NCBI GenBank assembly: GCA_036339465.1
Contig: JAYZAY010000024.1
Location: forward strand, 1 to 64,000
From: Myxococcota bacterium
Lineage (GTDB): Bacteria; Myxococcota; XYA12-FULL-58-9; JABJBS01
DNA: 64,000 bases
Direction of reading: 5' to 3'
Part shown: piece after piece, positions 1 to 64,000 of the stretch
How the letters are laid out: every line of letters begins with the position of its first letter
Position numbering within the stretch: the first letter of the stretch is position 1
The notes under the pieces: generated by a model
What the model was told of the DNA's origin: nothing
Databases searched by the model: none
Seen by the model: only the letters and a program-made list of their open reading frames with translations
Translations under genes and position numbers: made by a program

Positions 1-1
1 A

Positions 2-481
2 GGTGCTGACCTGTTTCTCTCGGTTCATGCGAATGCGTTGGAGGACCAACGTGTGGCTGGAGTGGAGACATACTATCTCGATATGACCGATGACCGTTAT
101 GCGTTGAGATTGGCTTCTGTAGAGAACCAGATCCACGAGGAAAAAGTAAGTGAGATACAATTTCATTTGGCTAATTTAGCCAATCAGCTTTCTACGGATG
201 GTTCGCGAGAATTAGCAGGGATGATTCATAAAGCTGCTTTCAGATCGATGCGCTTGTCGGTTCCAGCCATTACGAAAGATCTTGGGGTTAAAAGCTCTCT
301 CTTTTATGTCCTTCTGGGAACCAGGATGCCGGCTGTTTTACTTGAAGCTGGTTTTATTACGAACCCGAGGCAGGCCCAGGTATTGAAGAACCGTCGGTAT
401 GGAAAGAAGCTAAGCAGGGAACTGGCGGATGGGATTCTTGCTTTCTTAAAGAAACGAGAAACGAAATACGCCACTGAATAA
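2..481 (+). CDS. N-acetylmuramoyl-L-alanine amidase (Amidase_3), C-terminal part; 5'-truncated by window edge
   Basis: Frame is open from position 2: GADLFLSVHANA...GVETYY...FYVLLGTRMPAVLLEAGFITN, typical Amidase_3 (AmiA/B/C) motifs. Confidence 0.9.
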   Translation, partial: GADLFLSVHANALEDQRVAGVETYYLDMTDDRYALRLASVENQIHEEKVSEIQFHLANLANQLSTDGSRELAGMIHKAAFRSMRLSVPAITKDLGVKSSLFYVLLGTRMPAVLLEAGFITNPRQAQVLKNRRYGKKLSRELADGILAFLKKRETKYATE

Positions 482-484
482 TAA

Positions 485-495
485 GGGGGGGGGGG
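485..495 (+). repeat. G11 homopolymer within the glnD ribosome-binding region
   Basis: ataa-G11-agATG, directly upstream of the start codon at 498. Confidence 0.9.
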
Positions 496-497
496 AG

Positions 498-3152
498 ATG
501 CTCAATCTAAAGGAAACAGTTTCGACTGAGAATGCGGCAGCCAAAGCGACTCTTGAAAAGTTACGCGATGCAGGCCACTCGGGAGAGTTTCTATGTGCTT
601 GGTATTCGCGTTTTACGAGGGGGCTTCTAAAGGATGCATTTCGAAATGTTTTTTCCGGTCATGAGAGGGGCGAACGGGTCGCTCTGTGTGGGTTTGGGAG
701 CATGGTTCGGGATGGGCTTTGTCCGTATTCTGATGTTGATATTGTTATTGTATGTGAGTCGATGTCGGAGGGATTGGAAGAAAAAATCCGAGAGTTTTTA
801 TACGGTTTTTGGGATGGTGGAGTTCAACTGGCGCATACTATCCGGTTTCCCGGAGAAACTCTTCGATTAGCATCTCATGATTTGACTGTAGCTACGGCTC
901 TTCTCGATTCGAAACCTTTGGTGGGTGACGTTTCGTTATTTCGAGCGTACCATGATGAGTATTTTGAACTCGTAAGAAATCCGCGGTTTCGACAGCTTTC
1001 GCGGGAGGTCCTTGAAGGGTGGTTGGAATCGGAATCGGTAGGTCTGAAGGCATTTCAGCTGGAGCCGGATCTAAAGAACGGTGTGGGGGGGGGGCGGTCG
1101 CTTCATCGTTTTGTGTGGGGGGCAAAAGTGGTGTGGAGGATCGCACAATGGGATGACCTCGGTGCCAGAGGGATTTGTTCACCGTTTGATTTAGAGACAA
1201 TTCGTTTTGGGCAACAGGTCTTGTTTGATACTCGGTTGGCACTCCGCTCAGTGGTTCAGAGAAAACAGGATATCTTAAGTGTGGACACTCAAGATGATGT
1301 TGCCCAGATCTTGGGGTTTATGCGGGATGAGGCGGGTGACACGCGTTCTGTTCGGCTTCTACAAGCGGTGTTTAAAGCTAAAACGGCCTTACGTTTGGTT
1401 GTTTACCGATTATTGGAATGCGCGTATGACCGCTTGACGGGCCGTCAACCTTTGAGGGTTCGATACCGGTTTGGTCTTGAGGAACCGGTACTAGATGACC
1501 GGGAACTACGGTTACCAAGCATTCAAATAGATGCGGGGGGAAATGATTCGGACTCGATTCTGAATGCACTTAAGGTTGTACGGACTGCTCAGAGAGAAAG
1601 ACGCACTATTCGCGCCGCCGTGGCGGGTTGGCTTCAGGGGGTTGTTCAAGGAGCGCGTAGTGAAGGATACATAGCCAATCAGGCTTGTTTTGACGTGTTT
1701 TGGGAAATTGTTTTGGAAGGCAATCATGCAGGCTTCGGCTTTTCTCTCTTGCACGAACATGGCCTATTGGAACTCTTGATTACGGAGTTTTATGAGGTGA
1801 GGGGTCTGGTGCAAAGAGATATGTACCATATCTACACGGTTGATGTTCATCTTATTGTTTGCGCGGAACTGGTTGCGCAATTTCTATTGGGGGCGAAATT
1901 TGATTCTGGGCATGGGGACGCTTTACCGAGAGAGGTGAGGGTAATCATTCAGAGGTTGCAGCGACCACATGTGGTTATCTTAGCAGCTCTTTTGCATGAT
2001 ATAGGAAAGGCAATAAGAGGAAAGAGTCATAGTGAGACAGGGGCTTCTATAGCCTGCGCTGTATCGGACCGTATGGGCTGGAGCGAAGTAGATAGGGGGG
2101 ATACTGAATTTCTAGTTCGAGAACACCTTACATTGATGGTGGCCTCACAAAGACGGGACCTAGAAGACCCTGATTTGGTCGAAGGTCTCGTTGATGTCAT
2201 AGGCACTCGTGAACGTCTCGATATGCTTTACCTGTTGAGTTATGCAGATGCACTGGCTACTGGGCCCGAGGCTTTTTCGGATTGGAAGCATGCACTGTTA
2301 CGAGAACTCTATCTTCGGTGTCACCAGGCCTTGTTACAAGGTGGGGAATCGGTGGTTATTGCCAGTAGGGCGGAAGAAAAGATTAATAGAATTGTGGGGG
2401 CATCTGACAGCTCTGAACAAAGAAGGATTCGACAATATCTATTTGATCTGAACGCGAGGGATGTCATTGCACGCGATGATGAGGTTCTTTGGCAGGAGTA
2501 TCCTTTGTGGTGTGAGGTTGTGGATGGGCGAAGTAATATTGCTTGCGACTTTATTAAGAAAAACTTCTCTTATTACGTTTCCATTGTCGGAGGTTGTGAC
2601 GAGCAATTATTTTCTTGGGCATGTGACATCTTTTCTGGCTATGGGATTAACTTGGAAACTGCGTATTTCAGCCGTTTCCTAAGTGGGGTTGGAGATGTTG
2701 TTACGATTCGTTTTGTGGCAGAGCCCGAAAACCGTATTGTAAATGAGGCAGAGGTGTCTCGGTTGATAAGAGAGGTTAAGGCCGGTCGGGATACAGTGCG
2801 TGGAATAAAAGAAAAACGGCAAAAGACCCTTGAACGCGCTAGGAGCTTTTGGCCGACGCGCGGTGGCCGGATTCGACCACGAGTCCTTTTTGACGATGAG
2901 GCGTCGAAGGAATTTTCAGTGGTCGATATTTTTGTGGAAGATCGCATTGGAGTGCTCGGTGAGATTGTACGAATTTTGTCGGATTCAGAGGTGAATATTC
3001 ACCTGGCTCGAATCAGTAGGGAAGGTCGAAAAGCGATTGCGGGGTTTTACCTTTCACAGGGAGAGGAAAGACGGCCGCTTAATGGCGAAGAAAAGCTAGA
3101 ATTGTCGCACCATCTCCTACGTTCACTGAAGTTACCTGAACCTTTTAATTAG
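498..3152 (+). CDS. glnD: [protein-PII] uridylyltransferase/uridylyl-removing enzyme (divergent)
   Basis: Nucleotidyltransferase motif GS..R..LCPYSDVD, LEPDLK..GGGR, YHIYTVDVH, HD motif LLHDIGK, C-terminal ACT domain (DRIGVLGEI...IHLARIS); 884 aa. Confidence 0.88.
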   Translation: MLNLKETVSTENAAAKATLEKLRDAGHSGEFLCAWYSRFTRGLLKDAFRNVFSGHERGERVALCGFGSMVRDGLCPYSDVDIVIVCESMSEGLEEKIREFLYGFWDGGVQLAHTIRFPGETLRLASHDLTVATALLDSKPLVGDVSLFRAYHDEYFELVRNPRFRQLSREVLEGWLESESVGLKAFQLEPDLKNGVGGGRSLHRFVWGAKVVWRIAQWDDLGARGICSPFDLETIRFGQQVLFDTRLALRSVVQRKQDILSVDTQDDVAQILGFMRDEAGDTRSVRLLQAVFKAKTALRLVVYRLLECAYDRLTGRQPLRVRYRFGLEEPVLDDRELRLPSIQIDAGGNDSDSILNALKVVRTAQRERRTIRAAVAGWLQGVVQGARSEGYIANQACFDVFWEIVLEGNHAGFGFSLLHEHGLLELLITEFYEVRGLVQRDMYHIYTVDVHLIVCAELVAQFLLGAKFDSGHGDALPREVRVIIQRLQRPHVVILAALLHDIGKAIRGKSHSETGASIACAVSDRMGWSEVDRGDTEFLVREHLTLMVASQRRDLEDPDLVEGLVDVIGTRERLDMLYLLSYADALATGPEAFSDWKHALLRELYLRCHQALLQGGESVVIASRAEEKINRIVGASDSSEQRRIRQYLFDLNARDVIARDDEVLWQEYPLWCEVVDGRSNIACDFIKKNFSYYVSIVGGCDEQLFSWACDIFSGYGINLETAYFSRFLSGVGDVVTIRFVAEPENRIVNEAEVSRLIREVKAGRDTVRGIKEKRQKTLERARSFWPTRGGRIRPRVLFDDEASKEFSVVDIFVEDRIGVLGEIVRILSDSEVNIHLARISREGRKAIAGFYLSQGEERRPLNGEEKLELSHHLLRSLKLPEPFN

Positions 3153-3377
3153 GGTGGTGGGAGTTGGTCTTGTGTTGATGCGGTGCGCTATCCGCCATCC
3201 GGACAGATTAATGTACTGGATAAATTATCATCGTTGTTTTTCGTGCACATCCAAAGTAAGATCGGACTAGGATTTTGGTGAACGCACTTTCCTCGTTTGT
3301 GGAGATAGCCACTTTCTATTTTTAAGTTCGTCCTTTTGTTTCTGGTTTGGCGGGCGTACTCCTAAGGAGAATGTGTT

Positions 3378-4544
3378 TTGGTGGAAACGGATATATTATC
3401 GAAGGAAGGTAAGCCGGGGATTGCGGGCATTGAACCGGTGTCTGTTGTACCCGGCGGTAGTGCTGAGTTACTAGGTGGCCAGGCTGGGGGCGTCTCTGTG
3501 AACGCGCCGGCGGATGGAATCTCTACTGAGACGGCGTTCCGTTTTGCGAAACTTGTGCACGTATTGTCGGGCCCCTCGATAATCGATAGTTCTTTTCCCC
3601 AATTCCCAAGTCGAAAAGATGTGGATGATTTTGTTCGCCTTTGTGGTTTCGACACGGATAATCCATTAGAAAATCAAAAGCTTGATGAGCTGAGGGTTGA
3701 GGCCGTTGGTTATCTTTCAGAGGTGCATAACCTACAGATGCCCGAAGAGGTTTCAGCGATTAATGATTTGCGCGAACTCTTTTGGACTAGAGATGGCACT
3801 TATTTGGCGGCTGAGGCACGAAGCTATGCGTGTATGTTGCTTAAGGTGATGCACATCTTTTATCGGATGTCGGCTCGAGAATTGGTATGCAATGCCCATG
3901 TGTCTGAGGCGGACCTTTTTAATCGTTTGAGCAGTCGATTTTTTCACATGATTGATTTGATGCGAGCAGAGAAAATCAATGTCCTTGAATATGTGGCGGG
4001 AAAAAAGAAGCGCTACTCTTTGGCCACTAAGTTATTGGCGAAGCGCGATACGTTGGCGACTCATATTTTTGACCGGGTACGGTTTCGGCTGGTTTTGGAT
4101 ACTCGCCATGATCTGGTTCGTTGCTTGGAGTTTCTATTTGGTAAGTTGATTCCTTTTAATAGTGTGATGCCTGGTCAGAGTATCAATGGGATCTTGTCTG
4201 ATCTGGATATCCTGGATTATTTGGATTCATCAACTCGGCAGGCAAGTGATTTGAAAGAGGCAATGCCGCTTAAGCATAGAAATGCACCCAATCCGCAAAA
4301 TAATTTCAGTGGAAGTGGTTATCGGAGTATTAACTTTGTGGCCGAGATACCATTACGAATCGATGATCTCGTTAGAGACGCTAGCCCGGCGATTGCCGTA
4401 GTGCAAACAGAGATTCAGCTTCTCGATAAGGGCACAGAGCAAAGGAACAGCGAGGGGAGCTCTGCGCACTATCTATATAAACGACGACAAACTGAGTTTG
4501 TGAGAAAGCGCTTGTTGGCTAAAGACCATCCATCCGAGATTTAA
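3378..4544 (+). CDS. TIGR04552-like protein with a RelA/SpoT-synthetase-like nucleotidyltransferase domain
   Basis: Motifs KKRYSLATKLLAK, IFDRVRFRLV, SGYRSINFV, TEIQL and SAHYLYK occur in RSH Syn1-5 order; RBS AAGGAG at 3364-3369. Confidence 0.7.
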   Translation: MVETDILSKEGKPGIAGIEPVSVVPGGSAELLGGQAGGVSVNAPADGISTETAFRFAKLVHVLSGPSIIDSSFPQFPSRKDVDDFVRLCGFDTDNPLENQKLDELRVEAVGYLSEVHNLQMPEEVSAINDLRELFWTRDGTYLAAEARSYACMLLKVMHIFYRMSARELVCNAHVSEADLFNRLSSRFFHMIDLMRAEKINVLEYVAGKKKRYSLATKLLAKRDTLATHIFDRVRFRLVLDTRHDLVRCLEFLFGKLIPFNSVMPGQSINGILSDLDILDYLDSSTRQASDLKEAMPLKHRNAPNPQNNFSGSGYRSINFVAEIPLRIDDLVRDASPAIAVVQTEIQLLDKGTEQRNSEGSSAHYLYKRRQTEFVRKRLLAKDHPSEI

Positions 4545-4598
4545 TTATTGGAATCGATGAAAGCAACGGGCGCCCAGGATGAAAACTTGGGGGCCTAC

Positions 4599-4868
4599 CT
4601 AGGCCGAACGAAGCGCGTTGAAGCTAGCTGCGAGCCTGGAAATACGCCTAGAAACAGTGTTTTTATGAAAAACACCCTTCGACCCCGCTCTTCTGAGCTC
4701 GGTTGCGGCGGTTGATAAGAGTTCTTGAGCTTTTGATACGTCACCTTTGGTGAGCGACTCGCGAAAACCTTTAATGGCAGATTTTACCTTACCTTTAACG
4801 CTTTTGTTACGGATAGCTCTCTTGATGTCTTGTCGAGCTCGTTTTGTTGCTGAACGATGATTGGCCAC
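4599..4868 (-). CDS. rpsT: 30S ribosomal protein S20
   Basis: MANHRSATKRARQ...RNKSVK...KGVFHKNTVSRRISRL is the S20 signature; GTG start with AGGAG RBS. Confidence 0.97.
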   Translation of the reverse strand: MANHRSATKRARQDIKRAIRNKSVKGKVKSAIKGFRESLTKGDVSKAQELLSTAATELRRAGSKGVFHKNTVSRRISRLAASFNALRSA

Positions 4869-4951
4869 ACAAATCTCCTAAGGAATCTGTTCTCTGGGAG
4901 ACGCGAACTAATTGAGAAACCTCAGATTGTCAAGATAATTGGAGGAGACCA

Positions 4952-5189
4952 TGTGGATTATATCTTGGTGGCGGCCCCGTATATCTTTCGGTGAAACGGA
5001 TTTTTTTGGCATTGGACTCTCAATCACTGGGGATAATATGGCTTTAGCGACGTTTCCACGAAATATCCTGACGAGAGTTCTTTAAGTTGCCATAGATATT
5101 AGGGAATTCTGGCCGTGATTGTTGTGATATCCACGGAAAACTGGTGGTTATCCACAATGAGCTTTCACTTATCCCCAGATTTACCCACA
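4952..5189. promoter_or_regulatory. DnaA-box cluster
   Basis: Perfect TTATCCACA at 5148-5156. One-mismatch boxes at 5169-5177 (TTATCCCCA), 5181-5189 (TTACCCACA), 4952-4960 and 5028-5036 (both - strand). Two-mismatch box at 5127-5135. Confidence 0.7.
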
Positions 5190-5216
5190 GATTACAGAGG
5201 TGTCTATATGCTTGAT

Positions 5217-6026
5217 CTATTGGCTTTTTGCTTTGAGCCAAAGACCCTCAAGTTGCTGTGGGTTGAGGGGACCCGTCGATTTTTCGGCTGCATTTTCGAC
5301 CCAACGGTACCGGTGGGCGAATTTTTCGGACGCAGCCTGAAGGGCGCTTTCGGGGTCGATACCGAGATGGCGAGAAAGGTTTACGATGGTGTAGAGCACG
5401 TCGCCCAGTTCTTCTTTGAGCTTGGTCTTATCTGTGGGGATATCGTTTTGTAGTAATTCATCAAGTTCCGCTATTTCTTCGTCGAGTTTGGCGCGGGGGC
5501 CCTTCCAGTTCGCCCAATCAAAGCCGAGAGCGGATGCAGCTTTTTCACCCATGCGGTATGCTTTGAGGAGGGCTGGAAAGGCTTTAGGAATGCCGTCGAG
5601 TGCACTGCGGTGACTGTTGTTTTCCCGCTCCTTTTCTTTGATCTGTTCCCAGCTCAACCGAACTTGGGCCGCATTTTCTAGGTCTTTGGTTTCACCGTTT
5701 GCGTTCGGGAATACGTGGGGGTGGCGTCGGACCAACTTGTCGGAAATCCCTTGAATCACGTCGGTGATGCTAAAGTGGTGCTCCCTCCTTATTTCGGATT
5801 GAAAAACGATTTGGAGCAGTAGGTCTCCGAGTTCTTCACAATGGTGTTGTGGGTCTGGTGAGTCGAGCGCATCTAGAACTTCATAGGTTTCCTCGAGAAG
5901 ATAGGGGCGAAGCGATTCCAGGGTTTGCTCTTGGTCCCAAGGACAACCATTAGGAGCTCTGAGGGTGGTCATTATTTCGCAGAGTCGACCGAACGCTTTT
6001 TCCGCACTAGAAAAATCTACTAACAT
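5217..6026 (-). CDS. mazG: Nucleoside triphosphate pyrophosphohydrolase MazG
   Basis: LRAPNGCPWDQEQT...LLEETYEV...EELGDLLLQIVF...RRHPHVF, plus a second MazG domain EELGDVLY. Confidence 0.96.
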   Translation of the reverse strand: MLVDFSSAEKAFGRLCEIMTTLRAPNGCPWDQEQTLESLRPYLLEETYEVLDALDSPDPQHHCEELGDLLLQIVFQSEIRREHHFSITDVIQGISDKLVRRHPHVFPNANGETKDLENAAQVRLSWEQIKEKERENNSHRSALDGIPKAFPALLKAYRMGEKAASALGFDWANWKGPRAKLDEEIAELDELLQNDIPTDKTKLKEELGDVLYTIVNLSRHLGIDPESALQAASEKFAHRYRWVENAAEKSTGPLNPQQLEGLWLKAKSQ

Positions 6027-7723
6027 TACTGGGTCTCCCTATGGATGGGGTAGGTTGGGATTTCTACTCCCTGTATTACTTATCCGGTGTTATTTCGGCA
6101 ACTGACTGACTTTTTAAATCACTTTACTTGGGCCAGTAAGCTCTCATTGGTTACGGATTTAGGGTGCTCCGGAGAAAGTCATAAATGTGTTGAAACGTGC
6201 TCGGGTAGGATTGACAGCTTCCTTTTGGTCGTTTGGGAGGGCTCTACTGTATTCGATCTTTTCATTGGGCAGGTGGCGTTGGCGAGTGAACCCCTATGCC
6301 CAGTGGATGGGGTTGTGTGGGAGGAACCCGGGCAGACCGAACCCACCTCTAGCCACGATGAGTCGGCGTCGACGGACTTAGCTAGATTGAAGGGGAATGG
6401 GCCGAGGTCTGCCTTCGGGGAGATTTGGCAGCGCAGTTTAGGGGTTTCGAGAAGGTGGTTCATTGGATGAGCCGCCATGGTTGGCCAAATCTCGCGGCTT
6501 TATCGTTGGTGTTAGTGTGAGATGAAAGCGTGAATTCATGTGGAGGATGTGACCAACGCGCTTGGCGTGGCCAGGGGAGCGACGGAGTTGCGACCTGGCT
6601 TATCTGTTGGATGGATGTGACAGCAGTCATGCTGGGGCATAAAGAGGCGATTTGGGATTAAATCAAAATTATCTTTGTCCTATTTTCTAATGATGCGAAA
6701 CTTTTGTTCGCCCAAGCAGCTTAGGATGCACAGACCAAGGCCTCGAAACTGAGTTTCGTCGACGTACAAAAGTGGGAGCAAACTCTGTCGCGCTACCCAT
6801 AAAAAATGACGATTGAGCCAGGTCTCAACCCTATTGATATGGGGCGGGTATTATCACTTGGACCATTGCCAAGGGGGGACTCGGTGGGAGTTGTTAGGGA
6901 GTGGGAGTCTGTCGATTACCTGATGCTATCGAACCCGAACCCGAGCATTTATTGAATAGAAATAGATTTTTTCGGCTCGTTATTGGATTTTTGACCCGAT
7001 GTTATTGTTTTTTGGCGAGCCGATGCGCTCGATGGTGCTTTGTTTTTATCCCACAGCGATGTCCGCGGGATGAAGGATTGCGGCTGCTGCAAGGGAGAAA
7101 GGGAGGAGCGTTCGTACTGCGAGGAGGAGGTTGGTGTTTGGAGGTAAGCGACACCGGTTTTGTGCGTGTCGTGAACGTTTTGCGATTCAGGGTATGGTAT
7201 TGGGTAAATTATTGTGTCAGTCTCCGGTTTCGGAATTTGAGACACGGATTATGTCGGCTGAGATTGAAGCTGATGGATGTCTGAGAATTCATACGAGGGA
7301 CGAACAAGGATCTCGTTTTGACCGTGGCAAACAATCGGTCAAAAAACTTGAGCCGGAGTTTGATCCCTGCATTTGTGGCGTTTGTCTTTTTATTGTTCGG
7401 GAGGTGGTCGTCGCAATTCGTTTCGGCGGTTATGGTTTGAAATGAGTTCGTCAAATTGTGGATTTAGTTCACCGTTATGTCCACCGGGGTTTCGTTTTTA
7501 TGTGGTTTGCTCGGACAGTGGCGTTGGGCCAGATTCCCCACCTCGAATGGGAAATCGAGGGGTATGGTACTTACTGCGGGCGTTTTCGGTGGACGAATCG
7601 CTAAATTGCCTACGAAGGTTGGATTAATGAAAGCGAAGTTTTCTATCCATGGATATTTGAGTGTCAGATGAGGAAACAAGGAACGGGGTTTGAAATATAT
7701 AGAACCTACTTGGTGAGGATTTT

Positions 7724-9481
7724 ATGAAGTTTTGTGTTTTATTGATGTCGCTCATTTTTGTGTCTTTGCAGGGATGTGGTCTTTTAGAGCAAGAGGGTGG
7801 TGAAGACGGGATGAGTGTTGAGGCGGTAGCCTGTGGCGCGGACGGTGAGTGTCCTGATGGGCAAGTCTGCCGTTCGGAAACTGCCAGCGGTTCGAAGGTC
7901 TGTCGAAATGCGAAAATCGGTGAGGAGCATTTCTTTGCTCGGGTTTCGTTAGCTGTAGCCAGTTCCGATGAGATTCACCTTGTGACCGTGTTTAGACTTC
8001 CCCAAGGCGTTGACGGTGGGCAACGTCCTGCGGAGGTTCCCTCAGAGCAGTTTATTCCCTTTAGCCTGACCGCCGCGCAATCGCAGAGTGGACTGAGTGC
8101 GAAGATTCATCGAGTCCGAAGGACGCGAGAAGAGATGGTTTCAAGTCCACGTAGCCGTTGGGATTTCCATCGCCATCAAGTGGGTGCGAAGATCAGTGAG
8201 TCTCATCGGGTTTTCCCAGGCCTATGGTACAATACGGATCTTGAATCTTCAGGCTGCACCGAGTGTTTGGATGGGGAAGTCTGCTGGAAGGGACAATGCG
8301 CGTCGTCGCTTACTGCAAAGTTTGAAGATGGGTCCGATGTTGCATGTTCGCGGGGCACCGTTGTTGGGGAGTCTGGACATAACCTAGGGGTGGTGTTCGA
8401 TAGTACGATTGAGGATGGGGATATTGCGTTTTTGAAAGCGGCGGCTGAAACGGCGTTGAAAAGTTTTACCGACCTTTATGCGCTCATGGATTTGAATGAC
8501 GAAAAATTGAAAGAGGTAGATATTGATGGCAATGGTTACCCACTGCTGGTGTTTACGAATAAAACATCTAGCAATGTCGGTACCGATGTGGTCGGATTTT
8601 ACAATCCAGCTGATCTTGCTGCTGCTGGAACTTCGGGGGCTACGGGAAACGAATCTGATATCCTTTGGGTCCGCCCCCCTAAGGATGAAGCGGGTAAAAG
8701 ATTGGCCGTTTCTACTATCCTGCATGAGTATTTTCATCTTCTCAATTTTAGCTATCGAACATTCGTTAAGGGATATAGACAAGAGTCTTTATGGCTGGAT
8801 GAGGCGCAGGCTCATTTGATCGAAGATCTGATGGGATATCAGGACGCCAATAGCAGTATCCTGGAAAGTGTTACCTCCCAGTTTAGTGACCCCTCAAGTC
8901 CGAGGTGGCCCGATGTCGGCTTTGCGACTTCTACTTTGAGAATTCGAGACGATTCTGAGACTCGCCGTGGCCAGGGCTATCTCCTTTTGCGTCACTATAT
9001 TGATGTGGAGTCGAAGCGGGCGGGTGCGGGGTCGGCCTCGTTAATGGAAGTGAAAGTTACAGCGCAAGAGCTGTATCGGTCACTTTTGGAGGATTCTAAG
9101 CTTGGTTTTTCACATAAGCTTTTTGATGGGTGGGATGACACGCGCCACGGGAATTTTCTGCTGGGGGTTTTTGCGACCCAATCTGAACAATATTCGGCCG
9201 TGGATTCGTCGGTGATTTATCTGCCTAGACCGGCCGGAGAGAAAACGGGGGCATGGCTGAGGGGGGACTTTCAAGATACTTCGGGAAAAACGTTTTTGCT
9301 GGAAGGACCATACGCTGAAGACTACTCTGACCCGATTTTCGATTTTGAAGGGGACAGCTATGAATTGGTAGACTCTGGGGCCCAGTATTTTCTACTCAGC
9401 GGTATGGAGGTCGGAACTTATCAACTTGAAGGAAAATCCGATGAGGTCGGGATAGCTTTAAAGGTTACAAGGTTGAAATGA
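7724..9481 (+). CDS. Zinc metallopeptidase-like lipoprotein (HEXXH...E, peptidase M30-like) with Cys-rich N-terminal modules
   Basis: Lipobox SLQGC; CGADGECPDGQVC module; TILHEYFHL followed by WLDEAQAH (third zinc ligand). Confidence 0.7.
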   Translation: MKFCVLLMSLIFVSLQGCGLLEQEGGEDGMSVEAVACGADGECPDGQVCRSETASGSKVCRNAKIGEEHFFARVSLAVASSDEIHLVTVFRLPQGVDGGQRPAEVPSEQFIPFSLTAAQSQSGLSAKIHRVRRTREEMVSSPRSRWDFHRHQVGAKISESHRVFPGLWYNTDLESSGCTECLDGEVCWKGQCASSLTAKFEDGSDVACSRGTVVGESGHNLGVVFDSTIEDGDIAFLKAAAETALKSFTDLYALMDLNDEKLKEVDIDGNGYPLLVFTNKTSSNVGTDVVGFYNPADLAAAGTSGATGNESDILWVRPPKDEAGKRLAVSTILHEYFHLLNFSYRTFVKGYRQESLWLDEAQAHLIEDLMGYQDANSSILESVTSQFSDPSSPRWPDVGFATSTLRIRDDSETRRGQGYLLLRHYIDVESKRAGAGSASLMEVKVTAQELYRSLLEDSKLGFSHKLFDGWDDTRHGNFLLGVFATQSEQYSAVDSSVIYLPRPAGEKTGAWLRGDFQDTSGKTFLLEGPYAEDYSDPIFDFEGDSYELVDSGAQYFLLSGMEVGTYQLEGKSDEVGIALKVTRLK

Positions 9482-9978
9482 AGCATTTCGTTTTTTTCTG
9501 GCTTTCTCTTGGGGGATTTGCGGCGGAGATTAGGGCAGAGCAAATACAGGGGGGGACCATCCAAGTAGGTGGTACCGACTTATTTATGGCGGTTTCCCTG
9601 GAATCTCTTGGTGTTACGACGCCCCTGGGTGGGGAACTCACGAAGGAACTTCAGCGTATTCATGGCGCTCAAGTGAGGGTTGTGGGGCAGATGGGAGCCG
9701 AGGGAAAGTTTGTGGTCAATTCATACCAAATCATAGAAATATTTGGCAAAAAACCGATGGTTGGGAAAGTATCAACACAGGGTGAGGGTACGGTCTTGAC
9801 GGTGGAGAGTAAAAAGGGCAAAGCCCTTAAGATAGTACTGAAAGTTTCAAAGAGATCGCGCCTCAAGCGCTGGGCAACGGAGAATCTGAAGGTCTGGGTT
9901 ATTGCTAGGGAACTTCCTTCCAAGGAGTTAAAGGTTATTCGCTATGGATTACTGGACGTCCTCAACAGTTCGCGGTAG
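9478..9978 (+). CDS. Hypothetical exported protein
   Basis: Signal-peptide-like N-terminus; ATGA overlap with the upstream gene implies translational coupling. Confidence 0.7.
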   Translation: MKHFVFFWLSLGGFAAEIRAEQIQGGTIQVGGTDLFMAVSLESLGVTTPLGGELTKELQRIHGAQVRVVGQMGAEGKFVVNSYQIIEIFGKKPMVGKVSTQGEGTVLTVESKKGKALKIVLKVSKRSRLKRWATENLKVWVIARELPSKELKVIRYGLLDVLNSSR

Positions 9979-10035
9979 ATCACCGGAGAAACCGTATAGA
10001 ATATCTTTTATTGTGATTTTGGGAGACGTTAGGAA

Positions 10036-10560
10036 ATGATTTCTAGATTGATAGTGGCTGGGTTCTTGCTGACGTTTCCGGTGGCGCCAAAAATCGACAA
10101 GACATCGGCGCTGGCTGAGGAAGTGAGTGTAGCCGAAGAAGATCCTATGATGCTTTTCGCCAGTTTAGGTGATGCGCTGATGGCCAGTGAAGTGGAGGTT
10201 GGTGGCTCTATTCGAGCAAAAAGGCACAAGGACAAACTCCTAGCTTTGCGACTTCGGGATCCCCGGAATTTGGAAGGCAAGATTGTGTCTGTGCGTAAAG
10301 CGAGCTTCCCCACGGTTGCTTTAAAAATTCAGGTCATGAAACCTCCGAGAAATCAGGGAGCCAGCGACGGTTTTGAGCGACATGAGGAGATTGTTATTTT
10401 TCCAAAGCTGGTCTTCGCTGGTTTGGCGCCGGACATGAGGGACCCCGCAACCTTGGTGAATGCAGGGGCATATTTTCTTCGCCCCGGGGACCGGGTGATG
10501 GTTCGCGTATCAGCTAAAAGAGGTAGGGTTTGGGAGGCTTCGTATATCGAACGCAAATAA
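10036..10560 (+). CDS. Hypothetical exported protein
   Basis: 174-aa ORF with hydrophobic N-terminus, co-oriented within the operon. Confidence 0.65.
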   Translation: MISRLIVAGFLLTFPVAPKIDKTSALAEEVSVAEEDPMMLFASLGDALMASEVEVGGSIRAKRHKDKLLALRLRDPRNLEGKIVSVRKASFPTVALKIQVMKPPRNQGASDGFERHEEIVIFPKLVFAGLAPDMRDPATLVNAGAYFLRPGDRVMVRVSAKRGRVWEASYIERK

Positions 10561-10576
10561 ATGAGAAGTTTTGTAT

Positions 10577-13018
10577 ATGGCTAGACCTTCTGTAAGCAAT
10601 CGAGACAAAAAATGTGAGGATGCAAGTAGCTCTCGTCCTACGGGACAGTTTGCGCGGCCGGCAAACGAGGTGGAGTATCCTCTCCGGTTTTTGAATCGGT
10701 ATCAATGGTTTCCGCTGGGGTGTATGGTTACTGTGCTCGTTACGGTGGCCTTGATTGCGATTGCGGACTCGTCTGTCGAATCGACTGATTGGAACGATGC
10801 CCTTATTGGTACGCCAGCCATCCGTAATTTTAAGGCGAATCGTGATATCGAGGCCGTGGATCCCATGGCGAGTAAAGAGCTTGAAGAAGAACGATTGGAA
10901 GCCCTGCCGCGTATTTTCGATTTTGATACTCGAAGTCTTCACGATAGTTTGGAAGTAGTGGCCCGAATTAGAGGCAAGGTTGCCATGGATGTGCCGGATC
11001 TTGCTGGTACTGAAACGGCTAAGAACCCGAAGATCGCGGTGGCGAGTGTGATTGGCCTGTTACGCGAGGAAGGGTATGAGGTCGGTCGATCTTCTGGGGT
11101 AACCACCAACTCAGTGGTCTTGAAGTCGATTTTGGATGCCGTACGCTCGGTGTTGAATGGCTACGTTGGGCTGCCCATTGTGGATGGACTCGGTGGCTTT
11201 ACCGCCTTCGATAGAACCAATGGTATTCGATTGCAAATAGTGGGGGATAACCGGGCAAAACCACTTCCCATCTATCGGGTCGAAGATATTGTGAGGCGTA
11301 AAGAACTTCTTGCAAAAGAGGAATCCACCATTCGTAATTTTTCCCCCGAATTTACAGAAGTAGAGCGAATTTTCGTTCGGGATATTCTCTTCGCCTTGGT
11401 TCGGCCTAATGTCACGATCAACCGCCATGCAACTGCACTTGACCGCGACCTTGCATTAATCTCAATGGAGAAAGTTTGGATTCGTATTAAGCGGGGTGAG
11501 ATGGTTGTCCGAGATGGAGAACGAATTACGGGCCGGCAATTGGCGGTACTCCGGCAACTTTATGCATCAGGCTCTAAGGATACAAAACCGCTGCACTTTT
11601 TTGCGACGGTCCTCTTGTTGTCTTTGGCTTTTATTCTCTTGGGGAGGCTTTTGAAGAGCCGCGGATGGAGTCGTGTGATTACGGCTCGGGATATGGTCTT
11701 CGGTGGCTTGGCGCTGATCCTCACGACTCTCGGTATAAAGGGGTGGCTTTTCCTAGGACAATTTATTGGGGAAGCGGGCACGGGTTGGAAAGCGATTCTT
11801 TTTGAATATGCAGCTCCCGTTGGGGCGGCGGCTCTTTTGGTTAGAATTGTTTTGCGGTATGAAATCGCTTTAATTTTTAGCATGTTGGTCGGGCTTACGT
11901 GTGCTTTGATGAATCCGACTTCCCCCACGTTTTTTCTTTATTGTTTAATTGGCGGAGCTACTGGGCCGGTGGTGACGTCACGGATTAGAGCACGGGGAGA
12001 TATCCTCAGGGCCGGTTTGTTTATCGGTTTGGCACAGATGGTGACTCTATGCGCGATGGAGTTATTGGTTGGAGAATTTGAATTTGTGCGGTTGTTGGCC
12101 TTGGCTGGGGTGGCATTGGCAAGTGGGACTTTAGCTGGATTTATCGCTTTGGGGTTAACGCCGGTAGTGGAATTTGTTTTTCGGTATACCACTGAGCTTA
12201 AATTGTTGGAACTGGCGAATCTAAATCACCCAGCTCTGAAGGAGTTATTGGTTGAAGCGCCGGGGAGTTATCACCATAGCATATTGGTGGGAACCTTAGC
12301 CGAATCGGCGGCTGATGCCATTGGGGCCAATTCTCTTCTGGCTCGGGTGATGGCTTATTATCATGATCTGGGTAAGGGCTGTAATGCTCCCTATTTTATA
12401 GAGAACCAGCGAAATGGTGTGAATCCTCACGACCGAATCAAGCCATCCATGAGCGTCATGATCATTAAACGGCACGTAACGGACGGTTTGGAGGTTGCGA
12501 AGAAATTCAAGTTAGGCGAGCCCATTCAAGCCGCGATTTGTGAGCATCACGGGACCACGTTGATCCAATATTTCTATCAGAAGGCCTTGGAAAGTGGTGA
12601 TGGGTCAGGTTCTTCGGAGCAGGATTTTAGATATCCCGGTCGCAAGCCCCAGACCCGTGAGGCGGCTCTGGTTATGTTGGCTGATTCTGTGGAGGCGGCA
12701 TCTCGTACAATTGCGGATCCCACATCGGCGAGATTACAGGGGATGATAAATAAGTTAATTCGTGGAAAATTTTCAGATGGGCAACTGGATGAGTGCGATC
12801 TGACACTAAGGGACCTACATATTATCGCTAAGGCATTCAGAGAGGTGTTGGTCTCACTTTACCACAAGCGTATCGAATATCCCGACCCAGTACGGATGAC
12901 TCAATTGCAGAGAAGGAAGCATGGCAGTACAAATTCAGAATTGGAGGAAGAAGCCGCGGTTGTTGACGAAAACGCTGAAGAAGATAGCGAGTGTTATTTG
13001 CGACGACTTGGGTTATAG
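10577..13018 (+). CDS. 7TM-HD phosphohydrolase (7TMR-HDED + 7TM + HD; PgpH-like cyclic-dinucleotide phosphodiesterase family)
   Basis: Extracellular domain, about 7 TM helices, LLELANLNHP, APGSYHHS, YYHDLGK, EHHGTT, FRYPGRKPQTRE, MLADSVEAASR. First ATG is at 10577 (ORF track starts at TTG 10571). Confidence 0.92.
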   Translation: MARPSVSNRDKKCEDASSSRPTGQFARPANEVEYPLRFLNRYQWFPLGCMVTVLVTVALIAIADSSVESTDWNDALIGTPAIRNFKANRDIEAVDPMASKELEEERLEALPRIFDFDTRSLHDSLEVVARIRGKVAMDVPDLAGTETAKNPKIAVASVIGLLREEGYEVGRSSGVTTNSVVLKSILDAVRSVLNGYVGLPIVDGLGGFTAFDRTNGIRLQIVGDNRAKPLPIYRVEDIVRRKELLAKEESTIRNFSPEFTEVERIFVRDILFALVRPNVTINRHATALDRDLALISMEKVWIRIKRGEMVVRDGERITGRQLAVLRQLYASGSKDTKPLHFFATVLLLSLAFILLGRLLKSRGWSRVITARDMVFGGLALILTTLGIKGWLFLGQFIGEAGTGWKAILFEYAAPVGAAALLVRIVLRYEIALIFSMLVGLTCALMNPTSPTFFLYCLIGGATGPVVTSRIRARGDILRAGLFIGLAQMVTLCAMELLVGEFEFVRLLALAGVALASGTLAGFIALGLTPVVEFVFRYTTELKLLELANLNHPALKELLVEAPGSYHHSILVGTLAESAADAIGANSLLARVMAYYHDLGKGCNAPYFIENQRNGVNPHDRIKPSMSVMIIKRHVTDGLEVAKKFKLGEPIQAAICEHHGTTLIQYFYQKALESGDGSGSSEQDFRYPGRKPQTREAALVMLADSVEAASRTIADPTSARLQGMINKLIRGKFSDGQLDECDLTLRDLHIIAKAFREVLVSLYHKRIEYPDPVRMTQLQRRKHGSTNSELEEEAAVVDENAEEDSECYLRRLGL

Positions 13019-13385
13019 GGCTTACGAACTCAATATTGTCATCGTGGATGATGAAACCATTCGTGCTTACAATCGTGATTGGCGCCATAAGGATAAGTCT
13101 ACTGATGTTCTTTCTTTTCCACAGGATGCTGATTGCAGCGAGGGAGCTGGTATTGGAGCCGTTTTGGGAGATGTGGTTATTAGTGCGGAAACGGCAACTA
13201 GGCAGGCTCTAGTCTATGGCCACTCCCTTGAAGCGGAATATCGAAGATTGATTGTGCATGGGGTTTTGCATCTCTTGGGGTATGATCATATCCACGGAGG
13301 TCGCCAGGCTCGAAAAATGCGGATCGAAGAAGAACGGTTAACGCGAGCATTGATTCAGTTTATGGGGCCGGCAGCTGCGAATTAG
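12921..13385 (+). CDS. ybeY: rRNA maturation endoribonuclease YbeY
   Basis: NRDWRHKDKSTDVLSF, LGDVVIS and zinc motif HGVLHLLGYDH. Confidence 0.96.
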   Translation: MAVQIQNWRKKPRLLTKTLKKIASVICDDLGYRAYELNIVIVDDETIRAYNRDWRHKDKSTDVLSFPQDADCSEGAGIGAVLGDVVISAETATRQALVYGHSLEAEYRRLIVHGVLHLLGYDHIHGGRQARKMRIEEERLTRALIQFMGPAAAN

Positions 13386-13451
13386 GGCATGTTCTCTAAA
13401 TAAGCCGCTAGGGAGTTGACAGGAAATCATCAACCGTTTACCTGGCTTATC

Positions 13452-14559
13452 ATGACAGACCGCAGCGAACGCATTGACTCCCTGAGTGACCGTTTAAAAA
13501 CCATAAGGGGGCATCTTTGACCTTCCTACTTCAGAACGAAAAATCCTAGAACTTGAGTCTCGTACGACTGATCCCGATCTTTGGAAAGATGCTGAGGCAG
13601 CCACTGCTCTTCAGCGTGAATTGAGCGCCCTTAAACGGAAGGTGGGAGATTTTCTAGATCTAGAAGAAGCTGTTGAAGATGCTCGCGAGATGGATGAGCT
13701 CGCCGCCGAGGACGAAGATATTGCGTCCGAACTTGAGCAAAGTCTCCGTGATGTGTTGGCTGAGGTTGAGAGGCTCGAACTTCAGCGTATGCTAAGTGGA
13801 GCTCATGATAGCAATAATTCCATTGTGAGTATTAATGCAGGTGCTGGTGGAACCGAGAGCCAAGATTGGGCACAGATGGTCCAGCGTATGATGATGCGTT
13901 GGGCTGAGGCCCGGGGGTTTAGTCTTGAAGTGTTGGACTTACAGGTTGGTGAAGAAGCCGGGATTAAGAGTGTCTCGTTTTCAGTGATAGGGGAGTATGC
14001 TTATGGTTATTCGAAAGCGGAAGCAGGTGTGCACCGTTTGGTCCGAATCAGTCCCTTTGATGCGAATAAACGGCGGCATACCTCATTTGTTTCGGTCTCA
14101 GTTGCGCCTGAAGTAGATGACTCTATCGATATTGAGATTCGCGATGAAGACCTACGCGTCGACACTTACCGGGCATCTGGGGCGGGTGGGCAGCATGTTA
14201 ATAAAACGGATTCAGCCGTACGCTTAACCCATGGCCCCACAGGTATTGTTGTTGCTTGTCAGGCGGAGCGTAGTCAGCATAAGAATCGGGCTAAGGCCAT
14301 GAAGATGTTGAAGGCAAAAATTTTCGAGTTGGAGCTTCGAAAGAAGGCAGAAGAACAAGCGGCAATACAAGGAGAAAAGAAGAGAATTGAATGGGGAAGT
14401 CAAATTCGGTCCTATGTATTACAACCGTACCGGATGGTGAAAGACCATCGAACTGGTCATGAATCCAGTAATACAGATGCTGTCCTAAATGGCGACCTTG
14501 ATCCGTTTATAAAAGCATACCTATTGGGAGACGAAGACGAAGAGACTCATGGCGAGTGA
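13452..14559 (+). CDS. prfB: Peptide chain release factor 2 (programmed +1 frameshift)
   Basis: ORF1 13452-13517 (MTDRSE...IRGHL) ends in CTT-TGA-C. The +1 frame from 13519 continues into RF2 with SPF and GGQ motifs. Confidence 0.97.
13506..13521 (+). promoter_or_regulatory. prfB +1 ribosomal frameshift signal
   Basis: AGGGGG internal SD (13506-13511), 3-nt spacer, then CTT TGA C (13515-13521): the canonical RF2 autoregulatory site. Confidence 0.95.
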
Positions 14560-14584
14560 ATTTATATGTTTTAAGGAAAAAACC

Positions 14585-16096
14585 ATGCCTGAAATTGATG
14601 AATTGTTTTCACAGCGGCTTGAGAAGGTCGAAGGGTTAAAGGCTCTCGGGGTAAATCCCTATGCCAATGATTTTAAACCGGATTTTACAGCGGCGGAGTT
14701 TTACTCGACGTACGGGGAGGAGGAAAAGGAGGTATTGGAAGGGGTTGAGACGATTCATAAGTTTGCGGGTCGAGTCGTTGCGGTCAATCGTATGGGGAAA
14801 GCTGCCTTCGTGCGAATCCAGGATGTCAGTGCTGAGGTTCTTAAAGACGATGGTGAAGAGGTTGGTAAGCTTCAAATTTATCTAAGAAAAAATGAACTTC
14901 CTGAAAATGAGTTTCTCCAATATAAAATGGTTGATTTGGGGGATATTGTTGGGGTTGAGGGGCGTCCATTTAAGACCAAGACCGGTGAATTGACGGTTCA
15001 TCTTTCGCATTTTAGGATACTATCAAAAAGTCTTCGTCCGCTGCCTGAAAAGTGGCATGGCTTATCGAATGTTGAGACGCGCTACCGCCAGAGATATTTA
15101 GACCTTGTTTCTAATTTAGAGGTCAAAAGGGTGTTTCAGGTGCGCTCCAAAATGATTCAGTGGATTCGTAATTATTTTGTGGATCGCGACTTTATTGAGG
15201 TGGAAACACCGATGATGCAAAGGATTGCCGGAGGGGCGGCCGCCCGGCCTTTTCAAACCCATCATAATACTCTCGATATTGACCTTTATCTTCGGATCGC
15301 TCCGGAGCTCTATTTGAAACGCTTGGTGGTGGGCGGTATGGACCGAGTTTTCGAGATTAATCGAAATTTTCGAAATGAGGGGGTGAGTAGTTTTCACAAC
15401 CCTGAGTTTACCATGTTGGAGTTTTATCAAACCTATACGACTTATCTTGACCTGATGGACATAGGGGAAGAACTTATTTCCGGTGTGGCCGAAGCGGTTT
15501 GTGGTCGCACGAATTTTGTTTGGGCGGAGCAGGAAATTTCTCTTGACCGACCGTTTCGACGCATGACCATGCTTGAGGCTATTGAAGAACATGGTGGCCC
15601 CGGGGCGAAGGCATCCATAGACCCGTCGGAATCGGCCCGGGTCTTGAGTGAGATTGGTTTCGACCCAGAGAAGATGGATGCAGGCCAGCGTGTTGTCGCA
15701 TTGTTTGAGCATTTTGCTGAGTCTAAACTCATCCAGCCAACCTTTATCTTCGATTATCCTGCGTCGGTATCACCGCTCTCTCGGGCTCGAGACGATGACC
15801 CTTTCTTTGTGGACCGCTTTGAGATTTTCGTGGGAGGGAAGGAACTTGGTAATGCGTTCAGCGAGTTAAATGATCCGGTGGATCAGAAAGCGCGATTTGA
15901 AAAACAACTCGCGGCGAAGGAGGGTGGCGACGAAGAAGCACATGCCATGGACGAAGATTATGTTCGTGCACTGGAGCATGGTATGCCTCCCACTGGGGGA
16001 TTCGGCTTGGGGATTGACCGATTGGCGATGTTGCTGACTGAAAGTAAATCCATACGGGATGTGATTCTCTTTCCGTTGCTTCGCCCTGAAACATGA
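14585..16096 (+). CDS. lysS: Lysine--tRNA ligase (class II)
   Basis: RYRQRYLDL, LRIAPELYLKRL, FRNEG, HNPEFTMLE, GLGIDRL. Start placed at ATG 14585 after AAGGA. Confidence 0.97.
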   Translation: MPEIDELFSQRLEKVEGLKALGVNPYANDFKPDFTAAEFYSTYGEEEKEVLEGVETIHKFAGRVVAVNRMGKAAFVRIQDVSAEVLKDDGEEVGKLQIYLRKNELPENEFLQYKMVDLGDIVGVEGRPFKTKTGELTVHLSHFRILSKSLRPLPEKWHGLSNVETRYRQRYLDLVSNLEVKRVFQVRSKMIQWIRNYFVDRDFIEVETPMMQRIAGGAAARPFQTHHNTLDIDLYLRIAPELYLKRLVVGGMDRVFEINRNFRNEGVSSFHNPEFTMLEFYQTYTTYLDLMDIGEELISGVAEAVCGRTNFVWAEQEISLDRPFRRMTMLEAIEEHGGPGAKASIDPSESARVLSEIGFDPEKMDAGQRVVALFEHFAESKLIQPTFIFDYPASVSPLSRARDDDPFFVDRFEIFVGGKELGNAFSELNDPVDQKARFEKQLAAKEGGDEEAHAMDEDYVRALEHGMPPTGGFGLGIDRLAMLLTESKSIRDVILFPLLRPET

Positions 16097-17781
16097 GCTT
16101 ATTGAATATCATTTTAGCTTTTGGGGTGATCCTCACGGGTGTAGGAACAATAAGGTATTTACAGCAGCACCTTCAAGATAAGAAGGTTGTTGTTTCGTTG
16201 GGTGGCTCTCTGTTTGCGGTGACTGTGGGAACCATGGTTGCCTTGGAATGGCCGTGGGGGCTCAGGCTCTTGGAGTCCGACGGGTTGATTTTGGTTTTGG
16301 CGATACTCAGTGCTTGGGCGGGTTACCTCGCTTCCATGTCTGAGGGAGAACTAAGTCCTACTGGATTTGGGTGGGCTGTGGGAAGTGCTTGCGCTCTTGG
16401 TCTTTTTGTCGTTTCGGTGGGCAACCCCAATATCGATATTGCGTCACCTCAGGTTCGGGTCTTTTTCATGTTGCCCTTTATTTTTCTTTTTTTTGGCTAT
16501 TTTGGTTATTCTTTGAGTCTTTTGTTGGGAAGGGTTGGCCGGGGCGGGAAAGGCCCCGAGAGTTTTATCGCGAAACGCTTTCTACTTTCCAAAGCATCTC
16601 CTTCGTTATCGATATCGACAGCCCTCTCAATTGTTGGGGTGGGGCTTGGGGTTTGGCTGGTGATGACATCGCTGGGAGTCCTTTCTGGTTTTGAGGAGGA
16701 CCTTCGCTCCAAAATTGTAGGTACCAATGCGCATATCAAAATAGGGCCGACTGAGGGCAATATTCTCCAGTGGGGTGAGGAAGTGCAGAAGATTCTTGGG
16801 GCCCAAGGGGAATTGGAGGGAGTAACGCCCTTTGTTCGGGGGGAAGTTGCTGTGGCAAGTAAGTCCGGTTATAGCGCTGGTGTATTTTTCGGGGTGGAGG
16901 GTCGCTCTGCACCACGGGTGCTCCCAGTTCTTGATGGGCATGCAGAAAATCTTATGACCCCCCAAGTGCAAGACGGAGAACTGTTGTTTCCAAGCTTGGT
17001 GATTGGTGCGGAGATGGCCAAATCGCTCCATGTGGTTCCAGGGGATACCGTTCGTGTGATCTCCCCTATTTTACAGACTTTGACGCCCTTGGGGGCGAGC
17101 CCAAAAACACGTACTTTTGTCATTCGCGGCGTGTTTCAGAGTAAGATGTACGATTTTGACTCCCGGTATCTCTATAGCGATCTTGGTGCTGCTCGAGAGT
17201 TTTTTGAAGAGAATGCTCCTGGGGTCCATGGTATTATGGTGAGGACCATTTCTGTGAATAGTGTGGGGACCATCGTAGAGCGTCTGAAGAAGGCGCTTGG
17301 GGCTTTTTCTTTTCGTTATCGAGATTGGCGAAGTGAGAATGAAAGTCTTTTTGAGGCGCTTAAATTGGAGCGTGTTGTGGCGCTCATCGTCTTAGCTTTC
17401 ATTATCTTGGTAGCCTGCTTTTCCATTGTAACGACCTTAACCATGAGTATGCTGGAAAAGAAAAAGGAGATTGCGATTTTAAAGACCATGGGCATGACCG
17501 AGCGTGAGGTGGTGAAGGTTTTTGTGACACAGGGGGTTTTGGTTGGCCTAGTTGGTGTGTTGGTGGGGGCCCTACTCGGTTGGTGCACTATTCTGGCCAT
17601 GAAACATATTGGGGTTTGGATTCCGACGGATGTCTATTATATCGACTCTCTTCCAGTTCGATTTTCATATACGGATCTGTTGACCATCGTTATTGCGGCG
17701 TTGGCGATTGTATGGGATTTCTCAGTGCTTCCCGCTGTTGACGGTGCTGGGCTGAAACCTATTGAAGGTCTTCGGGGATAG
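16093..17781 (+). CDS. lolE: Lipoprotein-releasing ABC transporter permease (LolC/E family) with extra N-terminal TM region
   Basis: FIAKRFL...GVLSGFEEDLRSKI, DWRSEN...ALKLE, EKKKEIAILKTMG, YYIDSLP; lies upstream of lolD. Confidence 0.88.
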   Translation: MSLLNIILAFGVILTGVGTIRYLQQHLQDKKVVVSLGGSLFAVTVGTMVALEWPWGLRLLESDGLILVLAILSAWAGYLASMSEGELSPTGFGWAVGSACALGLFVVSVGNPNIDIASPQVRVFFMLPFIFLFFGYFGYSLSLLLGRVGRGGKGPESFIAKRFLLSKASPSLSISTALSIVGVGLGVWLVMTSLGVLSGFEEDLRSKIVGTNAHIKIGPTEGNILQWGEEVQKILGAQGELEGVTPFVRGEVAVASKSGYSAGVFFGVEGRSAPRVLPVLDGHAENLMTPQVQDGELLFPSLVIGAEMAKSLHVVPGDTVRVISPILQTLTPLGASPKTRTFVIRGVFQSKMYDFDSRYLYSDLGAAREFFEENAPGVHGIMVRTISVNSVGTIVERLKKALGAFSFRYRDWRSENESLFEALKLERVVALIVLAFIILVACFSIVTTLTMSMLEKKKEIAILKTMGMTEREVVKVFVTQGVLVGLVGVLVGALLGWCTILAMKHIGVWIPTDVYYIDSLPVRFSYTDLLTIVIAALAIVWDFSVLPAVDGAGLKPIEGLRG

Positions 17782-17795
17782 TGAAATAGAGTTAC

Positions 17796-18488
17796 ATGAT
17801 GAATAAGAAAATCTCCATAGAAGGGGTTTCCAAGGCTTACCTGAAGGGACAGGAGAAGATTCCGGTTCTACGTGATGCGAGTTTTTCCATTGCTTTTGGG
17901 GAAATGGTCGCTGTCGTAGGTGCATCGGGTGCGGGTAAGAGCACCTTGCTTCATCTAATGGGGGGCCTAGACGAGCCGGATGGGGGTGTTATTCGATACG
18001 GTGGCACTTGTCTTTCCAGCATGTCAGCTGAAGGGTTGGCGGATTTCAGAAATCAACAATTAGGTTTTGTTTTTCAGTTTCACCATTTGTTGCCCGAATT
18101 TTCGGCGTTGGAAAATGTGATGATGCCGGGTTTGATCGCAAGACACCGAGAGGCCGATATCCGAAGTGCCGCGGAAAAAGCAATCGAGGTTGTTGGCTTA
18201 TCTCGCCGATTGGGGCATAAGCCCGGTGAGCTTTCTGGTGGAGAGCAACAGCGGGTTGCGTTGGCGAGGGCGTTGGTGTTGCGTCCTCCGGTTTTACTTG
18301 CCGACGAAGTCACAGGAAACCTTGACGAAAAGACGGGTGAGGAGATTCATGACCTGCTTTTTCGGCTTAATCGGGATTTTGGAACGACCATCGTTGTGGT
18401 TACGCATAATAAAAGTCTTGCTTTTCGCATGCCGAGAATGCTGAGGCTAATAGAGGGGAAGGTCGAAGACGTCCATGCAAACTCATAA
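17796..18488 (+). CDS. lolD: Lipoprotein-releasing ABC transporter ATP-binding protein
   Basis: Walker A GASGAGKST, LolD motif GFVFQFHHLLPEF, LSGGEQQR. Confidence 0.93.
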   Translation: MMNKKISIEGVSKAYLKGQEKIPVLRDASFSIAFGEMVAVVGASGAGKSTLLHLMGGLDEPDGGVIRYGGTCLSSMSAEGLADFRNQQLGFVFQFHHLLPEFSALENVMMPGLIARHREADIRSAAEKAIEVVGLSRRLGHKPGELSGGEQQRVALARALVLRPPVLLADEVTGNLDEKTGEEIHDLLFRLNRDFGTTIVVVTHNKSLAFRMPRMLRLIEGKVEDVHANS

Positions 18489-20928
18489 CCCCCATTTTGC
18501 TGCCAACTATTATTCCTGTTTTTTGAGCTATGTGGTTTGGGCGCTCATATGGGTGACGCCGTTTACGGCCGCTGCCAGTGTACCCCATATTGTGCAAGAG
18601 GTGGAAGTCCAGGGACAACGCCGGGTTGAAGAGCGGACAATCCTGGCTGACTTGGAAGTGGAGGTGGGCAAATCGCTAGCTCCAGAGACCATTACACGGG
18701 ATTTGAGACGAATCTGGAGCCTGGGTTTCTTTCGTGACGTGAGGATTGAGAAGGAAATCCGAGAGAACGGCCTGGTTATAGTAGTCCATGTGGTAGAAAA
18801 GCCGGCCATTCGAAAGGTCGAATATATTGGAAATGATAAGCTCTCCACAGAAGACATTGAGGAGGTTGTTAATGTTAAGGCGCTGCGTATTCTGAATCGT
18901 AAAAAGCTTCAAGCCAATGTCTCTAAGATTCAAGAACTTTATAGCGACAAAGGTTACTATCTTGCCGATGTCCAATATCGGACCCAGGTGGTGGATGAGA
19001 GTCCGCATTTGGTGGATGTTTTCTTTGATATTCAGGAAAAATATAAAGTTCAAGTTCGCACCATTGATCTTGTTGGAAACAGTGCTCTCGAAGAGCACGA
19101 GCTCAAGGCGATAATGCGAACCCGAGAGGGCAATGAACTCTCGTTTTTATCCAATCAAGGAACCTTTAAAGAGGAATTCTTTCAAGCCGATCTGATGATG
19201 CTACAGGCCTATTACTTGGACCATGGCTATCTCACCGTGAATGTAGGTCGACCGGCTGTCACGATCTCAGCGGATCAGAAGCATATCGACATTAGTGTTC
19301 CCATCGAAGAAGGGGAGCAGTATCGAATAGGGAAGATCGATTTTTCTGGGGATTTTGAGATAAAGGATGAAACTCGGGGTGATATTACCCGCGACAAGCT
19401 TCTGGAGAGACTGTCTATAGAGTCCGGTGATATTTTTAGTCGCAAAACGCTCTTGGAAAGCATTGAGAGGATCGCCAATAGTTACAAAAATTTAGGGTAT
19501 GCGTATGCCAACGTAACGCCCAATACCCGTACGGATCCGGAAGCGCAAACGGTCGAGTTGGTAATGGATGTTCAACCGGGCAAGCTTGTTTATTTTGGTC
19601 GAATTGATGTGGTTGGAAATACTAAGACCAGAGACAAGGTGATTCGCCGTGAGTTACGGATTTATGAAGGAGAGCTTTACTCTGAGGCTCTTATGCAGGT
19701 GTCGAAGGCTCGAATTTTTCAGCTCGGATTTTTTGAGACGGTAGAATTGACCACCGCGACCACCGAGGTGGGTGATGTGGTGGATGTGAAGGTTGAGATT
19801 AAGGAAAAATCGACTGGGACATTCCAGGTGGGAGCGGGTTTTTCCAGTGCCGAATCATTTATCGCGAATGCCCAAATTTCGCAGAATAATTTCCTGGGTA
19901 CGGGCCAAACCTTGTCACTGTCTGCGCAGCTTTCATTTGGTGAGTTTGGGCGGAAATTGGCGACGGTGCAATTTTATGAGCCATACTTCTTGGATAGCTT
20001 TCTGAGTCTGGGGCTCAATGCATACATTACCCAACAGTATTATATCGACTTCCAGCGTGATGCCACAGGGTTTTCTCCTAGTCTGGGGTATCCCATTACG
20101 CCAGATCTAAGGGTCCAGGTTGGCTATACTTTGGAGAAAATTCGGATCTCGACCGATGACCGGAGTGGATTCTCACGTGCGCCTCAAGCGGCGCTTTTTA
20201 ACCTCAATCGGGATGGTTTAAGCTCTGCCCTAAGCGGAACACTTTCCTACGATACTCGTAATAATCGGCTCTTTCCCAGTGGAGGCCAATACCATCGATT
20301 CAACGTGGAGTGGTCAGATGGTATTTTGGGTTCTGATGCGGGTATGGAATTTACCAAGATGAACCTCACGGCCCGTTATTACCATAACTTATTTTGGAGC
20401 CTTGTATTCAAATTTAATGCCTCTTTAGGCTATGTCTTTGGGCCGAATGGCAGCGCTGCTCCTATCAGTGAGCGGTTTTTTCCGGGGGGTATTTTTTCGG
20501 TTCGTGGATTTCGGCCTCGCGAATTGGGACCTACGGTCGCAGTTCTTGATAAGGAAGATCCGGCATCGGCGGCTTTCTTTTTTAATGAGGGGGGCAATAA
20601 AGAGGCTGTTTTTAATTTGGAACTCGAATTTGATATTTTGGCGACTGCCGGAATTAAGGGTGTGCTATTTTTGGATGCAGGTAACGCTTACAATGATGAC
20701 GAATCTTTCTTCTATTTAACAGGGAACAAAACGGCACCGGATGTTTATCTCACTGGGTCGAATCGTCGGATTAAACCCCCATTGGGTCTCTACTATGGGG
20801 CTGGTTTTGGCTTACGTTGGTTCAGCCCTATTGGTCCGTTACGATTTGAATGGGGGATCCCGATTACCAAAAAGAATGTTGATGGTGAAAGTGTTGTCTT
20901 TGAATTTACCATTGGTAATTTCTTCTAG
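18475..20928 (+). CDS. bamA: Outer membrane protein assembly factor BamA
   Basis: POTRA repeats (GNTKTRDKVIRRE), SVRGF loop-6 motif, GFGLRWFSPIGPLRFEWG, C-terminal FTIGNFF. Confidence 0.96.
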   Translation: MQTHNPHFAANYYSCFLSYVVWALIWVTPFTAAASVPHIVQEVEVQGQRRVEERTILADLEVEVGKSLAPETITRDLRRIWSLGFFRDVRIEKEIRENGLVIVVHVVEKPAIRKVEYIGNDKLSTEDIEEVVNVKALRILNRKKLQANVSKIQELYSDKGYYLADVQYRTQVVDESPHLVDVFFDIQEKYKVQVRTIDLVGNSALEEHELKAIMRTREGNELSFLSNQGTFKEEFFQADLMMLQAYYLDHGYLTVNVGRPAVTISADQKHIDISVPIEEGEQYRIGKIDFSGDFEIKDETRGDITRDKLLERLSIESGDIFSRKTLLESIERIANSYKNLGYAYANVTPNTRTDPEAQTVELVMDVQPGKLVYFGRIDVVGNTKTRDKVIRRELRIYEGELYSEALMQVSKARIFQLGFFETVELTTATTEVGDVVDVKVEIKEKSTGTFQVGAGFSSAESFIANAQISQNNFLGTGQTLSLSAQLSFGEFGRKLATVQFYEPYFLDSFLSLGLNAYITQQYYIDFQRDATGFSPSLGYPITPDLRVQVGYTLEKIRISTDDRSGFSRAPQAALFNLNRDGLSSALSGTLSYDTRNNRLFPSGGQYHRFNVEWSDGILGSDAGMEFTKMNLTARYYHNLFWSLVFKFNASLGYVFGPNGSAAPISERFFPGGIFSVRGFRPRELGPTVAVLDKEDPASAAFFFNEGGNKEAVFNLELEFDILATAGIKGVLFLDAGNAYNDDESFFYLTGNKTAPDVYLTGSNRRIKPPLGLYYGAGFGLRWFSPIGPLRFEWGIPITKKNVDGESVVFEFTIGNFF

Positions 20929-20931
20929 AAA

Positions 20932-23508
20932 TTAGAAACTCGCCAGTGACTGGACGAAACTAAAGTTCAGTGTGAATGGTAAGTCGGAGAGGTCTTGTTC
21001 ACAGGAACGAAGTGGGAATCCCAGGTCGATGTGTAGGGCGGAGGGTGCGATGGCTAAGATATCGGCGAGAAATCGAATGCTGTAGCCGATGTCCACGAAC
21101 CAACTTTTATCGCAGCTAAGGTTTGCTTGGGGGAAGTAGACGAGATCCGAGAATACTGCCCCCTGAATTTGGGTCACGGTAAAGAGTCCTAGGAGATTGT
21201 TGGTGCTTTTGAAGCTTAAAGCTTGTCGGTACTCTGCGGTGCCCGTAGCCCTTAGTCCGGTGCCGTGAAAATCGGATGGCAGGTAGCTTCGGGCTGCCGA
21301 ATAGAGAGAACCTAGTTGGAGTTTATGATGTTTAGGCGCGGCTGCTCCTTGGTAATCTAAGCGTAGTCTGGTCGCAATTGCCATTTGGGACGCCAGGGGA
21401 AATAAATGCAAGATGCTGGCGGTTAGGTCTGGGTAGCTGTTTTGGATCGGGCCTCCCAAGTTGAACGTTTGGCGAAAGCCGACCAAGCCAGCTTTTCCCC
21501 GAAAACTTCCGAATATATTATACCGATTGTCGAACCGATAACCTCCGCCGAGGCTTAGGGTCATAGAGGGATCGCTAGGGGCGGTTTGTAAAAGAACGCT
21601 GTAGGATGTCGCCAAGAAAAGGTGATTTTTGTATCTAAGGTTGTCAAGGGGGGAGCCAAAGCTGTAGCTAAAACGTGTTCCGAGAGCCAGTAGTTCCCGG
21701 TTGTATGATAAAGACGCTCCGAAGCGGTAACGATAATCGTAGGTAGGGCGTAGTCCCAAATCAACGCCCGTAGAGAATCTTCCATCTATTGCACTGAGCT
21801 GTGCAGAAAAATGATTGAGAAGAAACGTCCAGTGGTTCGAGAAATCGTTGTCCTTTTCTGGGGCCTGTCCGAGCGGGCTGTGGAGTTCGACGAGTGAACG
21901 TGTGGGGATGAGTTTTAGGGTTTCGCCGTCAGCTTCTGGGGGAATTGTTAAGGTGCCAGGAGCCTTGAACTGAACTTTTCCGGGGCCTTTTGGGGTTTCA
22001 TATTCAAACCATAGATTTTCTGAGAGAAAACCGGCATCCGGACCGGTTTGCGTTATTCTGAATTGTCGGTCGTTGTTGGACACGGGTTCTAAGGCGTAGC
22101 CGATTTTCAGACATTTGGATGTCCATGCTGCCAGGGTTGGCAAATCTCCGCCATTATTCCTGATGAAGTTCATGAAGTCTTCCCAGGTTCTGTTTTTAAG
22201 GTCGATCAGCCCCAATATGTCTACATTTGGGATTTCCGCTTGTAGCTTTGAGTAGAGTGGCTCAGCCCGGTGATGCCCATACAGAAAGGTAAGGGGACTA
22301 AAATCATGGAGTTTTGGGGTACAGACGGGGCGATAGTAGGTTCGTTGAAACGGAATTGAAGGGGCATGTAAAAGGACATCGACCTGTGGGATGAACGCAA
22401 ACGGTTTTATTAAGGTCGATATACCTTCACGGGATTCAGACTGAATACTCTGAGAACTATTTTTCTGCGCGTATTCTCTCCTAAGCAATGTTTTGGCTAG
22501 AATTGCGCTGAGAAGTCCTTGGAAATGTTCGTTTTGTGCTGAAGTGGAAGCACGAATCACTCTCGTCAAGAGGGCTTCTTGGAGCCTGTTACGGTGTAAC
22601 TTTTGCAATTGCTCAAGGGGGGGGATGTGAAAGAAACGGTCGCTTATGGCGAAACCGAGGTCGAATTCCACAACCAACTCGCTTCGAAGGGGCAGGATGA
22701 TGAGGAGCATGGGAGTTCGAAAATCTCTGGTCATTTGATGGTGGGGTAAGGATTCTAGTAGGGCGCGAATTTGTTGTAGGTGGGTGCTTGGTGTTGTTTT
22801 TCCAAGTTCCCATAGTTTTGACGGATAACTTCTGGATTGGTTTAAGTTTGGGTAGATAAACAAGGATTCCTTAATGACGCCTTCCTGGATATAGATTGGG
22901 GTTAGCTTGAGCGTTTTAGACAGAAGGATAGGCAAGTAATGTCCATGATGGGTTTGGTGGTACTTTTTTTGTTTAGGGGAGGTGGGTTGGGTACCGATGA
23001 GACCAGGCTCAATTTGGTTTAACACGATAGTGTAGTGGATGTCTTGTTTTGGGATGAGGTCTGGATGTGTGGAAAGAGTGGGGTGCCATCCGGTTAAGAG
23101 ACTTAAGTAGTATGGCGATTTCCCAAGTAACTCTCTTCCTTCAGCGACCGTTGTCTTAAAGTGGATGACGAGTGTTTCGTCTTGGTTTTCGATTACTGCT
23201 TTTTGTCGATCCTTAAAGTAATTCAATCGGTCCGGCATTTTTCCGCTCTTCATCGTGGGTGGGGACGGTGATAGGGGAGGGAGGTACCAAGCTCGATTTG
23301 TATCGGTGAGTGCATCTTCGCGTTGGTGGACCCAGTTTGGGTATTGACTCATATAGAGCGTTTTGCGGTTCGGTTTGCGGCAGTTTAGGGTTCCGGCTAC
23401 CACGCCCATTTTAACATCGATTTGTGCCTGGATACTGAGTGATTCGCATGGAAGAGGCGTTGGTGCCATGGAGTGTACGGTAATTATGAAGAGGAAGGTA
23501 AGGGGCAT
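20932..23508 (-). CDS. Hypothetical outer-membrane protein: M1-aminopeptidase-like N-terminus (no HEXXH) plus Omp85-like C-terminal barrel
   Basis: 858-aa ORF. C-terminal pattern FDNR...G, P...LQLG...ARSY, AEYR, GAVFSD, IGYSIRF, LHIDLGFPL and terminal F parallels Omp85 barrels. Confidence 0.6.
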   Translation of the reverse strand: MPLTFLFIITVHSMAPTPLPCESLSIQAQIDVKMGVVAGTLNCRKPNRKTLYMSQYPNWVHQREDALTDTNRAWYLPPLSPSPPTMKSGKMPDRLNYFKDRQKAVIENQDETLVIHFKTTVAEGRELLGKSPYYLSLLTGWHPTLSTHPDLIPKQDIHYTIVLNQIEPGLIGTQPTSPKQKKYHQTHHGHYLPILLSKTLKLTPIYIQEGVIKESLFIYPNLNQSRSYPSKLWELGKTTPSTHLQQIRALLESLPHHQMTRDFRTPMLLIILPLRSELVVEFDLGFAISDRFFHIPPLEQLQKLHRNRLQEALLTRVIRASTSAQNEHFQGLLSAILAKTLLRREYAQKNSSQSIQSESREGISTLIKPFAFIPQVDVLLHAPSIPFQRTYYRPVCTPKLHDFSPLTFLYGHHRAEPLYSKLQAEIPNVDILGLIDLKNRTWEDFMNFIRNNGGDLPTLAAWTSKCLKIGYALEPVSNNDRQFRITQTGPDAGFLSENLWFEYETPKGPGKVQFKAPGTLTIPPEADGETLKLIPTRSLVELHSPLGQAPEKDNDFSNHWTFLLNHFSAQLSAIDGRFSTGVDLGLRPTYDYRYRFGASLSYNRELLALGTRFSYSFGSPLDNLRYKNHLFLATSYSVLLQTAPSDPSMTLSLGGGYRFDNRYNIFGSFRGKAGLVGFRQTFNLGGPIQNSYPDLTASILHLFPLASQMAIATRLRLDYQGAAAPKHHKLQLGSLYSAARSYLPSDFHGTGLRATGTAEYRQALSFKSTNNLLGLFTVTQIQGAVFSDLVYFPQANLSCDKSWFVDIGYSIRFLADILAIAPSALHIDLGFPLRSCEQDLSDLPFTLNFSFVQSLASF

Positions 23509-23589
23509 AGTCTACTCTTAGTCTGTACTAAATAGGAGTTCCAAGCACCCAGTGAGAATAGATTCGAAATAAAGTCCTTTTCTCAATAT

Positions 23590-24552
23590 TCAGATTTCTA
23601 AGAGTTGGGACGTTTTTAGGGCTGTGTTGATTTGGTTGGCCATGTCTAGGACCCGACTGGCTTGGGTTAAGTCTACTTTTGGTCTTGACTGGGTCCGAAT
23701 GGATACGATGAAATCGTTGAGTTGTTCGTAGAGGGGATCTTTGTTGGGGACATCGAGTGTCTTGGCCGAAATAGCAGGCCATTGACCTCCCGAATCAGAA
23801 TCCCGGTGAACACATTTAACTTCTCGATCCTTACAGTCGACGGAAACGTAGCCGTGTTTGGAGAAGAAACGAATTTTTCTGACTTGTTCCATGGAGGCAC
23901 GGCCAGCTCTCAGTTCTGCGACTTGCCCCCCACCAAAGGCGAGTCGGACGCTCGCCATATCTGTTTCGGCGGTGACGATTGGCACCCCTGCGGCGCGAAC
24001 CTCAATGAGTTGGTCTGGAATGATAGCTGCGACCAGATCGAGATCGTGGATCATCAAGTCCATGATCACGTCTATATTTCCCGAGCGTCCAGAAAAGGGG
24101 CCGAGTCGTTCCGAGGTGATATAGCGAGCACCAGACACCAATGGCAGGGCTTGTTGAATCGCTGGATTAAAGCGTTCGACGTGTCCCACCTGAACGATTC
24201 TTGGCTTTTTTTCCACCAGCGCGATGAGGGTTGATAATTCAGCCTGAGTGGCGGTGGCAGGTTTTTCTATGAGTAGGTGGTAACCTTGACCGAGAAGAGT
24301 TGTGGAGGTGTCGGCATGGGTCTCAGTTGGGGATGCTACAATCGCGGCGTCTAGATTGAGTGAGTCGTGGATTTGGTCGATGTGTTCGTAAACGATGCAG
24401 TCATGGTCCACTCTTGCCTTCGCTCGTTGATTCGCGTCAGGATCCACGATGGCAACAAGCTCCGCTTCTGGATGTTCTTTTACTTTTGCAGCGTGGTATC
24501 CTCCGAGGTGCCCATAGCCGATAATGGCGAATTTGATGGAAGTATGACGCAT
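23590..24552 (-). CDS. Gfo/Idh/MocA oxidoreductase, GnnA-like (UDP-GlcNAc 3-dehydrogenase candidate)
   Basis: IGYGHLG, LLIEKP, QVGHVERFNP, DVIMDLMIHDLD; directly downstream of lpxA-lpxI. Confidence 0.85.
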   Translation of the reverse strand: MRHTSIKFAIIGYGHLGGYHAAKVKEHPEAELVAIVDPDANQRAKARVDHDCIVYEHIDQIHDSLNLDAAIVASPTETHADTSTTLLGQGYHLLIEKPATATQAELSTLIALVEKKPRIVQVGHVERFNPAIQQALPLVSGARYITSERLGPFSGRSGNIDVIMDLMIHDLDLVAAIIPDQLIEVRAAGVPIVTAETDMASVRLAFGGGQVAELRAGRASMEQVRKIRFFSKHGYVSVDCKDREVKCVHRDSDSGGQWPAISAKTLDVPNKDPLYEQLNDFIVSIRTQSRPKVDLTQASRVLDMANQINTALKTSQLLEI

Positions 24553-24566
24553 ATGAAAGTTCTCTT

Positions 24567-25391
24567 TTAATCCAGTCCGATAATCGTTATCCCAACTTGA
24601 TTTGCTTTTTTGATGATGACTTCAGGTTCAAGTAGTAAGGTTCGGTTGGCTTCGATGCCTAGTACTTTTCCTCCAGCTTTTGAGATCGCCTCGATGGTTT
24701 GGATACCGATTGCAGGTATGTCGAAACGCATATCTTGGACGGGCTTGGCAACTTTGACCACCACTATTTTTGTGTTATTTGCGATTTTCCCTGCCCTTAG
24801 GATACAAGCATCGGTCCCTTCCATGGCTTCCAAGGCGACGACGGTTCCTTCTCTCACGACCACGGTTTGGCCTATGTCTAGTTTTCCTATTTCTCGCGCC
24901 ACGCGTAATCCATAATCAAGATCTTTTTGCTCTTGGGCGGTCGGAGAGCGGTTGGTAAGTAGACCTGATGGTGCCAACGCTTCCGGCATAAAAATAGTCG
25001 AGTCTACGATCTCAATACCGTGTTTTTCAAATTCAGCTGCGATTGCTCTGAGCATGCCGTCGTCTTTTTTGAGTGCCGTTTGGGCCAGGAGCTTAAGTGC
25101 GGTCCAGTCGGGCCGAGCTCCCATGAATAACCGTGTTTTTTTTACGCCTCCGGCCATTGCGGCTTGTTGCACATGGTGTTTTTTAAAGAACCGAATCATG
25201 CGTGAGAGCTGTCCCACTTTGACCCATTGGACATCGGGGACGTGGTCGGTGATGGCCGTCTTGGTTTCACCCTCCATGGCGACAGCGACGACGGCTATGT
25301 TCTTCTCCATGGCTGCTTTGGCAAATAGCAGTGGGAATGAACCATTGCCGGCAATTAATCCAAATGGGGGAGGGCTGTGTACTTGGTTCAT
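24567..25391 (-). CDS. lpxI: UDP-2,3-diacylglucosamine pyrophosphatase LpxI
   Basis: GLIAGNGSFP, LDIGQTVVV, EAMEGTD, KPVQDMRFDIPAIG. Confidence 0.93.
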   Translation of the reverse strand: MNQVHSPPPFGLIAGNGSFPLLFAKAAMEKNIAVVAVAMEGETKTAITDHVPDVQWVKVGQLSRMIRFFKKHHVQQAAMAGGVKKTRLFMGARPDWTALKLLAQTALKKDDGMLRAIAAEFEKHGIEIVDSTIFMPEALAPSGLLTNRSPTAQEQKDLDYGLRVAREIGKLDIGQTVVVREGTVVALEAMEGTDACILRAGKIANNTKIVVVKVAKPVQDMRFDIPAIGIQTIEAISKAGGKVLGIEANRTLLLEPEVIIKKANQVGITIIGLD

Positions 25392-25396
25392 GAATC

Positions 25397-26185
25397 TTAG
25401 CCCTGGTTTCTCCTGATGGAGCAGATACTTCGAGAGGAACTCTTCATGAACTCCACAAATGTTTCCACATGCGGGTCATCAAAGCCAGTTCGAATGGTTT
25501 CTAGGGCAAGGGCGCGCGTCTTACCTGAATGGAACAGAATTTTGAATGCGCTCGAAAGCTGAGTGATTGCGGTTTTTGAAAGGCCCTGGCGTTGGAGTCC
25601 GATACGGTTGACGCTCACATGGCGCGCTCGGTCTCCTTGGACCATGCAAAAAGGAAGCACATCTTGTGCGACCATGGCACCGGCAGCGACTAAAGCCATT
25701 GTTCCAACGCGACAAAACTGATGGATACCTGCAAGGCCGCCCACAATAACGTTATCCCCGAGCGATACATGGCCGGCGAGGCCAACTGAATTCGCCAGTA
25801 TGACCTGGTTTCCAAGTTCGCAGTCGTGAGCGACGTGTGAATATGCCATAAATAGGCAATCATTACCTACTCTGGTTTCCATTGCGCCGTCTTGAGTTCC
25901 TATATTCATGGTTACGGATTCACGAATTGTATTGTTGTTCCCGATCTGGAGGGTGGATGGTTCACCGTCAAACTTGAGATCCTGAGGGACCGTGCCTAGG
26001 GAAGCGAAGGGGAATACGGTGTTGTTTTCTCCTATGGTCGTTCTGTTTTGCACGTTTACGTGTGAGATTAGCTTCGTGTTAGCACCTATCCTCGCGTGTG
26101 ACCCAATGATGCAGTAGGGACCGATTTCCGCAGTGTGGTGGATTTCCGATCCTTCAGCAATGATTGCGGTGGGGTGAATTGCCAT
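25397..26185 (-). CDS. lpxA: Acyl-ACP--UDP-N-acetylglucosamine O-acyltransferase
   Basis: MAIHPTAII start (overlaps the lpxD stop), PQDLKF, HVAHDC, LAGHV, IHQF. The extra 110 aa in the ORF track overlap lpxD and are spurious. Confidence 0.96.
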   Translation of the reverse strand: MAIHPTAIIAEGSEIHHTAEIGPYCIIGSHARIGANTKLISHVNVQNRTTIGENNTVFPFASLGTVPQDLKFDGEPSTLQIGNNNTIRESVTMNIGTQDGAMETRVGNDCLFMAYSHVAHDCELGNQVILANSVGLAGHVSLGDNVIVGGLAGIHQFCRVGTMALVAAGAMVAQDVLPFCMVQGDRARHVSVNRIGLQRQGLSKTAITQLSSAFKILFHSGKTRALALETIRTGFDDPHVETFVEFMKSSSRSICSIRRNQG

Positions 26186-27246
26186 TATGATAAGTCCTCC
26201 TTGGAAGAGGTGGGATTGGCGTGATCTTTTGTCTCTTTTTCTTTCTTTTGGCTGCGTAAACTTAAAATCTCTTTTCGCATTTTGGGAAGTTCTTTGCGGA
26301 GTGCGCTGTAACGTAGCCAGTCTCGGTGAGGCATGGCAGGGGTTCCCGAAAGGATGGATCCCTTTTTGACATTGCTGATGGGGGCAGCTCTTGCGGCGAG
26401 CATGACCTGATCTTCGATTTGAATATGGCCAACGACGCCTGCTTGAGCTCCTATAATAACATTGTTGCCGACGGTGGTGCTGCCTGCGATGCCAGCTTGG
26501 CTCACGATGACACAATCTTGGCCGATACGAACATTGTGTGCGATTTGTACCAGATTATCGATTTTGGTGCCCCGTCCTATTTGGGTTGCCCCCAGCGCAG
26601 CCCTGTCAATGGTTACATTTGCCCCTATCTCTACATCATCCTCGATGATAACGATTCCGACTTGGGGGATTTTATGGTGCTTGCCGGTGCTATCGGAGGC
26701 GAACCCAAAGCCATCGCTACCTATGACACTTCCCGACTGAATGACCACACGGTTTCCAAGAATAGAACCATCAAGGAGCTTGGTGCCCGGATGGATAAAG
26801 CAGTCTGAGCCTATGGCGACGCCGCGGCCCACATACGCTCCAGCTTCGATGATGGTATTGTCCCCAATCACTGCCTCATCCATGATGATAGCGGCTGGGC
26901 CGATACTGGCGGTTTTGGAGAGGGTGGCGGTGGGAGAGATATAAGCACCTGGGGTTATGCCGGGTTTTCTTGGGGCCGAAGGATGGAACAACCTGACCAA
27001 TTTTGCGAGGGCCACATAAGGTTCAGAGCTTATCAGCTGACTGATGTTTAGCTCTGGGATTGCTTGAGCTAAGAGCAGTCCACCAGCTTGGGTGGTGGCT
27101 AGGAGACCCTTGTATTTTTTGTTGGTGAAAAAGCTAAGGTGGTCTCTTGTCGCTCGATTTAGTTCGGCGACCCCAGTGATCTGTTTAGAATGGTCTCCGA
27201 CGACTTTGCCGCCAACGACTTCGGCCAAGTGGCCAAGGCTAGGCAT
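26185..27246 (-). CDS. lpxD: UDP-3-O-(3-hydroxyacyl)glucosamine N-acyltransferase
   Basis: Hexapeptide repeats, [33 protein letters not shown]. Confidence 0.96.
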
Positions 27247-27253
27247 TCTCTTT

Positions 27254-27784
27254 TTATTTTTTCGCGTATTGTTTGTTGTAGGCTTTTACAACATCACTGG
27301 TAATGTCTTGATGTCGCTTATGGTAGAGCACGGCGGCGTTGATTTCTAGGATCATATCGTAACTATCCCTATCTCCGATTCGGGCGACGATGGTTCGAAT
27401 TTTTTCGCCGATTCCCTTGGTGATCTTACCTTCTTGGTCCATGAGTTCACGTTGGAGTCCCATGTAGGTTTGCTGCATTTCCATGAATTTACGTTGCAGC
27501 TCGTCTTGTTGCTTCGCTCGGACTTCGGGTTTCATCATGGTGGATTTACGGTCGAAATCTTCTTTTTTTCGCTTCATCTCTTTCTGAAGCTTGTCTAATT
27601 GGGCTTGTTTGCGCTCGAAATCCTTCTTGAGCTTGGCTTTAGCCGCTTTGCCCTCGTCGACTTCGTTGAGGGCCCGAGACATGTCGACATAACCAACCCG
27701 GATTTTACTGGTGGCTGCCTGGAGGGGAGCACCTGTGAGGAAAGCAAAAATGCAAATGCTGATAAGAACGCCATTGAATCGCAT
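27254..27784 (-). CDS. skp: Periplasmic chaperone Skp/OmpH
   Basis: Signal peptide, VGYVD, long coiled coil, DITSDV; upstream of lpxD. Confidence 0.92.
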
Positions 27785-27883
27785 AGAAAACTCCGAGAAA
27801 ACTGCAAAATGTTACCGGTGGGGTGTATCATAATCAAAGACGCGGTCAAGCGGTGTACATTCATGGGCTTTCCGGAGTGAAGG

Positions 27884-30288
<2,405 letters not shown>

Positions 30289-30319
30289 AGAAACCTGTTA
30301 TCTTAAGGATTGAACAAGC

Positions 30320-31891
30320 ATGAGTCAAACTCACCAGTCTGTACTTATTCTCGACTTTGGATCGCAATATACTCAATTGATTGCCCGCCGAGTCCGCCAG
30401 TTGAACGTTTATTGCGAGATTCGACCGTTTTCCATTGGTCTTGACACGGTTAAAGCCCTCAATCCAGCCGCAATTATACTGAGTGGCGGACCCTCATCTG
30501 TGTATGGAGAGGGGGCTCCAGATATTGAGAAGGCAGTTTTGGATATCGGTCTTCCCATTTTGGGGATTTGTTACGGGGCACAACTTTTGGCCAAAAAATT
30601 TGGTGGTAAGGTCGTACCTTCTGAAGAACGCGAGTACGGTTATGCCAAGGTGACCAAGCAAAGGGATATTCCGGGGGTAGCTGAACCGCTCTTGAGCCAG
30701 TTCGAAGCCGGAGAGGATTTTGATGTTTGGATGAGTCACGGAGATAGAATCGAGGAGCTTCCACCCTCTTTTGTGTCTATCGCGCATACCGAGAGCACAC
30801 CTTTTGCGGCGATTGCCCATGTGGAAAAGCCGGTTGTGGGCCTTCAATTTCACCCAGAAGTCAGTCACACGCCGCAAGGTATTGAGATTCTAAAGGGGTT
30901 TCTATTTGGTATCGCGAATTTTCGCGGTGATTGGACCATGTCCTCATTTGTTGAAGAGCAACAAGGTTTGATTCGAGGTGTGGTGAAGCCTGGAGAGAAA
31001 GTCATATGTGGCTTGTCTGGCGGGGTGGATTCGTCCGTGGTTTCGGCTCTGCTCAGAAAGGCGATTGGCGATGACCTTGTCTGTATTATGGTCGACAATG
31101 GTCTTTTGAGACACAAGGAGGTCGAAGGCGTCCGTGAAGCGTTTACGGGGGCAGGACTTGGGAAGTTGCGGGTGGTGGATGCCAGGGATGAGTTTATGGA
31201 CGCCCTCAAGGGAATTGAGGATCCTGAATTGAAACGTAAGACCGTCGGGAAAATATTTATCGATGTTTTTGAGCGTGAGTCGACTAAGATTGAGGGAGCT
31301 AAGTACCTTGCGCAAGGGACCCTTTACCCCGATGTTATCGAGTCGGTTAGTGTCACGGGAGGACCCTCGGTGACGATTAAGAGTCATCACAATGTGGGTG
31401 GCCTTCCTGAAAAAATGAACCTCAGTTTGATTGAGCCGTTGCGGGACCTATTCAAGGATGAAGTGCGGTTGGTCGGTTTAGAATTGGGACTGCCTAGGGA
31501 AATTTGTTTTAGGCAACCATTCCCTGGGCCAGGCTTATCGGTTCGAATACCGGGAGAGGTGACTTTCCCGAAGTGCGAGACACTTCGGGCCGCGGATGCC
31601 ATTATTATGGATGAGATTGTCCAAGCGGGACTTTACGAGAAATGCTGGCAGACTTTTGGTGTTCTCTTACCAGTGCTTTCTGTGGGGGTGATGGGTGACG
31701 AACGAACCTATGAAAATGCGCTATCGGTGAGGAGTGTTGACTCGGTTGATGGTATGACGGCGGATTGGAGTCGATTGCCCTACGATGTTCTTGGACGGAT
31801 ATCCAACCGAGTGATCAATGAGGTGCGGGGTATCAACCGTGTGTTGTACGATATTAGCTCAAAACCACCCGCAACCATAGAGTGGGAGTAG
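30320..31891 (+). CDS. guaA: GMP synthase (glutamine-hydrolyzing)
   Basis: LDFGSQY, GICYG, QFHPE, SGGVDS, IKSHHN, KPPATIEWE. Confidence 0.98.
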   Translation: MSQTHQSVLILDFGSQYTQLIARRVRQLNVYCEIRPFSIGLDTVKALNPAAIILSGGPSSVYGEGAPDIEKAVLDIGLPILGICYGAQLLAKKFGGKVVPSEEREYGYAKVTKQRDIPGVAEPLLSQFEAGEDFDVWMSHGDRIEELPPSFVSIAHTESTPFAAIAHVEKPVVGLQFHPEVSHTPQGIEILKGFLFGIANFRGDWTMSSFVEEQQGLIRGVVKPGEKVICGLSGGVDSSVVSALLRKAIGDDLVCIMVDNGLLRHKEVEGVREAFTGAGLGKLRVVDARDEFMDALKGIEDPELKRKTVGKIFIDVFERESTKIEGAKYLAQGTLYPDVIESVSVTGGPSVTIKSHHNVGGLPEKMNLSLIEPLRDLFKDEVRLVGLELGLPREICFRQPFPGPGLSVRIPGEVTFPKCETLRAADAIIMDEIVQAGLYEKCWQTFGVLLPVLSVGVMGDERTYENALSVRSVDSVDGMTADWSRLPYDVLGRISNRVINEVRGINRVLYDISSKPPATIEWE

Positions 31892-32002
31892 CTGGCGACT
31901 ATTAAGCGGGGATTTCTTCCCACCTCGTTTTTGCTTAATCCTAATTTTCTATCATCCTCCCTTGTTTCCAGATAGAATGGGCAAGGAACAGTTGGGGGCT
32001 TT

Positions 32003-32821
32003 ATGACGAATTTTAGGCTTTTATACCGGGGATTTCTCTTATGCTCGGGGGTGGTTGTTTCTCTGCTGTGGACTGGTTCAGTGCTGTTGGCGGGTGATAA
32101 AGGGGGTGTGGTTGAGAGTGTATCCCATGGCGAGATTCATTGGGGTAAGGGTACCCTGGTGGTGACCGGAAGCGGCGCTCCTGATTTGCGGGCTCCGAAT
32201 GCGGCTGTCGCAAGACTCGGTGCAGAGCGTGCGGCAAAAATGTCGGCTTTCCGTAATATTCTCGAAGCAGTTCAAGGGGCTCGAGTTCAGTCGGGGCAGA
32301 CAGTGGGGGATTTATTGGCGACGCAACCTGAAATGCGAACCAAGGTTCAAGGGGTGGTTCGTAACTTTAAGGTTCTTGATACTCGGTATTATTCTGATGG
32401 TGGCGTGGACCTGGTTGTAGAGGTACCACTCTCGGGGGTTTTGTTGGAGACTTTGGTACCCGCTGGAGCATCGGGTGACACTGCGACAGCTGGCGGTCGT
32501 GGTGTACTTATCCAGGCGAAGGGGATGAAGTTAGTGCCAGCGCTTGCGCCTAAGATCTTGGATGAATCGGGAAACGAACTCTACTCGGCGGCCATCGTTA
32601 ATCAAGCGGCGGCATTAAAGTGGGGGTACGTGGCTTATTATAAGACGCTCAAGCAAGCGAAAAAAGATGTGAGAATCGGCAAGCAACCCCTAATAGTGAA
32701 GGCCTTGCGTCCCGATACTGCGGGTGGGAGTGACATTGTTCTTGAGGCGAGTGAGGTTTCAATACTGAAGTCCGCGATGGCCTCCTTGAGGCAGGGAAGA
32801 ATCGGAATTATCGTAGATTGA
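32003..32821 (+). CDS. LPP20-like domain exported protein
   Basis: Signal-like N-terminus; IHW...VTGSG...AERAAKMSAFRNILEAVQG...; C-terminal PALAPKILDESGNELY domain. Confidence 0.65.
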   Translation: MTNFRLLYRGFLLCSGVVVSLLWTGSVLLAGDKGGVVESVSHGEIHWGKGTLVVTGSGAPDLRAPNAAVARLGAERAAKMSAFRNILEAVQGARVQSGQTVGDLLATQPEMRTKVQGVVRNFKVLDTRYYSDGGVDLVVEVPLSGVLLETLVPAGASGDTATAGGRGVLIQAKGMKLVPALAPKILDESGNELYSAAIVNQAAALKWGYVAYYKTLKQAKKDVRIGKQPLIVKALRPDTAGGSDIVLEASEVSILKSAMASLRQGRIGIIVD

Positions 32822-32832
32822 TTAGGGGGGGC

Positions 32833-34026
32833 ATGGGGATGAATACAAAGATGATTCGAAGTTGCATGGTTGCTTTTGTTTTTGCGCTATTTTTAGGGTC
32901 GGGGGTGTCCTTTGCTCAAAAGGGTGGGGGGGCGAAGGTCAAGGCCAAGGGTCAAGCGGCAATTTATGGCGATGATGTGGCCAACGCTCGGGACCGAGCT
33001 ATTCAAGATGCCCAACGAAAGGCGGTTGAACAGGCTTTAGGGTTGATGGTTAGCAGCGAAACTTTGATGAGTAACTTCCAGCTTATTTCCGATGAGATTT
33101 TGACCAAAGCCAGTGGTTATGTCCGAGGCTATAAGATCCTTAAAGAGGGTCGTACTGAGGATGGGATTTACGAGGTTACGATTAAGGCTAAGGTTGGAAG
33201 GAGCGTTTTAAAAAGCGATTTACAAGGCGTTCTTGCAATCCTAGAGACAAAAAATATGCCCCGTGTTTTGGTGATGATCTCTGAACAAAATGTAGGCGGT
33301 GGAGGAAAGCCTTGGTGGCAATCGGGTGGTACCGTGAGTATGGATGCTGCGGAGAATACTTTTATTGATGCTTGGAGACCCAAAGGGATTGAGTTTGTTG
33401 ATCGGCAGGCTTTGACCGGTGAGATCAGTACGAGGGGGCCACTGGCTCAAGAGCCTTCCGCTTCCGAGGTGAAGACTTTTGGGGCGAAGGTGGGTGCAGA
33501 GGTTGTGGTGGTTGGTAAGGCCATTGCTTTAGACAAGGGCGCCATTATGAATACGGCCATGAGATCAGTTCAGGCCACACTTTCCCTAAGGGCGATCAAT
33601 GTGGACTCGGGTCGCGTTTTGGCCACAGCCATCGTGAATAAGGCAAACCCTCACGTGGATCCGATTGTTGGGGGGACACTTGCCCTTAAGAAAGCAGCTG
33701 AAGCTGCCGCCGAAGAGCTCTTGCAAAAGATATTGGCTGTTTGGGAACATGAGGCATCAGGACCTTCAAAATTGGTTTTGAAGGTAAAAAATATTCCTAA
33801 GTTCAGAGTGCTGCGAACTATGCAGAAGTTTTTGGGGAATCAAGTACGTGGCATGCAAAAAATTAGGCAGCGAAGTTATCGGGGGGGCGTTGCTGAACTT
33901 GAGGTGGAATTTAATGGGTCCACATCTGATCTTGCCATCGAGTTAGAAGAAAAACGTTTCAATGGCTATTCCTTGGAAATAGAAGAAATCACCGGAAATG
34001 TGGTCATTGGCAGCCTCACGAAATAG
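32833..34026 (+). CDS. FlgT N-terminal-domain-containing exported protein
   Basis: Signal peptide; VKAKGQA...ARDRAIQDAQRKAVEQALG.VSSET...SGYVRGYKIL resembles FlgT_N, followed by a TolB-N/CsgG-like middle domain. Confidence 0.65.
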   Translation: MGMNTKMIRSCMVAFVFALFLGSGVSFAQKGGGAKVKAKGQAAIYGDDVANARDRAIQDAQRKAVEQALGLMVSSETLMSNFQLISDEILTKASGYVRGYKILKEGRTEDGIYEVTIKAKVGRSVLKSDLQGVLAILETKNMPRVLVMISEQNVGGGGKPWWQSGGTVSMDAAENTFIDAWRPKGIEFVDRQALTGEISTRGPLAQEPSASEVKTFGAKVGAEVVVVGKAIALDKGAIMNTAMRSVQATLSLRAINVDSGRVLATAIVNKANPHVDPIVGGTLALKKAAEAAAEELLQKILAVWEHEASGPSKLVLKVKNIPKFRVLRTMQKFLGNQVRGMQKIRQRSYRGGVAELEVEFNGSTSDLAIELEEKRFNGYSLEIEEITGNVVIGSLTK

Positions 34027-34063
34027 TTCTTTGGGAAAATATCGATGGGGATTAGGTGGAACC

Positions 34064-34801
34064 ATGAATCGAATCGTCTTAACAATGACAACGGTGTGCA
34101 TTCTATGCTTGACGACATTGCTCGCTGTGCCGGTAATGGCGTCAAAAGACGCGGGGGTCGTGATTTTTCTGACAGGGAAAGCGGAAGTAAGTATCGATAA
34201 AAAGAGCTGGTCAAAGTTGGTTGTTAACAACGTTATTTTTTACGGGACGCATCTTCGAACGAAGAAGGGTACGCGGATGGAAATCAAACTTGGTAATGGC
34301 TCGCGGATCCGTTTGGCACCTAATTCACAGATATTTCTAAGTGACCCACAAGGCCGAATCAAAGGACGAAAACCCGGAATGAGTATTCAATTAACCGTGG
34401 GTAAAATTTGGTCGAAGGTACGCGCACTCATGGGAGCCCAGGATAATTTCGAAGTAAAAACCACCCACGCGGTAGCCGGTGTGCGAGGGACTTCATTTAA
34501 CGTTGCTGTGGATAACAAAGGGACCAGTGTGAACGTTTTCGAGGGTAAAGTCCTGGTGTCTAATAAGCCGATTTATCAAATCAAGGGCCATACGAAAGCG
34601 AACCGAGTCCCGGTTTCTGGGCCGCAAATGATTTCGAAACGAGAGTGGAATGAAACCATCGCCAATGCCATGGAGTCTATTCGGGTTGGAAAAGACGGGA
34701 AGATGAGTAAGGCTATGCCGATTCCGCGTGGTAAAAAGAAACGGAGCCCCTGGGAAGCTTGGAATATGAAGCGCGACAAGGCTACCGAAGCAGAGTTTTA
34801 G
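34064..34801 (+). CDS. FecR-domain exported protein
   Basis: Signal peptide; LRT...GSRIRLAPNS, FEVKTTHAVAGVRGTSF, VNVFEGKV. Start placed at ATG 34064. Confidence 0.8.
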   Translation: MNRIVLTMTTVCILCLTTLLAVPVMASKDAGVVIFLTGKAEVSIDKKSWSKLVVNNVIFYGTHLRTKKGTRMEIKLGNGSRIRLAPNSQIFLSDPQGRIKGRKPGMSIQLTVGKIWSKVRALMGAQDNFEVKTTHAVAGVRGTSFNVAVDNKGTSVNVFEGKVLVSNKPIYQIKGHTKANRVPVSGPQMISKREWNETIANAMESIRVGKDGKMSKAMPIPRGKKKRSPWEAWNMKRDKATEAEF

Positions 34802-34928
34802 ACGGGCTTTGAGCCCCGGGCCTTGAACGGATTGTCCGCAAGGTTTTAATGTCGGTTCAGATGAACCAAAAAGATCTTGATTGTTCCTGGTCAAAGCTCT
34901 AGAACCGGCCGTATCTCGTCGGAATGTC

Positions 34929-35003
34929 GGGCGCTTAACTCAGTGGTAGAGTGCCACCTTCACACGGTGGAAGTCACTGGTTCAAGTCCAGTAGTGCCCA
35001 CCA
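34929..35003 (+). tRNA. tRNA-Val (anticodon CAC)
   Basis: Acceptor GGGCGCT/AGTGCCC, D-arm ACTC-AGTGGTA-GAGT, anticodon arm CCACC-TTCACAC-GGTGG, T-loop GGTTCAAGTCC, encoded CCA. Confidence 0.97.
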
Positions 35004-35112
35004 ACACTTTAGGTGAGACTCAATTATCCAGCCGAAATCTTGAGAACCCAAGTTAAATCAATTAAGAATGCTTTGTTGCATGCTTAGATTCTAAGTGCAG
35101 GGAGACCGTTTA

Positions 35113-35877
35113 ATGCGGGATACAAGGAAACTTTACGAAAAACGTTCTAGGCGATCTGATGGGAAATCCGGCGGTCGAGGTGGACGTGATCCCCAGAGTG
35201 ATGTGAAGCGATGGATTGCTTTGAGTGTCTTGAGCTTGGGGATATTTGGGGCAGGCTTTTTGATGGGAAGGAATCTTGACTCCCCGGATACAGAAAAATT
35301 TCCGGCGCGGAGTGTGGCGGCAATTGACGAGGACCATGTGCGGCACGTGATGGCAAAGAGCGAATTTCACGAACTTTTAACCGAACCGGTTGTCGAGGAG
35401 GCACCTCAGTTGGACGTCGTAAAGCCTTCAAGGAGGACGCCGGATGAGTCTGCCGAAGATAAACGCCCCACCGAGCTGCCCGGTGACAAGGATGCGAAAG
35501 TAACAGCGAGGTTATTGCTAAACAAACTTCTCAAGAAAACTGAAGGGATGATAAACAGGGCGACAAAGTCGGATATTCAGGGAGAGGACGTTCAAGTTAA
35601 GCGGATCGAGGAAGACGCCGCTTCTCTGGATGGGCAAGATGATATTTACACTGTTCAAGTTAGCTCCTTTCAGACAGAAGAAGAGGCCCTGTCGTTTGCG
35701 GCGAGACTTAAGCGTTTGGATTACAGTCCATATGTTCTGGAAAGTGATTTGGGGGTCCGGGGGGTTTGGTATCGCGTGCGAATTGGAAATTTCACCAGTA
35801 AATCCCAAGCCGATGATATTCATCAGCGCTTGACCAGCAATAATATTCCTGGCTGGATTTTGAGGACACGTATGTAG
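35113..35877 (+). CDS. SPOR-domain cell-division protein (FtsN/DedD-like)
   Basis: Basic N-tail, single TM helix, disordered linker, SPOR domain YTVQVSSF...WYRVRIGNF. Confidence 0.88.
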   Translation: MRDTRKLYEKRSRRSDGKSGGRGGRDPQSDVKRWIALSVLSLGIFGAGFLMGRNLDSPDTEKFPARSVAAIDEDHVRHVMAKSEFHELLTEPVVEEAPQLDVVKPSRRTPDESAEDKRPTELPGDKDAKVTARLLLNKLLKKTEGMINRATKSDIQGEDVQVKRIEEDAASLDGQDDIYTVQVSSFQTEEEALSFAARLKRLDYSPYVLESDLGVRGVWYRVRIGNFTSKSQADDIHQRLTSNNIPGWILRTRM

Positions 35878-35889
35878 GTCCTGTCTGGA

Positions 35890-36579
35890 TTAGGATGTTT
35901 CAGTGGCCGCTTCCGGTAACGGTTTTTCGCAATCGGGGTTCTCGTCGGTGCACTGAGGTTCAGCAGCGGGCGGTTCGGTTGTTGGTTTAGGCTCAGGCTC
36001 AGGGGTTACGAGCTCTTTCCAGTTATCGGCTTGGCCATCGGAATCAGAATCGAAGCCGATTTTCATGAGTTGGCCAGCTTGAAAAACTTCCCATGTGTCT
36101 ATCTTTCCATTTCCGGTTCGATCGGATTCAATGGTGACTAGGTTTCCCTCCTTATAGCGTTCGAAGACATCACCGGTACCATCCTGTGTGAGATCAATTT
36201 CTCGAGATTTCAAAAGACCTGCGATGAAAGTCGAAATTACTTCGAATCGTCCGTCGTAATCGAGGTCGGCTCTCTCTTTTTCCAATTCACCAGAGGCATC
36301 AAACTCCTGGATGAGGTCGATGATTGCATCGTAATTCAGGTCGATCTCTTTACGTCTGATTTGACCGGAATTTTCGATGGCAAATTGAAATAGGTCAGCT
36401 TCGCCGTCACCGTTGAGGTCCAGTTCTTGAATTGTCCAGCCATTTTGGGCCGCCAAGGCGGTGCGGGCGGAGGGGGTACCGGGTATGTCTGTGGGCAAAA
36501 CGGGTTTAGGGGGGGCTTTTACAGCTGCCAGGTTGCTGCAACCAATGAAGAAGAAAATAGGGATGAATGCCAATCGCAT
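35890..36579 (-). CDS. Lipoprotein with repeated Dx(N/D)xDG-type putative Ca2+-binding loops
   Basis: Lipobox FIGC; DLNGDG, DLNYDA, DLDYDG, DLTQDG, DRTGNG and DSDSDG at roughly 22-24 aa spacing. Confidence 0.75.
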   Translation of the reverse strand: MRLAFIPIFFFIGCSNLAAVKAPPKPVLPTDIPGTPSARTALAAQNGWTIQELDLNGDGEADLFQFAIENSGQIRRKEIDLNYDAIIDLIQEFDASGELEKERADLDYDGRFEVISTFIAGLLKSREIDLTQDGTGDVFERYKEGNLVTIESDRTGNGKIDTWEVFQAGQLMKIGFDSDSDGQADNWKELVTPEPEPKPTTEPPAAEPQCTDENPDCEKPLPEAATETS

Positions 36580-36658
36580 AGCGCCTCCAGGAGAACCAAT
36601 AAGTATGAGGTTGCCACGTTTATATGGGTCTTTTCAACGGGCAAATGCGGGAAGACAG

Positions 36659-36695
36659 TATATTGCAATATATATTTACATATGGCAAAATATGG
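36659..36695. promoter_or_regulatory. Candidate operator: 14-bp palindrome plus TATGG direct repeat
   Basis: TATATTGCAATATA (36659-36672) and TATGG at 36681 and 36691, in the divergent intergenic region upstream of the RHH gene. Confidence 0.4.
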
Positions 36696-36736
36696 TTACC
36701 TCTGGAAGTTTGTTGCAGTTACGGTGGGGGTGCACG

Positions 36737-36925
36737 ATGGCAGAACAAAAGGTTGAGAAGAAGATTTCTACGACTGTTTATATCACCCAAACGCAGTCTG
36801 AGCGATTGAAACAGCTTCATGGGCGGACCAAAGTACCCGTCGCTGAATACATTCGTCAGGGGATCGATATGGTCCTTGAAGAAAATGCCGATAAGTTACC
36901 CGGGCAGCTTTCTTTAATGAAGTAG
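36737..36925 (+). CDS. Ribbon-helix-helix DNA-binding protein, CdbA/CdbB-like (c-di-GMP-binding nucleoid protein family of Myxococcus)
   Basis: 62 aa: KKISTTVYIT...LKQLHGRTKVPVAEYIRQGIDMVL...LPGQ. True start is ATG 36737, inside the longer ORF-track call. Confidence 0.8.
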   Translation: MAEQKVEKKISTTVYITQTQSERLKQLHGRTKVPVAEYIRQGIDMVLEENADKLPGQLSLMK

Positions 36926-36946
36926 TTTTGTGGCTTGGAGCTGTTT

Positions 36947-36974
36947 TAATTGTCACGGGGCTAATTGTCACGGG
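36947..36974 (+). repeat. 13-bp direct repeat TAATTGTCACGGG x2 (15-bp period) upstream of lepA
   Basis: Exact copies at 36947-36959 and 36962-36974. Confidence 0.85.
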
Positions 36975-37059
36975 AGCTATTGACTTCGCAGCCAAAAGGT
37001 CCAGAACGGGCACATTGGGAGCGGTTCGCTGGCTTTTTATTTGATAGATTGTGTAGGCT

Positions 37060-38853
37060 ATGTCCAAGAATATTCGAAATTTCTGTATTATTGCCCATAT
37101 TGACCACGGCAAGAGCACCTTAGCAGATCGCATTCTCGATGTTTGTCAGGCTGTAGATGAGCGGTCGGAGCAGGCACAGCTTTTAGACAGCATGGACTTG
37201 GAGCGTGAACGAGGAATCACAATCAAGGCTCAGGCTGTTCGGTTGAGGTATGTGGCAAACAATGGAGAAGAGTACCAGTTTAACCTGATCGATACCCCCG
37301 GACATGTCGATTTCACCTACGAGGTGTCAAGATCTCTATCTGCCTGTGACGGTGCCATTTTGGTGGTCGATGCGACTCAGGGGGTTGAGGCCCAAACTCT
37401 CGCGAATGTTTACCTTGCTTTGGAAAATGACCTCGAAATTCTAACGGTGATTAATAAAATCGATTTGCCGAGTGCGGACGTGGAACGCGTAAAGTCGGAG
37501 ATCGAGGAGATTATCGGCTTACCCACAGATAACGCAGTCAATGTGAGCGCTAAAACGGGGATGGGTGTTCCCGATGTTCTTGAAGCCGTGGTTGCGTATT
37601 TGCCTCCCCCTGAGCAAGACAAAGAAAAGCCTTTGAAGGCTTTGCTCTTTGATTCATGGTTTGACGCGTATCGTGGGGTAATGGTTTTGGCTCGGGTGGT
37701 GGAAGGGGAGATGAAGAAAGGAACACCTCTGCGGTTTTGGACAACTGGAGCCGAATATCAGGTACAGGAATTAGGTGTGTTTGGGCCTGAGCCAGCGCGG
37801 ATTGATACGCTTTCGGCTGGGGAAGTTGGGTTTATTGTTGGAGGGATTAAGGATATCCATCAAACCCAAATAGGTGACACCATTACAAGTGCCACGATGC
37901 CGTGTGAGCGCCCTTTGGAGGGTTTTCAAGAAGTACAGCCGATGGTTTTTTCCGGGATTTTTCCCATCGAATCCAAGGATTATCAATCTCTGAGAGATGC
38001 TCTTGAGAAGCTCAAGTTGAATGACTCGTCGTTTCAATTTGAGCCAGAGACCAGCATTGCTTTGGGGTTTGGTTTTCGCTGTGGCTTTCTCGGCCTTTTG
38101 CATATGGAAATCGTTCAAGAGCGGCTCGAACGCGAATATAGCCTGAGCCTTATTTCCACTGCACCCACGGTTATCTATTTTTCCTACACCAAGGATGGGG
38201 ATAAAATTCGGGTCGATAATCCATCCCATCTACCTTCGGCTTCAGAGAGGGATCGGATTGAAGAACCCCGCATTAAGGCTTCAATCCATGTTCCCAATGA
38301 ATATGTTGGCGTGGTGATGAAACTTTGTGAGGAGCGACGGGGGCGCCAAATGGATTTAACGTATACGGACTTTGGCCGGATCCAGGTCGTGTATGATCTT
38401 CCTTTGGCTGAAGTTGTTTTCGACTTTTACGACCGACTCAAGAGTGTTTCTCGCGGTTATGCTTCTTGTGATTATGAGGTTATGGCTTATGAAAAAGCGG
38501 ATTTGGTTAAATTGGACATTCTTATCAACGGGGAAGTTTGTGATGCACTTTCGTTGATTGTTCACAAGTCATCGGCTTTCCATCGTGGGCAGATGCTTTG
38601 TAGTAAGTTGAAGGAGATCATTCCCCGTCAACAATTTGAGGTGGCCATTCAGGCAGCAATTGGCACCAAGGTGATCGCCAGGACGACGGTGAAGGCTTAC
38701 CGTAAGAACGTGACTGCAAAGTGCTATGGAGGAGATATCAGCCGTAAGCGAAAGCTGCTCGAAAAGCAGAAAGAAGGTAAAAAACGTATGAAGTCGGTGG
38801 GTTCTGTCGAGTTGCCTCAGGAAGCTTTCTTGGCGGTTTTAAAGACGGATTAA
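37060..38853 (+). CDS. lepA: Elongation factor 4 (LepA)
   Basis: [52 protein letters not shown]. Confidence 0.98.
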
Positions 38854-38875
38854 CCGGAAAAAGGGTGTAATTTAG

Positions 38876-39610
38876 ATGACGGTTGGTCCCACAACTTCGA
38901 AATCCAAGCCAATATCCAAAGATTCAACCGTTGGTGGTTGGTGGGAGTCCATTAAGTCAATTTTATTGGCTGTGCTTATTGCCCTAACCCTAAGGGCGTT
39001 TGTGATTGAAGCCTTCAAGATCCCCAGTGGCTCGATGATTCCAACGTTGGCCATTGGAGACCAAATATTTGTGAATAAATATCTTTATGGCATTCGAGTT
39101 CCCTTTACCTCGACTCTGTTGACGAGATTTCAAGCTCCTTTACGGGGGGATGTCATTGTCTTCATTTGTCCTGACTCACCGAGCGATGATTACATCAAGC
39201 GGATCGTGGCGACTGAAGGTGAGGTGGTTGAAGTGCGGGGGGGCACGGTTTATGTGAATGATGAGCCCATTAAGCGCGGTCGGGAAGGGGTTGAGACCTT
39301 TGACGACCGGGAGCTACAAACCGGGCGTTGGCACCCACTACGGGCAGTTCGCTTTAATGAGAGCTTTGGCAATAGGAGCTACACGACTCTCGAGGCCTTC
39401 GGCGATTTTCGGCAAATGCCGGATTATGGGCCCTACATTGTTCCCGAAGATCATGTTTTTGTGATGGGAGACAATCGAGACCATTCAAGGGACAGTCGAA
39501 TTTTTGGGCCAGTGCCGAGGCAGAATATTTTGGGGAAAGCAATGTTTGTCTGGTGGTCTTGGGGTAAAGACGGTTTAGCCACGGACCGACTGGGAACCTG
39601 GATCGATTAA
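38876..39610 (+). CDS. lepB: Signal peptidase I
   Basis: IPSGSMIPTL (Ser), YIKRIV (Lys), MGDNRDHSRDSR. Confidence 0.96.
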   Translation: MTVGPTTSKSKPISKDSTVGGWWESIKSILLAVLIALTLRAFVIEAFKIPSGSMIPTLAIGDQIFVNKYLYGIRVPFTSTLLTRFQAPLRGDVIVFICPDSPSDDYIKRIVATEGEVVEVRGGTVYVNDEPIKRGREGVETFDDRELQTGRWHPLRAVRFNESFGNRSYTTLEAFGDFRQMPDYGPYIVPEDHVFVMGDNRDHSRDSRIFGPVPRQNILGKAMFVWWSWGKDGLATDRLGTWID

Positions 39611-39728
39611 AGCCACCCATCTTCTGTGGTTTCAATAAAATATCTTTGCGGAGTCTTGGGCTTTCGATACAAGTCGGGCCTTAGGAGGCGGTGTTTTAGT
39701 CGCTTGGGAGTGGAAGGAAGGTCAAAGG

Positions 39729-40265
39729 ATGAATGACGTGGTGTTGAATGCGGAAGGTGTACACGAAGCGATTGAGCGTATTTGCCAAGAGATTTGTGAG
39801 CAGGAACGCGGCAATAAGCTTGCGATTGTAGGCATAAGACACGGTGGCGAGGTGCTTGCTAAACGCGTGGCTACCAGGATCGAACAGCTGCTCGACTGTG
39901 AAGTCCCTGTGGGGTTTGTAGATATTACTCTCTATAGAGATGATGGTTTTGGGCGTGCCGAGTGGCCGGAAGTGGGGGTGACTGAGATTCCTTTTAACCC
40001 CACTGAGAGCATCGTGGTTTTGGTCGATGATGTGCTTTTTACGGGCCGAACTGTCCGGGCGGCTCTGGATGCTATTCTAGACTATGGTAGGCCACCGGCC
40101 ATTCGGGCCGCTGTTTTGGTTGACCGAGGCCTCCGTGAATTACCGATTCGGGCTGATTTTGTTGGAATTCAATTAACGACTGAGCACGATCAACATGTGC
40201 GCGTTAATCTTACGAATGCCGAGGAAGACGATATTGTCGTTGTTTCCGTGAGAACAAAACAGTAA
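39729..40265 (+). CDS. pyrR: Bifunctional pyr operon regulator/uracil phosphoribosyltransferase PyrR
   Basis: DITLYRDD, LVDDVLFTGRTVRAALD, DRGLRELPIRADFVG. Confidence 0.93.
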   Translation: MNDVVLNAEGVHEAIERICQEICEQERGNKLAIVGIRHGGEVLAKRVATRIEQLLDCEVPVGFVDITLYRDDGFGRAEWPEVGVTEIPFNPTESIVVLVDDVLFTGRTVRAALDAILDYGRPPAIRAAVLVDRGLRELPIRADFVGIQLTTEHDQHVRVNLTNAEEDDIVVVSVRTKQ

Positions 40266-40314
40266 TAGCCGTCCAAACTTTGGTTCACGAGACCGAGAAA
40301 CAAGGCGAATAACG

Positions 40315-41241
40315 ATGATTCAAGGCCAGCATCTTCTTGGAATGGAAGGACTCAGTGCGGATACCATTTATAGTATCCTCGATACTTCCAAAAGCTTTAA
40401 ACAAGTGTCAAAACGGACCATTAAGAAGGTTCCTTCATTGCGAGGGAGAACGATTTTAAACGTTTTTTACGAGGCGAGTACGCGTACCAGGGTGAGCTTT
40501 GAGCTTGCGGCCAAGCGTTTGTCGGCCGATGGCGTTAATATCGCGGCGAGTGGTTCATCCACGGCCAAGGGCGAATCCCTTCTAGACATGGCCCAAACTC
40601 TCGATGCAATGCAGGCGGATGCGGTTGTTATTCGCCACGGGCAAAGTGGGGCACCTCACTACCTCGCTGATCGGATCAACGCGCGCGTGATTAATGCAGG
40701 TGATGGGCAGCACGAACACCCCACGCAGGCACTGCTTGATATTTTCACCATTCGAGAGCATTTTGCGAATCTGGAAGGCCTGGAAGTGGCCATTGTAGGG
40801 GATATTCGACATTCTCGGGTGGCGCGGTCCAACCTAATCGCGATGCGAACGCTCGGTATGAATGTGCGTGTGGCGGGGCCTACTACATTGGTGCCAGCTG
40901 AATTTGAAAAGGCGTATGACTGTACGCGGGTTGCTTCAGTGGAGGAAGCGATGGAAGGTGCACAGGTGGTGATGGCTCTCCGGCTTCAGAAGGAGAGAAT
41001 GGTGAGTGGGCTTTTACCTTCGCTTGGAGAGTATGCGGATTTTTATGGCATTAATAAAACCATGATGGGCTTAATGGCCGATGATGGGATTCTAATGCAT
41101 CCAGGACCGGTCAATCGCGGAGTCGAATTGTCTCCCGATGTGGTGAATTCAAAGCGCAGTGTCATTTTACAACAGGTTGAAAATGGCGTGGCTATTCGCT
41201 GTGCTGTGCTCTTTCTGCTCTTGGGAGGAGAAACGCCATGA
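40315..41241 (+). CDS. pyrB: Aspartate carbamoyltransferase catalytic subunit
   Basis: FYEASTRTRVSFE, KGESL, HEHPTQALLD, MHPGPVNRG. Confidence 0.97.
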   Translation: MIQGQHLLGMEGLSADTIYSILDTSKSFKQVSKRTIKKVPSLRGRTILNVFYEASTRTRVSFELAAKRLSADGVNIAASGSSTAKGESLLDMAQTLDAMQADAVVIRHGQSGAPHYLADRINARVINAGDGQHEHPTQALLDIFTIREHFANLEGLEVAIVGDIRHSRVARSNLIAMRTLGMNVRVAGPTTLVPAEFEKAYDCTRVASVEEAMEGAQVVMALRLQKERMVSGLLPSLGEYADFYGINKTMMGLMADDGILMHPGPVNRGVELSPDVVNSKRSVILQQVENGVAIRCAVLFLLLGGETP

Positions 41242-42530
41242 ACCAGATTTTGTTTAAGGGAGTTCGGGTGATCGACCCTGTTCATCAGCTCGACGGGGAT
41301 TTTGATGTCTTACTGAAAGGGGAGAAGATTGCGGCGGTAGAGCCGGTGGGCAAGCTTAAGCCGACGGGTGAGGTTAAGGTTTTGGATGGTGTTGGGAAAT
41401 GGTTAACCACGCCCTTTGTTGATCTCCACACCACCATTGCCTGTCCGTCGGAGTCCTATAAGGAAGACCTACACTCTGTCCAAGACGTTGCGGTAGCGGG
41501 GGGATTTGGGACAATTTTGTTGATTCCATCCAAAGAAATGCCCATGGATACACCTGAGATTATTCATTATATCCGCGAGCGTGCCGATGCTTATGGCAAA
41601 TGCTCTGTTCTACCGGTTGCGGGGTTGACGCACGGGCTTTTGGGGGAGCGGTTGAGCGAGCTTGGTTTGCTGCAGGCAGCAGGAGCGGTTGGGGTTTCTA
41701 ATGGACCGGTGCCGGTGAAGAACACGCAGCTCCTGCGCAACGCGTTTGAGTACGGTACCGATTTTGGGCTGCCTTTTATCTTGGAATCGATGGATGCTTA
41801 TTTGGGTGAACACGGTGATATGCATGAGGGCGCTATGTCGACGACATTGGGCCTTCGAGGATTGCCGCGGACGGGAGAAGATGTTGCCACCGCCCGAAAT
41901 ATTTTTTTGGCGGAGTTAACCGGGGCAAGATTGCATTTGGTTATTTCCAGCATGGCGGCGGCTGAATGTGTCGCCAAGGGCCAGGCGCGAGGTGTTGATA
42001 TCTCCGCCCATACCTCAGCCCACCATTTATTGATGACCGACAAAGCTCTCGTTACTTACGATACGAATTTGAAATTGAGACCGCCACTGCGGGAGGCCGA
42101 AGACCGGATTGCTTTGGCTGAAGCACTCAAACAAGATATCCTAACTGGCATTGCGTCACACCACCATCCACAGTGTTCTATTGAGAAAGATTGTACTTTC
42201 GGGGTGGCGGGTTTTGGAAGTCTGGGGCTTCAGACTTGTTTTGCAGAAGCCCTTGAGGCGTCAAAGTTACGTCAGATCAATCCGATGAAGCTGCTCGAGA
42301 AGCTTACGGTTGGGCCTGCTGAGGTTATTGGGCTTGAACTACCCGGGCTTACGGTGGGAGCACCGGCCAACGTGGTTATGCTGGATCCCGGTTCTGAATG
42401 GCGACTAAATTCCGAAACGAATCGGAGTAAGAGTGAAAATTCTGCGGTTTGGAATCGGTCCCTAAGGGGTCGGGTTGACTTTACTGTCCTTGATGGAAAG
42501 ATTGCTTACGAAGCGGATATTCAGGCTTAA
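41238..42530 (+). CDS. pyrC: Dihydroorotase-like protein, probably inactive PyrC'/PyrX type
   Basis: DHOase fold motifs are present, but metal and catalytic residues are replaced (DLHTT, ESMD, HLVISS, IASHHHP); coupled to pyrB. Confidence 0.85.
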   Translation: MNQILFKGVRVIDPVHQLDGDFDVLLKGEKIAAVEPVGKLKPTGEVKVLDGVGKWLTTPFVDLHTTIACPSESYKEDLHSVQDVAVAGGFGTILLIPSKEMPMDTPEIIHYIRERADAYGKCSVLPVAGLTHGLLGERLSELGLLQAAGAVGVSNGPVPVKNTQLLRNAFEYGTDFGLPFILESMDAYLGEHGDMHEGAMSTTLGLRGLPRTGEDVATARNIFLAELTGARLHLVISSMAAAECVAKGQARGVDISAHTSAHHLLMTDKALVTYDTNLKLRPPLREAEDRIALAEALKQDILTGIASHHHPQCSIEKDCTFGVAGFGSLGLQTCFAEALEASKLRQINPMKLLEKLTVGPAEVIGLELPGLTVGAPANVVMLDPGSEWRLNSETNRSKSENSAVWNRSLRGRVDFTVLDGKIAYEADIQA

Positions 42531-43039
42531 CAAGAGTCTCGCTGAATCTTTTTGCCAATAAGGTGACCGTTGGGGAGCCTTATACTTTTGGGTTGGTTAA
42601 TCTTAGTATGGGGGCTCATGGGTCTACCAACTTCTCGAACCAGCGGGACTCAATGGGATGGGTGAGGTGGCTCTAGAATTTTAGCTACCCGGTGAATCGA
42701 AGGTATTGATGGCCGGGAGTACGGGAATCCTGGGGAAATAAGTCCCCCCCCCATGAACCCTGGTTCTGTGATTTAGAATTTCCTCACATGAATAAGCGTG
42801 ATCACACACGGTTGTACCAATCCTTTTGGCGTGTTTCTTGAATTTTGAAAACGATGTCGGCTCTATAGCCATCGCTGTGAGAATTGGCCGTTGGATACTG
42901 GAAACGTTTCGTGGGTTGGTGCCTTTGTGGTAGTCTTAGTTGAGTACATGTTGGGATATGGGATGATGTCTCAATTCTTTTAGGCTTACCTAATCGAATC
43001 ATTCATGGCGCTTATCGTATTTTCTTAGTGGAGTGTCGG

Positions 43040-44140
43040 ATGGAGTCCATCATACCCACGGTGATGACCGTTGACGACAACAAAACGGTTCGGGAAATTA
43101 TTTGTGCCTCTTTAGAAGAACGTGGCTACGACGTTGTGGTGGCGGCGGACGGTAAGGTGGCTCTGGAGTTACTTCAGGTTCGAAGAGTGCAGCTGATTCT
43201 TCTCGACGTGATGATGCCAGATCTTGATGGTCTCGGTTTTCTTCAAGCGCTTCGCTCTCGTGACGATAAGACCCCGGTGGTTCTACTGACGGCGAAGACC
43301 GAGACGCGAGTTATTTCCGAGTGCCTTAAGTTTGGTATCAAAAGCTATATATCCAAGCCTATTATTCCCGACCAACTTATCAGGGAGATTGAGTCGCTTT
43401 TGGGTACACCACCCGAAATAGCGTCCATGATAGGTGTGGGGAGGGGGCATGGTTGGGGGCAGATGCTCTTGGTGGACGCTAGTGAGAAAACAGCATTCAA
43501 GTTGCGTGAGCTACTGCCGAATACGGTGGAATTGGAAACGGCGCTTGATTTTCAGAGAGCTCTCAATCGAGCGAGTGCATGTAATTACGGTGCCGTTTTG
43601 GTCGATAATCGGGTGAAGGGGGCTGAATTAGGGGACGCTCTCAATTATTTACGACCTCTTCTTCCACATGCTGTATTTATCGCGCTGTTTTTGAAAAAGG
43701 ATGTCGACCCAGAACTTGTTGCTTGGGAGTTGGGGTTTGATGGCCACATGATTAAACCGATTCGACAAGAGGATATGGAGCATCTTTTTGACGCCATTGG
43801 CTATTACGACTACGAACTCCAAAATGTCCTTTCGGTAGCCGGTACGATATTGTACCCACTTCCGGCTTCAAAATACTCTGCAAGTTTGGAACGCTACTTT
43901 TCGAGTTTGGGGGAACAAATTGGCGATTGGATAGAAAAACTTGGCGCGAATTGTGTGGAGGGTCTTGTTTTTGATGGGACGCATCTGCCGGAATCGTCTT
44001 TGAGTGGTCCTTTGGTGCGGATGGCGGTTCAGTTGAGTCTCGATCTGGGAATGTCCATTGATGTTGTGGGGCGAGATGAGTTTAAAGACGATTTAGGAGA
44101 GCTTTTAAGTTGTGATGATGTTCGATTTAGAGAAATATAA
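43040..44140 (+). CDS. Orphan response regulator with tandem receiver domains
   Basis: REC1 is intact (VDD...LLDVMMP...LTA...SKP); REC2 is degenerate (LLVDAS...VLVDN...IKP); C-terminal domain is possibly STAS-like. Confidence 0.8.
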   Translation: MESIIPTVMTVDDNKTVREIICASLEERGYDVVVAADGKVALELLQVRRVQLILLDVMMPDLDGLGFLQALRSRDDKTPVVLLTAKTETRVISECLKFGIKSYISKPIIPDQLIREIESLLGTPPEIASMIGVGRGHGWGQMLLVDASEKTAFKLRELLPNTVELETALDFQRALNRASACNYGAVLVDNRVKGAELGDALNYLRPLLPHAVFIALFLKKDVDPELVAWELGFDGHMIKPIRQEDMEHLFDAIGYYDYELQNVLSVAGTILYPLPASKYSASLERYFSSLGEQIGDWIEKLGANCVEGLVFDGTHLPESSLSGPLVRMAVQLSLDLGMSIDVVGRDEFKDDLGELLSCDDVRFREI

Positions 44141-44164
44141 ATTTATGACTTTGGGTGTTCTACG

Positions 44165-45295
44165 TTGCTCAGGCTGGCCTTGATGTTTGATGGTTTTAGG
44201 AATGTGGCTCGTTTGGCGCGGTGGCTTGGCCCATGGGCCGACGATGCTTTTCTGCCTAGAGGTATTCAACGGGAGGAGGTGTCATATCCCATGGGGAACG
44301 GCGGTGGTTCTGTGCGGGTGTGGGCGTATTGGCCGCAAAGAAAGAAACTGAAAGGGGCCTATCTTTTGGGACCGGGATTTCATTTTCTTGGTGCTCCCCA
44401 TCCTCGGATGGATAGGCTTGCGCGTGTGTTAGCATCAGTAGGTAACCTCGTTTTTTCGCCTTTTATCAGTGACTACATGAATATGAGGATCCGTCCGGAC
44501 TCAGCGGAGGAGTTCAAGGCCGCATTTGATGGCCTTTTGGTGCATCCGCGTTTCCCAGCTGGTGTCAAGCCGGGGGTGTTTGCTATTTCTTTTGGTTCAT
44601 GGCTCGCGTTGAAATTGGCCACAGATTCTCGACGCGGATCGCGAGTGGGGGGGATGGTTCTCTTTGGTGGCTATGCAGATTGGGAAGAAACCATCGAGTT
44701 TACAGTCAGTGGTGAAATTCGAGGGGTTTCTCAAGGCGCCTATGATATCCGCAATGTTGCTGCAGTTTTTAGGCATTTACTTGAGGCATTTGATGTTTCT
44801 GATGATGTTGGGCTGCTGTTAAATCAACGTTGGATGGAATTGATTCGTCGTACTTGGGAGATCGACAGCATGAAAACTCGGAAGGCCTGTGCTGATCTGG
44901 CGGCGGAGTTAATGGTGGGGTTACCGGAGAAAGTACGTCCCTTATTTTTACAGGGATGCGGGGTTGGTGGAGGCGCCAAAGAGGTTGTTCAAAAAGGTTT
45001 GGAGAGTTTGGATTTTAGTTATTTAAATACAGGAAGTGATTTCCCAAAGATTTCTTGTCCCGTCTATTTGGTCCACGGCTATGATGATGACGTGATTCCT
45101 TATTCCCAGTCGCAAAAGCTATTTGAGATGTTGCCGTCCCATATTGAAAAGGACCTCTTGTTGACTGGGCTTTATGGCCATAGTCGGAGTGAGAAAGGTG
45201 GGTTGAGTGGCAAACTGGGGGCCGTTATTACAGAACTCGTGGTTATGTTCAGAATGTTGAAAGTGTTGGAGGAAATAGGGCGTAAGGGCGCTTAA
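44165..45295 (+). CDS. Alpha/beta-fold hydrolase
   Basis: Nucleophile elbow FAISFGS, VYLVHGYDDDVIP, LYGHS. Confidence 0.75.
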   Translation: MLRLALMFDGFRNVARLARWLGPWADDAFLPRGIQREEVSYPMGNGGGSVRVWAYWPQRKKLKGAYLLGPGFHFLGAPHPRMDRLARVLASVGNLVFSPFISDYMNMRIRPDSAEEFKAAFDGLLVHPRFPAGVKPGVFAISFGSWLALKLATDSRRGSRVGGMVLFGGYADWEETIEFTVSGEIRGVSQGAYDIRNVAAVFRHLLEAFDVSDDVGLLLNQRWMELIRRTWEIDSMKTRKACADLAAELMVGLPEKVRPLFLQGCGVGGGAKEVVQKGLESLDFSYLNTGSDFPKISCPVYLVHGYDDDVIPYSQSQKLFEMLPSHIEKDLLLTGLYGHSRSEKGGLSGKLGAVITELVVMFRMLKVLEEIGRKGA

Positions 45296-45313
45296 GCAAA
45301 GCCCTCTTGATGG

Positions 45314-45985
45314 CTACTTTGAATAGCTCTTTGTTATGGGCAATTTTTCGAGACTCTTTTCAAGCCAGCTCCACTTTTTACTGTGGCCCGCGGGGGGGGC
45401 GTAAATCTGGACTTTTCCGTAGAACACATCGTCGCCGGTGTTCTTAATGGACCAGGAGTTTATCGTTTGGGAAGGGTTTGCGAAGTAGAAATGGTAAGGA
45501 TTTGTATCTCTTCGATTGATGCTTATTGGGGCATTGTTGTGGTTGAGCTCTAGGGTGCTACCCCGAATAAAGAGAATTTCGAGCCGAGAACTTGGATTTA
45601 AGGGGGCGGAGGCCAACCAGGATTGCCCAGGACGAAGTTGGATGAACTTATCGAAGTTCATTTTCATAGCCTGATTGCTGTGCGCTTTGATATCTTCGAT
45701 AAGGCCTCGGTAGGCAAAAAGCTCATCATTCAAAAGGGCGATGGTTGCAGTGTCGTTGGCGGTATTCTTATTGGCTGTGGATAAGCTAAATCGCATTGCT
45801 TTCGCATCACTTTCGGCTTTTTCAAGGGATTCGAAGGACAGGCCCAGCCCCATGATTACAAGAAGGAGAGCCGTCCACCCTATGGGGGTGACCTTCTGGG
45901 CGGAGAGGGTGGCATTATCCCAAGTACGAAAGCGCAAAGCTACGATGGTACCTATGGTCACCATGGCAGGCCCCAAATAAGTCAT
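45314..45985 (-). CDS. Hypothetical membrane protein (2 N-terminal TM helices, coiled segment, beta-rich C-terminus)
   Basis: Long ORF (ORF track gives 45314-46024); start uncertain, placed here at MTYLG. Confidence 0.6.
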   Translation of the reverse strand: MTYLGPAMVTIGTIVALRFRTWDNATLSAQKVTPIGWTALLLVIMGLGLSFESLEKAESDAKAMRFSLSTANKNTANDTATIALLNDELFAYRGLIEDIKAHSNQAMKMNFDKFIQLRPGQSWLASAPLNPSSRLEILFIRGSTLELNHNNAPISINRRDTNPYHFYFANPSQTINSWSIKNTGDDVFYGKVQIYAPPAGHSKKWSWLEKSLEKLPITKSYSK

Positions 45986-47498
45986 GGTATTTTCCCATCT
46001 CACAGTCAACGATAACCTCCGCATTTAGCCCAAAGCTTGGAAAGGATGCAATCCTAATTCAAAAAAAGAAAGTACACCGGGATTTTTAGGCCATACCAAT
46101 AGGTATTAAGGAGCAGTTTTTCATGAGGCTACCATCTTTGCATGAAAGGCTTTTGGCTGCACCTGGGCTGCTGTAGCGAGAAACGAGAAAATCAACATTT
46201 TTGGCATCATCATGACTAAGATTGGTCCAAAGATAGTCTTTGTAACCTTTTTTCTTTGTGAGAAACCTTAAAGTGAATTTTTATGGGCTTGAACCATCTC
46301 ACAACCGACTGCCCACCCCAGAACGTGTCGGGTTATGGGAACCCGAATCTTAAGTTGTTGGCTGCAAAAATGTGTTCACTGCACTTCGAACAATGGTACT
46401 GCCGTTTCGGTTGAATCCCTTTTCGAGATGGTGCGCCAGAAATAAAAAACGCAGCGATCCCATCAAACAACCAATCCTCTTTCTTCTCGAAGCGGCTCGG
46501 GGCTTTCATGTTCTCCTGCGGTGTTGAGTGAGGTAGGGTGCAGTGTCACACCTATCGCTTTGAGCATTGGTGATGACCCCATTTCTCTGGAGTTTATGGT
46601 GGGGTTTTTGTGACCGTATGGTCTGTGGTGTTGCATGCTCCCCAAGCCATAACCGGTTCCGGTGTCTTACGGAATCAAGGAGGTCTAGCAGAGGAGGCGT
46701 CGAGTCGATTTGAGTTAGCGTTGCTTCTGGGGGGGGGATGCGGTTTACCAAAGAGCGGCCTGTTCCCGGAGTTTTATCGACACCATCTTGGGGGCGTTGA
46801 CAGTACGACAGTCTCGGTTGCTATTTCAGAAGCGTATTTGGCTGCGCGATTTGTAGGTGACGCTCTTCTGTTTTTTTTGATTCTAGTTTTCACTTATGAG
46901 AATGGCAAGTAGGGGCGGTCGCATAAAATGGAAATACTTTTGAGCTTCGGATTACCAATCCTTTCGTCAATAGATTGATCTTTATAGACATGGGGGGGAT
47001 GCGTTGGCGTGAATGCTTTTAGGTTTTGGATGATTCGCCGAACATCCGCTCCAAGGTATGTCGCTGGCGATGGTTTATGCTGACGAAAAAGTAGGGCCTT
47101 TTGACGATGAATTCGCGGGTCTGTGGATTCGAAGAGATGAGAGGATTTTAAGGTAAGAGACGGAAAAGCAGAGGCATAAGCTGTTCAAGTAAGCCGTGTC
47201 GATTTTAATCTAAGCAACACTTGGCGGTTCGTTTTTGAAACGAGGGTCGTTTTGGGCGGGGTATGGATGATGCCAAGTTTGAGCTAGGATTGGATGGCAG
47301 ATAATATGCATTATGGTGAAAATAGCGTGTGGGTGGATGTGGGCTCAGGGCTTGAGTCATGGGCTGGCACATTGGGGAGCGTAGCTTGGAGGTTTGGTTG
47401 GCTAAAACCGGAATTCTAGTCCCTGCGGGTTTGCGGGGATCTGTGCTTTGGTCGTTGAATGCTTGGTTCTAATCGAGGGAGGCCGATATGTAGGGGAT

Positions 47499-47912
47499 TT
47501 ATTGGTTGAAATTCGTGGTTGAAACTCGCTCCATAAGCCATCGCAACAGTTCCACATTTCCGAAGGCCCGTACTTGAACATTTTGGCCTGAGAATAGATT
47601 TTGTGGCTCAGCCCCGTCTTCGAAACATTTGGCGACTGCGGGGCCGAAAATAATGCCCACACTGGGGTTCTCAGAAATGCCGCGTTTGATGGTCAGTGAG
47701 TCTCCCAATAGCTCGTAAAAGGCGGAATATCCTGGGCTCCCTGAGACCAAGAATTGGATAGAAAGAAACTGCTGTGGGGAAGCAACGGTTCCATGTTGGA
47801 TGAGCATTGGAAGGAAATCCTCGAAATACGCTTGGCACCGTTCTAGGGGGAATTCCTTAGGCTTAGGCTCTTCGATTAGAGATTCGAGATTTGCGAATAA
47901 AGCTGAAGCCAT
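47499..47912 (-). CDS. SCP2 (sterol carrier protein 2)-like lipid-binding protein
   Basis: IQFLVSG..G..FY...IKRG..ENPSV.I...G...LF....V...GNVELL pattern; AGGAG RBS 6 nt upstream of ATG 47912. Confidence 0.6.
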   Translation of the reverse strand: MASALFANLESLIEEPKPKEFPLERCQAYFEDFLPMLIQHGTVASPQQFLSIQFLVSGSPGYSAFYELLGDSLTIKRGISENPSVGIIFGPAVAKCFEDGAEPQNLFSGQNVQVRAFGNVELLRWLMERVSTTNFNQ

Positions 47913-48108
47913 CATATTCTCCTTGTTGAATCTTGACCATCTTTGACTCAATTGTCGGAAAATTACTTCGATATGTTGCGTCAGTTTTTAACTCTCTGTG
48001 TGGATTTTCGGCGTTTCAGGGTGTTACGACGAATGGAGCAACCTTTTTTTGCGGGTATCGATAATTCCGAGGAACAACAAGGAACCAAACTATTCTAAGG
48101 AGTTAGAA

Positions 48109-48303
48109 ATGTGGTTAGCAACAGCATTGACCCCGAGTCCCCGTCTTCGGCGCCCCGTTCGCCGACAAGCATCTGGGGCTTCTGAACGGCAAGCCTTAGA
48201 CCGCCTAAGGGAGTCGGTAGAACGTATTGACGCGCGACGATTCCCCATCATGGAGGACTTTATTTGGACTTTCTCGGTGACGGTTGAACAGGTTTTACTA
48301 TAA
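48109..48303 (+). CDS. Possible small hypothetical protein (64 aa)
   Basis: ATG preceded by AAGGAG; fills an otherwise empty gap. No recognisable motif. Confidence 0.35.
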   Translation: MWLATALTPSPRLRRPVRRQASGASERQALDRLRESVERIDARRFPIMEDFIWTFSVTVEQVLL

Positions 48304-48467
48304 TTGTGGCTGTGGCCCGGTGGTAAAAATTAGGTGCTTAGACGCCACCAGTAGAACAAGTTACATCTGTTTTCCCTACGAGCGTCGGTTTTTTCTTCCC
48401 CCTTGTGCCCAGGTTGGCTATCTATTGGAGGGGATCGAGCAACCGAATTTTTGGGGAGACGTGTTCA

Positions 48468-49649
48468 ATGAGTTTTGCCGACAGCGACCTACTTTCACCG
48501 GACCTCCACACCAACAATCCCGAACCTTTTTCTGAATACTTAAGAGAAGAGGAACCGCTTTTCTGGGATAAGAGAAGCGAACTATGGGGCGTTTCGAGAT
48601 ACGATGATGTTCTTTTTGTTTCAAAGAACACCGATATTTTCTGTTCAGGCAAGGGGGTTGTTCCCAAGGTAGGGCAAGATGATTGGCCAGATGAGGCTAT
48701 GATCAATCTTGATGGCAAGGCCCACACCAGGCAACGTGCCCTCGTAAGTAAGGGGTTCTCGCCACGTCGAATCGCAGAAATAGAAGACTATATTCGGGAG
48801 GTTGTTTTACAACTTCTCGACGACATCGCAGCCAAGGGTCATGAGTTTGATGTGGTTCAAGATTTGGCCCGTCCATTACCCATGCGTATTATCGGTAAAA
48901 TGTTGGGCTATCCCCTCGATATTCAGGACAAGGTCCTGAAATGGACCGATGTCTACACCCATGCTGGTTGCGGCCCGGACCATATTACCGGGGAAGTGAT
49001 CGAAGCGTTTGGAAACTTTACCGAGTTTCATATGGAGATGATTGAGCAACGTAAGACCTGCCCTGGCGACGATTTATTGAGTGTGTGGCTCGACGCGGAA
49101 CTTGATGGTCACAAGTTAACAGAAGAGAAAATCCTTTTCGAACATAACCTGCTTTTGGTTGGAGGTAGCGAGACCACCCGTAATACCATCAGTTCAGGGT
49201 TTTACGAACTCATGAAAAACCGTGAGCAGATGTGCTACTTACAGGAGCATCCAGAGGCCATTCCGAAGGCGGTGGAAGAGATTATTCGTTGGGCGAGTCC
49301 TTTTGTGAGGATGGCTCGAACTTTGACCCAAGATTATACTTTGCACGATAAGACCATGAAGGAAGGACAACAAATTGTGGTTCTTTACCCTGCCGCGAAC
49401 CGCGACCCACGGGTTTTTGAGGATGCGCAGGTTTTTAATATTCATCGAGAGATGGAAAAACCCGCCCTTTCTTTTGGATACGGAAAACATTTTTGTTTGG
49501 GGGCTGCGTTGGCCCGCCTTGAAATGCGTGTCACTTTTGAAGAAGTCTTGGCGCGCTTTCCCGAAATGCGACTTAAAGAAGCTGTGGAGCCTACTGCCCA
49601 TCCGAGCTCTTTCATTCGCGGCCTTAAGCACCTGCCAGCATTGATTTGA
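48468..49649 (+). CDS. Cytochrome P450, CYP142/CYP124/CYP125-like (lipid/steroid side-chain monooxygenase)
   Basis: I-helix LLLVGGSETT, EEIIR (ExxR), heme motif FGYGKHFCLG; start ATG 48468 after GGGGAG. Confidence 0.93.
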   Translation: MSFADSDLLSPDLHTNNPEPFSEYLREEEPLFWDKRSELWGVSRYDDVLFVSKNTDIFCSGKGVVPKVGQDDWPDEAMINLDGKAHTRQRALVSKGFSPRRIAEIEDYIREVVLQLLDDIAAKGHEFDVVQDLARPLPMRIIGKMLGYPLDIQDKVLKWTDVYTHAGCGPDHITGEVIEAFGNFTEFHMEMIEQRKTCPGDDLLSVWLDAELDGHKLTEEKILFEHNLLLVGGSETTRNTISSGFYELMKNREQMCYLQEHPEAIPKAVEEIIRWASPFVRMARTLTQDYTLHDKTMKEGQQIVVLYPAANRDPRVFEDAQVFNIHREMEKPALSFGYGKHFCLGAALARLEMRVTFEEVLARFPEMRLKEAVEPTAHPSSFIRGLKHLPALI

Positions 49650-49680
49650 CGCGAAGTTTTAGAGCAGGCCTGGATCTCCT

Positions 49681-49884
49681 CTAGGTTGTTTTTATGGAGA
49701 TGGCGCCCTTTGGACATCTGGCTTCTGCCTGGTAGATCGTTTCTTGCTCCACTCGGTCGACCCTCTCTTCAATCACGATGAGCTCATCGTTTTCTTCATC
49801 GATGGTGAAAACTTCGGGGGAAAAATCGTTGCAGATGAAATTCGATTCACAAAGGTCCCAATCGATCATGATTTTCATTGGCAT
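49681..49884 (-). CDS. Single-cluster ferredoxin (3Fe-4S type, P450-associated)
   Basis: IDWDLCESNFIC...PEVF...CPKGAI: CxxNxxC...CP motif. Confidence 0.88.
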   Translation of the reverse strand: MPMKIMIDWDLCESNFICNDFSPEVFTIDEENDELIVIEERVDRVEQETIYQAEARCPKGAISIKTT

Positions 49885-49993
49885 TTTTTTCCCCGCTTAT
49901 GCTTCATGGCAATAGAACATGTTTCAAATTGCCTTTCCGGTGATCGGAAATCAAGGTGTTGTCTTCTTTTCGCGAGGACGATACCCATGCATT

Positions 49994-50671
49994 ATGGAGC
50001 AATTGGGACAACACGGTGAAAATCGATCCTTTGTTCTCGGCCATACTCGAGTGGGACGCCCTTCACTGGTTGCGGAATGCCCGCTTCACCTTGCCGATGC
50101 TGACAACCCTTTTTGGGAGCAGGCAATTGGTAACGAGTCTGAGAGTTGGCTTCCCCTTCCCTATTGGGCTTTCGCTTGGAGTGGCAGCCAGGCGTTGGCG
50201 CGCTACGTTTGGGACAATCCTCGTGTGGTTCGCGGGCTACGTGTACTGGATTTTGGCTCGGGTTCTGGCCTTTCGGGACTGGCGGCGGGTTTGATGGGCG
50301 CTAAAGAAGTGATCCTTAATGATATTGATCCTATGGCCATGGCCGCTGCCGAGTTAAATGCCGAGTTGAATCAGGTGGTGGTCCACTTGGAATCTTCAGA
50401 CCTCTTGTCGTCTGTGGTGCTACCTAAGGTAGATGTGGTGTTGGCCGGCGATGTTCACTATGAGGAGCCATTTGCCCGGCGGGTACAAGGTTGGTTGGAG
50501 GCTTGGGCTAAGAAGGGTGTGACCGTTTTGGTGGGAGACCCGGGTCGGGTCTATCTGCCCGAGATGAAATTCCAAATTGAGGCACAATATTGCCAAGATG
50601 CGTCAAACTGGTTTGAGGACCATGAACTTTGCCGAGCTAAAGTTCTCTCTCTTGAGAGCAATAGGTTATAA
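49994..50671 (+). CDS. Class I SAM-dependent protein methyltransferase (METTL20/ETFB-KMT-like, Methyltransf_16)
   Basis: PYWAFAWSG.QALARY, VLDFGSGSG, LAGDVHYE, VGDPGR. Start uncertain. Confidence 0.85.
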   Translation: MEQLGQHGENRSFVLGHTRVGRPSLVAECPLHLADADNPFWEQAIGNESESWLPLPYWAFAWSGSQALARYVWDNPRVVRGLRVLDFGSGSGLSGLAAGLMGAKEVILNDIDPMAMAAAELNAELNQVVVHLESSDLLSSVVLPKVDVVLAGDVHYEEPFARRVQGWLEAWAKKGVTVLVGDPGRVYLPEMKFQIEAQYCQDASNWFEDHELCRAKVLSLESNRL

Positions 50672-50778
50672 TTGGTCGATTCGGGGCTAATTAGAGCGGC
50701 CTGAGCTTGTACTTTGTCCACGCACCTCCTAATAGAATGGCCATCCAGTACTGAAACCCTCGAGTGGAGACTCTAGAA

Positions 50779-53457
50779 ATGAAAGACGCAACTCCCCGGC
50801 CAACTTATCTCAGTGACTATCGGGAACCCCATTATTTCATTGATGAGGTTGAGCTTCGTTTTGACCTTCATGAAAAAGAGAGCTTTGTTGATGCGACCAT
50901 CGCTTTTCGAAAAAACGACAAAGAGCCCGATCCGCATCCTTTGGTTCTGAATGGAGAGGGTCTTGAGCTTTTGATGTTGGCAATCAACGACATCCCCTTA
51001 GGTGAAGACCAATACTCGGTGACCTCCGAACTCCTAGAGATCCCCGAAGTACCCCAAGCGACTTTTACGCTTCGATCTCGGGTGCGTATCCATCCAGAAA
51101 AAAATACGAGTCTCGAAGGCCTTTATAAATCAGGTACCATGTTTTGCACGCAATGCGAGGCGCAAGGTTTTCGAAATATCACCTATTTCTTAGACCGTCC
51201 TGATGTCATGGCGAAGTATCGAACCACGATTGTCGCAGATAAAAACAAATACCCCGTGTTGTTGTCCAATGGTAACCCAGTGGACAAGGGGGGGACCGAA
51301 GATGGACGCCATTTCGTTACGTGGGAGGATCCGTTTAAGAAACCAGCCTATCTTTTTGCACTGGTCGCTGGGGATCTGTATTGCCATTCAGGCACCTACA
51401 AAACGAAGGGAGGGCGCCATGTAGCCCTTGAAATATTCGTGGAACATACCGACGCGAATAAGTGTGAACACGCCCTCTATTCTCTGATCGAGTCCATGCG
51501 ATGGGATGAAGAAGTTTTCGACCTTGAGTATGACCTCGATATTTACATGATTGTGGCTGTCAACGATTTCAACTTCGGTGCCATGGAGAATAAAGGTCTC
51601 AATATATTCAACGCTAAATATGTTTTGGCGCGTCCAGAGACAGCCACCGATTCCGATTATGCAGGGATCCTCGGGGTGATTGGCCACGAATATTTTCACA
51701 ATTGGACAGGCAACCGAGTTACATGTCGCGATTGGTTCCAACTTAGTTTGAAGGAAGGTTTGACCGTTTTTAGGGACCAGGAGTTTTCGTCGGATATGAC
51801 CTCGCGGGCCGTTAAACGGATCCAGGAAGTTAACTATTTGAGAAAATATCAATTCCCTGAAGATGCTGGTCCCATGGCCCATCCCATTCGTCCGGATAGC
51901 TATATTGAGATTAATAATTTTTATACCTCGACTGTCTACAATAAGGGAGCAGAGATTATTCGAATGCTTCACACCATTGTGGGTAAAGAGAATTTTCATA
52001 AGGGGATGAAGCTCTATTTCCAACGGCATGACGGTCAAGCGGTGACCACCGAAGATTTTGTGGGGGCTATGGCGGATGCTTCCGATGTGGATATGACTCA
52101 ATTTAAGCGGTGGTATTGTCAGGCAGGCACACCGAAGGTCACTGTCTCCTATAGTTTTCAGCCAACCAAAGGTGTCGTGAAACTCGAACTTCAACAAGAG
52201 GGAACGCCGACCCCCGGCCAGCCAGAAAAAGAAAATTATGTTATTCCGGTGAAGATTGGCTTTGTCCAGGCTGAAGGCGGTAGTGCCGCTTGGTCGGCGA
52301 TGCAAACCGGTGATGAAATTTGGAGCGAGGTTGAACACGAGCACCTTGTTCTCCTGACCGAAGCGACGACCACGCTTGTATTTAGAGGCTTTTCAGGAAA
52401 GGTCGTGCCCTCCCTATTTCGAGACTTTTCGGCACCCGTGCATGTGGAATGTCCCTATTCAGAAGACGATCTGGCTCTCTTGATGCAATCTGATAGCGAC
52501 TCGTTCAACCGGTGGGAGGCCGCGCAGAAAATGGCGACCGCCCAGATTGTCGCTCTGACCGATGAGCTGGATAAGCCAGATACGAAACTACCCTCCCCCA
52601 CCTTTCTAGATGCCTTTGGGGCATTGGTGAAGCAGGGATTGGATGAGGTGACCGACCCATTGCTTTTGGCGGAGATGTTGGAATTACCGTCGGTGGCGTA
52701 TGTCTTTGACTTGTGCCCGCATATTCCCATTCATCTGATTCACTCGGCGCGAGAGCGTTTGAGGTTAAGGTTTGCACAACATTCGGTGACCGATTTTAAA
52801 GAGGTCTATGAATATTGTGTTTGGGATGGAGAATACACGTTCAATTCGAAAGAGGCTGGGCGCCGTGCTTTGTTAAATAAATCTTTGAGTTATTGGGTGG
52901 CCACAGGGGATCCCGAGGCAGCGAAGGCAGCGAAGGCGCAATTTGAGAATGCAAACAATATGACAGACCAGATTGGGGCGTTGGGTGCTTTGAATAACAA
53001 CGATAGCTCGGAGCGAGAAGCCGTTTTCGATTCGTTTTATGGGACTTGGTCAAAGGAACCCTTGGTCTTGGATAAGTGGTTCGTTTTACAAGCAACTTCG
53101 AGCCGTGAAAATACCTTCGAGGTGGTCGAGAAACTCACAAACCATGAGGATTTTGACCGTCGTAATCCAAATAGGGTCCGTTCTCTACTCGGCGCATTTA
53201 GTCTCGAAAATCTCTACCATTTTCATCGTGACGATGGTGGGGGATACCGTCTTTTGGCCAACGAGATTAAGACGCTGAATGGTATCAACCCCCAGGTTGC
53301 AGGACGTCTAAGCAGGGCATTTGGTGTTTATCCAAAACTTGACGAAAACCGCCGAACCCTTCTTAAGGAAGTGCTCGTCGATCTTTTGAAGGTCGACGAT
53401 TTATCGAAGGATGTTTTTGAGATTGTCAAAAAGACTCTAGAAAGTTGCCCTTCTTAG
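50779..53457 (+). CDS. pepN: Aminopeptidase N
   Basis: TQCEAQGFR, GAMENKGLN, HEYFHNW...LKEG, NFYTSTVY, NPNRVRSL. Confidence 0.97.
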   Translation: MKDATPRPTYLSDYREPHYFIDEVELRFDLHEKESFVDATIAFRKNDKEPDPHPLVLNGEGLELLMLAINDIPLGEDQYSVTSELLEIPEVPQATFTLRSRVRIHPEKNTSLEGLYKSGTMFCTQCEAQGFRNITYFLDRPDVMAKYRTTIVADKNKYPVLLSNGNPVDKGGTEDGRHFVTWEDPFKKPAYLFALVAGDLYCHSGTYKTKGGRHVALEIFVEHTDANKCEHALYSLIESMRWDEEVFDLEYDLDIYMIVAVNDFNFGAMENKGLNIFNAKYVLARPETATDSDYAGILGVIGHEYFHNWTGNRVTCRDWFQLSLKEGLTVFRDQEFSSDMTSRAVKRIQEVNYLRKYQFPEDAGPMAHPIRPDSYIEINNFYTSTVYNKGAEIIRMLHTIVGKENFHKGMKLYFQRHDGQAVTTEDFVGAMADASDVDMTQFKRWYCQAGTPKVTVSYSFQPTKGVVKLELQQEGTPTPGQPEKENYVIPVKIGFVQAEGGSAAWSAMQTGDEIWSEVEHEHLVLLTEATTTLVFRGFSGKVVPSLFRDFSAPVHVECPYSEDDLALLMQSDSDSFNRWEAAQKMATAQIVALTDELDKPDTKLPSPTFLDAFGALVKQGLDEVTDPLLLAEMLELPSVAYVFDLCPHIPIHLIHSARERLRLRFAQHSVTDFKEVYEYCVWDGEYTFNSKEAGRRALLNKSLSYWVATGDPEAAKAAKAQFENANNMTDQIGALGALNNNDSSEREAVFDSFYGTWSKEPLVLDKWFVLQATSSRENTFEVVEKLTNHEDFDRRNPNRVRSLLGAFSLENLYHFHRDDGGGYRLLANEIKTLNGINPQVAGRLSRAFGVYPKLDENRRTLLKEVLVDLLKVDDLSKDVFEIVKKTLESCPS

Positions 53458-55070
53458 GCCCAGCCGGCTCGAATGAATTCGGCGGCTTTCTCACCGATGA
53501 GAATGGATGGCGCGTTGGTATTTCCCCCTGTGATGGAGGGCATAATGGCAGCGTCAGCGACCCTTAAACCTTCGATTCCGTTGACTTTGAGAAACGGATC
53601 CACAACCGATCGTTCATCGCTTCCCATTCTGCATGTGCCTACTGGGTGATAGACCGTGCAGACCCGGTTGGGGATTTCTTTGCGAAGATTGTTTTCATCG
53701 AAAAAGCTGGGACCGGGTTCTAATTCACCATGAATGAAGTCTTTGATGTGTGCATGGTTCATGATCTCTCGTGTCAGCTTGATCCCACTAACCAAGGTTT
53801 CTAAATCATCGGGTTGGGCGAGGAAATTGGGATCGATAATAGGTGCATCCGTCGGGGAGTTGCTTCTAAGGGTGAGGGTTCCCCTGCTTTTGGGATAGAG
53901 CATGGTGGGAAGAACCGTCAGGGCGGGGCGCTTGTCTACGTTGGGGGGGCCTGGTGCATCCTGATTGGGTGCGGGGTAGGCCCAGGGTAAACTATGTAAT
54001 TGAAGGTTGGGAATAGGTTCACTTGGATTGGTCTTGATGAACGCTCCGCTCTCAAAAACCGTGCGACCGAACCAGGTTTTTCCTTTATTAAGCCATTCTT
54101 GAATCATACCCCCCAAAAAATAGAAGGCGGTTCCTCGATGGCGACATTCGGGGGCGAGGAAAGTAAGAGGGAAAAACAAATGGTCGTGCAAGTTTTGGCC
54201 GACGGGAAGGTTTTGAATGGTTTTGATGTTATGTTTTGCCAATTCAGCTTCTGGGCCCACCCCAGAGAGCATCAGGATCTGAGCGCTTCCGATGACTCCC
54301 GCACTTAGGATAACCTCTGAACGCGCTTCTACCGTCTTCTCAATGCCCTGTTGTGAGAATGTGATACCCTTGGCTTTGTTGCCCTCGATATTTACCTTTT
54401 GGACTAAGCAGTGTGTCTCAACGTGCAAATTGGGTGGAAGTACCTGACCTCTCAAGTATGATTCGGAGGTGCTATAGCGGAGTCCTTCAATGGCCGACAT
54501 CTGGTATGAAAGGGAGCCTTCTTGTTTACCTGCGTTGTAATCTTCGAGAAAGGGGACATTACAAACCGCATTAACTGATTGTACAAATGCTTCCGACACC
54601 GGGCCAATACTGGGGTGGTTACTGATTTTGACAGGGCCCGAGGTACCACGAAAATCAGATTGAGGTCCGTGATAATTCTCCAGTCGCTTATAGGCAGGAA
54701 GCACCGATTCAAAATCCCAGCCAGGACACCCATCGGCCGCCCAGTCATCAAAGTTCTGACGATTACCACGGACGAAGAGCATCCCATTGATAGCACTTGA
54801 CCCTCCGAGGCATTTGCCCCTCGTGTAGGGGATCTTGCGATTGAGTGCGTGGGTTTGGGGCTCGGTATAATAGCCCCAGTCGAATTTCTTTTTGATTTGC
54901 GGCACCGTGTGAATCACCGAGACCATTCCCGGTTGCCGGCAGAACGCGGACATATCGCTACGGCCCGCTTCCAAGAGAAGCACCTCCACATTGGGATTTT
55001 CTGCAAGCCGGGCCGCCGTTGCACACCCCGCTGAACCGGCGCCCACAACGATGTAGTCATAACTGCTCAT
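53454..55070 (-). CDS. GMC family FAD oxidoreductase (choline/alcohol dehydrogenase-like)
   Basis: VGAGSAG, GKCLGGSSAING, VGQNLHDH, YHPVGTCRMG, GNTNAP. Confidence 0.93.
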   Translation of the reverse strand: MSSYDYIVVGAGSAGCATAARLAENPNVEVLLLEAGRSDMSAFCRQPGMVSVIHTVPQIKKKFDWGYYTEPQTHALNRKIPYTRGKCLGGSSAINGMLFVRGNRQNFDDWAADGCPGWDFESVLPAYKRLENYHGPQSDFRGTSGPVKISNHPSIGPVSEAFVQSVNAVCNVPFLEDYNAGKQEGSLSYQMSAIEGLRYSTSESYLRGQVLPPNLHVETHCLVQKVNIEGNKAKGITFSQQGIEKTVEARSEVILSAGVIGSAQILMLSGVGPEAELAKHNIKTIQNLPVGQNLHDHLFFPLTFLAPECRHRGTAFYFLGGMIQEWLNKGKTWFGRTVFESGAFIKTNPSEPIPNLQLHSLPWAYPAPNQDAPGPPNVDKRPALTVLPTMLYPKSRGTLTLRSNSPTDAPIIDPNFLAQPDDLETLVSGIKLTREIMNHAHIKDFIHGELEPGPSFFDENNLRKEIPNRVCTVYHPVGTCRMGSDERSVVDPFLKVNGIEGLRVADAAIMPSITGGNTNAPSILIGEKAAEFIRAGWA

Positions 55071-55188
55071 TGTCCCCCTCCCCCTTTAGGTTTTGACCGC
55101 CTACCGGAAAAAAGTCAAAACTAGAACATGTTCTATGCGGTCAGAAGAGCAATGGCAAGGAGCAAAGCGAAGTCCGCGTATGCCTTTG

Positions 55189-55842
55189 CTAAACCGCTGA
55201 CCAGCCACTTTGCGTGGTCAAGTGCCATAAGGGTGGCGGAATGTGAGACAGATCGCCGATGTTTTCTACATAGAGGCGGTCGTCTTTGGCCAGCAGGCGA
55301 TGAACGCTGGTATTTCTAATCAGAAAACGTGTGGGTTGTTCCAGTGGGATGCCCAAGACGTGTTTGAGTAGGATCCGCAACCAGCCGCCATGGGTGACAC
55401 AAGCGACAGTCTGTTCTGGGTGGGCATGGGTCGTTTCTTTGATGAAGTTTAGAGCGCGCCCGAGTACCTCCTCAATTGTCTCTCCGCCTTCAGGGTGGGT
55501 GTTTGGGGCCCTAGCGATATAATCTGTCCAGGCGTGGGGATATTTTGCTTGGTTTTCCGCTTTCGTGTTTCCTTCCAATACACCCATGCAACGTTCGCGA
55601 AGCCGGGCATCCTCAGTGATGGTCAACCCGATGCGTTTTGCAATGGGCGACATGGTTTGCAGGGCCCGTTGGAGGTCACTGCTGTAAAGGGCATCGACTT
55701 CATGCCAGTGGTTTCGGTTGGCGAGATGGACCGCTTGGGACTTGCCTGTTTCATTGAGGTTACTATTTAGATGTCCTTGGATTCTACCTTCTTCGTTCCA
55801 GAGGGTATAGCCATGTCGGATGAGGTATAGGGTGGTGGTCAT
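55189..55842 (-). CDS. Histidine phosphatase (phosphoglycerate mutase family)
   Basis: LIRHG, SSDLQRALQT, LRE, VTHGG. Confidence 0.92.
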   Translation of the reverse strand: MTTTLYLIRHGYTLWNEEGRIQGHLNSNLNETGKSQAVHLANRNHWHEVDALYSSDLQRALQTMSPIAKRIGLTITEDARLRERCMGVLEGNTKAENQAKYPHAWTDYIARAPNTHPEGGETIEEVLGRALNFIKETTHAHPEQTVACVTHGGWLRILLKHVLGIPLEQPTRFLIRNTSVHRLLAKDDRLYVENIGDLSHIPPPLWHLTTQSGWSAV

Positions 55843-56303
55843 TTTTTAAAATCGCTTAGGCTAGGTTCATGGTAAAACTTCTGGGTTCGTTAAAAAACGA
55901 ATAATACTTGTGAAGTAAAGTAGCCAAAAAAAACGCCATTTTAAAGGTGATTAGGGTTAATCTCACAAAAGAGAAGGTTCAAGTTCTTAAGCTTAAGGCC
56001 CCAGAAAAGGTGCCAGACAGTTTTTGGGGTGAAGCAGAGGACCCGGAAAAAAATAGGAAAAAAATAGCAGCTTATTTAGCAAATGGACCCATTTCTTTGG
56101 CTAGCCCATAACCCTCACAGCAACAGAGGTCTTTGAGGCGCCTGAAAAATACCACGCCTGTGGCGAGAGGCTGGCCCTAAGGGGCCAGTGTCATGCTCTT
56201 TGCCCATTGTATGAATAGATTCCTAGAGAAGTTCATTGTGGAGATGACTTGTTCTTTTGCCGTACTTGGGATTAGTAAGGCCCCCTTAAATGGGAGGCGT
56301 GTG

Positions 56304-58466
56304 ATGATTAATAAATCTTCATTTTTGTGGATTGGTGTGGCTTTATTGGGAACGGGATGTCTGTCTGCGAAAATACGGCCTGTGTCTCCAGAGCTGTCGA
56401 TAAGGAAGGAAGGCCCAATGTATCCCCTTGCAAAACAGGTGAAATCAGAGACCATACTTCATGGTAATCTTCGAAACGATCCCTATGCTTGGCTTCGTCA
56501 AAAGAAGAGTCCTGAGACCCTTGGTTATCTGAAAAACGAAAACACCTACACCCAAGAAGTGATGAAGCCTACGGAGGGCTTTCAGGTAAAGCTCTATGAG
56601 GAGATGCTGGGGCGTATTGTTGAAGACGATGCCACGGTTCCTTATCGGTATGGTGAATATGAGTATTACAATCGTACTGTTGAAGGAAAAGCTTATACGA
56701 TTTACTGCCGTAAGAAATTAACGCCAGAGGGCCAGGAAGAGATTATTTTAGACCTCAACGAGTTTGGGGCTAAGCATAAATACGTTAGCTTGGGGGCCTT
56801 TGCGGTTAGTCCTAACCACCAATTGTTGGCTTTTTCCATCGATACTTCGGGCTATGAAAGACACGACTTACGCATTAAGGATCTCAAAACCGGTGAGTAT
56901 TTCGAGGAAGTGGTGCCCAATACCTATTACAGCTTAGCCTGGGGAGATGACCAAACTCTATTTTATGACACCGTAGACCAAGCAAATCGCCCCTATCGTG
57001 TTCATCGGCACCGGTTGAACACTTCTCCGGATAAGGATTCGGTTATTCTTGAGGAAAAAGACGACCGTTTCTTTGTTACTCTGGAGCGGAGTCGAAGCGG
57101 AGAATTTGTTTTGATTTCATCCGATAGTGCCATCACAAGTGAAGTTCGAGTCATTGCCACCAAGACTCCCGAAATGAAACCTCGCTTGGTTGTTCCGAGA
57201 GTTCAAGGGGTGGAATACTCGGTGGAGCACCACGGTGAACATTTCTATGTGCTCACCAATGAAAATGCGACGAACTTTAAACTGATTAGGATGTCTCAAT
57301 ATGCGACCACTCTTGATGAGGGTGAGGTCATTTTGGCCGAAGACCAAGAGATTACCCGCAATCGTGTATCGGCGTTTGAAAAATTCTTGGTTATTTACCA
57401 ACGTCACGAGGGTCTTCCCGAACTGGAAATACGTCCATTGGATAAGTTTGAAAGCCCGAGGGTGGTTGAGTTCGATGATGCGTCTTACAGTGTATGGCTA
57501 GGTACCAATCCTGAGTTTTTTACAGACTCTTTTCGTTATGGCTACACGTCTTTTGTCCAACCTTCTGCCACCTACGAAATTAATCTGACCACTTTTGACC
57601 GAAAATTGCTTAAGGAGAAGCCTGTAAGAGACTTTGACCCAAGTCTCTACGGAACTAAGCGGGTGATGGCCACGGCATCAGATGGGGTGAAGGTGCCCGT
57701 TTCCATGGTTTATCGTAAGGGGATCGACCTACACGGCGACAACCCTATGGTTCTTTATGGATATGGCGCCTATGGGAGCTCCTATGATGCTTATTTTAGC
57801 TCCAATTGGATTTCTCTTTTGAACCGGGGCGTGATGATTGGAATCGCACATATTCGCGGGGGTGGTGAGTTTGGCCGTCGATGGAAAAATGACGGAAAGC
57901 TCAAAAAGAAAATGAATACTTTTACCGACTTTATTGCGTGTGCAGAACACCTGATTGAAAAGGGGTATACCAGTTCATCGAAGTTGGTTATTCAGGGGGA
58001 GAGTGCGGGTGGGTTGCTGATTGGTGCGGTCTTGAATATGCGACCGAAGCTTTTCAAAGCCGCCGTTGCTGGGGTTCCTTTTGTCGATGTTGTTAACACC
58101 ATGCTTGATGAGACAATCCCGCTGACCGCAATTGAATGGGAAGAATGGGGCAACCCCAACAATATTGAAGATTATGAAACGATTCTAAGGTATTCACCCT
58201 ATGATAATGTGAGCGTCAAGGACTACCCTGCTATTTTGGTGTTGGCTGGATTGAATGACCCAAGGGTACACTATTGGGAGCCGGCGAAGTGGACGGCAAA
58301 GTTGAGAGCCCATAAGACCGACCAGAACGTGCTTCTCCTAAAAACCAATATGGGCGCTGGTCACGGTGGAGCATCCGGGCGATACGGACGCCTTAAAGAA
58401 CAGGCATTCGAGTTTACGTTTATGCTGAAAGAACTAGATCTTCTGAAGGTGGGGGCTTCTTCCTAA
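56304..58466 (+). CDS. ptrB: Oligopeptidase B (S9A), with a putative lipoprotein signal
   Basis: DPYAWLR, GYGAYG, HIRGGGE, GESAGG (Ser), NDPRVHYWEPAKW, AGHGG; N-terminal LLGTGC lipobox. Confidence 0.93.
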   Translation: MINKSSFLWIGVALLGTGCLSAKIRPVSPELSIRKEGPMYPLAKQVKSETILHGNLRNDPYAWLRQKKSPETLGYLKNENTYTQEVMKPTEGFQVKLYEEMLGRIVEDDATVPYRYGEYEYYNRTVEGKAYTIYCRKKLTPEGQEEIILDLNEFGAKHKYVSLGAFAVSPNHQLLAFSIDTSGYERHDLRIKDLKTGEYFEEVVPNTYYSLAWGDDQTLFYDTVDQANRPYRVHRHRLNTSPDKDSVILEEKDDRFFVTLERSRSGEFVLISSDSAITSEVRVIATKTPEMKPRLVVPRVQGVEYSVEHHGEHFYVLTNENATNFKLIRMSQYATTLDEGEVILAEDQEITRNRVSAFEKFLVIYQRHEGLPELEIRPLDKFESPRVVEFDDASYSVWLGTNPEFFTDSFRYGYTSFVQPSATYEINLTTFDRKLLKEKPVRDFDPSLYGTKRVMATASDGVKVPVSMVYRKGIDLHGDNPMVLYGYGAYGSSYDAYFSSNWISLLNRGVMIGIAHIRGGGEFGRRWKNDGKLKKKMNTFTDFIACAEHLIEKGYTSSSKLVIQGESAGGLLIGAVLNMRPKLFKAAVAGVPFVDVVNTMLDETIPLTAIEWEEWGNPNNIEDYETILRYSPYDNVSVKDYPAILVLAGLNDPRVHYWEPAKWTAKLRAHKTDQNVLLLKTNMGAGHGGASGRYGRLKEQAFEFTFMLKELDLLKVGASS

Positions 58467-58518
58467 GCCAACGGGATGTCAGCCAGCAAGGGGATGTTTC
58501 TTTTTTTTCGAGAATGTC

Positions 58519-59829
58519 TTAAAAGCGCCAGTAGAGCCCCAGAAAATAGGGTTGAAGATGAAAGAGAACACGGAAGCGATCGGTGGCTGCGATCATGATT
58601 CCGAAATCGATGCCCATGCCCTTGGCGCCGGTAATGTGGTTCCTAAAATCTGGGTCATAGAACACCTCCCCAAGGATTTTGAAATACTTTGAAAGGTCGA
58701 GGTCGAAACCTAGGTGAAAACGGTAGGTTGGAAACGAAGTCCATTTTCTGAAGTTAAAAGAATTGTATTCGATCTGGGCGCCGGCATGTAAGCCGAAGCG
58801 CCCTCCCCTCTGAAGTAGCCAGGAAAGTGAATTGGCCACATACAGTTGAGTTTCCCACCCATAATCCTCTTTTTCGATATAGTAGGGATCTTGGTTTACA
58901 TCTTGGCTTAGGCGAGTGGTGTTTTCCATGTCTTCTGTCGAGTATGAAGAGCGGTTCGCGTAACGGGAATTTTCTTCTTCTTCGAAGTTGGTACGTCTTT
59001 TTTCATAGCCTTCCTCTTGTCCGGCTGCGTTGAAGAATGTGTGATGATTGCCATTATACGTAAAGGTCTGAGAGCGAATCCCAACCGCGATGCCATGCTC
59101 AACCTTATTGCCTCGACTGAAATAGGGTTGCCACTTGAGTTCTATATTGGGATTCAGGTTTTGGGTCTCGTTAAGTCCAACGAGGGTGACAAGGTTTAGA
59201 GAGAGCAATGTGGTGTCGGTTAGGCCATAAGCGAGGGAGAGACCACTCAAATAGATATCACCGGATTCGAAGACATAGGCGGTGGGGTCGAAGAAGATAT
59301 CAATAAGGGGTTCGATGGTGTGGCTGAAGGTCTCCCGCGACTCCTTTTCAAGCACGGTGCTGCCCTCTGGCAGCAAAATGTTAAGCAGCCCTCCAGGTTG
59401 AGCGGTCTTTGTGGGTGTTGCTTGGGGCTTGTCTTGACTGTTGGGATAATAGAACTTGAAGGATGCGATTTTACTTGTGGGAACGGTTAGTTTTCCAAGA
59501 CTTGATTGGAGGACAAATGCTTCGTTGGTTTGTTTTAGTAATTCCCCCCTGAGCAAAGAACCATCGGACAGTTTTAGGAGGACGTGGGGTTTCGCCATCT
59601 TATCCACAGGGATCTTAAGTTCTCCGAGTTCCGATTCTATCAGCCAGTGGGTCTCGGTTCTCTCCTTAACCACGCCCCGAACAATATTACCGTCCTTTAG
59701 TTTGATGGTTTCTTGAATTGGGTCAGAACCGGTTGTGGGGGCGGCTGTATTCGCATCCTGCGCGAAGGCACCGTTACACCAAAGAAGAATCGTCATGACG
59801 AGGGGTGCGCGTAATTTTACCATGCCCAT
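58519..59829 (-). CDS. Hypothetical exported protein with two N-terminal beta-rich repeats and a probable C-terminal outer-membrane beta-barrel
   Basis: Signal peptide ending AFA; repeats IKLKDGNIVRG.../LKLSDGSLLRG...; alternating aromatic strands; C-terminal LYWRF beta-signal. Confidence 0.65.
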   Translation of the reverse strand: MGMVKLRAPLVMTILLWCNGAFAQDANTAAPTTGSDPIQETIKLKDGNIVRGVVKERTETHWLIESELGELKIPVDKMAKPHVLLKLSDGSLLRGELLKQTNEAFVLQSSLGKLTVPTSKIASFKFYYPNSQDKPQATPTKTAQPGGLLNILLPEGSTVLEKESRETFSHTIEPLIDIFFDPTAYVFESGDIYLSGLSLAYGLTDTTLLSLNLVTLVGLNETQNLNPNIELKWQPYFSRGNKVEHGIAVGIRSQTFTYNGNHHTFFNAAGQEEGYEKRRTNFEEEENSRYANRSSYSTEDMENTTRLSQDVNQDPYYIEKEDYGWETQLYVANSLSWLLQRGGRFGLHAGAQIEYNSFNFRKWTSFPTYRFHLGFDLDLSKYFKILGEVFYDPDFRNHITGAKGMGIDFGIMIAATDRFRVLFHLQPYFLGLYWRF

Positions 59830-59983
59830 GTAGATAATCCTTTTTTGGACGCCACGCTAACAAAGGTTTTTGACTGAAGCAAATAGGGTCTTGGCAGGAC
59901 TGTGTCTTCTGCGTTGGAAACCTGAAAATCCCCCCAATAAACCAGCCTTTCGGTTTTTCTTTAACCGTGATTAAAATGTCTTT

Positions 59984-60709
59984 ATGGAGGTGTTACTTGC
60001 GGCTACCATTGTCTTTTGTGCTGCCAGCGTTCAGGGGGCTATTGGTTTCGGAGCAGGTCTGATTGCCATCGCATTCTTACCCCTCTTTTGGGAGGTGCCC
60101 TATGTTGTAGCGGTGCTAAGTCCGGTGAGTGTGGTTTTGACCGGGAGCCTTGTTTTTCAGCTCCGCAAGCATGTGGAGTTTGGAGATGTTCGAGGTCTAC
60201 TCTGGCCTATGCCCTTGGGGGTGGGCGTGGGGCTCTGGGCCCTATCTCATTGGTCGGAGTTTGGTTTAAGGGCCTGTCTCGGACTCTTACTTTTAAGTTA
60301 TGTCCTCTTTTCTGGGTATCTTAGAAACAATCCCGGCACCGTCTCCATCATTTGGGGATATCTGGCAGGTTTTCTCGGCGGCTTTTGTGGAGGGGCCCTG
60401 AGCTCGGCGGGTCCCCCTATTTTAGTTTACGCTGCGACCTGCGGTTGGGAAAAAAACCGGTTCCGAGCAAACCTCCAGTTTTTTTTCGTTTTTACGAGTG
60501 TTTTCGGATTGGTGGGGCTCCTTTATTTGGGGTTGGTGACTTGGGAGACCGGCATCCTAAGCCTCGGTTTGATCCCCTTTGTGGTGGGCGGTGCTTGGGT
60601 GGGCGATAGAGTTGCGGCCCATTTAAACGAGCAACGTTTTCGCCGGATGGTGCTCTGGGCTTTGGGGGGCATGGGCCTTTTTTATCTTGCTCGAGCATTT
60701 TGGGGGTGA
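59984..60709 (+). CDS. Sulfite exporter TauE/SafE family membrane protein
   Basis: GAIGFGAG, GFLGGFCGGALSSAGPP, FRANL; about 8 TM helices. Confidence 0.88.
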   Translation: MEVLLAATIVFCAASVQGAIGFGAGLIAIAFLPLFWEVPYVVAVLSPVSVVLTGSLVFQLRKHVEFGDVRGLLWPMPLGVGVGLWALSHWSEFGLRACLGLLLLSYVLFSGYLRNNPGTVSIIWGYLAGFLGGFCGGALSSAGPPILVYAATCGWEKNRFRANLQFFFVFTSVFGLVGLLYLGLVTWETGILSLGLIPFVVGGAWVGDRVAAHLNEQRFRRMVLWALGGMGLFYLARAFWG

Positions 60710-60851
60710 TTTCTGTCTCGTAGGTGGTATTCGTTTTCGGCCTTGTGGTTCTTTTCCCCGGCTTTTGAGCTTCCTACGTTGACGCTTAAATTAAAGAAGG
60801 TTATCAGGGCCGCCTAAGGTTTAATTCAATATAAAACAAAGAGTTATCTTC

Positions 60852-63515
60852 ATGAACGAGAGTTTAGGTAAGCATTACGACGCTGCGGCGGCCTATGAAA
60901 AGTACTATGATGCCTGGGAAGCAGCGGGTTGTTTTAAAGGCAAACCACAACAGCCCGGCCCCACCTTTACCATGGTTATTCCACCTCCCAATGTCACCGG
61001 TTCCTTGCATATGGGTCACGCGCTGAATAACACCCTACAAGACATATTGGCCCGTTATCACCGTATGGATGGTTATAATACCGTGTGGATACCTGGGACG
61101 GATCACGCAAGTATCGCTGTGCATTGGGTCTTAGAGCGTGAATTTAAGAAAGAAGGAACCAACCGCTTTGATTTGGGACGAGACGAGTTTCTAAAGCGGG
61201 CCTGGGCGTTCAAAGAAGAAGCCGAAAACAATATTCTCACCCAACTCCGTGCCCTTGGCGTTTCTTGTGATTGGGAGCGAAAACGGTTCACCATGGATGA
61301 AGGCTTGTCTCGGGCGGTACGAGAGTGCTTTGTTCGGCTCTACGAAGATGGCCTGATTTATCGTGCGCAACGACTGGTTAACTGGGACCCCGTGGCCCAA
61401 ACCACCCTATCGGATCTTGAAGTTATCCACGAAGAGGGCGCCGACGGGGAACTTTGGTCTTTTGCGTATCCTTTGGCCGACGGCAGTGGTGAAATTGTCG
61501 TGGCGACAACTCGACCTGAAACGATGCTGGGCGATACTGCGGTGGCTGTTCACCCTGACGATGACCGTTACAAGAGCATCATTGGCAAAATGATAAAACA
61601 CCCTATCACCGGTCGCGAATTTCCTATTGTTGCAGATGCCATTTTGGTCGATCCTGAATTCGGAACCGGTGCGGTTAAGGTTACCCCGGCCCATGATCCC
61701 AATGACTTTGAGGTAGGGGTTCGGCACAAACTTCCGATGATCAATCTTCTCAATAAGGATGGGACCTTTAATGAGAATGGGGGGCCATTTGTGGGGCTTG
61801 ACCGATTCGAGGTCCGTAGGGCGGTGAAAGAAAAAATCGAGTCTTTAGGCCTGGACCGCGGTACGGAAGCTCACAAAATGAACATTGGCCGTTCGGAACG
61901 TTCTGGCACTGTGGTTGAACCCATGCTCTCGACCCAGTGGTTTGTGAAGGCAAAGCCCTTGGCTGCTCCGGCGCTGGCTGCGGTTGAAAATGGTTTTACG
62001 AAATTTGTGCCGACTCAATGGGAAAACACCTATTACGCCTGGCTTCGCGATATCCGCGACTGGTGTATTTCGCGGCAACTTTGGTGGGGGCACCAAGTAC
62101 CAGCATGGTACGACGACGAAGAAAATGTTTATGTTGGGCACTCCGAAGCTGATGTTCGCACGAAACACGCTTTGGGTGATGATATTAAACTTCGTCAAGA
62201 TCCCGATATCTTGGATACTTGGTTCAGTTCAGCCCTATGGCCGTTTTCTACCATGGGATGGCCAGATAAAACCCCAGAACTGGCGAGATGGTATCCGACC
62301 GCAACTTTGACCACTGGGTTTGATATTATCTTTTTCTGGGTTGCTCGGATGATGATGATGGGCCAATACCTTATGGGCTCAGTCCCATTTAAGGACGTGT
62401 ATATTCATGCTCTTATCCGGGATAAAAACGGGGACAAAATGAGTAAAACCAAGGGGAATGTGGTGAACCCCTTGGAAATGATCGATAAATACGGCTGTGA
62501 TGCGTTTCGTTTTACGCTTACAGCTTTTGCGGCTCAAGGTCGCGATATGCGCTGGGATGAGAACCGGGCGGAGGGATACAGCAAATTTGTCAACAAGATT
62601 TGGCAGGCGTTTCGTTTTACCATGTCTCATATTGGGGATGTCGAACCGTCGGAGCTCCAAAAGTTTCCGGCAGCCGAGACAGATAGCATGTATAATCGAT
62701 GGATTCGCCATAAGTTGCGTGAGGCTATATTGCAATATGGGACATCCATTAAGGAGTATCGCTTTAATGAAGCCGCCAATAGCATCTATCACTTTATTTG
62801 GGATGAGCTTTGCGATTGGTATCTCGAACTGGTGAAACCAGCCCTTTATGGGAAAGCCGAGCATGGTGAGGCTACTAAGTTGGGGGTCCAACAGACGCTC
62901 TATCTTGTGTTTCACTCTTTGGCACGGGCGCTACATCCGGTGATGCCATTTTTCACCGAAGAGCTTTGGGCACAACTCCCCGCCACCGAGGGCTACATCA
63001 TGAATGCGACGATGCCGAAGCCCGAGGATTTTGCATCTGAGCACGAGGCTGCAAAAGAAATTGATTTTCTGCAGTCTACCATTGTGGCGGTGCGACGGGT
63101 TCGGGCTGAGTTCGGTGTGCCTGTTAAGGAAAATGTGGAAGTATTGGTGCGAACCGATGCCAGTAGCTGGGAGACGATGGCCAGCCATTCTGTGGCCTTG
63201 AGCAATTTGGCCAAAGCCACAATGAAAGCACTAGACGGAGGGTCTGTGCCTGAGAAAAGTGCAACAGAGGTGGTCACGGATACGGAACTTTTCCTCCCCC
63301 TTGAGGGTCTGATCGACTTCGCCGCCGAAAAGGTAAGGCTCGAAAAGGACTTAAAGAAACTGGATAAGGAAATAAACGGCCTTCGGAAACAACTGGGCAA
63401 CCAAAAATTTCTAAATCGCGCTCCAAATGAAATTGTCGCCGACAAGAAGTCTCAGCTTTCCGATGCGGAAGGTCGGGAGACGCGTGTCAAAGCAGCGATT
63501 GAGCGTTTGAGCTAG
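60852..63515 (+). CDS. valS: Valine--tRNA ligase
   Basis: PPPNVTGSLHMGH, DWCISRQLWWGH, DTWFSS, KMSKT, C-terminal coiled coil. Confidence 0.98.
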   Translation: MNESLGKHYDAAAAYEKYYDAWEAAGCFKGKPQQPGPTFTMVIPPPNVTGSLHMGHALNNTLQDILARYHRMDGYNTVWIPGTDHASIAVHWVLEREFKKEGTNRFDLGRDEFLKRAWAFKEEAENNILTQLRALGVSCDWERKRFTMDEGLSRAVRECFVRLYEDGLIYRAQRLVNWDPVAQTTLSDLEVIHEEGADGELWSFAYPLADGSGEIVVATTRPETMLGDTAVAVHPDDDRYKSIIGKMIKHPITGREFPIVADAILVDPEFGTGAVKVTPAHDPNDFEVGVRHKLPMINLLNKDGTFNENGGPFVGLDRFEVRRAVKEKIESLGLDRGTEAHKMNIGRSERSGTVVEPMLSTQWFVKAKPLAAPALAAVENGFTKFVPTQWENTYYAWLRDIRDWCISRQLWWGHQVPAWYDDEENVYVGHSEADVRTKHALGDDIKLRQDPDILDTWFSSALWPFSTMGWPDKTPELARWYPTATLTTGFDIIFFWVARMMMMGQYLMGSVPFKDVYIHALIRDKNGDKMSKTKGNVVNPLEMIDKYGCDAFRFTLTAFAAQGRDMRWDENRAEGYSKFVNKIWQAFRFTMSHIGDVEPSELQKFPAAETDSMYNRWIRHKLREAILQYGTSIKEYRFNEAANSIYHFIWDELCDWYLELVKPALYGKAEHGEATKLGVQQTLYLVFHSLARALHPVMPFFTEELWAQLPATEGYIMNATMPKPEDFASEHEAAKEIDFLQSTIVAVRRVRAEFGVPVKENVEVLVRTDASSWETMASHSVALSNLAKATMKALDGGSVPEKSATEVVTDTELFLPLEGLIDFAAEKVRLEKDLKKLDKEINGLRKQLGNQKFLNRAPNEIVADKKSQLSDAEGRETRVKAAIERLS

Positions 63516-63670
63516 GTCGAAAGCCGGCCTTTTCAGCTTCCCAATATTTCAAAGGTCCAGTCGATAACCCCTTTGTCTTTTCCTCTTTGACCGCGTCTTA
63601 GAACCTTACTCCATGGTCGTGTTCTTAGAGGTTTCGCTTTTCGATGACTGCGTGCGTTCTTGGTGTGATA

Positions 63671-64000
63671 CTAGTGTTTCTTTCGGTTGGGTAGGATTGA
63701 GAGGACGGCAGGCAAGATGATTAAGCAAACAACGCCGTTGAAAACAACACCTGCGATGCATAAGCGCCCCATGCTTTCGAGTCCCCGATAATTTGCAATT
63801 GAAAGTGCGGTAAAGCCAAGCAATGAGGTGAGCAGTGATCCGAAGATTGCTTTGCCCGTATCTTCGAGTACCACGACCACGTCCCAAGACTCCTTGAGAC
63901 GAGACAAAAGGTGTATGCCACCATCCACGCTGATACCAAATACAGCCGTGATTAAAATGACATTCATGTAATTTAGCTCAATGAAGTTTGTGGCCAGAAA
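63671..64000 (-). CDS. MMPL/RND family transporter, C-terminal part; 5'-truncated by window edge
   Basis: FGISVDGGIH, TGKAIFGSLLTSLLGF, GLESMG, LPAVL; frame open to the window end. Confidence 0.85.
   Translation of the reverse strand, partial: FLATNFIELNYMNVILITAVFGISVDGGIHLLSRLKESWDVVVVLEDTGKAIFGSLLTSLLGFTALSIANYRGLESMGRLCIAGVVFNGVVCLIILPAVLSILPNRKKH

Follow-up and report, generated by a model that had tools for sequence, protein, structure and literature searches.

What does the gene at positions 3378..4544 encode, and could its product be a signalling enzyme of the RelA/SpoT homologue (RSH) type? RSH enzymes are central to stress signalling in bacteria, and novel products, (pp)pApp and pyrophosphorylated tRNA among them, have repeatedly been traced to divergent members. 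The gene lies in the window, that is, the whole stretch of 64,000 nucleotides analyzed here, which comes from a marine myxobacterium lineage of low GC content (about 47%); the gene and its parts described below are on the forward strand. The list of open reading frames contains a frame with exactly the coordinates given in the initial annotation. It ends with the stop codon at 4542-4544, encodes 388 amino acids counting the TTG start, and is preceded by a Shine-Dalgarno-like AAGGAG (3364..3369) located 8 nt 5' of the TTG. One public gene call (P0002) begins at residue 82 and the ESM Atlas record at residue 2. The match to the family profile TIGR04552 already begins at residue 58, and many relatives have N-termini starting with MLVE-, as in the 388-residue frame, so that the long form is preferred here. 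As to expression, two marine metatranscriptome libraries contain contigs identical to 3974-4445, a weak hint that the gene is expressed. Four RNA or RNA-like runs gave short contigs identical or nearly identical to parts of 3269-4445, which are no proof of transcription and are uninformative for the parts not covered. A promoter and terminator scan of 3100-5000 returned a number of sites not above that of shuffled sequences.

The assignment of the protein to a family is clear. The TIGR04552 profile matched residues 58-380 over profile positions 7-351 of 352 (E 7.9e-75; 252.3 bits, with a cut-off of 125), and the TIGR04562 profile gave 239.5 bits (cut-off 140). The initial annotation had spoken of a resemblance to these two families; in fact the protein is well over both curated cut-offs and, as in other TIGR04552/TIGR04562 proteins (e.g. 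MXAN_4858 of M. xanthus and DOE51_RS08710 of Bdellovibrio sp. NC01), the match is full-length. All 41 aligned relatives match both profiles, and the identity with the copy of a Myxococcaceae-type genome is 34% over 331 residues. TIGR04552 is a catalogued family that has never been studied: the literature that names it gives no function, and we found no biochemical data on it in the literature searched.

The relationship with RSH synthetases is much more distant. The sole Pfam match is PF04607 (RelA_SpoT), at residues 210-253 with E 0.0083 and 16.8 bits, under the Pfam gathering score of 27; thus, of the two profiles named for the HMM search in the initial annotation, TIGR04552 was matched above its cut-off and PF04607 was not. 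Scores are likewise low in the relatives, 39 of 41 of which match PF04607 at E≤1 (best 6.5e-6). A custom HMM made from 31 long-RSH synthetase domains matched 37/256 family sequences at E≤0.01 (best 3.7e-6), and none of 256 shuffled or 256 reversed copies. Furthermore, an hhalign comparison of the family and RSH profiles gave P 0.011 across motifs 1-2, and in the extended alignment the EIQ and AH..YK elements stay in register. None of the PDB sequence searches, whether the query was the protein, one of two relatives or the family profile, yielded anything significant, the best match being S. aureus Rel (7oiw, E 0.37, query P0026). Taken as a whole, these comparisons confirm that the sequence kinship with RSH synthetases exceeds chance. 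Two weak PF04607 matches in related genomes (G023:C17 and G008:C65) were discarded as unrelated, since they have no NCBIfam match and hhalign gave E 0.71 for the G023 frame.

The predicted structure points in the same direction. In the AF2 model (pLDDT 83.4, pTM 0.82), a variable and probably disordered tail (residues 1-49, 3378..3524; pLDDT <50 at residues 1-40), which is unaligned among relatives, is followed by a family-specific helical domain (residues about 50-172, 3525..3893) with conserved FDTDNPL and LKVMHI motifs and by the RSH synthetase-like domain (residues about 173-380, 3894..4517). In the Foldseek search, all 23 chains among the matches listed (35 at E≤0.001) were RSH enzymes. 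The comparison of structures suggested in the initial annotation therefore placed the protein in the RSH synthetase fold, and from this fold match we assume that the synthetase motifs would come together in one pocket. The N-terminal helical region that the same annotation could not recognize is real, and the fold searches gave no match to any known fold for it. The absence of HD, TGS and ACT domains was borne out by the Pfam scan of the protein. A search at E≤1e-5 of proteins 680-2000 aa long revealed no fused forms (weak evidence), and the extensions of P0097, P0112 and P0129 had no Pfam match. The evidence supports a stand-alone protein of RSH synthetase fold, devoid of hydrolase or regulatory domains. 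In this it resembles RelQ/SAS1 (5dec, 5ded) and RelP/SAS2 (6ewz, 6fgk), which are also lone synthetase domains without HD, TGS or ACT. It differs from them by the additional helical domain at the N-terminus (about 120 residues) and by an insertion of 44 residues ahead of motif 3. The structural match is weaker with the toxSAS (CapRel 7ztb; FaRel2) and the T6SS effector Tas1 (6ox6) than with Rel and RelQ.

Five motifs in the order of Syn1-5 had been reported for this protein; all of them are found in the translation and in that order. To evaluate which of their residues are kept, conservation was counted over 256 family sequences. In motif 1 (GKKKRYSLATK, residues 208-218, 3999..4031), the pattern K210-x3-S214-x3-K218 is present in nearly all members (253/256, 246/256 and 250/256, respectively). 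The custom HMM aligns these residues with the K, S and K of GRxKxxxSxxxK, and two other alignments, one of them by hhalign, place them one residue off this register. The Arg of the RSH RxK is not kept, position 208 being G, S or N and position 209 R, K, Q or V. Motif 2 (IFDRVRFR, residues 230-237, 4065..4088) carries the presumed Mg-binding D232 (254/256), aligned with the RSH Asp by both hhalign and the custom HMM, together with R237 (242/256). Motif 4 (TEIQLLD, residues 344-350, 4407..4427), which the extended hhalign alignment sets on EIQIRT, keeps E345 (252/256) and Q347 (247/256), so the retention of the metal-binding Asp and of the Glu proposed initially extends to the family. Motif 5 (SAHYLYK, residues 362-368, 4461..4481) is aligned with AAHWxYK by the extended hhalign and the custom HMM, and H364, Y367 and K368 are found in 245, 248 and 242 of the 256 sequences. 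Residues 345-368, read by eye, fit the EIQIRT...AAHWDYK of the genome's own Rel without gaps, a likeness to the long RSHs (B. subtilis Rel 8acu/6yxa, SpoT 7qps, RelA 5l3p). Hence K210, S214, K218, D232, R237, E345, Q347, H364, Y367 and K368 form a near-invariant donor-side set; the Asp, the E-x-Q and the H-x2-Y-K are shared with RelQ and RelP, as are an aromatic residue in motif 3 and, in the register of the custom HMM, the K-x3-S-x3-K helix.

On the acceptor side, by contrast, residues are swapped in a fixed, family-specific manner. In motif 2, R235 (248/256) stands for the Gly/Ala of RSHs, where RelQ and RelP have the Gly of DxxGxR. A sixth collinear element, PGQSIN (residues 265-270, 4170..4187), corresponds to the PG-RXKD/EXDD element found in long RSHs; the extended hhalign alignment sets it, in a low-confidence stretch, on PGRFKD (RXKD) of the genome's own Rel. 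The charged RXKD is replaced here by an uncharged Q-S-x-N, with N270 in 252/256 and P265 in 245/256 sequences. Between this element and motif 3 there is the family-specific insertion (residues 271-314, 4188..4319), 44 residues with no counterpart in the RSH profile and a model pLDDT of 71-79, ending in a conserved N308-x-F310-S311-G (N308 240/256, F310 and S311 226/256 each). Motif 3 (YRSINF, residues 315-320, 4320..4337; SGYRSINF, 313-320) lies on model strand 318-327, and its equivalence with GYxSxH is drawn from motif and strand position only. An aromatic residue occupies the acceptor-stacking position 315 in 247/256 sequences (Y in 192, F in 55). The Asn in place of the RSH His, pointed out in the initial annotation, is the common residue at position 319 (N 200, S 21, K 10, Q 8, H 6). 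The same annotation had read the Arg of EIQIRT as Leu; the replacement stands and is hydrophobic family-wide (V, L, I, M or F), and what needed correction is the residue concerned, which is the second Leu, L349, and not L348. The Thr that follows is replaced by D350 (249/256). Compared with RelQ and RelP, then, the His is exchanged in motif 3 and both the Arg and the Thr in motif 4, and the protein falls below the Pfam threshold.

From this pattern of conservation, the best reading is an active ATP/Mg pyrophosphokinase of RSH fold with a non-canonical acceptor, to which we would give about even chances. The analysis shows family membership, fold, residue conservation, distribution and synteny; catalysis, the use of ATP as donor and the kind of acceptor are what we infer, and the pyrophosphokinase and new signalling nucleotide put forward earlier would fit the conservation pattern. 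The protein would be a cytoplasmic, stand-alone enzyme working as RSH synthetases do: ATP would be held by the K210/S214/K218 helix, D232 with Mg2+, R237, E345/Q347 and H364/Y367/K368, and its beta-gamma pyrophosphate would then go to a second substrate, stacked on Y315, at one of its hydroxyls. The pocket for the acceptor would be rebuilt by R235 in place of Gly/Ala, Q-S-x-N270 in place of RXKD/EXDD, N319 in place of His, a hydrophobic residue at 349 in place of Arg, D350 in place of Thr and the insertion bearing N308/F310/S311. As this remodelling is family-wide, the acceptor is probably not GDP or GTP in the canonical binding and may be some other small nucleotide-like molecule. The N-terminal helical domain probably regulates or localizes the enzyme, whose role would be that of a housekeeping-type signalling enzyme and not a toxin. 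As to the roles of the equivalent residues in the toxSAS FaRel2, in the available portion of a study on it (bioRxiv 10.1101/2021.04.30.441581) the mutants D90G, with Mg2+ coordination predicted to be impaired, and Y128A, with acceptor stacking predicted to be disrupted, were both non-toxic.

Apart from this reading, the protein could be an ordinary small alarmone synthetase that, altered motifs notwithstanding, turns ATP and GTP/GDP/GMP into (p)ppGpp or pGpp as a second and Rel-independent source of alarmone, which we consider rather unlikely. The nearest structural neighbors are (p)ppGpp synthetases and not enzymes with other acceptors, so a canonical product is still conceivable, and the stacking aromatic is kept (Y/F in 247/256). 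In addition, the long Rel on contig C43 is the sole canonical PF04607 gene of the genome, which also has a small HD_4 (SAH-like) frame on contig C45. According to the available portion of PMC3153485, RXKD/EXDD is conserved in long RSHs only, so that lacking it is compatible with a small alarmone synthetase. Against such an enzyme speak the exchange, throughout the family, of the His in motif 3 and of the Arg and Thr in motif 4, the insertion of 44 residues at that very loop and the copy number of HD_4, which shows no pattern with respect to the presence of the family. Furthermore, in the rows seen of Dataset S1 of PMC7229694, an Anaeromyxobacter strain has Rel and PbcSpo only and a Bdellovibrio strain Rel alone; TIGR04552 occurs in both genera (a genus-level comparison) and is missing from those rows.

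The acceptor could also be a macromolecule: a tRNA or other RNA, pyrophosphorylated at its 3' end as by FaRel2, CapRel and PhRel, or else a protein, whose modification would be a regulated one of the housekeeping kind. There is a precedent in the toxSAS, which, as described in the part of bioRxiv 10.1101/2021.04.30.441581 available, attach pyrophosphate to the CCA end of tRNA by means of the same fold, Asp and Tyr, with a basic residue cluster as the guide; in the present family many near-invariant basic residues lie off the donor site (K222, R235, R327, R370, R378). However, no conserved small antitoxin-like neighbor was found in 80 related loci and inheritance is single-copy and mostly vertical, which makes this explanation unlikely in our view. 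Unlike toxSAS and Tas1, the gene is a vertically inherited core gene with no antitoxin or immunity neighbor, and the protein has no secretion domain. A pseudoenzyme, i.e. a non-catalytic nucleotide-binding protein that senses ATP or an alarmone and acts as a regulator or scaffold through its N-terminal domain, seems very improbable. It would be in line with the loss of several RSH residues (Arg from RxK, Gly from DxxGxR, the motif 3 His, and both Arg and Thr from EIQIRT), with the sub-threshold PF04607 score and with a protein that has no known product. Nevertheless, D232 (254/256), E345 (252/256), the K/S/K helix and H..YK are kept, which is unusual for a dead site, and the replacements are themselves invariant, so that the pocket appears to have been changed rather than to have decayed.

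The distribution of the family was evaluated in 201 genomes of Myxococcota, of which 158 contain it, mostly with one match per genome, and in 14 control genomes, where it was not found; a profile scan of the own whole genome detected a single copy. The gene is thus single-copy, near-core in the phylum and mostly vertically inherited. The 80 related loci belong to Myxococcota, Anaeromyxobacter, Nannocystis, Kofleriaceae, Polyangia and 'Bdellovibrionales'; a GC3 filter was used for the gene calls in those of high GC. The window is a core chromosomal region in which the gene stands amid housekeeping genes (prfB, lysS, bamA, guaB, guaA, lepA, valS), with glnD 226 nt upstream of the gene and rpsT convergent to it. 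Neighbors vary by clade and none is common to all 80 loci. Three candidate partners were rejected. A glnD-like gene was found by tblastn within 8 kb in 0/80 related loci, and the adjacency to glnD is private to this genome. MazG, considered as a hydrolase of the product, is common only to the 8 closest loci, where mazG stands 0.5-3.1 kb downstream on the opposite strand, beyond rpsT and also, in the loci with usable gene calls, murJ; its proximity is housekeeping synteny. A small alarmone hydrolase was discarded since, over the 201 genomes, HD_4 copy number did not follow the presence of the family.

The rows of the RSH census in Dataset S1 of PMC7229694 that were available do not include TIGR04552. 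A whole family, present in 158/201 genomes of the phylum, keeps the residues that bear the chemistry and combines them with a different, strictly conserved acceptor pocket and a private N-terminal domain. If active, it would represent a new branch, probably with a new product, for alarmone biology, and the annotation 'TIGR04552 family protein' could bear the note 'RelA/SpoT-like nucleotide pyrophosphokinase fold'. Myxococcus xanthus is genetically tractable and has a family member, so the question of activity is open to test.

Another aspect to mention is the linkage of the family to the gliding-motility gene gltJ, which is new here. Counted by eye, there are at least 93 of the 158 genomes, from six families, in which the gene directly follows gltJ in the same orientation, and in many other Myxococcota it closes the G1 gliding-motility cluster at its 3' end. 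The own genome differs: the gene, on contig C24, is not beside gltJ, GltE-like and GltG-like genes are on contig C62, and GltJ gave weak, partial matches only (E 2.2e-4 and 9.8e-11). With its position away from gltJ, this copy from a low-GC marine lineage is set apart from those members. The recurrent adjacency points to gliding motility, focal-adhesion dynamics and predation as phenotypes. It is conceivable, if quite improbable, that TIGR04552 enzymes synthesize a pyrophosphorylated nucleotide not described so far, which would be a lineage-specific 'alarmone' in Myxococcota, Bdellovibrionota and further predatory bacteria and would tune the Agl-Glt focal-adhesion machinery of gliding and predation, e.g. 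via the MglA GTPase cycle at GltJ. Compatible with such a gliding alarmone are the adjacency to gltJ in six families, the intact donor site with a rebuilt acceptor pocket, and the behavior of transposon mutants of MXAN_4858, which, in the portion of bioRxiv 10.64898/2026.08.28.747804 available, act like weak glt mutants.

The open reading frame at 3378..4544 (+) appears in the ORF list exactly as the initial annotation had placed it; it encodes 388 aa, starts with TTG and is preceded, 8 nt 5' of this codon, by AAGGAG (3364-3369, +). Its translation contains the five motifs that had been read as those of an RSH (RelA/SpoT homologue) synthetase, in the order proposed: GKKKRYSLATK (residues 208-218), IFDRVRFR (230-237), SGYRSINF (313-320), TEIQLLD (344-350) and SAHYLYK (362-368). 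The labels Syn1-5 for these motifs come from the initial annotation and were not met with in PMC3153485. Other starts have been assigned to this protein, at residue 82 in one public gene call (P0002) and at residue 2 in an ESM Atlas record. The long frame is the better reading, since the TIGR04552 profile aligns already from residue 58 and many relatives have MLVE- as their N-terminus. The suggested resemblance to TIGR04552 and TIGR04562 was borne out above both curated cut-offs: the first NCBIfam model matched with E 7.9e-75 and 252.3 bits (cut-off 125) and the second, which overlaps it, with 239.5 bits (cut-off 140), and both were matched by 41/41 aligned relatives. A word-indexed search returned 94 relatives, and an exhaustive search 480 representative clusters at E<=0.001.

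The homology of the C-terminal domain to the RSH synthetase domain can be considered established. By sequence, the Pfam model PF04607 (RelA_SpoT) stays below threshold on the protein (E 0.0083, 16.8 vs 27 bits, residues 210-253), but is matched at E<=1 by 39/41 relatives, the best at 6.5e-6; searches of PDB sequences with the protein or its family gave nothing significant. A custom HMM was trained on synthetase regions from 31 long RSHs of the phylum, the genome's own Rel included. At E<=0.01 it matched 37/256 non-identical family sequences, the best with 3.7e-6, and none of 256 shuffled or 256 reversed copies. In hhalign, the family profile aligned to the RSH profile with P 0.011 over 63 columns covering motifs 1-2; in the extended alignment EIQ and AH..YK stay in register and PGQSIN (265-270) is placed, with low confidence, on PGRFKD of Rel. 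The fold was examined on a model that AlphaFold2 computed with the 41-sequence alignment as input (pLDDT 83.4, pTM 0.82). Foldseek gave 35 PDB matches at E<=0.001, and all 23 chains among the matches listed are RSH enzymes, for example RelP (6ewz, E 5.9e-5, probability 1.00), RelQ, RelA and the Rel proteins of M. tuberculosis, S. aureus, S. equisimilis and T. thermophilus. VIA-align, which is independent of Foldseek, placed RSH synthetases in the top seven positions against 48,161 representatives: B. subtilis Rel (8acu_B, 11.3, rmsd 2.7 over 131 residues, model 176-361; 6yxa, 10.9), RelQ (5dec, 10.3), SAS2 (6fgk, 10.1), SpoT (7qps, 9.6), RelP (6ewz, 9.4) and RelA (5l3p, 9.1).

The Pfam search found no HD, TGS or ACT domain in the protein, as had been noted. 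Residues 1-40 are modelled with low confidence and vary among relatives; they are followed by a helical domain (residues ~50-172) with the family-specific motifs FDTDNPL and LKVMHI, and by the RSH-like domain (residues ~173-380). Conservation was counted over the 256 non-identical sequences. On the donor and chemistry side, the claim that the metal-binding Asp and Glu are kept is confirmed across the family (D232 in 254, E345 in 252), and K210 (253), S214 (246), K218 (250), R237 (242), Q347 (247), H364 (245), Y367 (248), K368 (242) and Tyr or Phe at position 315 (247) are retained as well. The RxK Arg varies among these sequences, and the register of motif 1 shifts by one residue between the hhalign/profile runs and the custom HMM. 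The two substitutions first seen in this single protein also extend to the family: at position 319 the RSH His is replaced (Asn in 200, Ser in 21, His in only 6), and at position 349 a hydrophobic residue stands for the Arg of EIQIRT. Further family-specific replacements are R235 (248/256), where RSH enzymes have Gly or Ala, D350 (249/256) for the RSH Thr, and N270 (252/256) for the Asp of RXKD/EXDD. This last element is described as conserved only in long RSHs, where it sets the preference for GTP or GDP (PMC3153485, in part); here, an insertion of 44 residues (271-314) separates its counterpart from motif 3. The family has, in addition, its own invariants: N308, F310, P325, R327, N357, G360, R370, Q371 and R378. 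In the toxic small alarmone synthetase FaRel2, two mutants lost toxicity, D90G with a predicted impairment of Mg2+ coordination and Y128A with a predicted loss of acceptor stacking (bioRxiv 10.1101/2021.04.30.441581, in part).

Taken as a pattern of residues, the site appears to combine a donor and catalytic side that is intact with an acceptor side that is rebuilt but strictly conserved. Such a combination favours an active enzyme that uses another second substrate over a site in decay. An enzymatic role is plausible. For a more specific proposal we see about an even chance: the protein would be a catalytically active ATP/Mg pyrophosphokinase with the RSH fold, its acceptor non-canonical and probably a small molecule, and would serve Myxococcota and their relatives in housekeeping signalling. 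An ordinary (p)ppGpp/pGpp synthetase would share the donor side and the fold, but would have to work with the replaced acceptor residues, and we regard it as unlikely. A macromolecular acceptor we hold to be somewhat less likely still; no candidate antitoxin was found beside the gene in 80 loci. That the protein only binds its ligand without catalysis could accommodate the lost His and Arg, but it is hard to match with the retained D232 and E345, and we consider it improbable.

Returning to the putative pyrophosphokinase, the literature naming TIGR04552 or its M. xanthus member MXAN_4858 assigns no function to either, and searches with RSH-like terms gave nothing relevant to the family. In the rows seen of Dataset S1 of an RSH census (PMC7229694), Anaeromyxobacter sp. 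Fw109-5 has PbcSpo[H] and Rel[HS], one B. bacteriovorus strain has Rel[HS], and M. xanthus DK1622 has Rel[HS], PbcSpo[H] and Rel[S]. Assuming that Fw109-5 and the B. bacteriovorus strain carry the gene, the family seems to have gone uncounted in these rows. The recurrent linkage to gltJ described below and the family-wide residue statistics are new here.

The family is present in 23/31 close relatives and in 158/201 genomes sampled across the phylum, one of them unpublished (G177), or 155/193 of the high-quality ones, mostly in single copy; it was found in 0/14 control genomes. By family of the phylum, it occurs in 72/74 genomes of f17, 27/27 of f21 and 17/17 of f12, and in 0/17 of f10 and 0/14 of f16. 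Myxococcota lineages and 'Bdellovibrionales' appear in the record titles of 80 fetched loci, and a gene of Bdellovibrio sp. NC01 is annotated as TIGR04552 family (PMC9888234, in part). Two frames of 363-378 aa with borderline PF04607 matches, L126:721-1812 (+) (G023:C17, 27.2 bits) and L127:991-2127 (-) (G008:C65, 26.1 bits), were rejected as relatives; they are unrelated to the family, so that additional diverged proteins of RSH type may exist in the phylum.

No universal neighbour of the gene exists across the 80 loci. Fused forms of the protein did not turn up among proteins of 680-2000 aa at E<=1e-5. In 21 Anaeromyxobacter-type loci, however, a giant TPR protein and a ZnR-GYF protein are followed directly by the TIGR04552 gene on the same strand, and the ZnR-GYF protein is a full-length match to NCBIfam gliding_GltJ (E 2.3e-109). 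GltJ is the membrane protein in the Agl-Glt gliding machinery that binds MglA-GTP, AglZ and MglB through its ZnR-linker-GYF module (PMC11135422, in part). When the coordinates of the TIGR04552 and GltJ scans were compared by eye, a GltJ match lay upstream on the same contig and strand, 73-3407 nt away, in at least 93/158 family-positive genomes among the matches listed, a lower bound on linkage. Related genomes are non-independent samples, so the count overstates the number of independent events. The gap is 6.3 kb in one further genome, the best listed match is on another contig in 11/158, and 53/158 were not assessable among the matches listed. The linked genomes belong to six families (f17, f21, f26, f32, f12 and f19); a Myxococcaceae-type genome pairs a GltJ equivalog (931.6 bits) with a TIGR04552 match (413.7 bits), and an f12 genome has a GltJ-like gene (267 bits) whose end lies a short way upstream of the TIGR04552 gene. 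The gaps are bimodal, ~80-370 nt and ~1.9-2.1 kb, and the longer ones hold an ORF of 313-363 aa without Pfam or NCBIfam match, seen in Myxococcaceae-type and f26 genomes (L143:4258-5199 (+), L144:5335-6426 (-)), possibly a further member of the tail of the G1 gliding cluster. Transposon mutants of MXAN_4858 reportedly resemble weak glt mutants; an earlier insertion in the gene had no overt effect on motility (bioRxiv 10.64898/2026.08.28.747804, in part).

Several observations count against a strict link. All 17 f10 genomes have GltJ-like genes and none has the TIGR04552 gene, the two are unlinked in the window's own order, and in the window's genome GltE-like and GltG-like genes lie on another contig, C62. 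The Glt-like cluster on C62 (~105-122 kb; L125, L129, L137) comprises GltE-like (E 7.4e-26) and GltG-like (E 1.7e-84) genes and a weak GltJ-tail match, and a second, weaker set is on C25.

In the window, a GlnD-like gene (498-3152, +; NTP_transf_2, GlnD_UR_UTase, HD and ACT; TIGR01693 E 3.5e-113) ends 226 nt upstream of the TIGR04552 gene. It is a [protein-PII] uridylyltransferase-like gene below the equivalog cut-off (379.5 vs 519.4 bits), and this adjacency was found in 0/80 related loci. Downstream and convergent are rpsT (4599-4868) and mazG (5217-6026; NF007113, 278 vs 208 bits), both common to the 8 closest loci, five of which also have an amidase. Core chromosomal genes make up the remainder of the window (prfB, lysS, lolCDE-like, bamA, lpx, guaB, guaA, lepA, lepB, pyrB, valS). 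In the assembly (4.17 Mb, 102 contigs) the TIGR04552 gene occurs once, as does a long Rel (C43). A small HD_4 frame (218 aa, RSH hydrolase-type; C45:6435-6809 (-), locus L147) resembles a small alarmone hydrolase; the genome has no canonical small synthetase. The stretch is present in marine/seawater metagenomes of several studies, and short contigs of two marine metatranscriptome libraries show no difference from the window over 3974-4445, only a weak hint of expression.

Three consecutive ORFs at 7724-10560 (+), of 585, 166 and 174 aa, matched nothing in Pfam or NCBIfam; the first overlaps the second by 4 nt. A gene for a 7TM-receptor HD hydrolase (10571-13018) follows closely downstream, and the three ORFs may make up an uncharacterised operon. 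Over 1-12000, GC skew is strongly positive throughout (+0.11 to +0.32), genes are mostly on the + strand, and GC is ~47%, far under the values of 51-75% obtained for the first 20 related loci. Large ORFs without Pfam match at E<=1e-5 are found at 20932-23508 (-) (858 aa), 27884-28786 (+) (300 aa) and 58519-59829 (-) (436 aa), in a region that is otherwise housekeeping.
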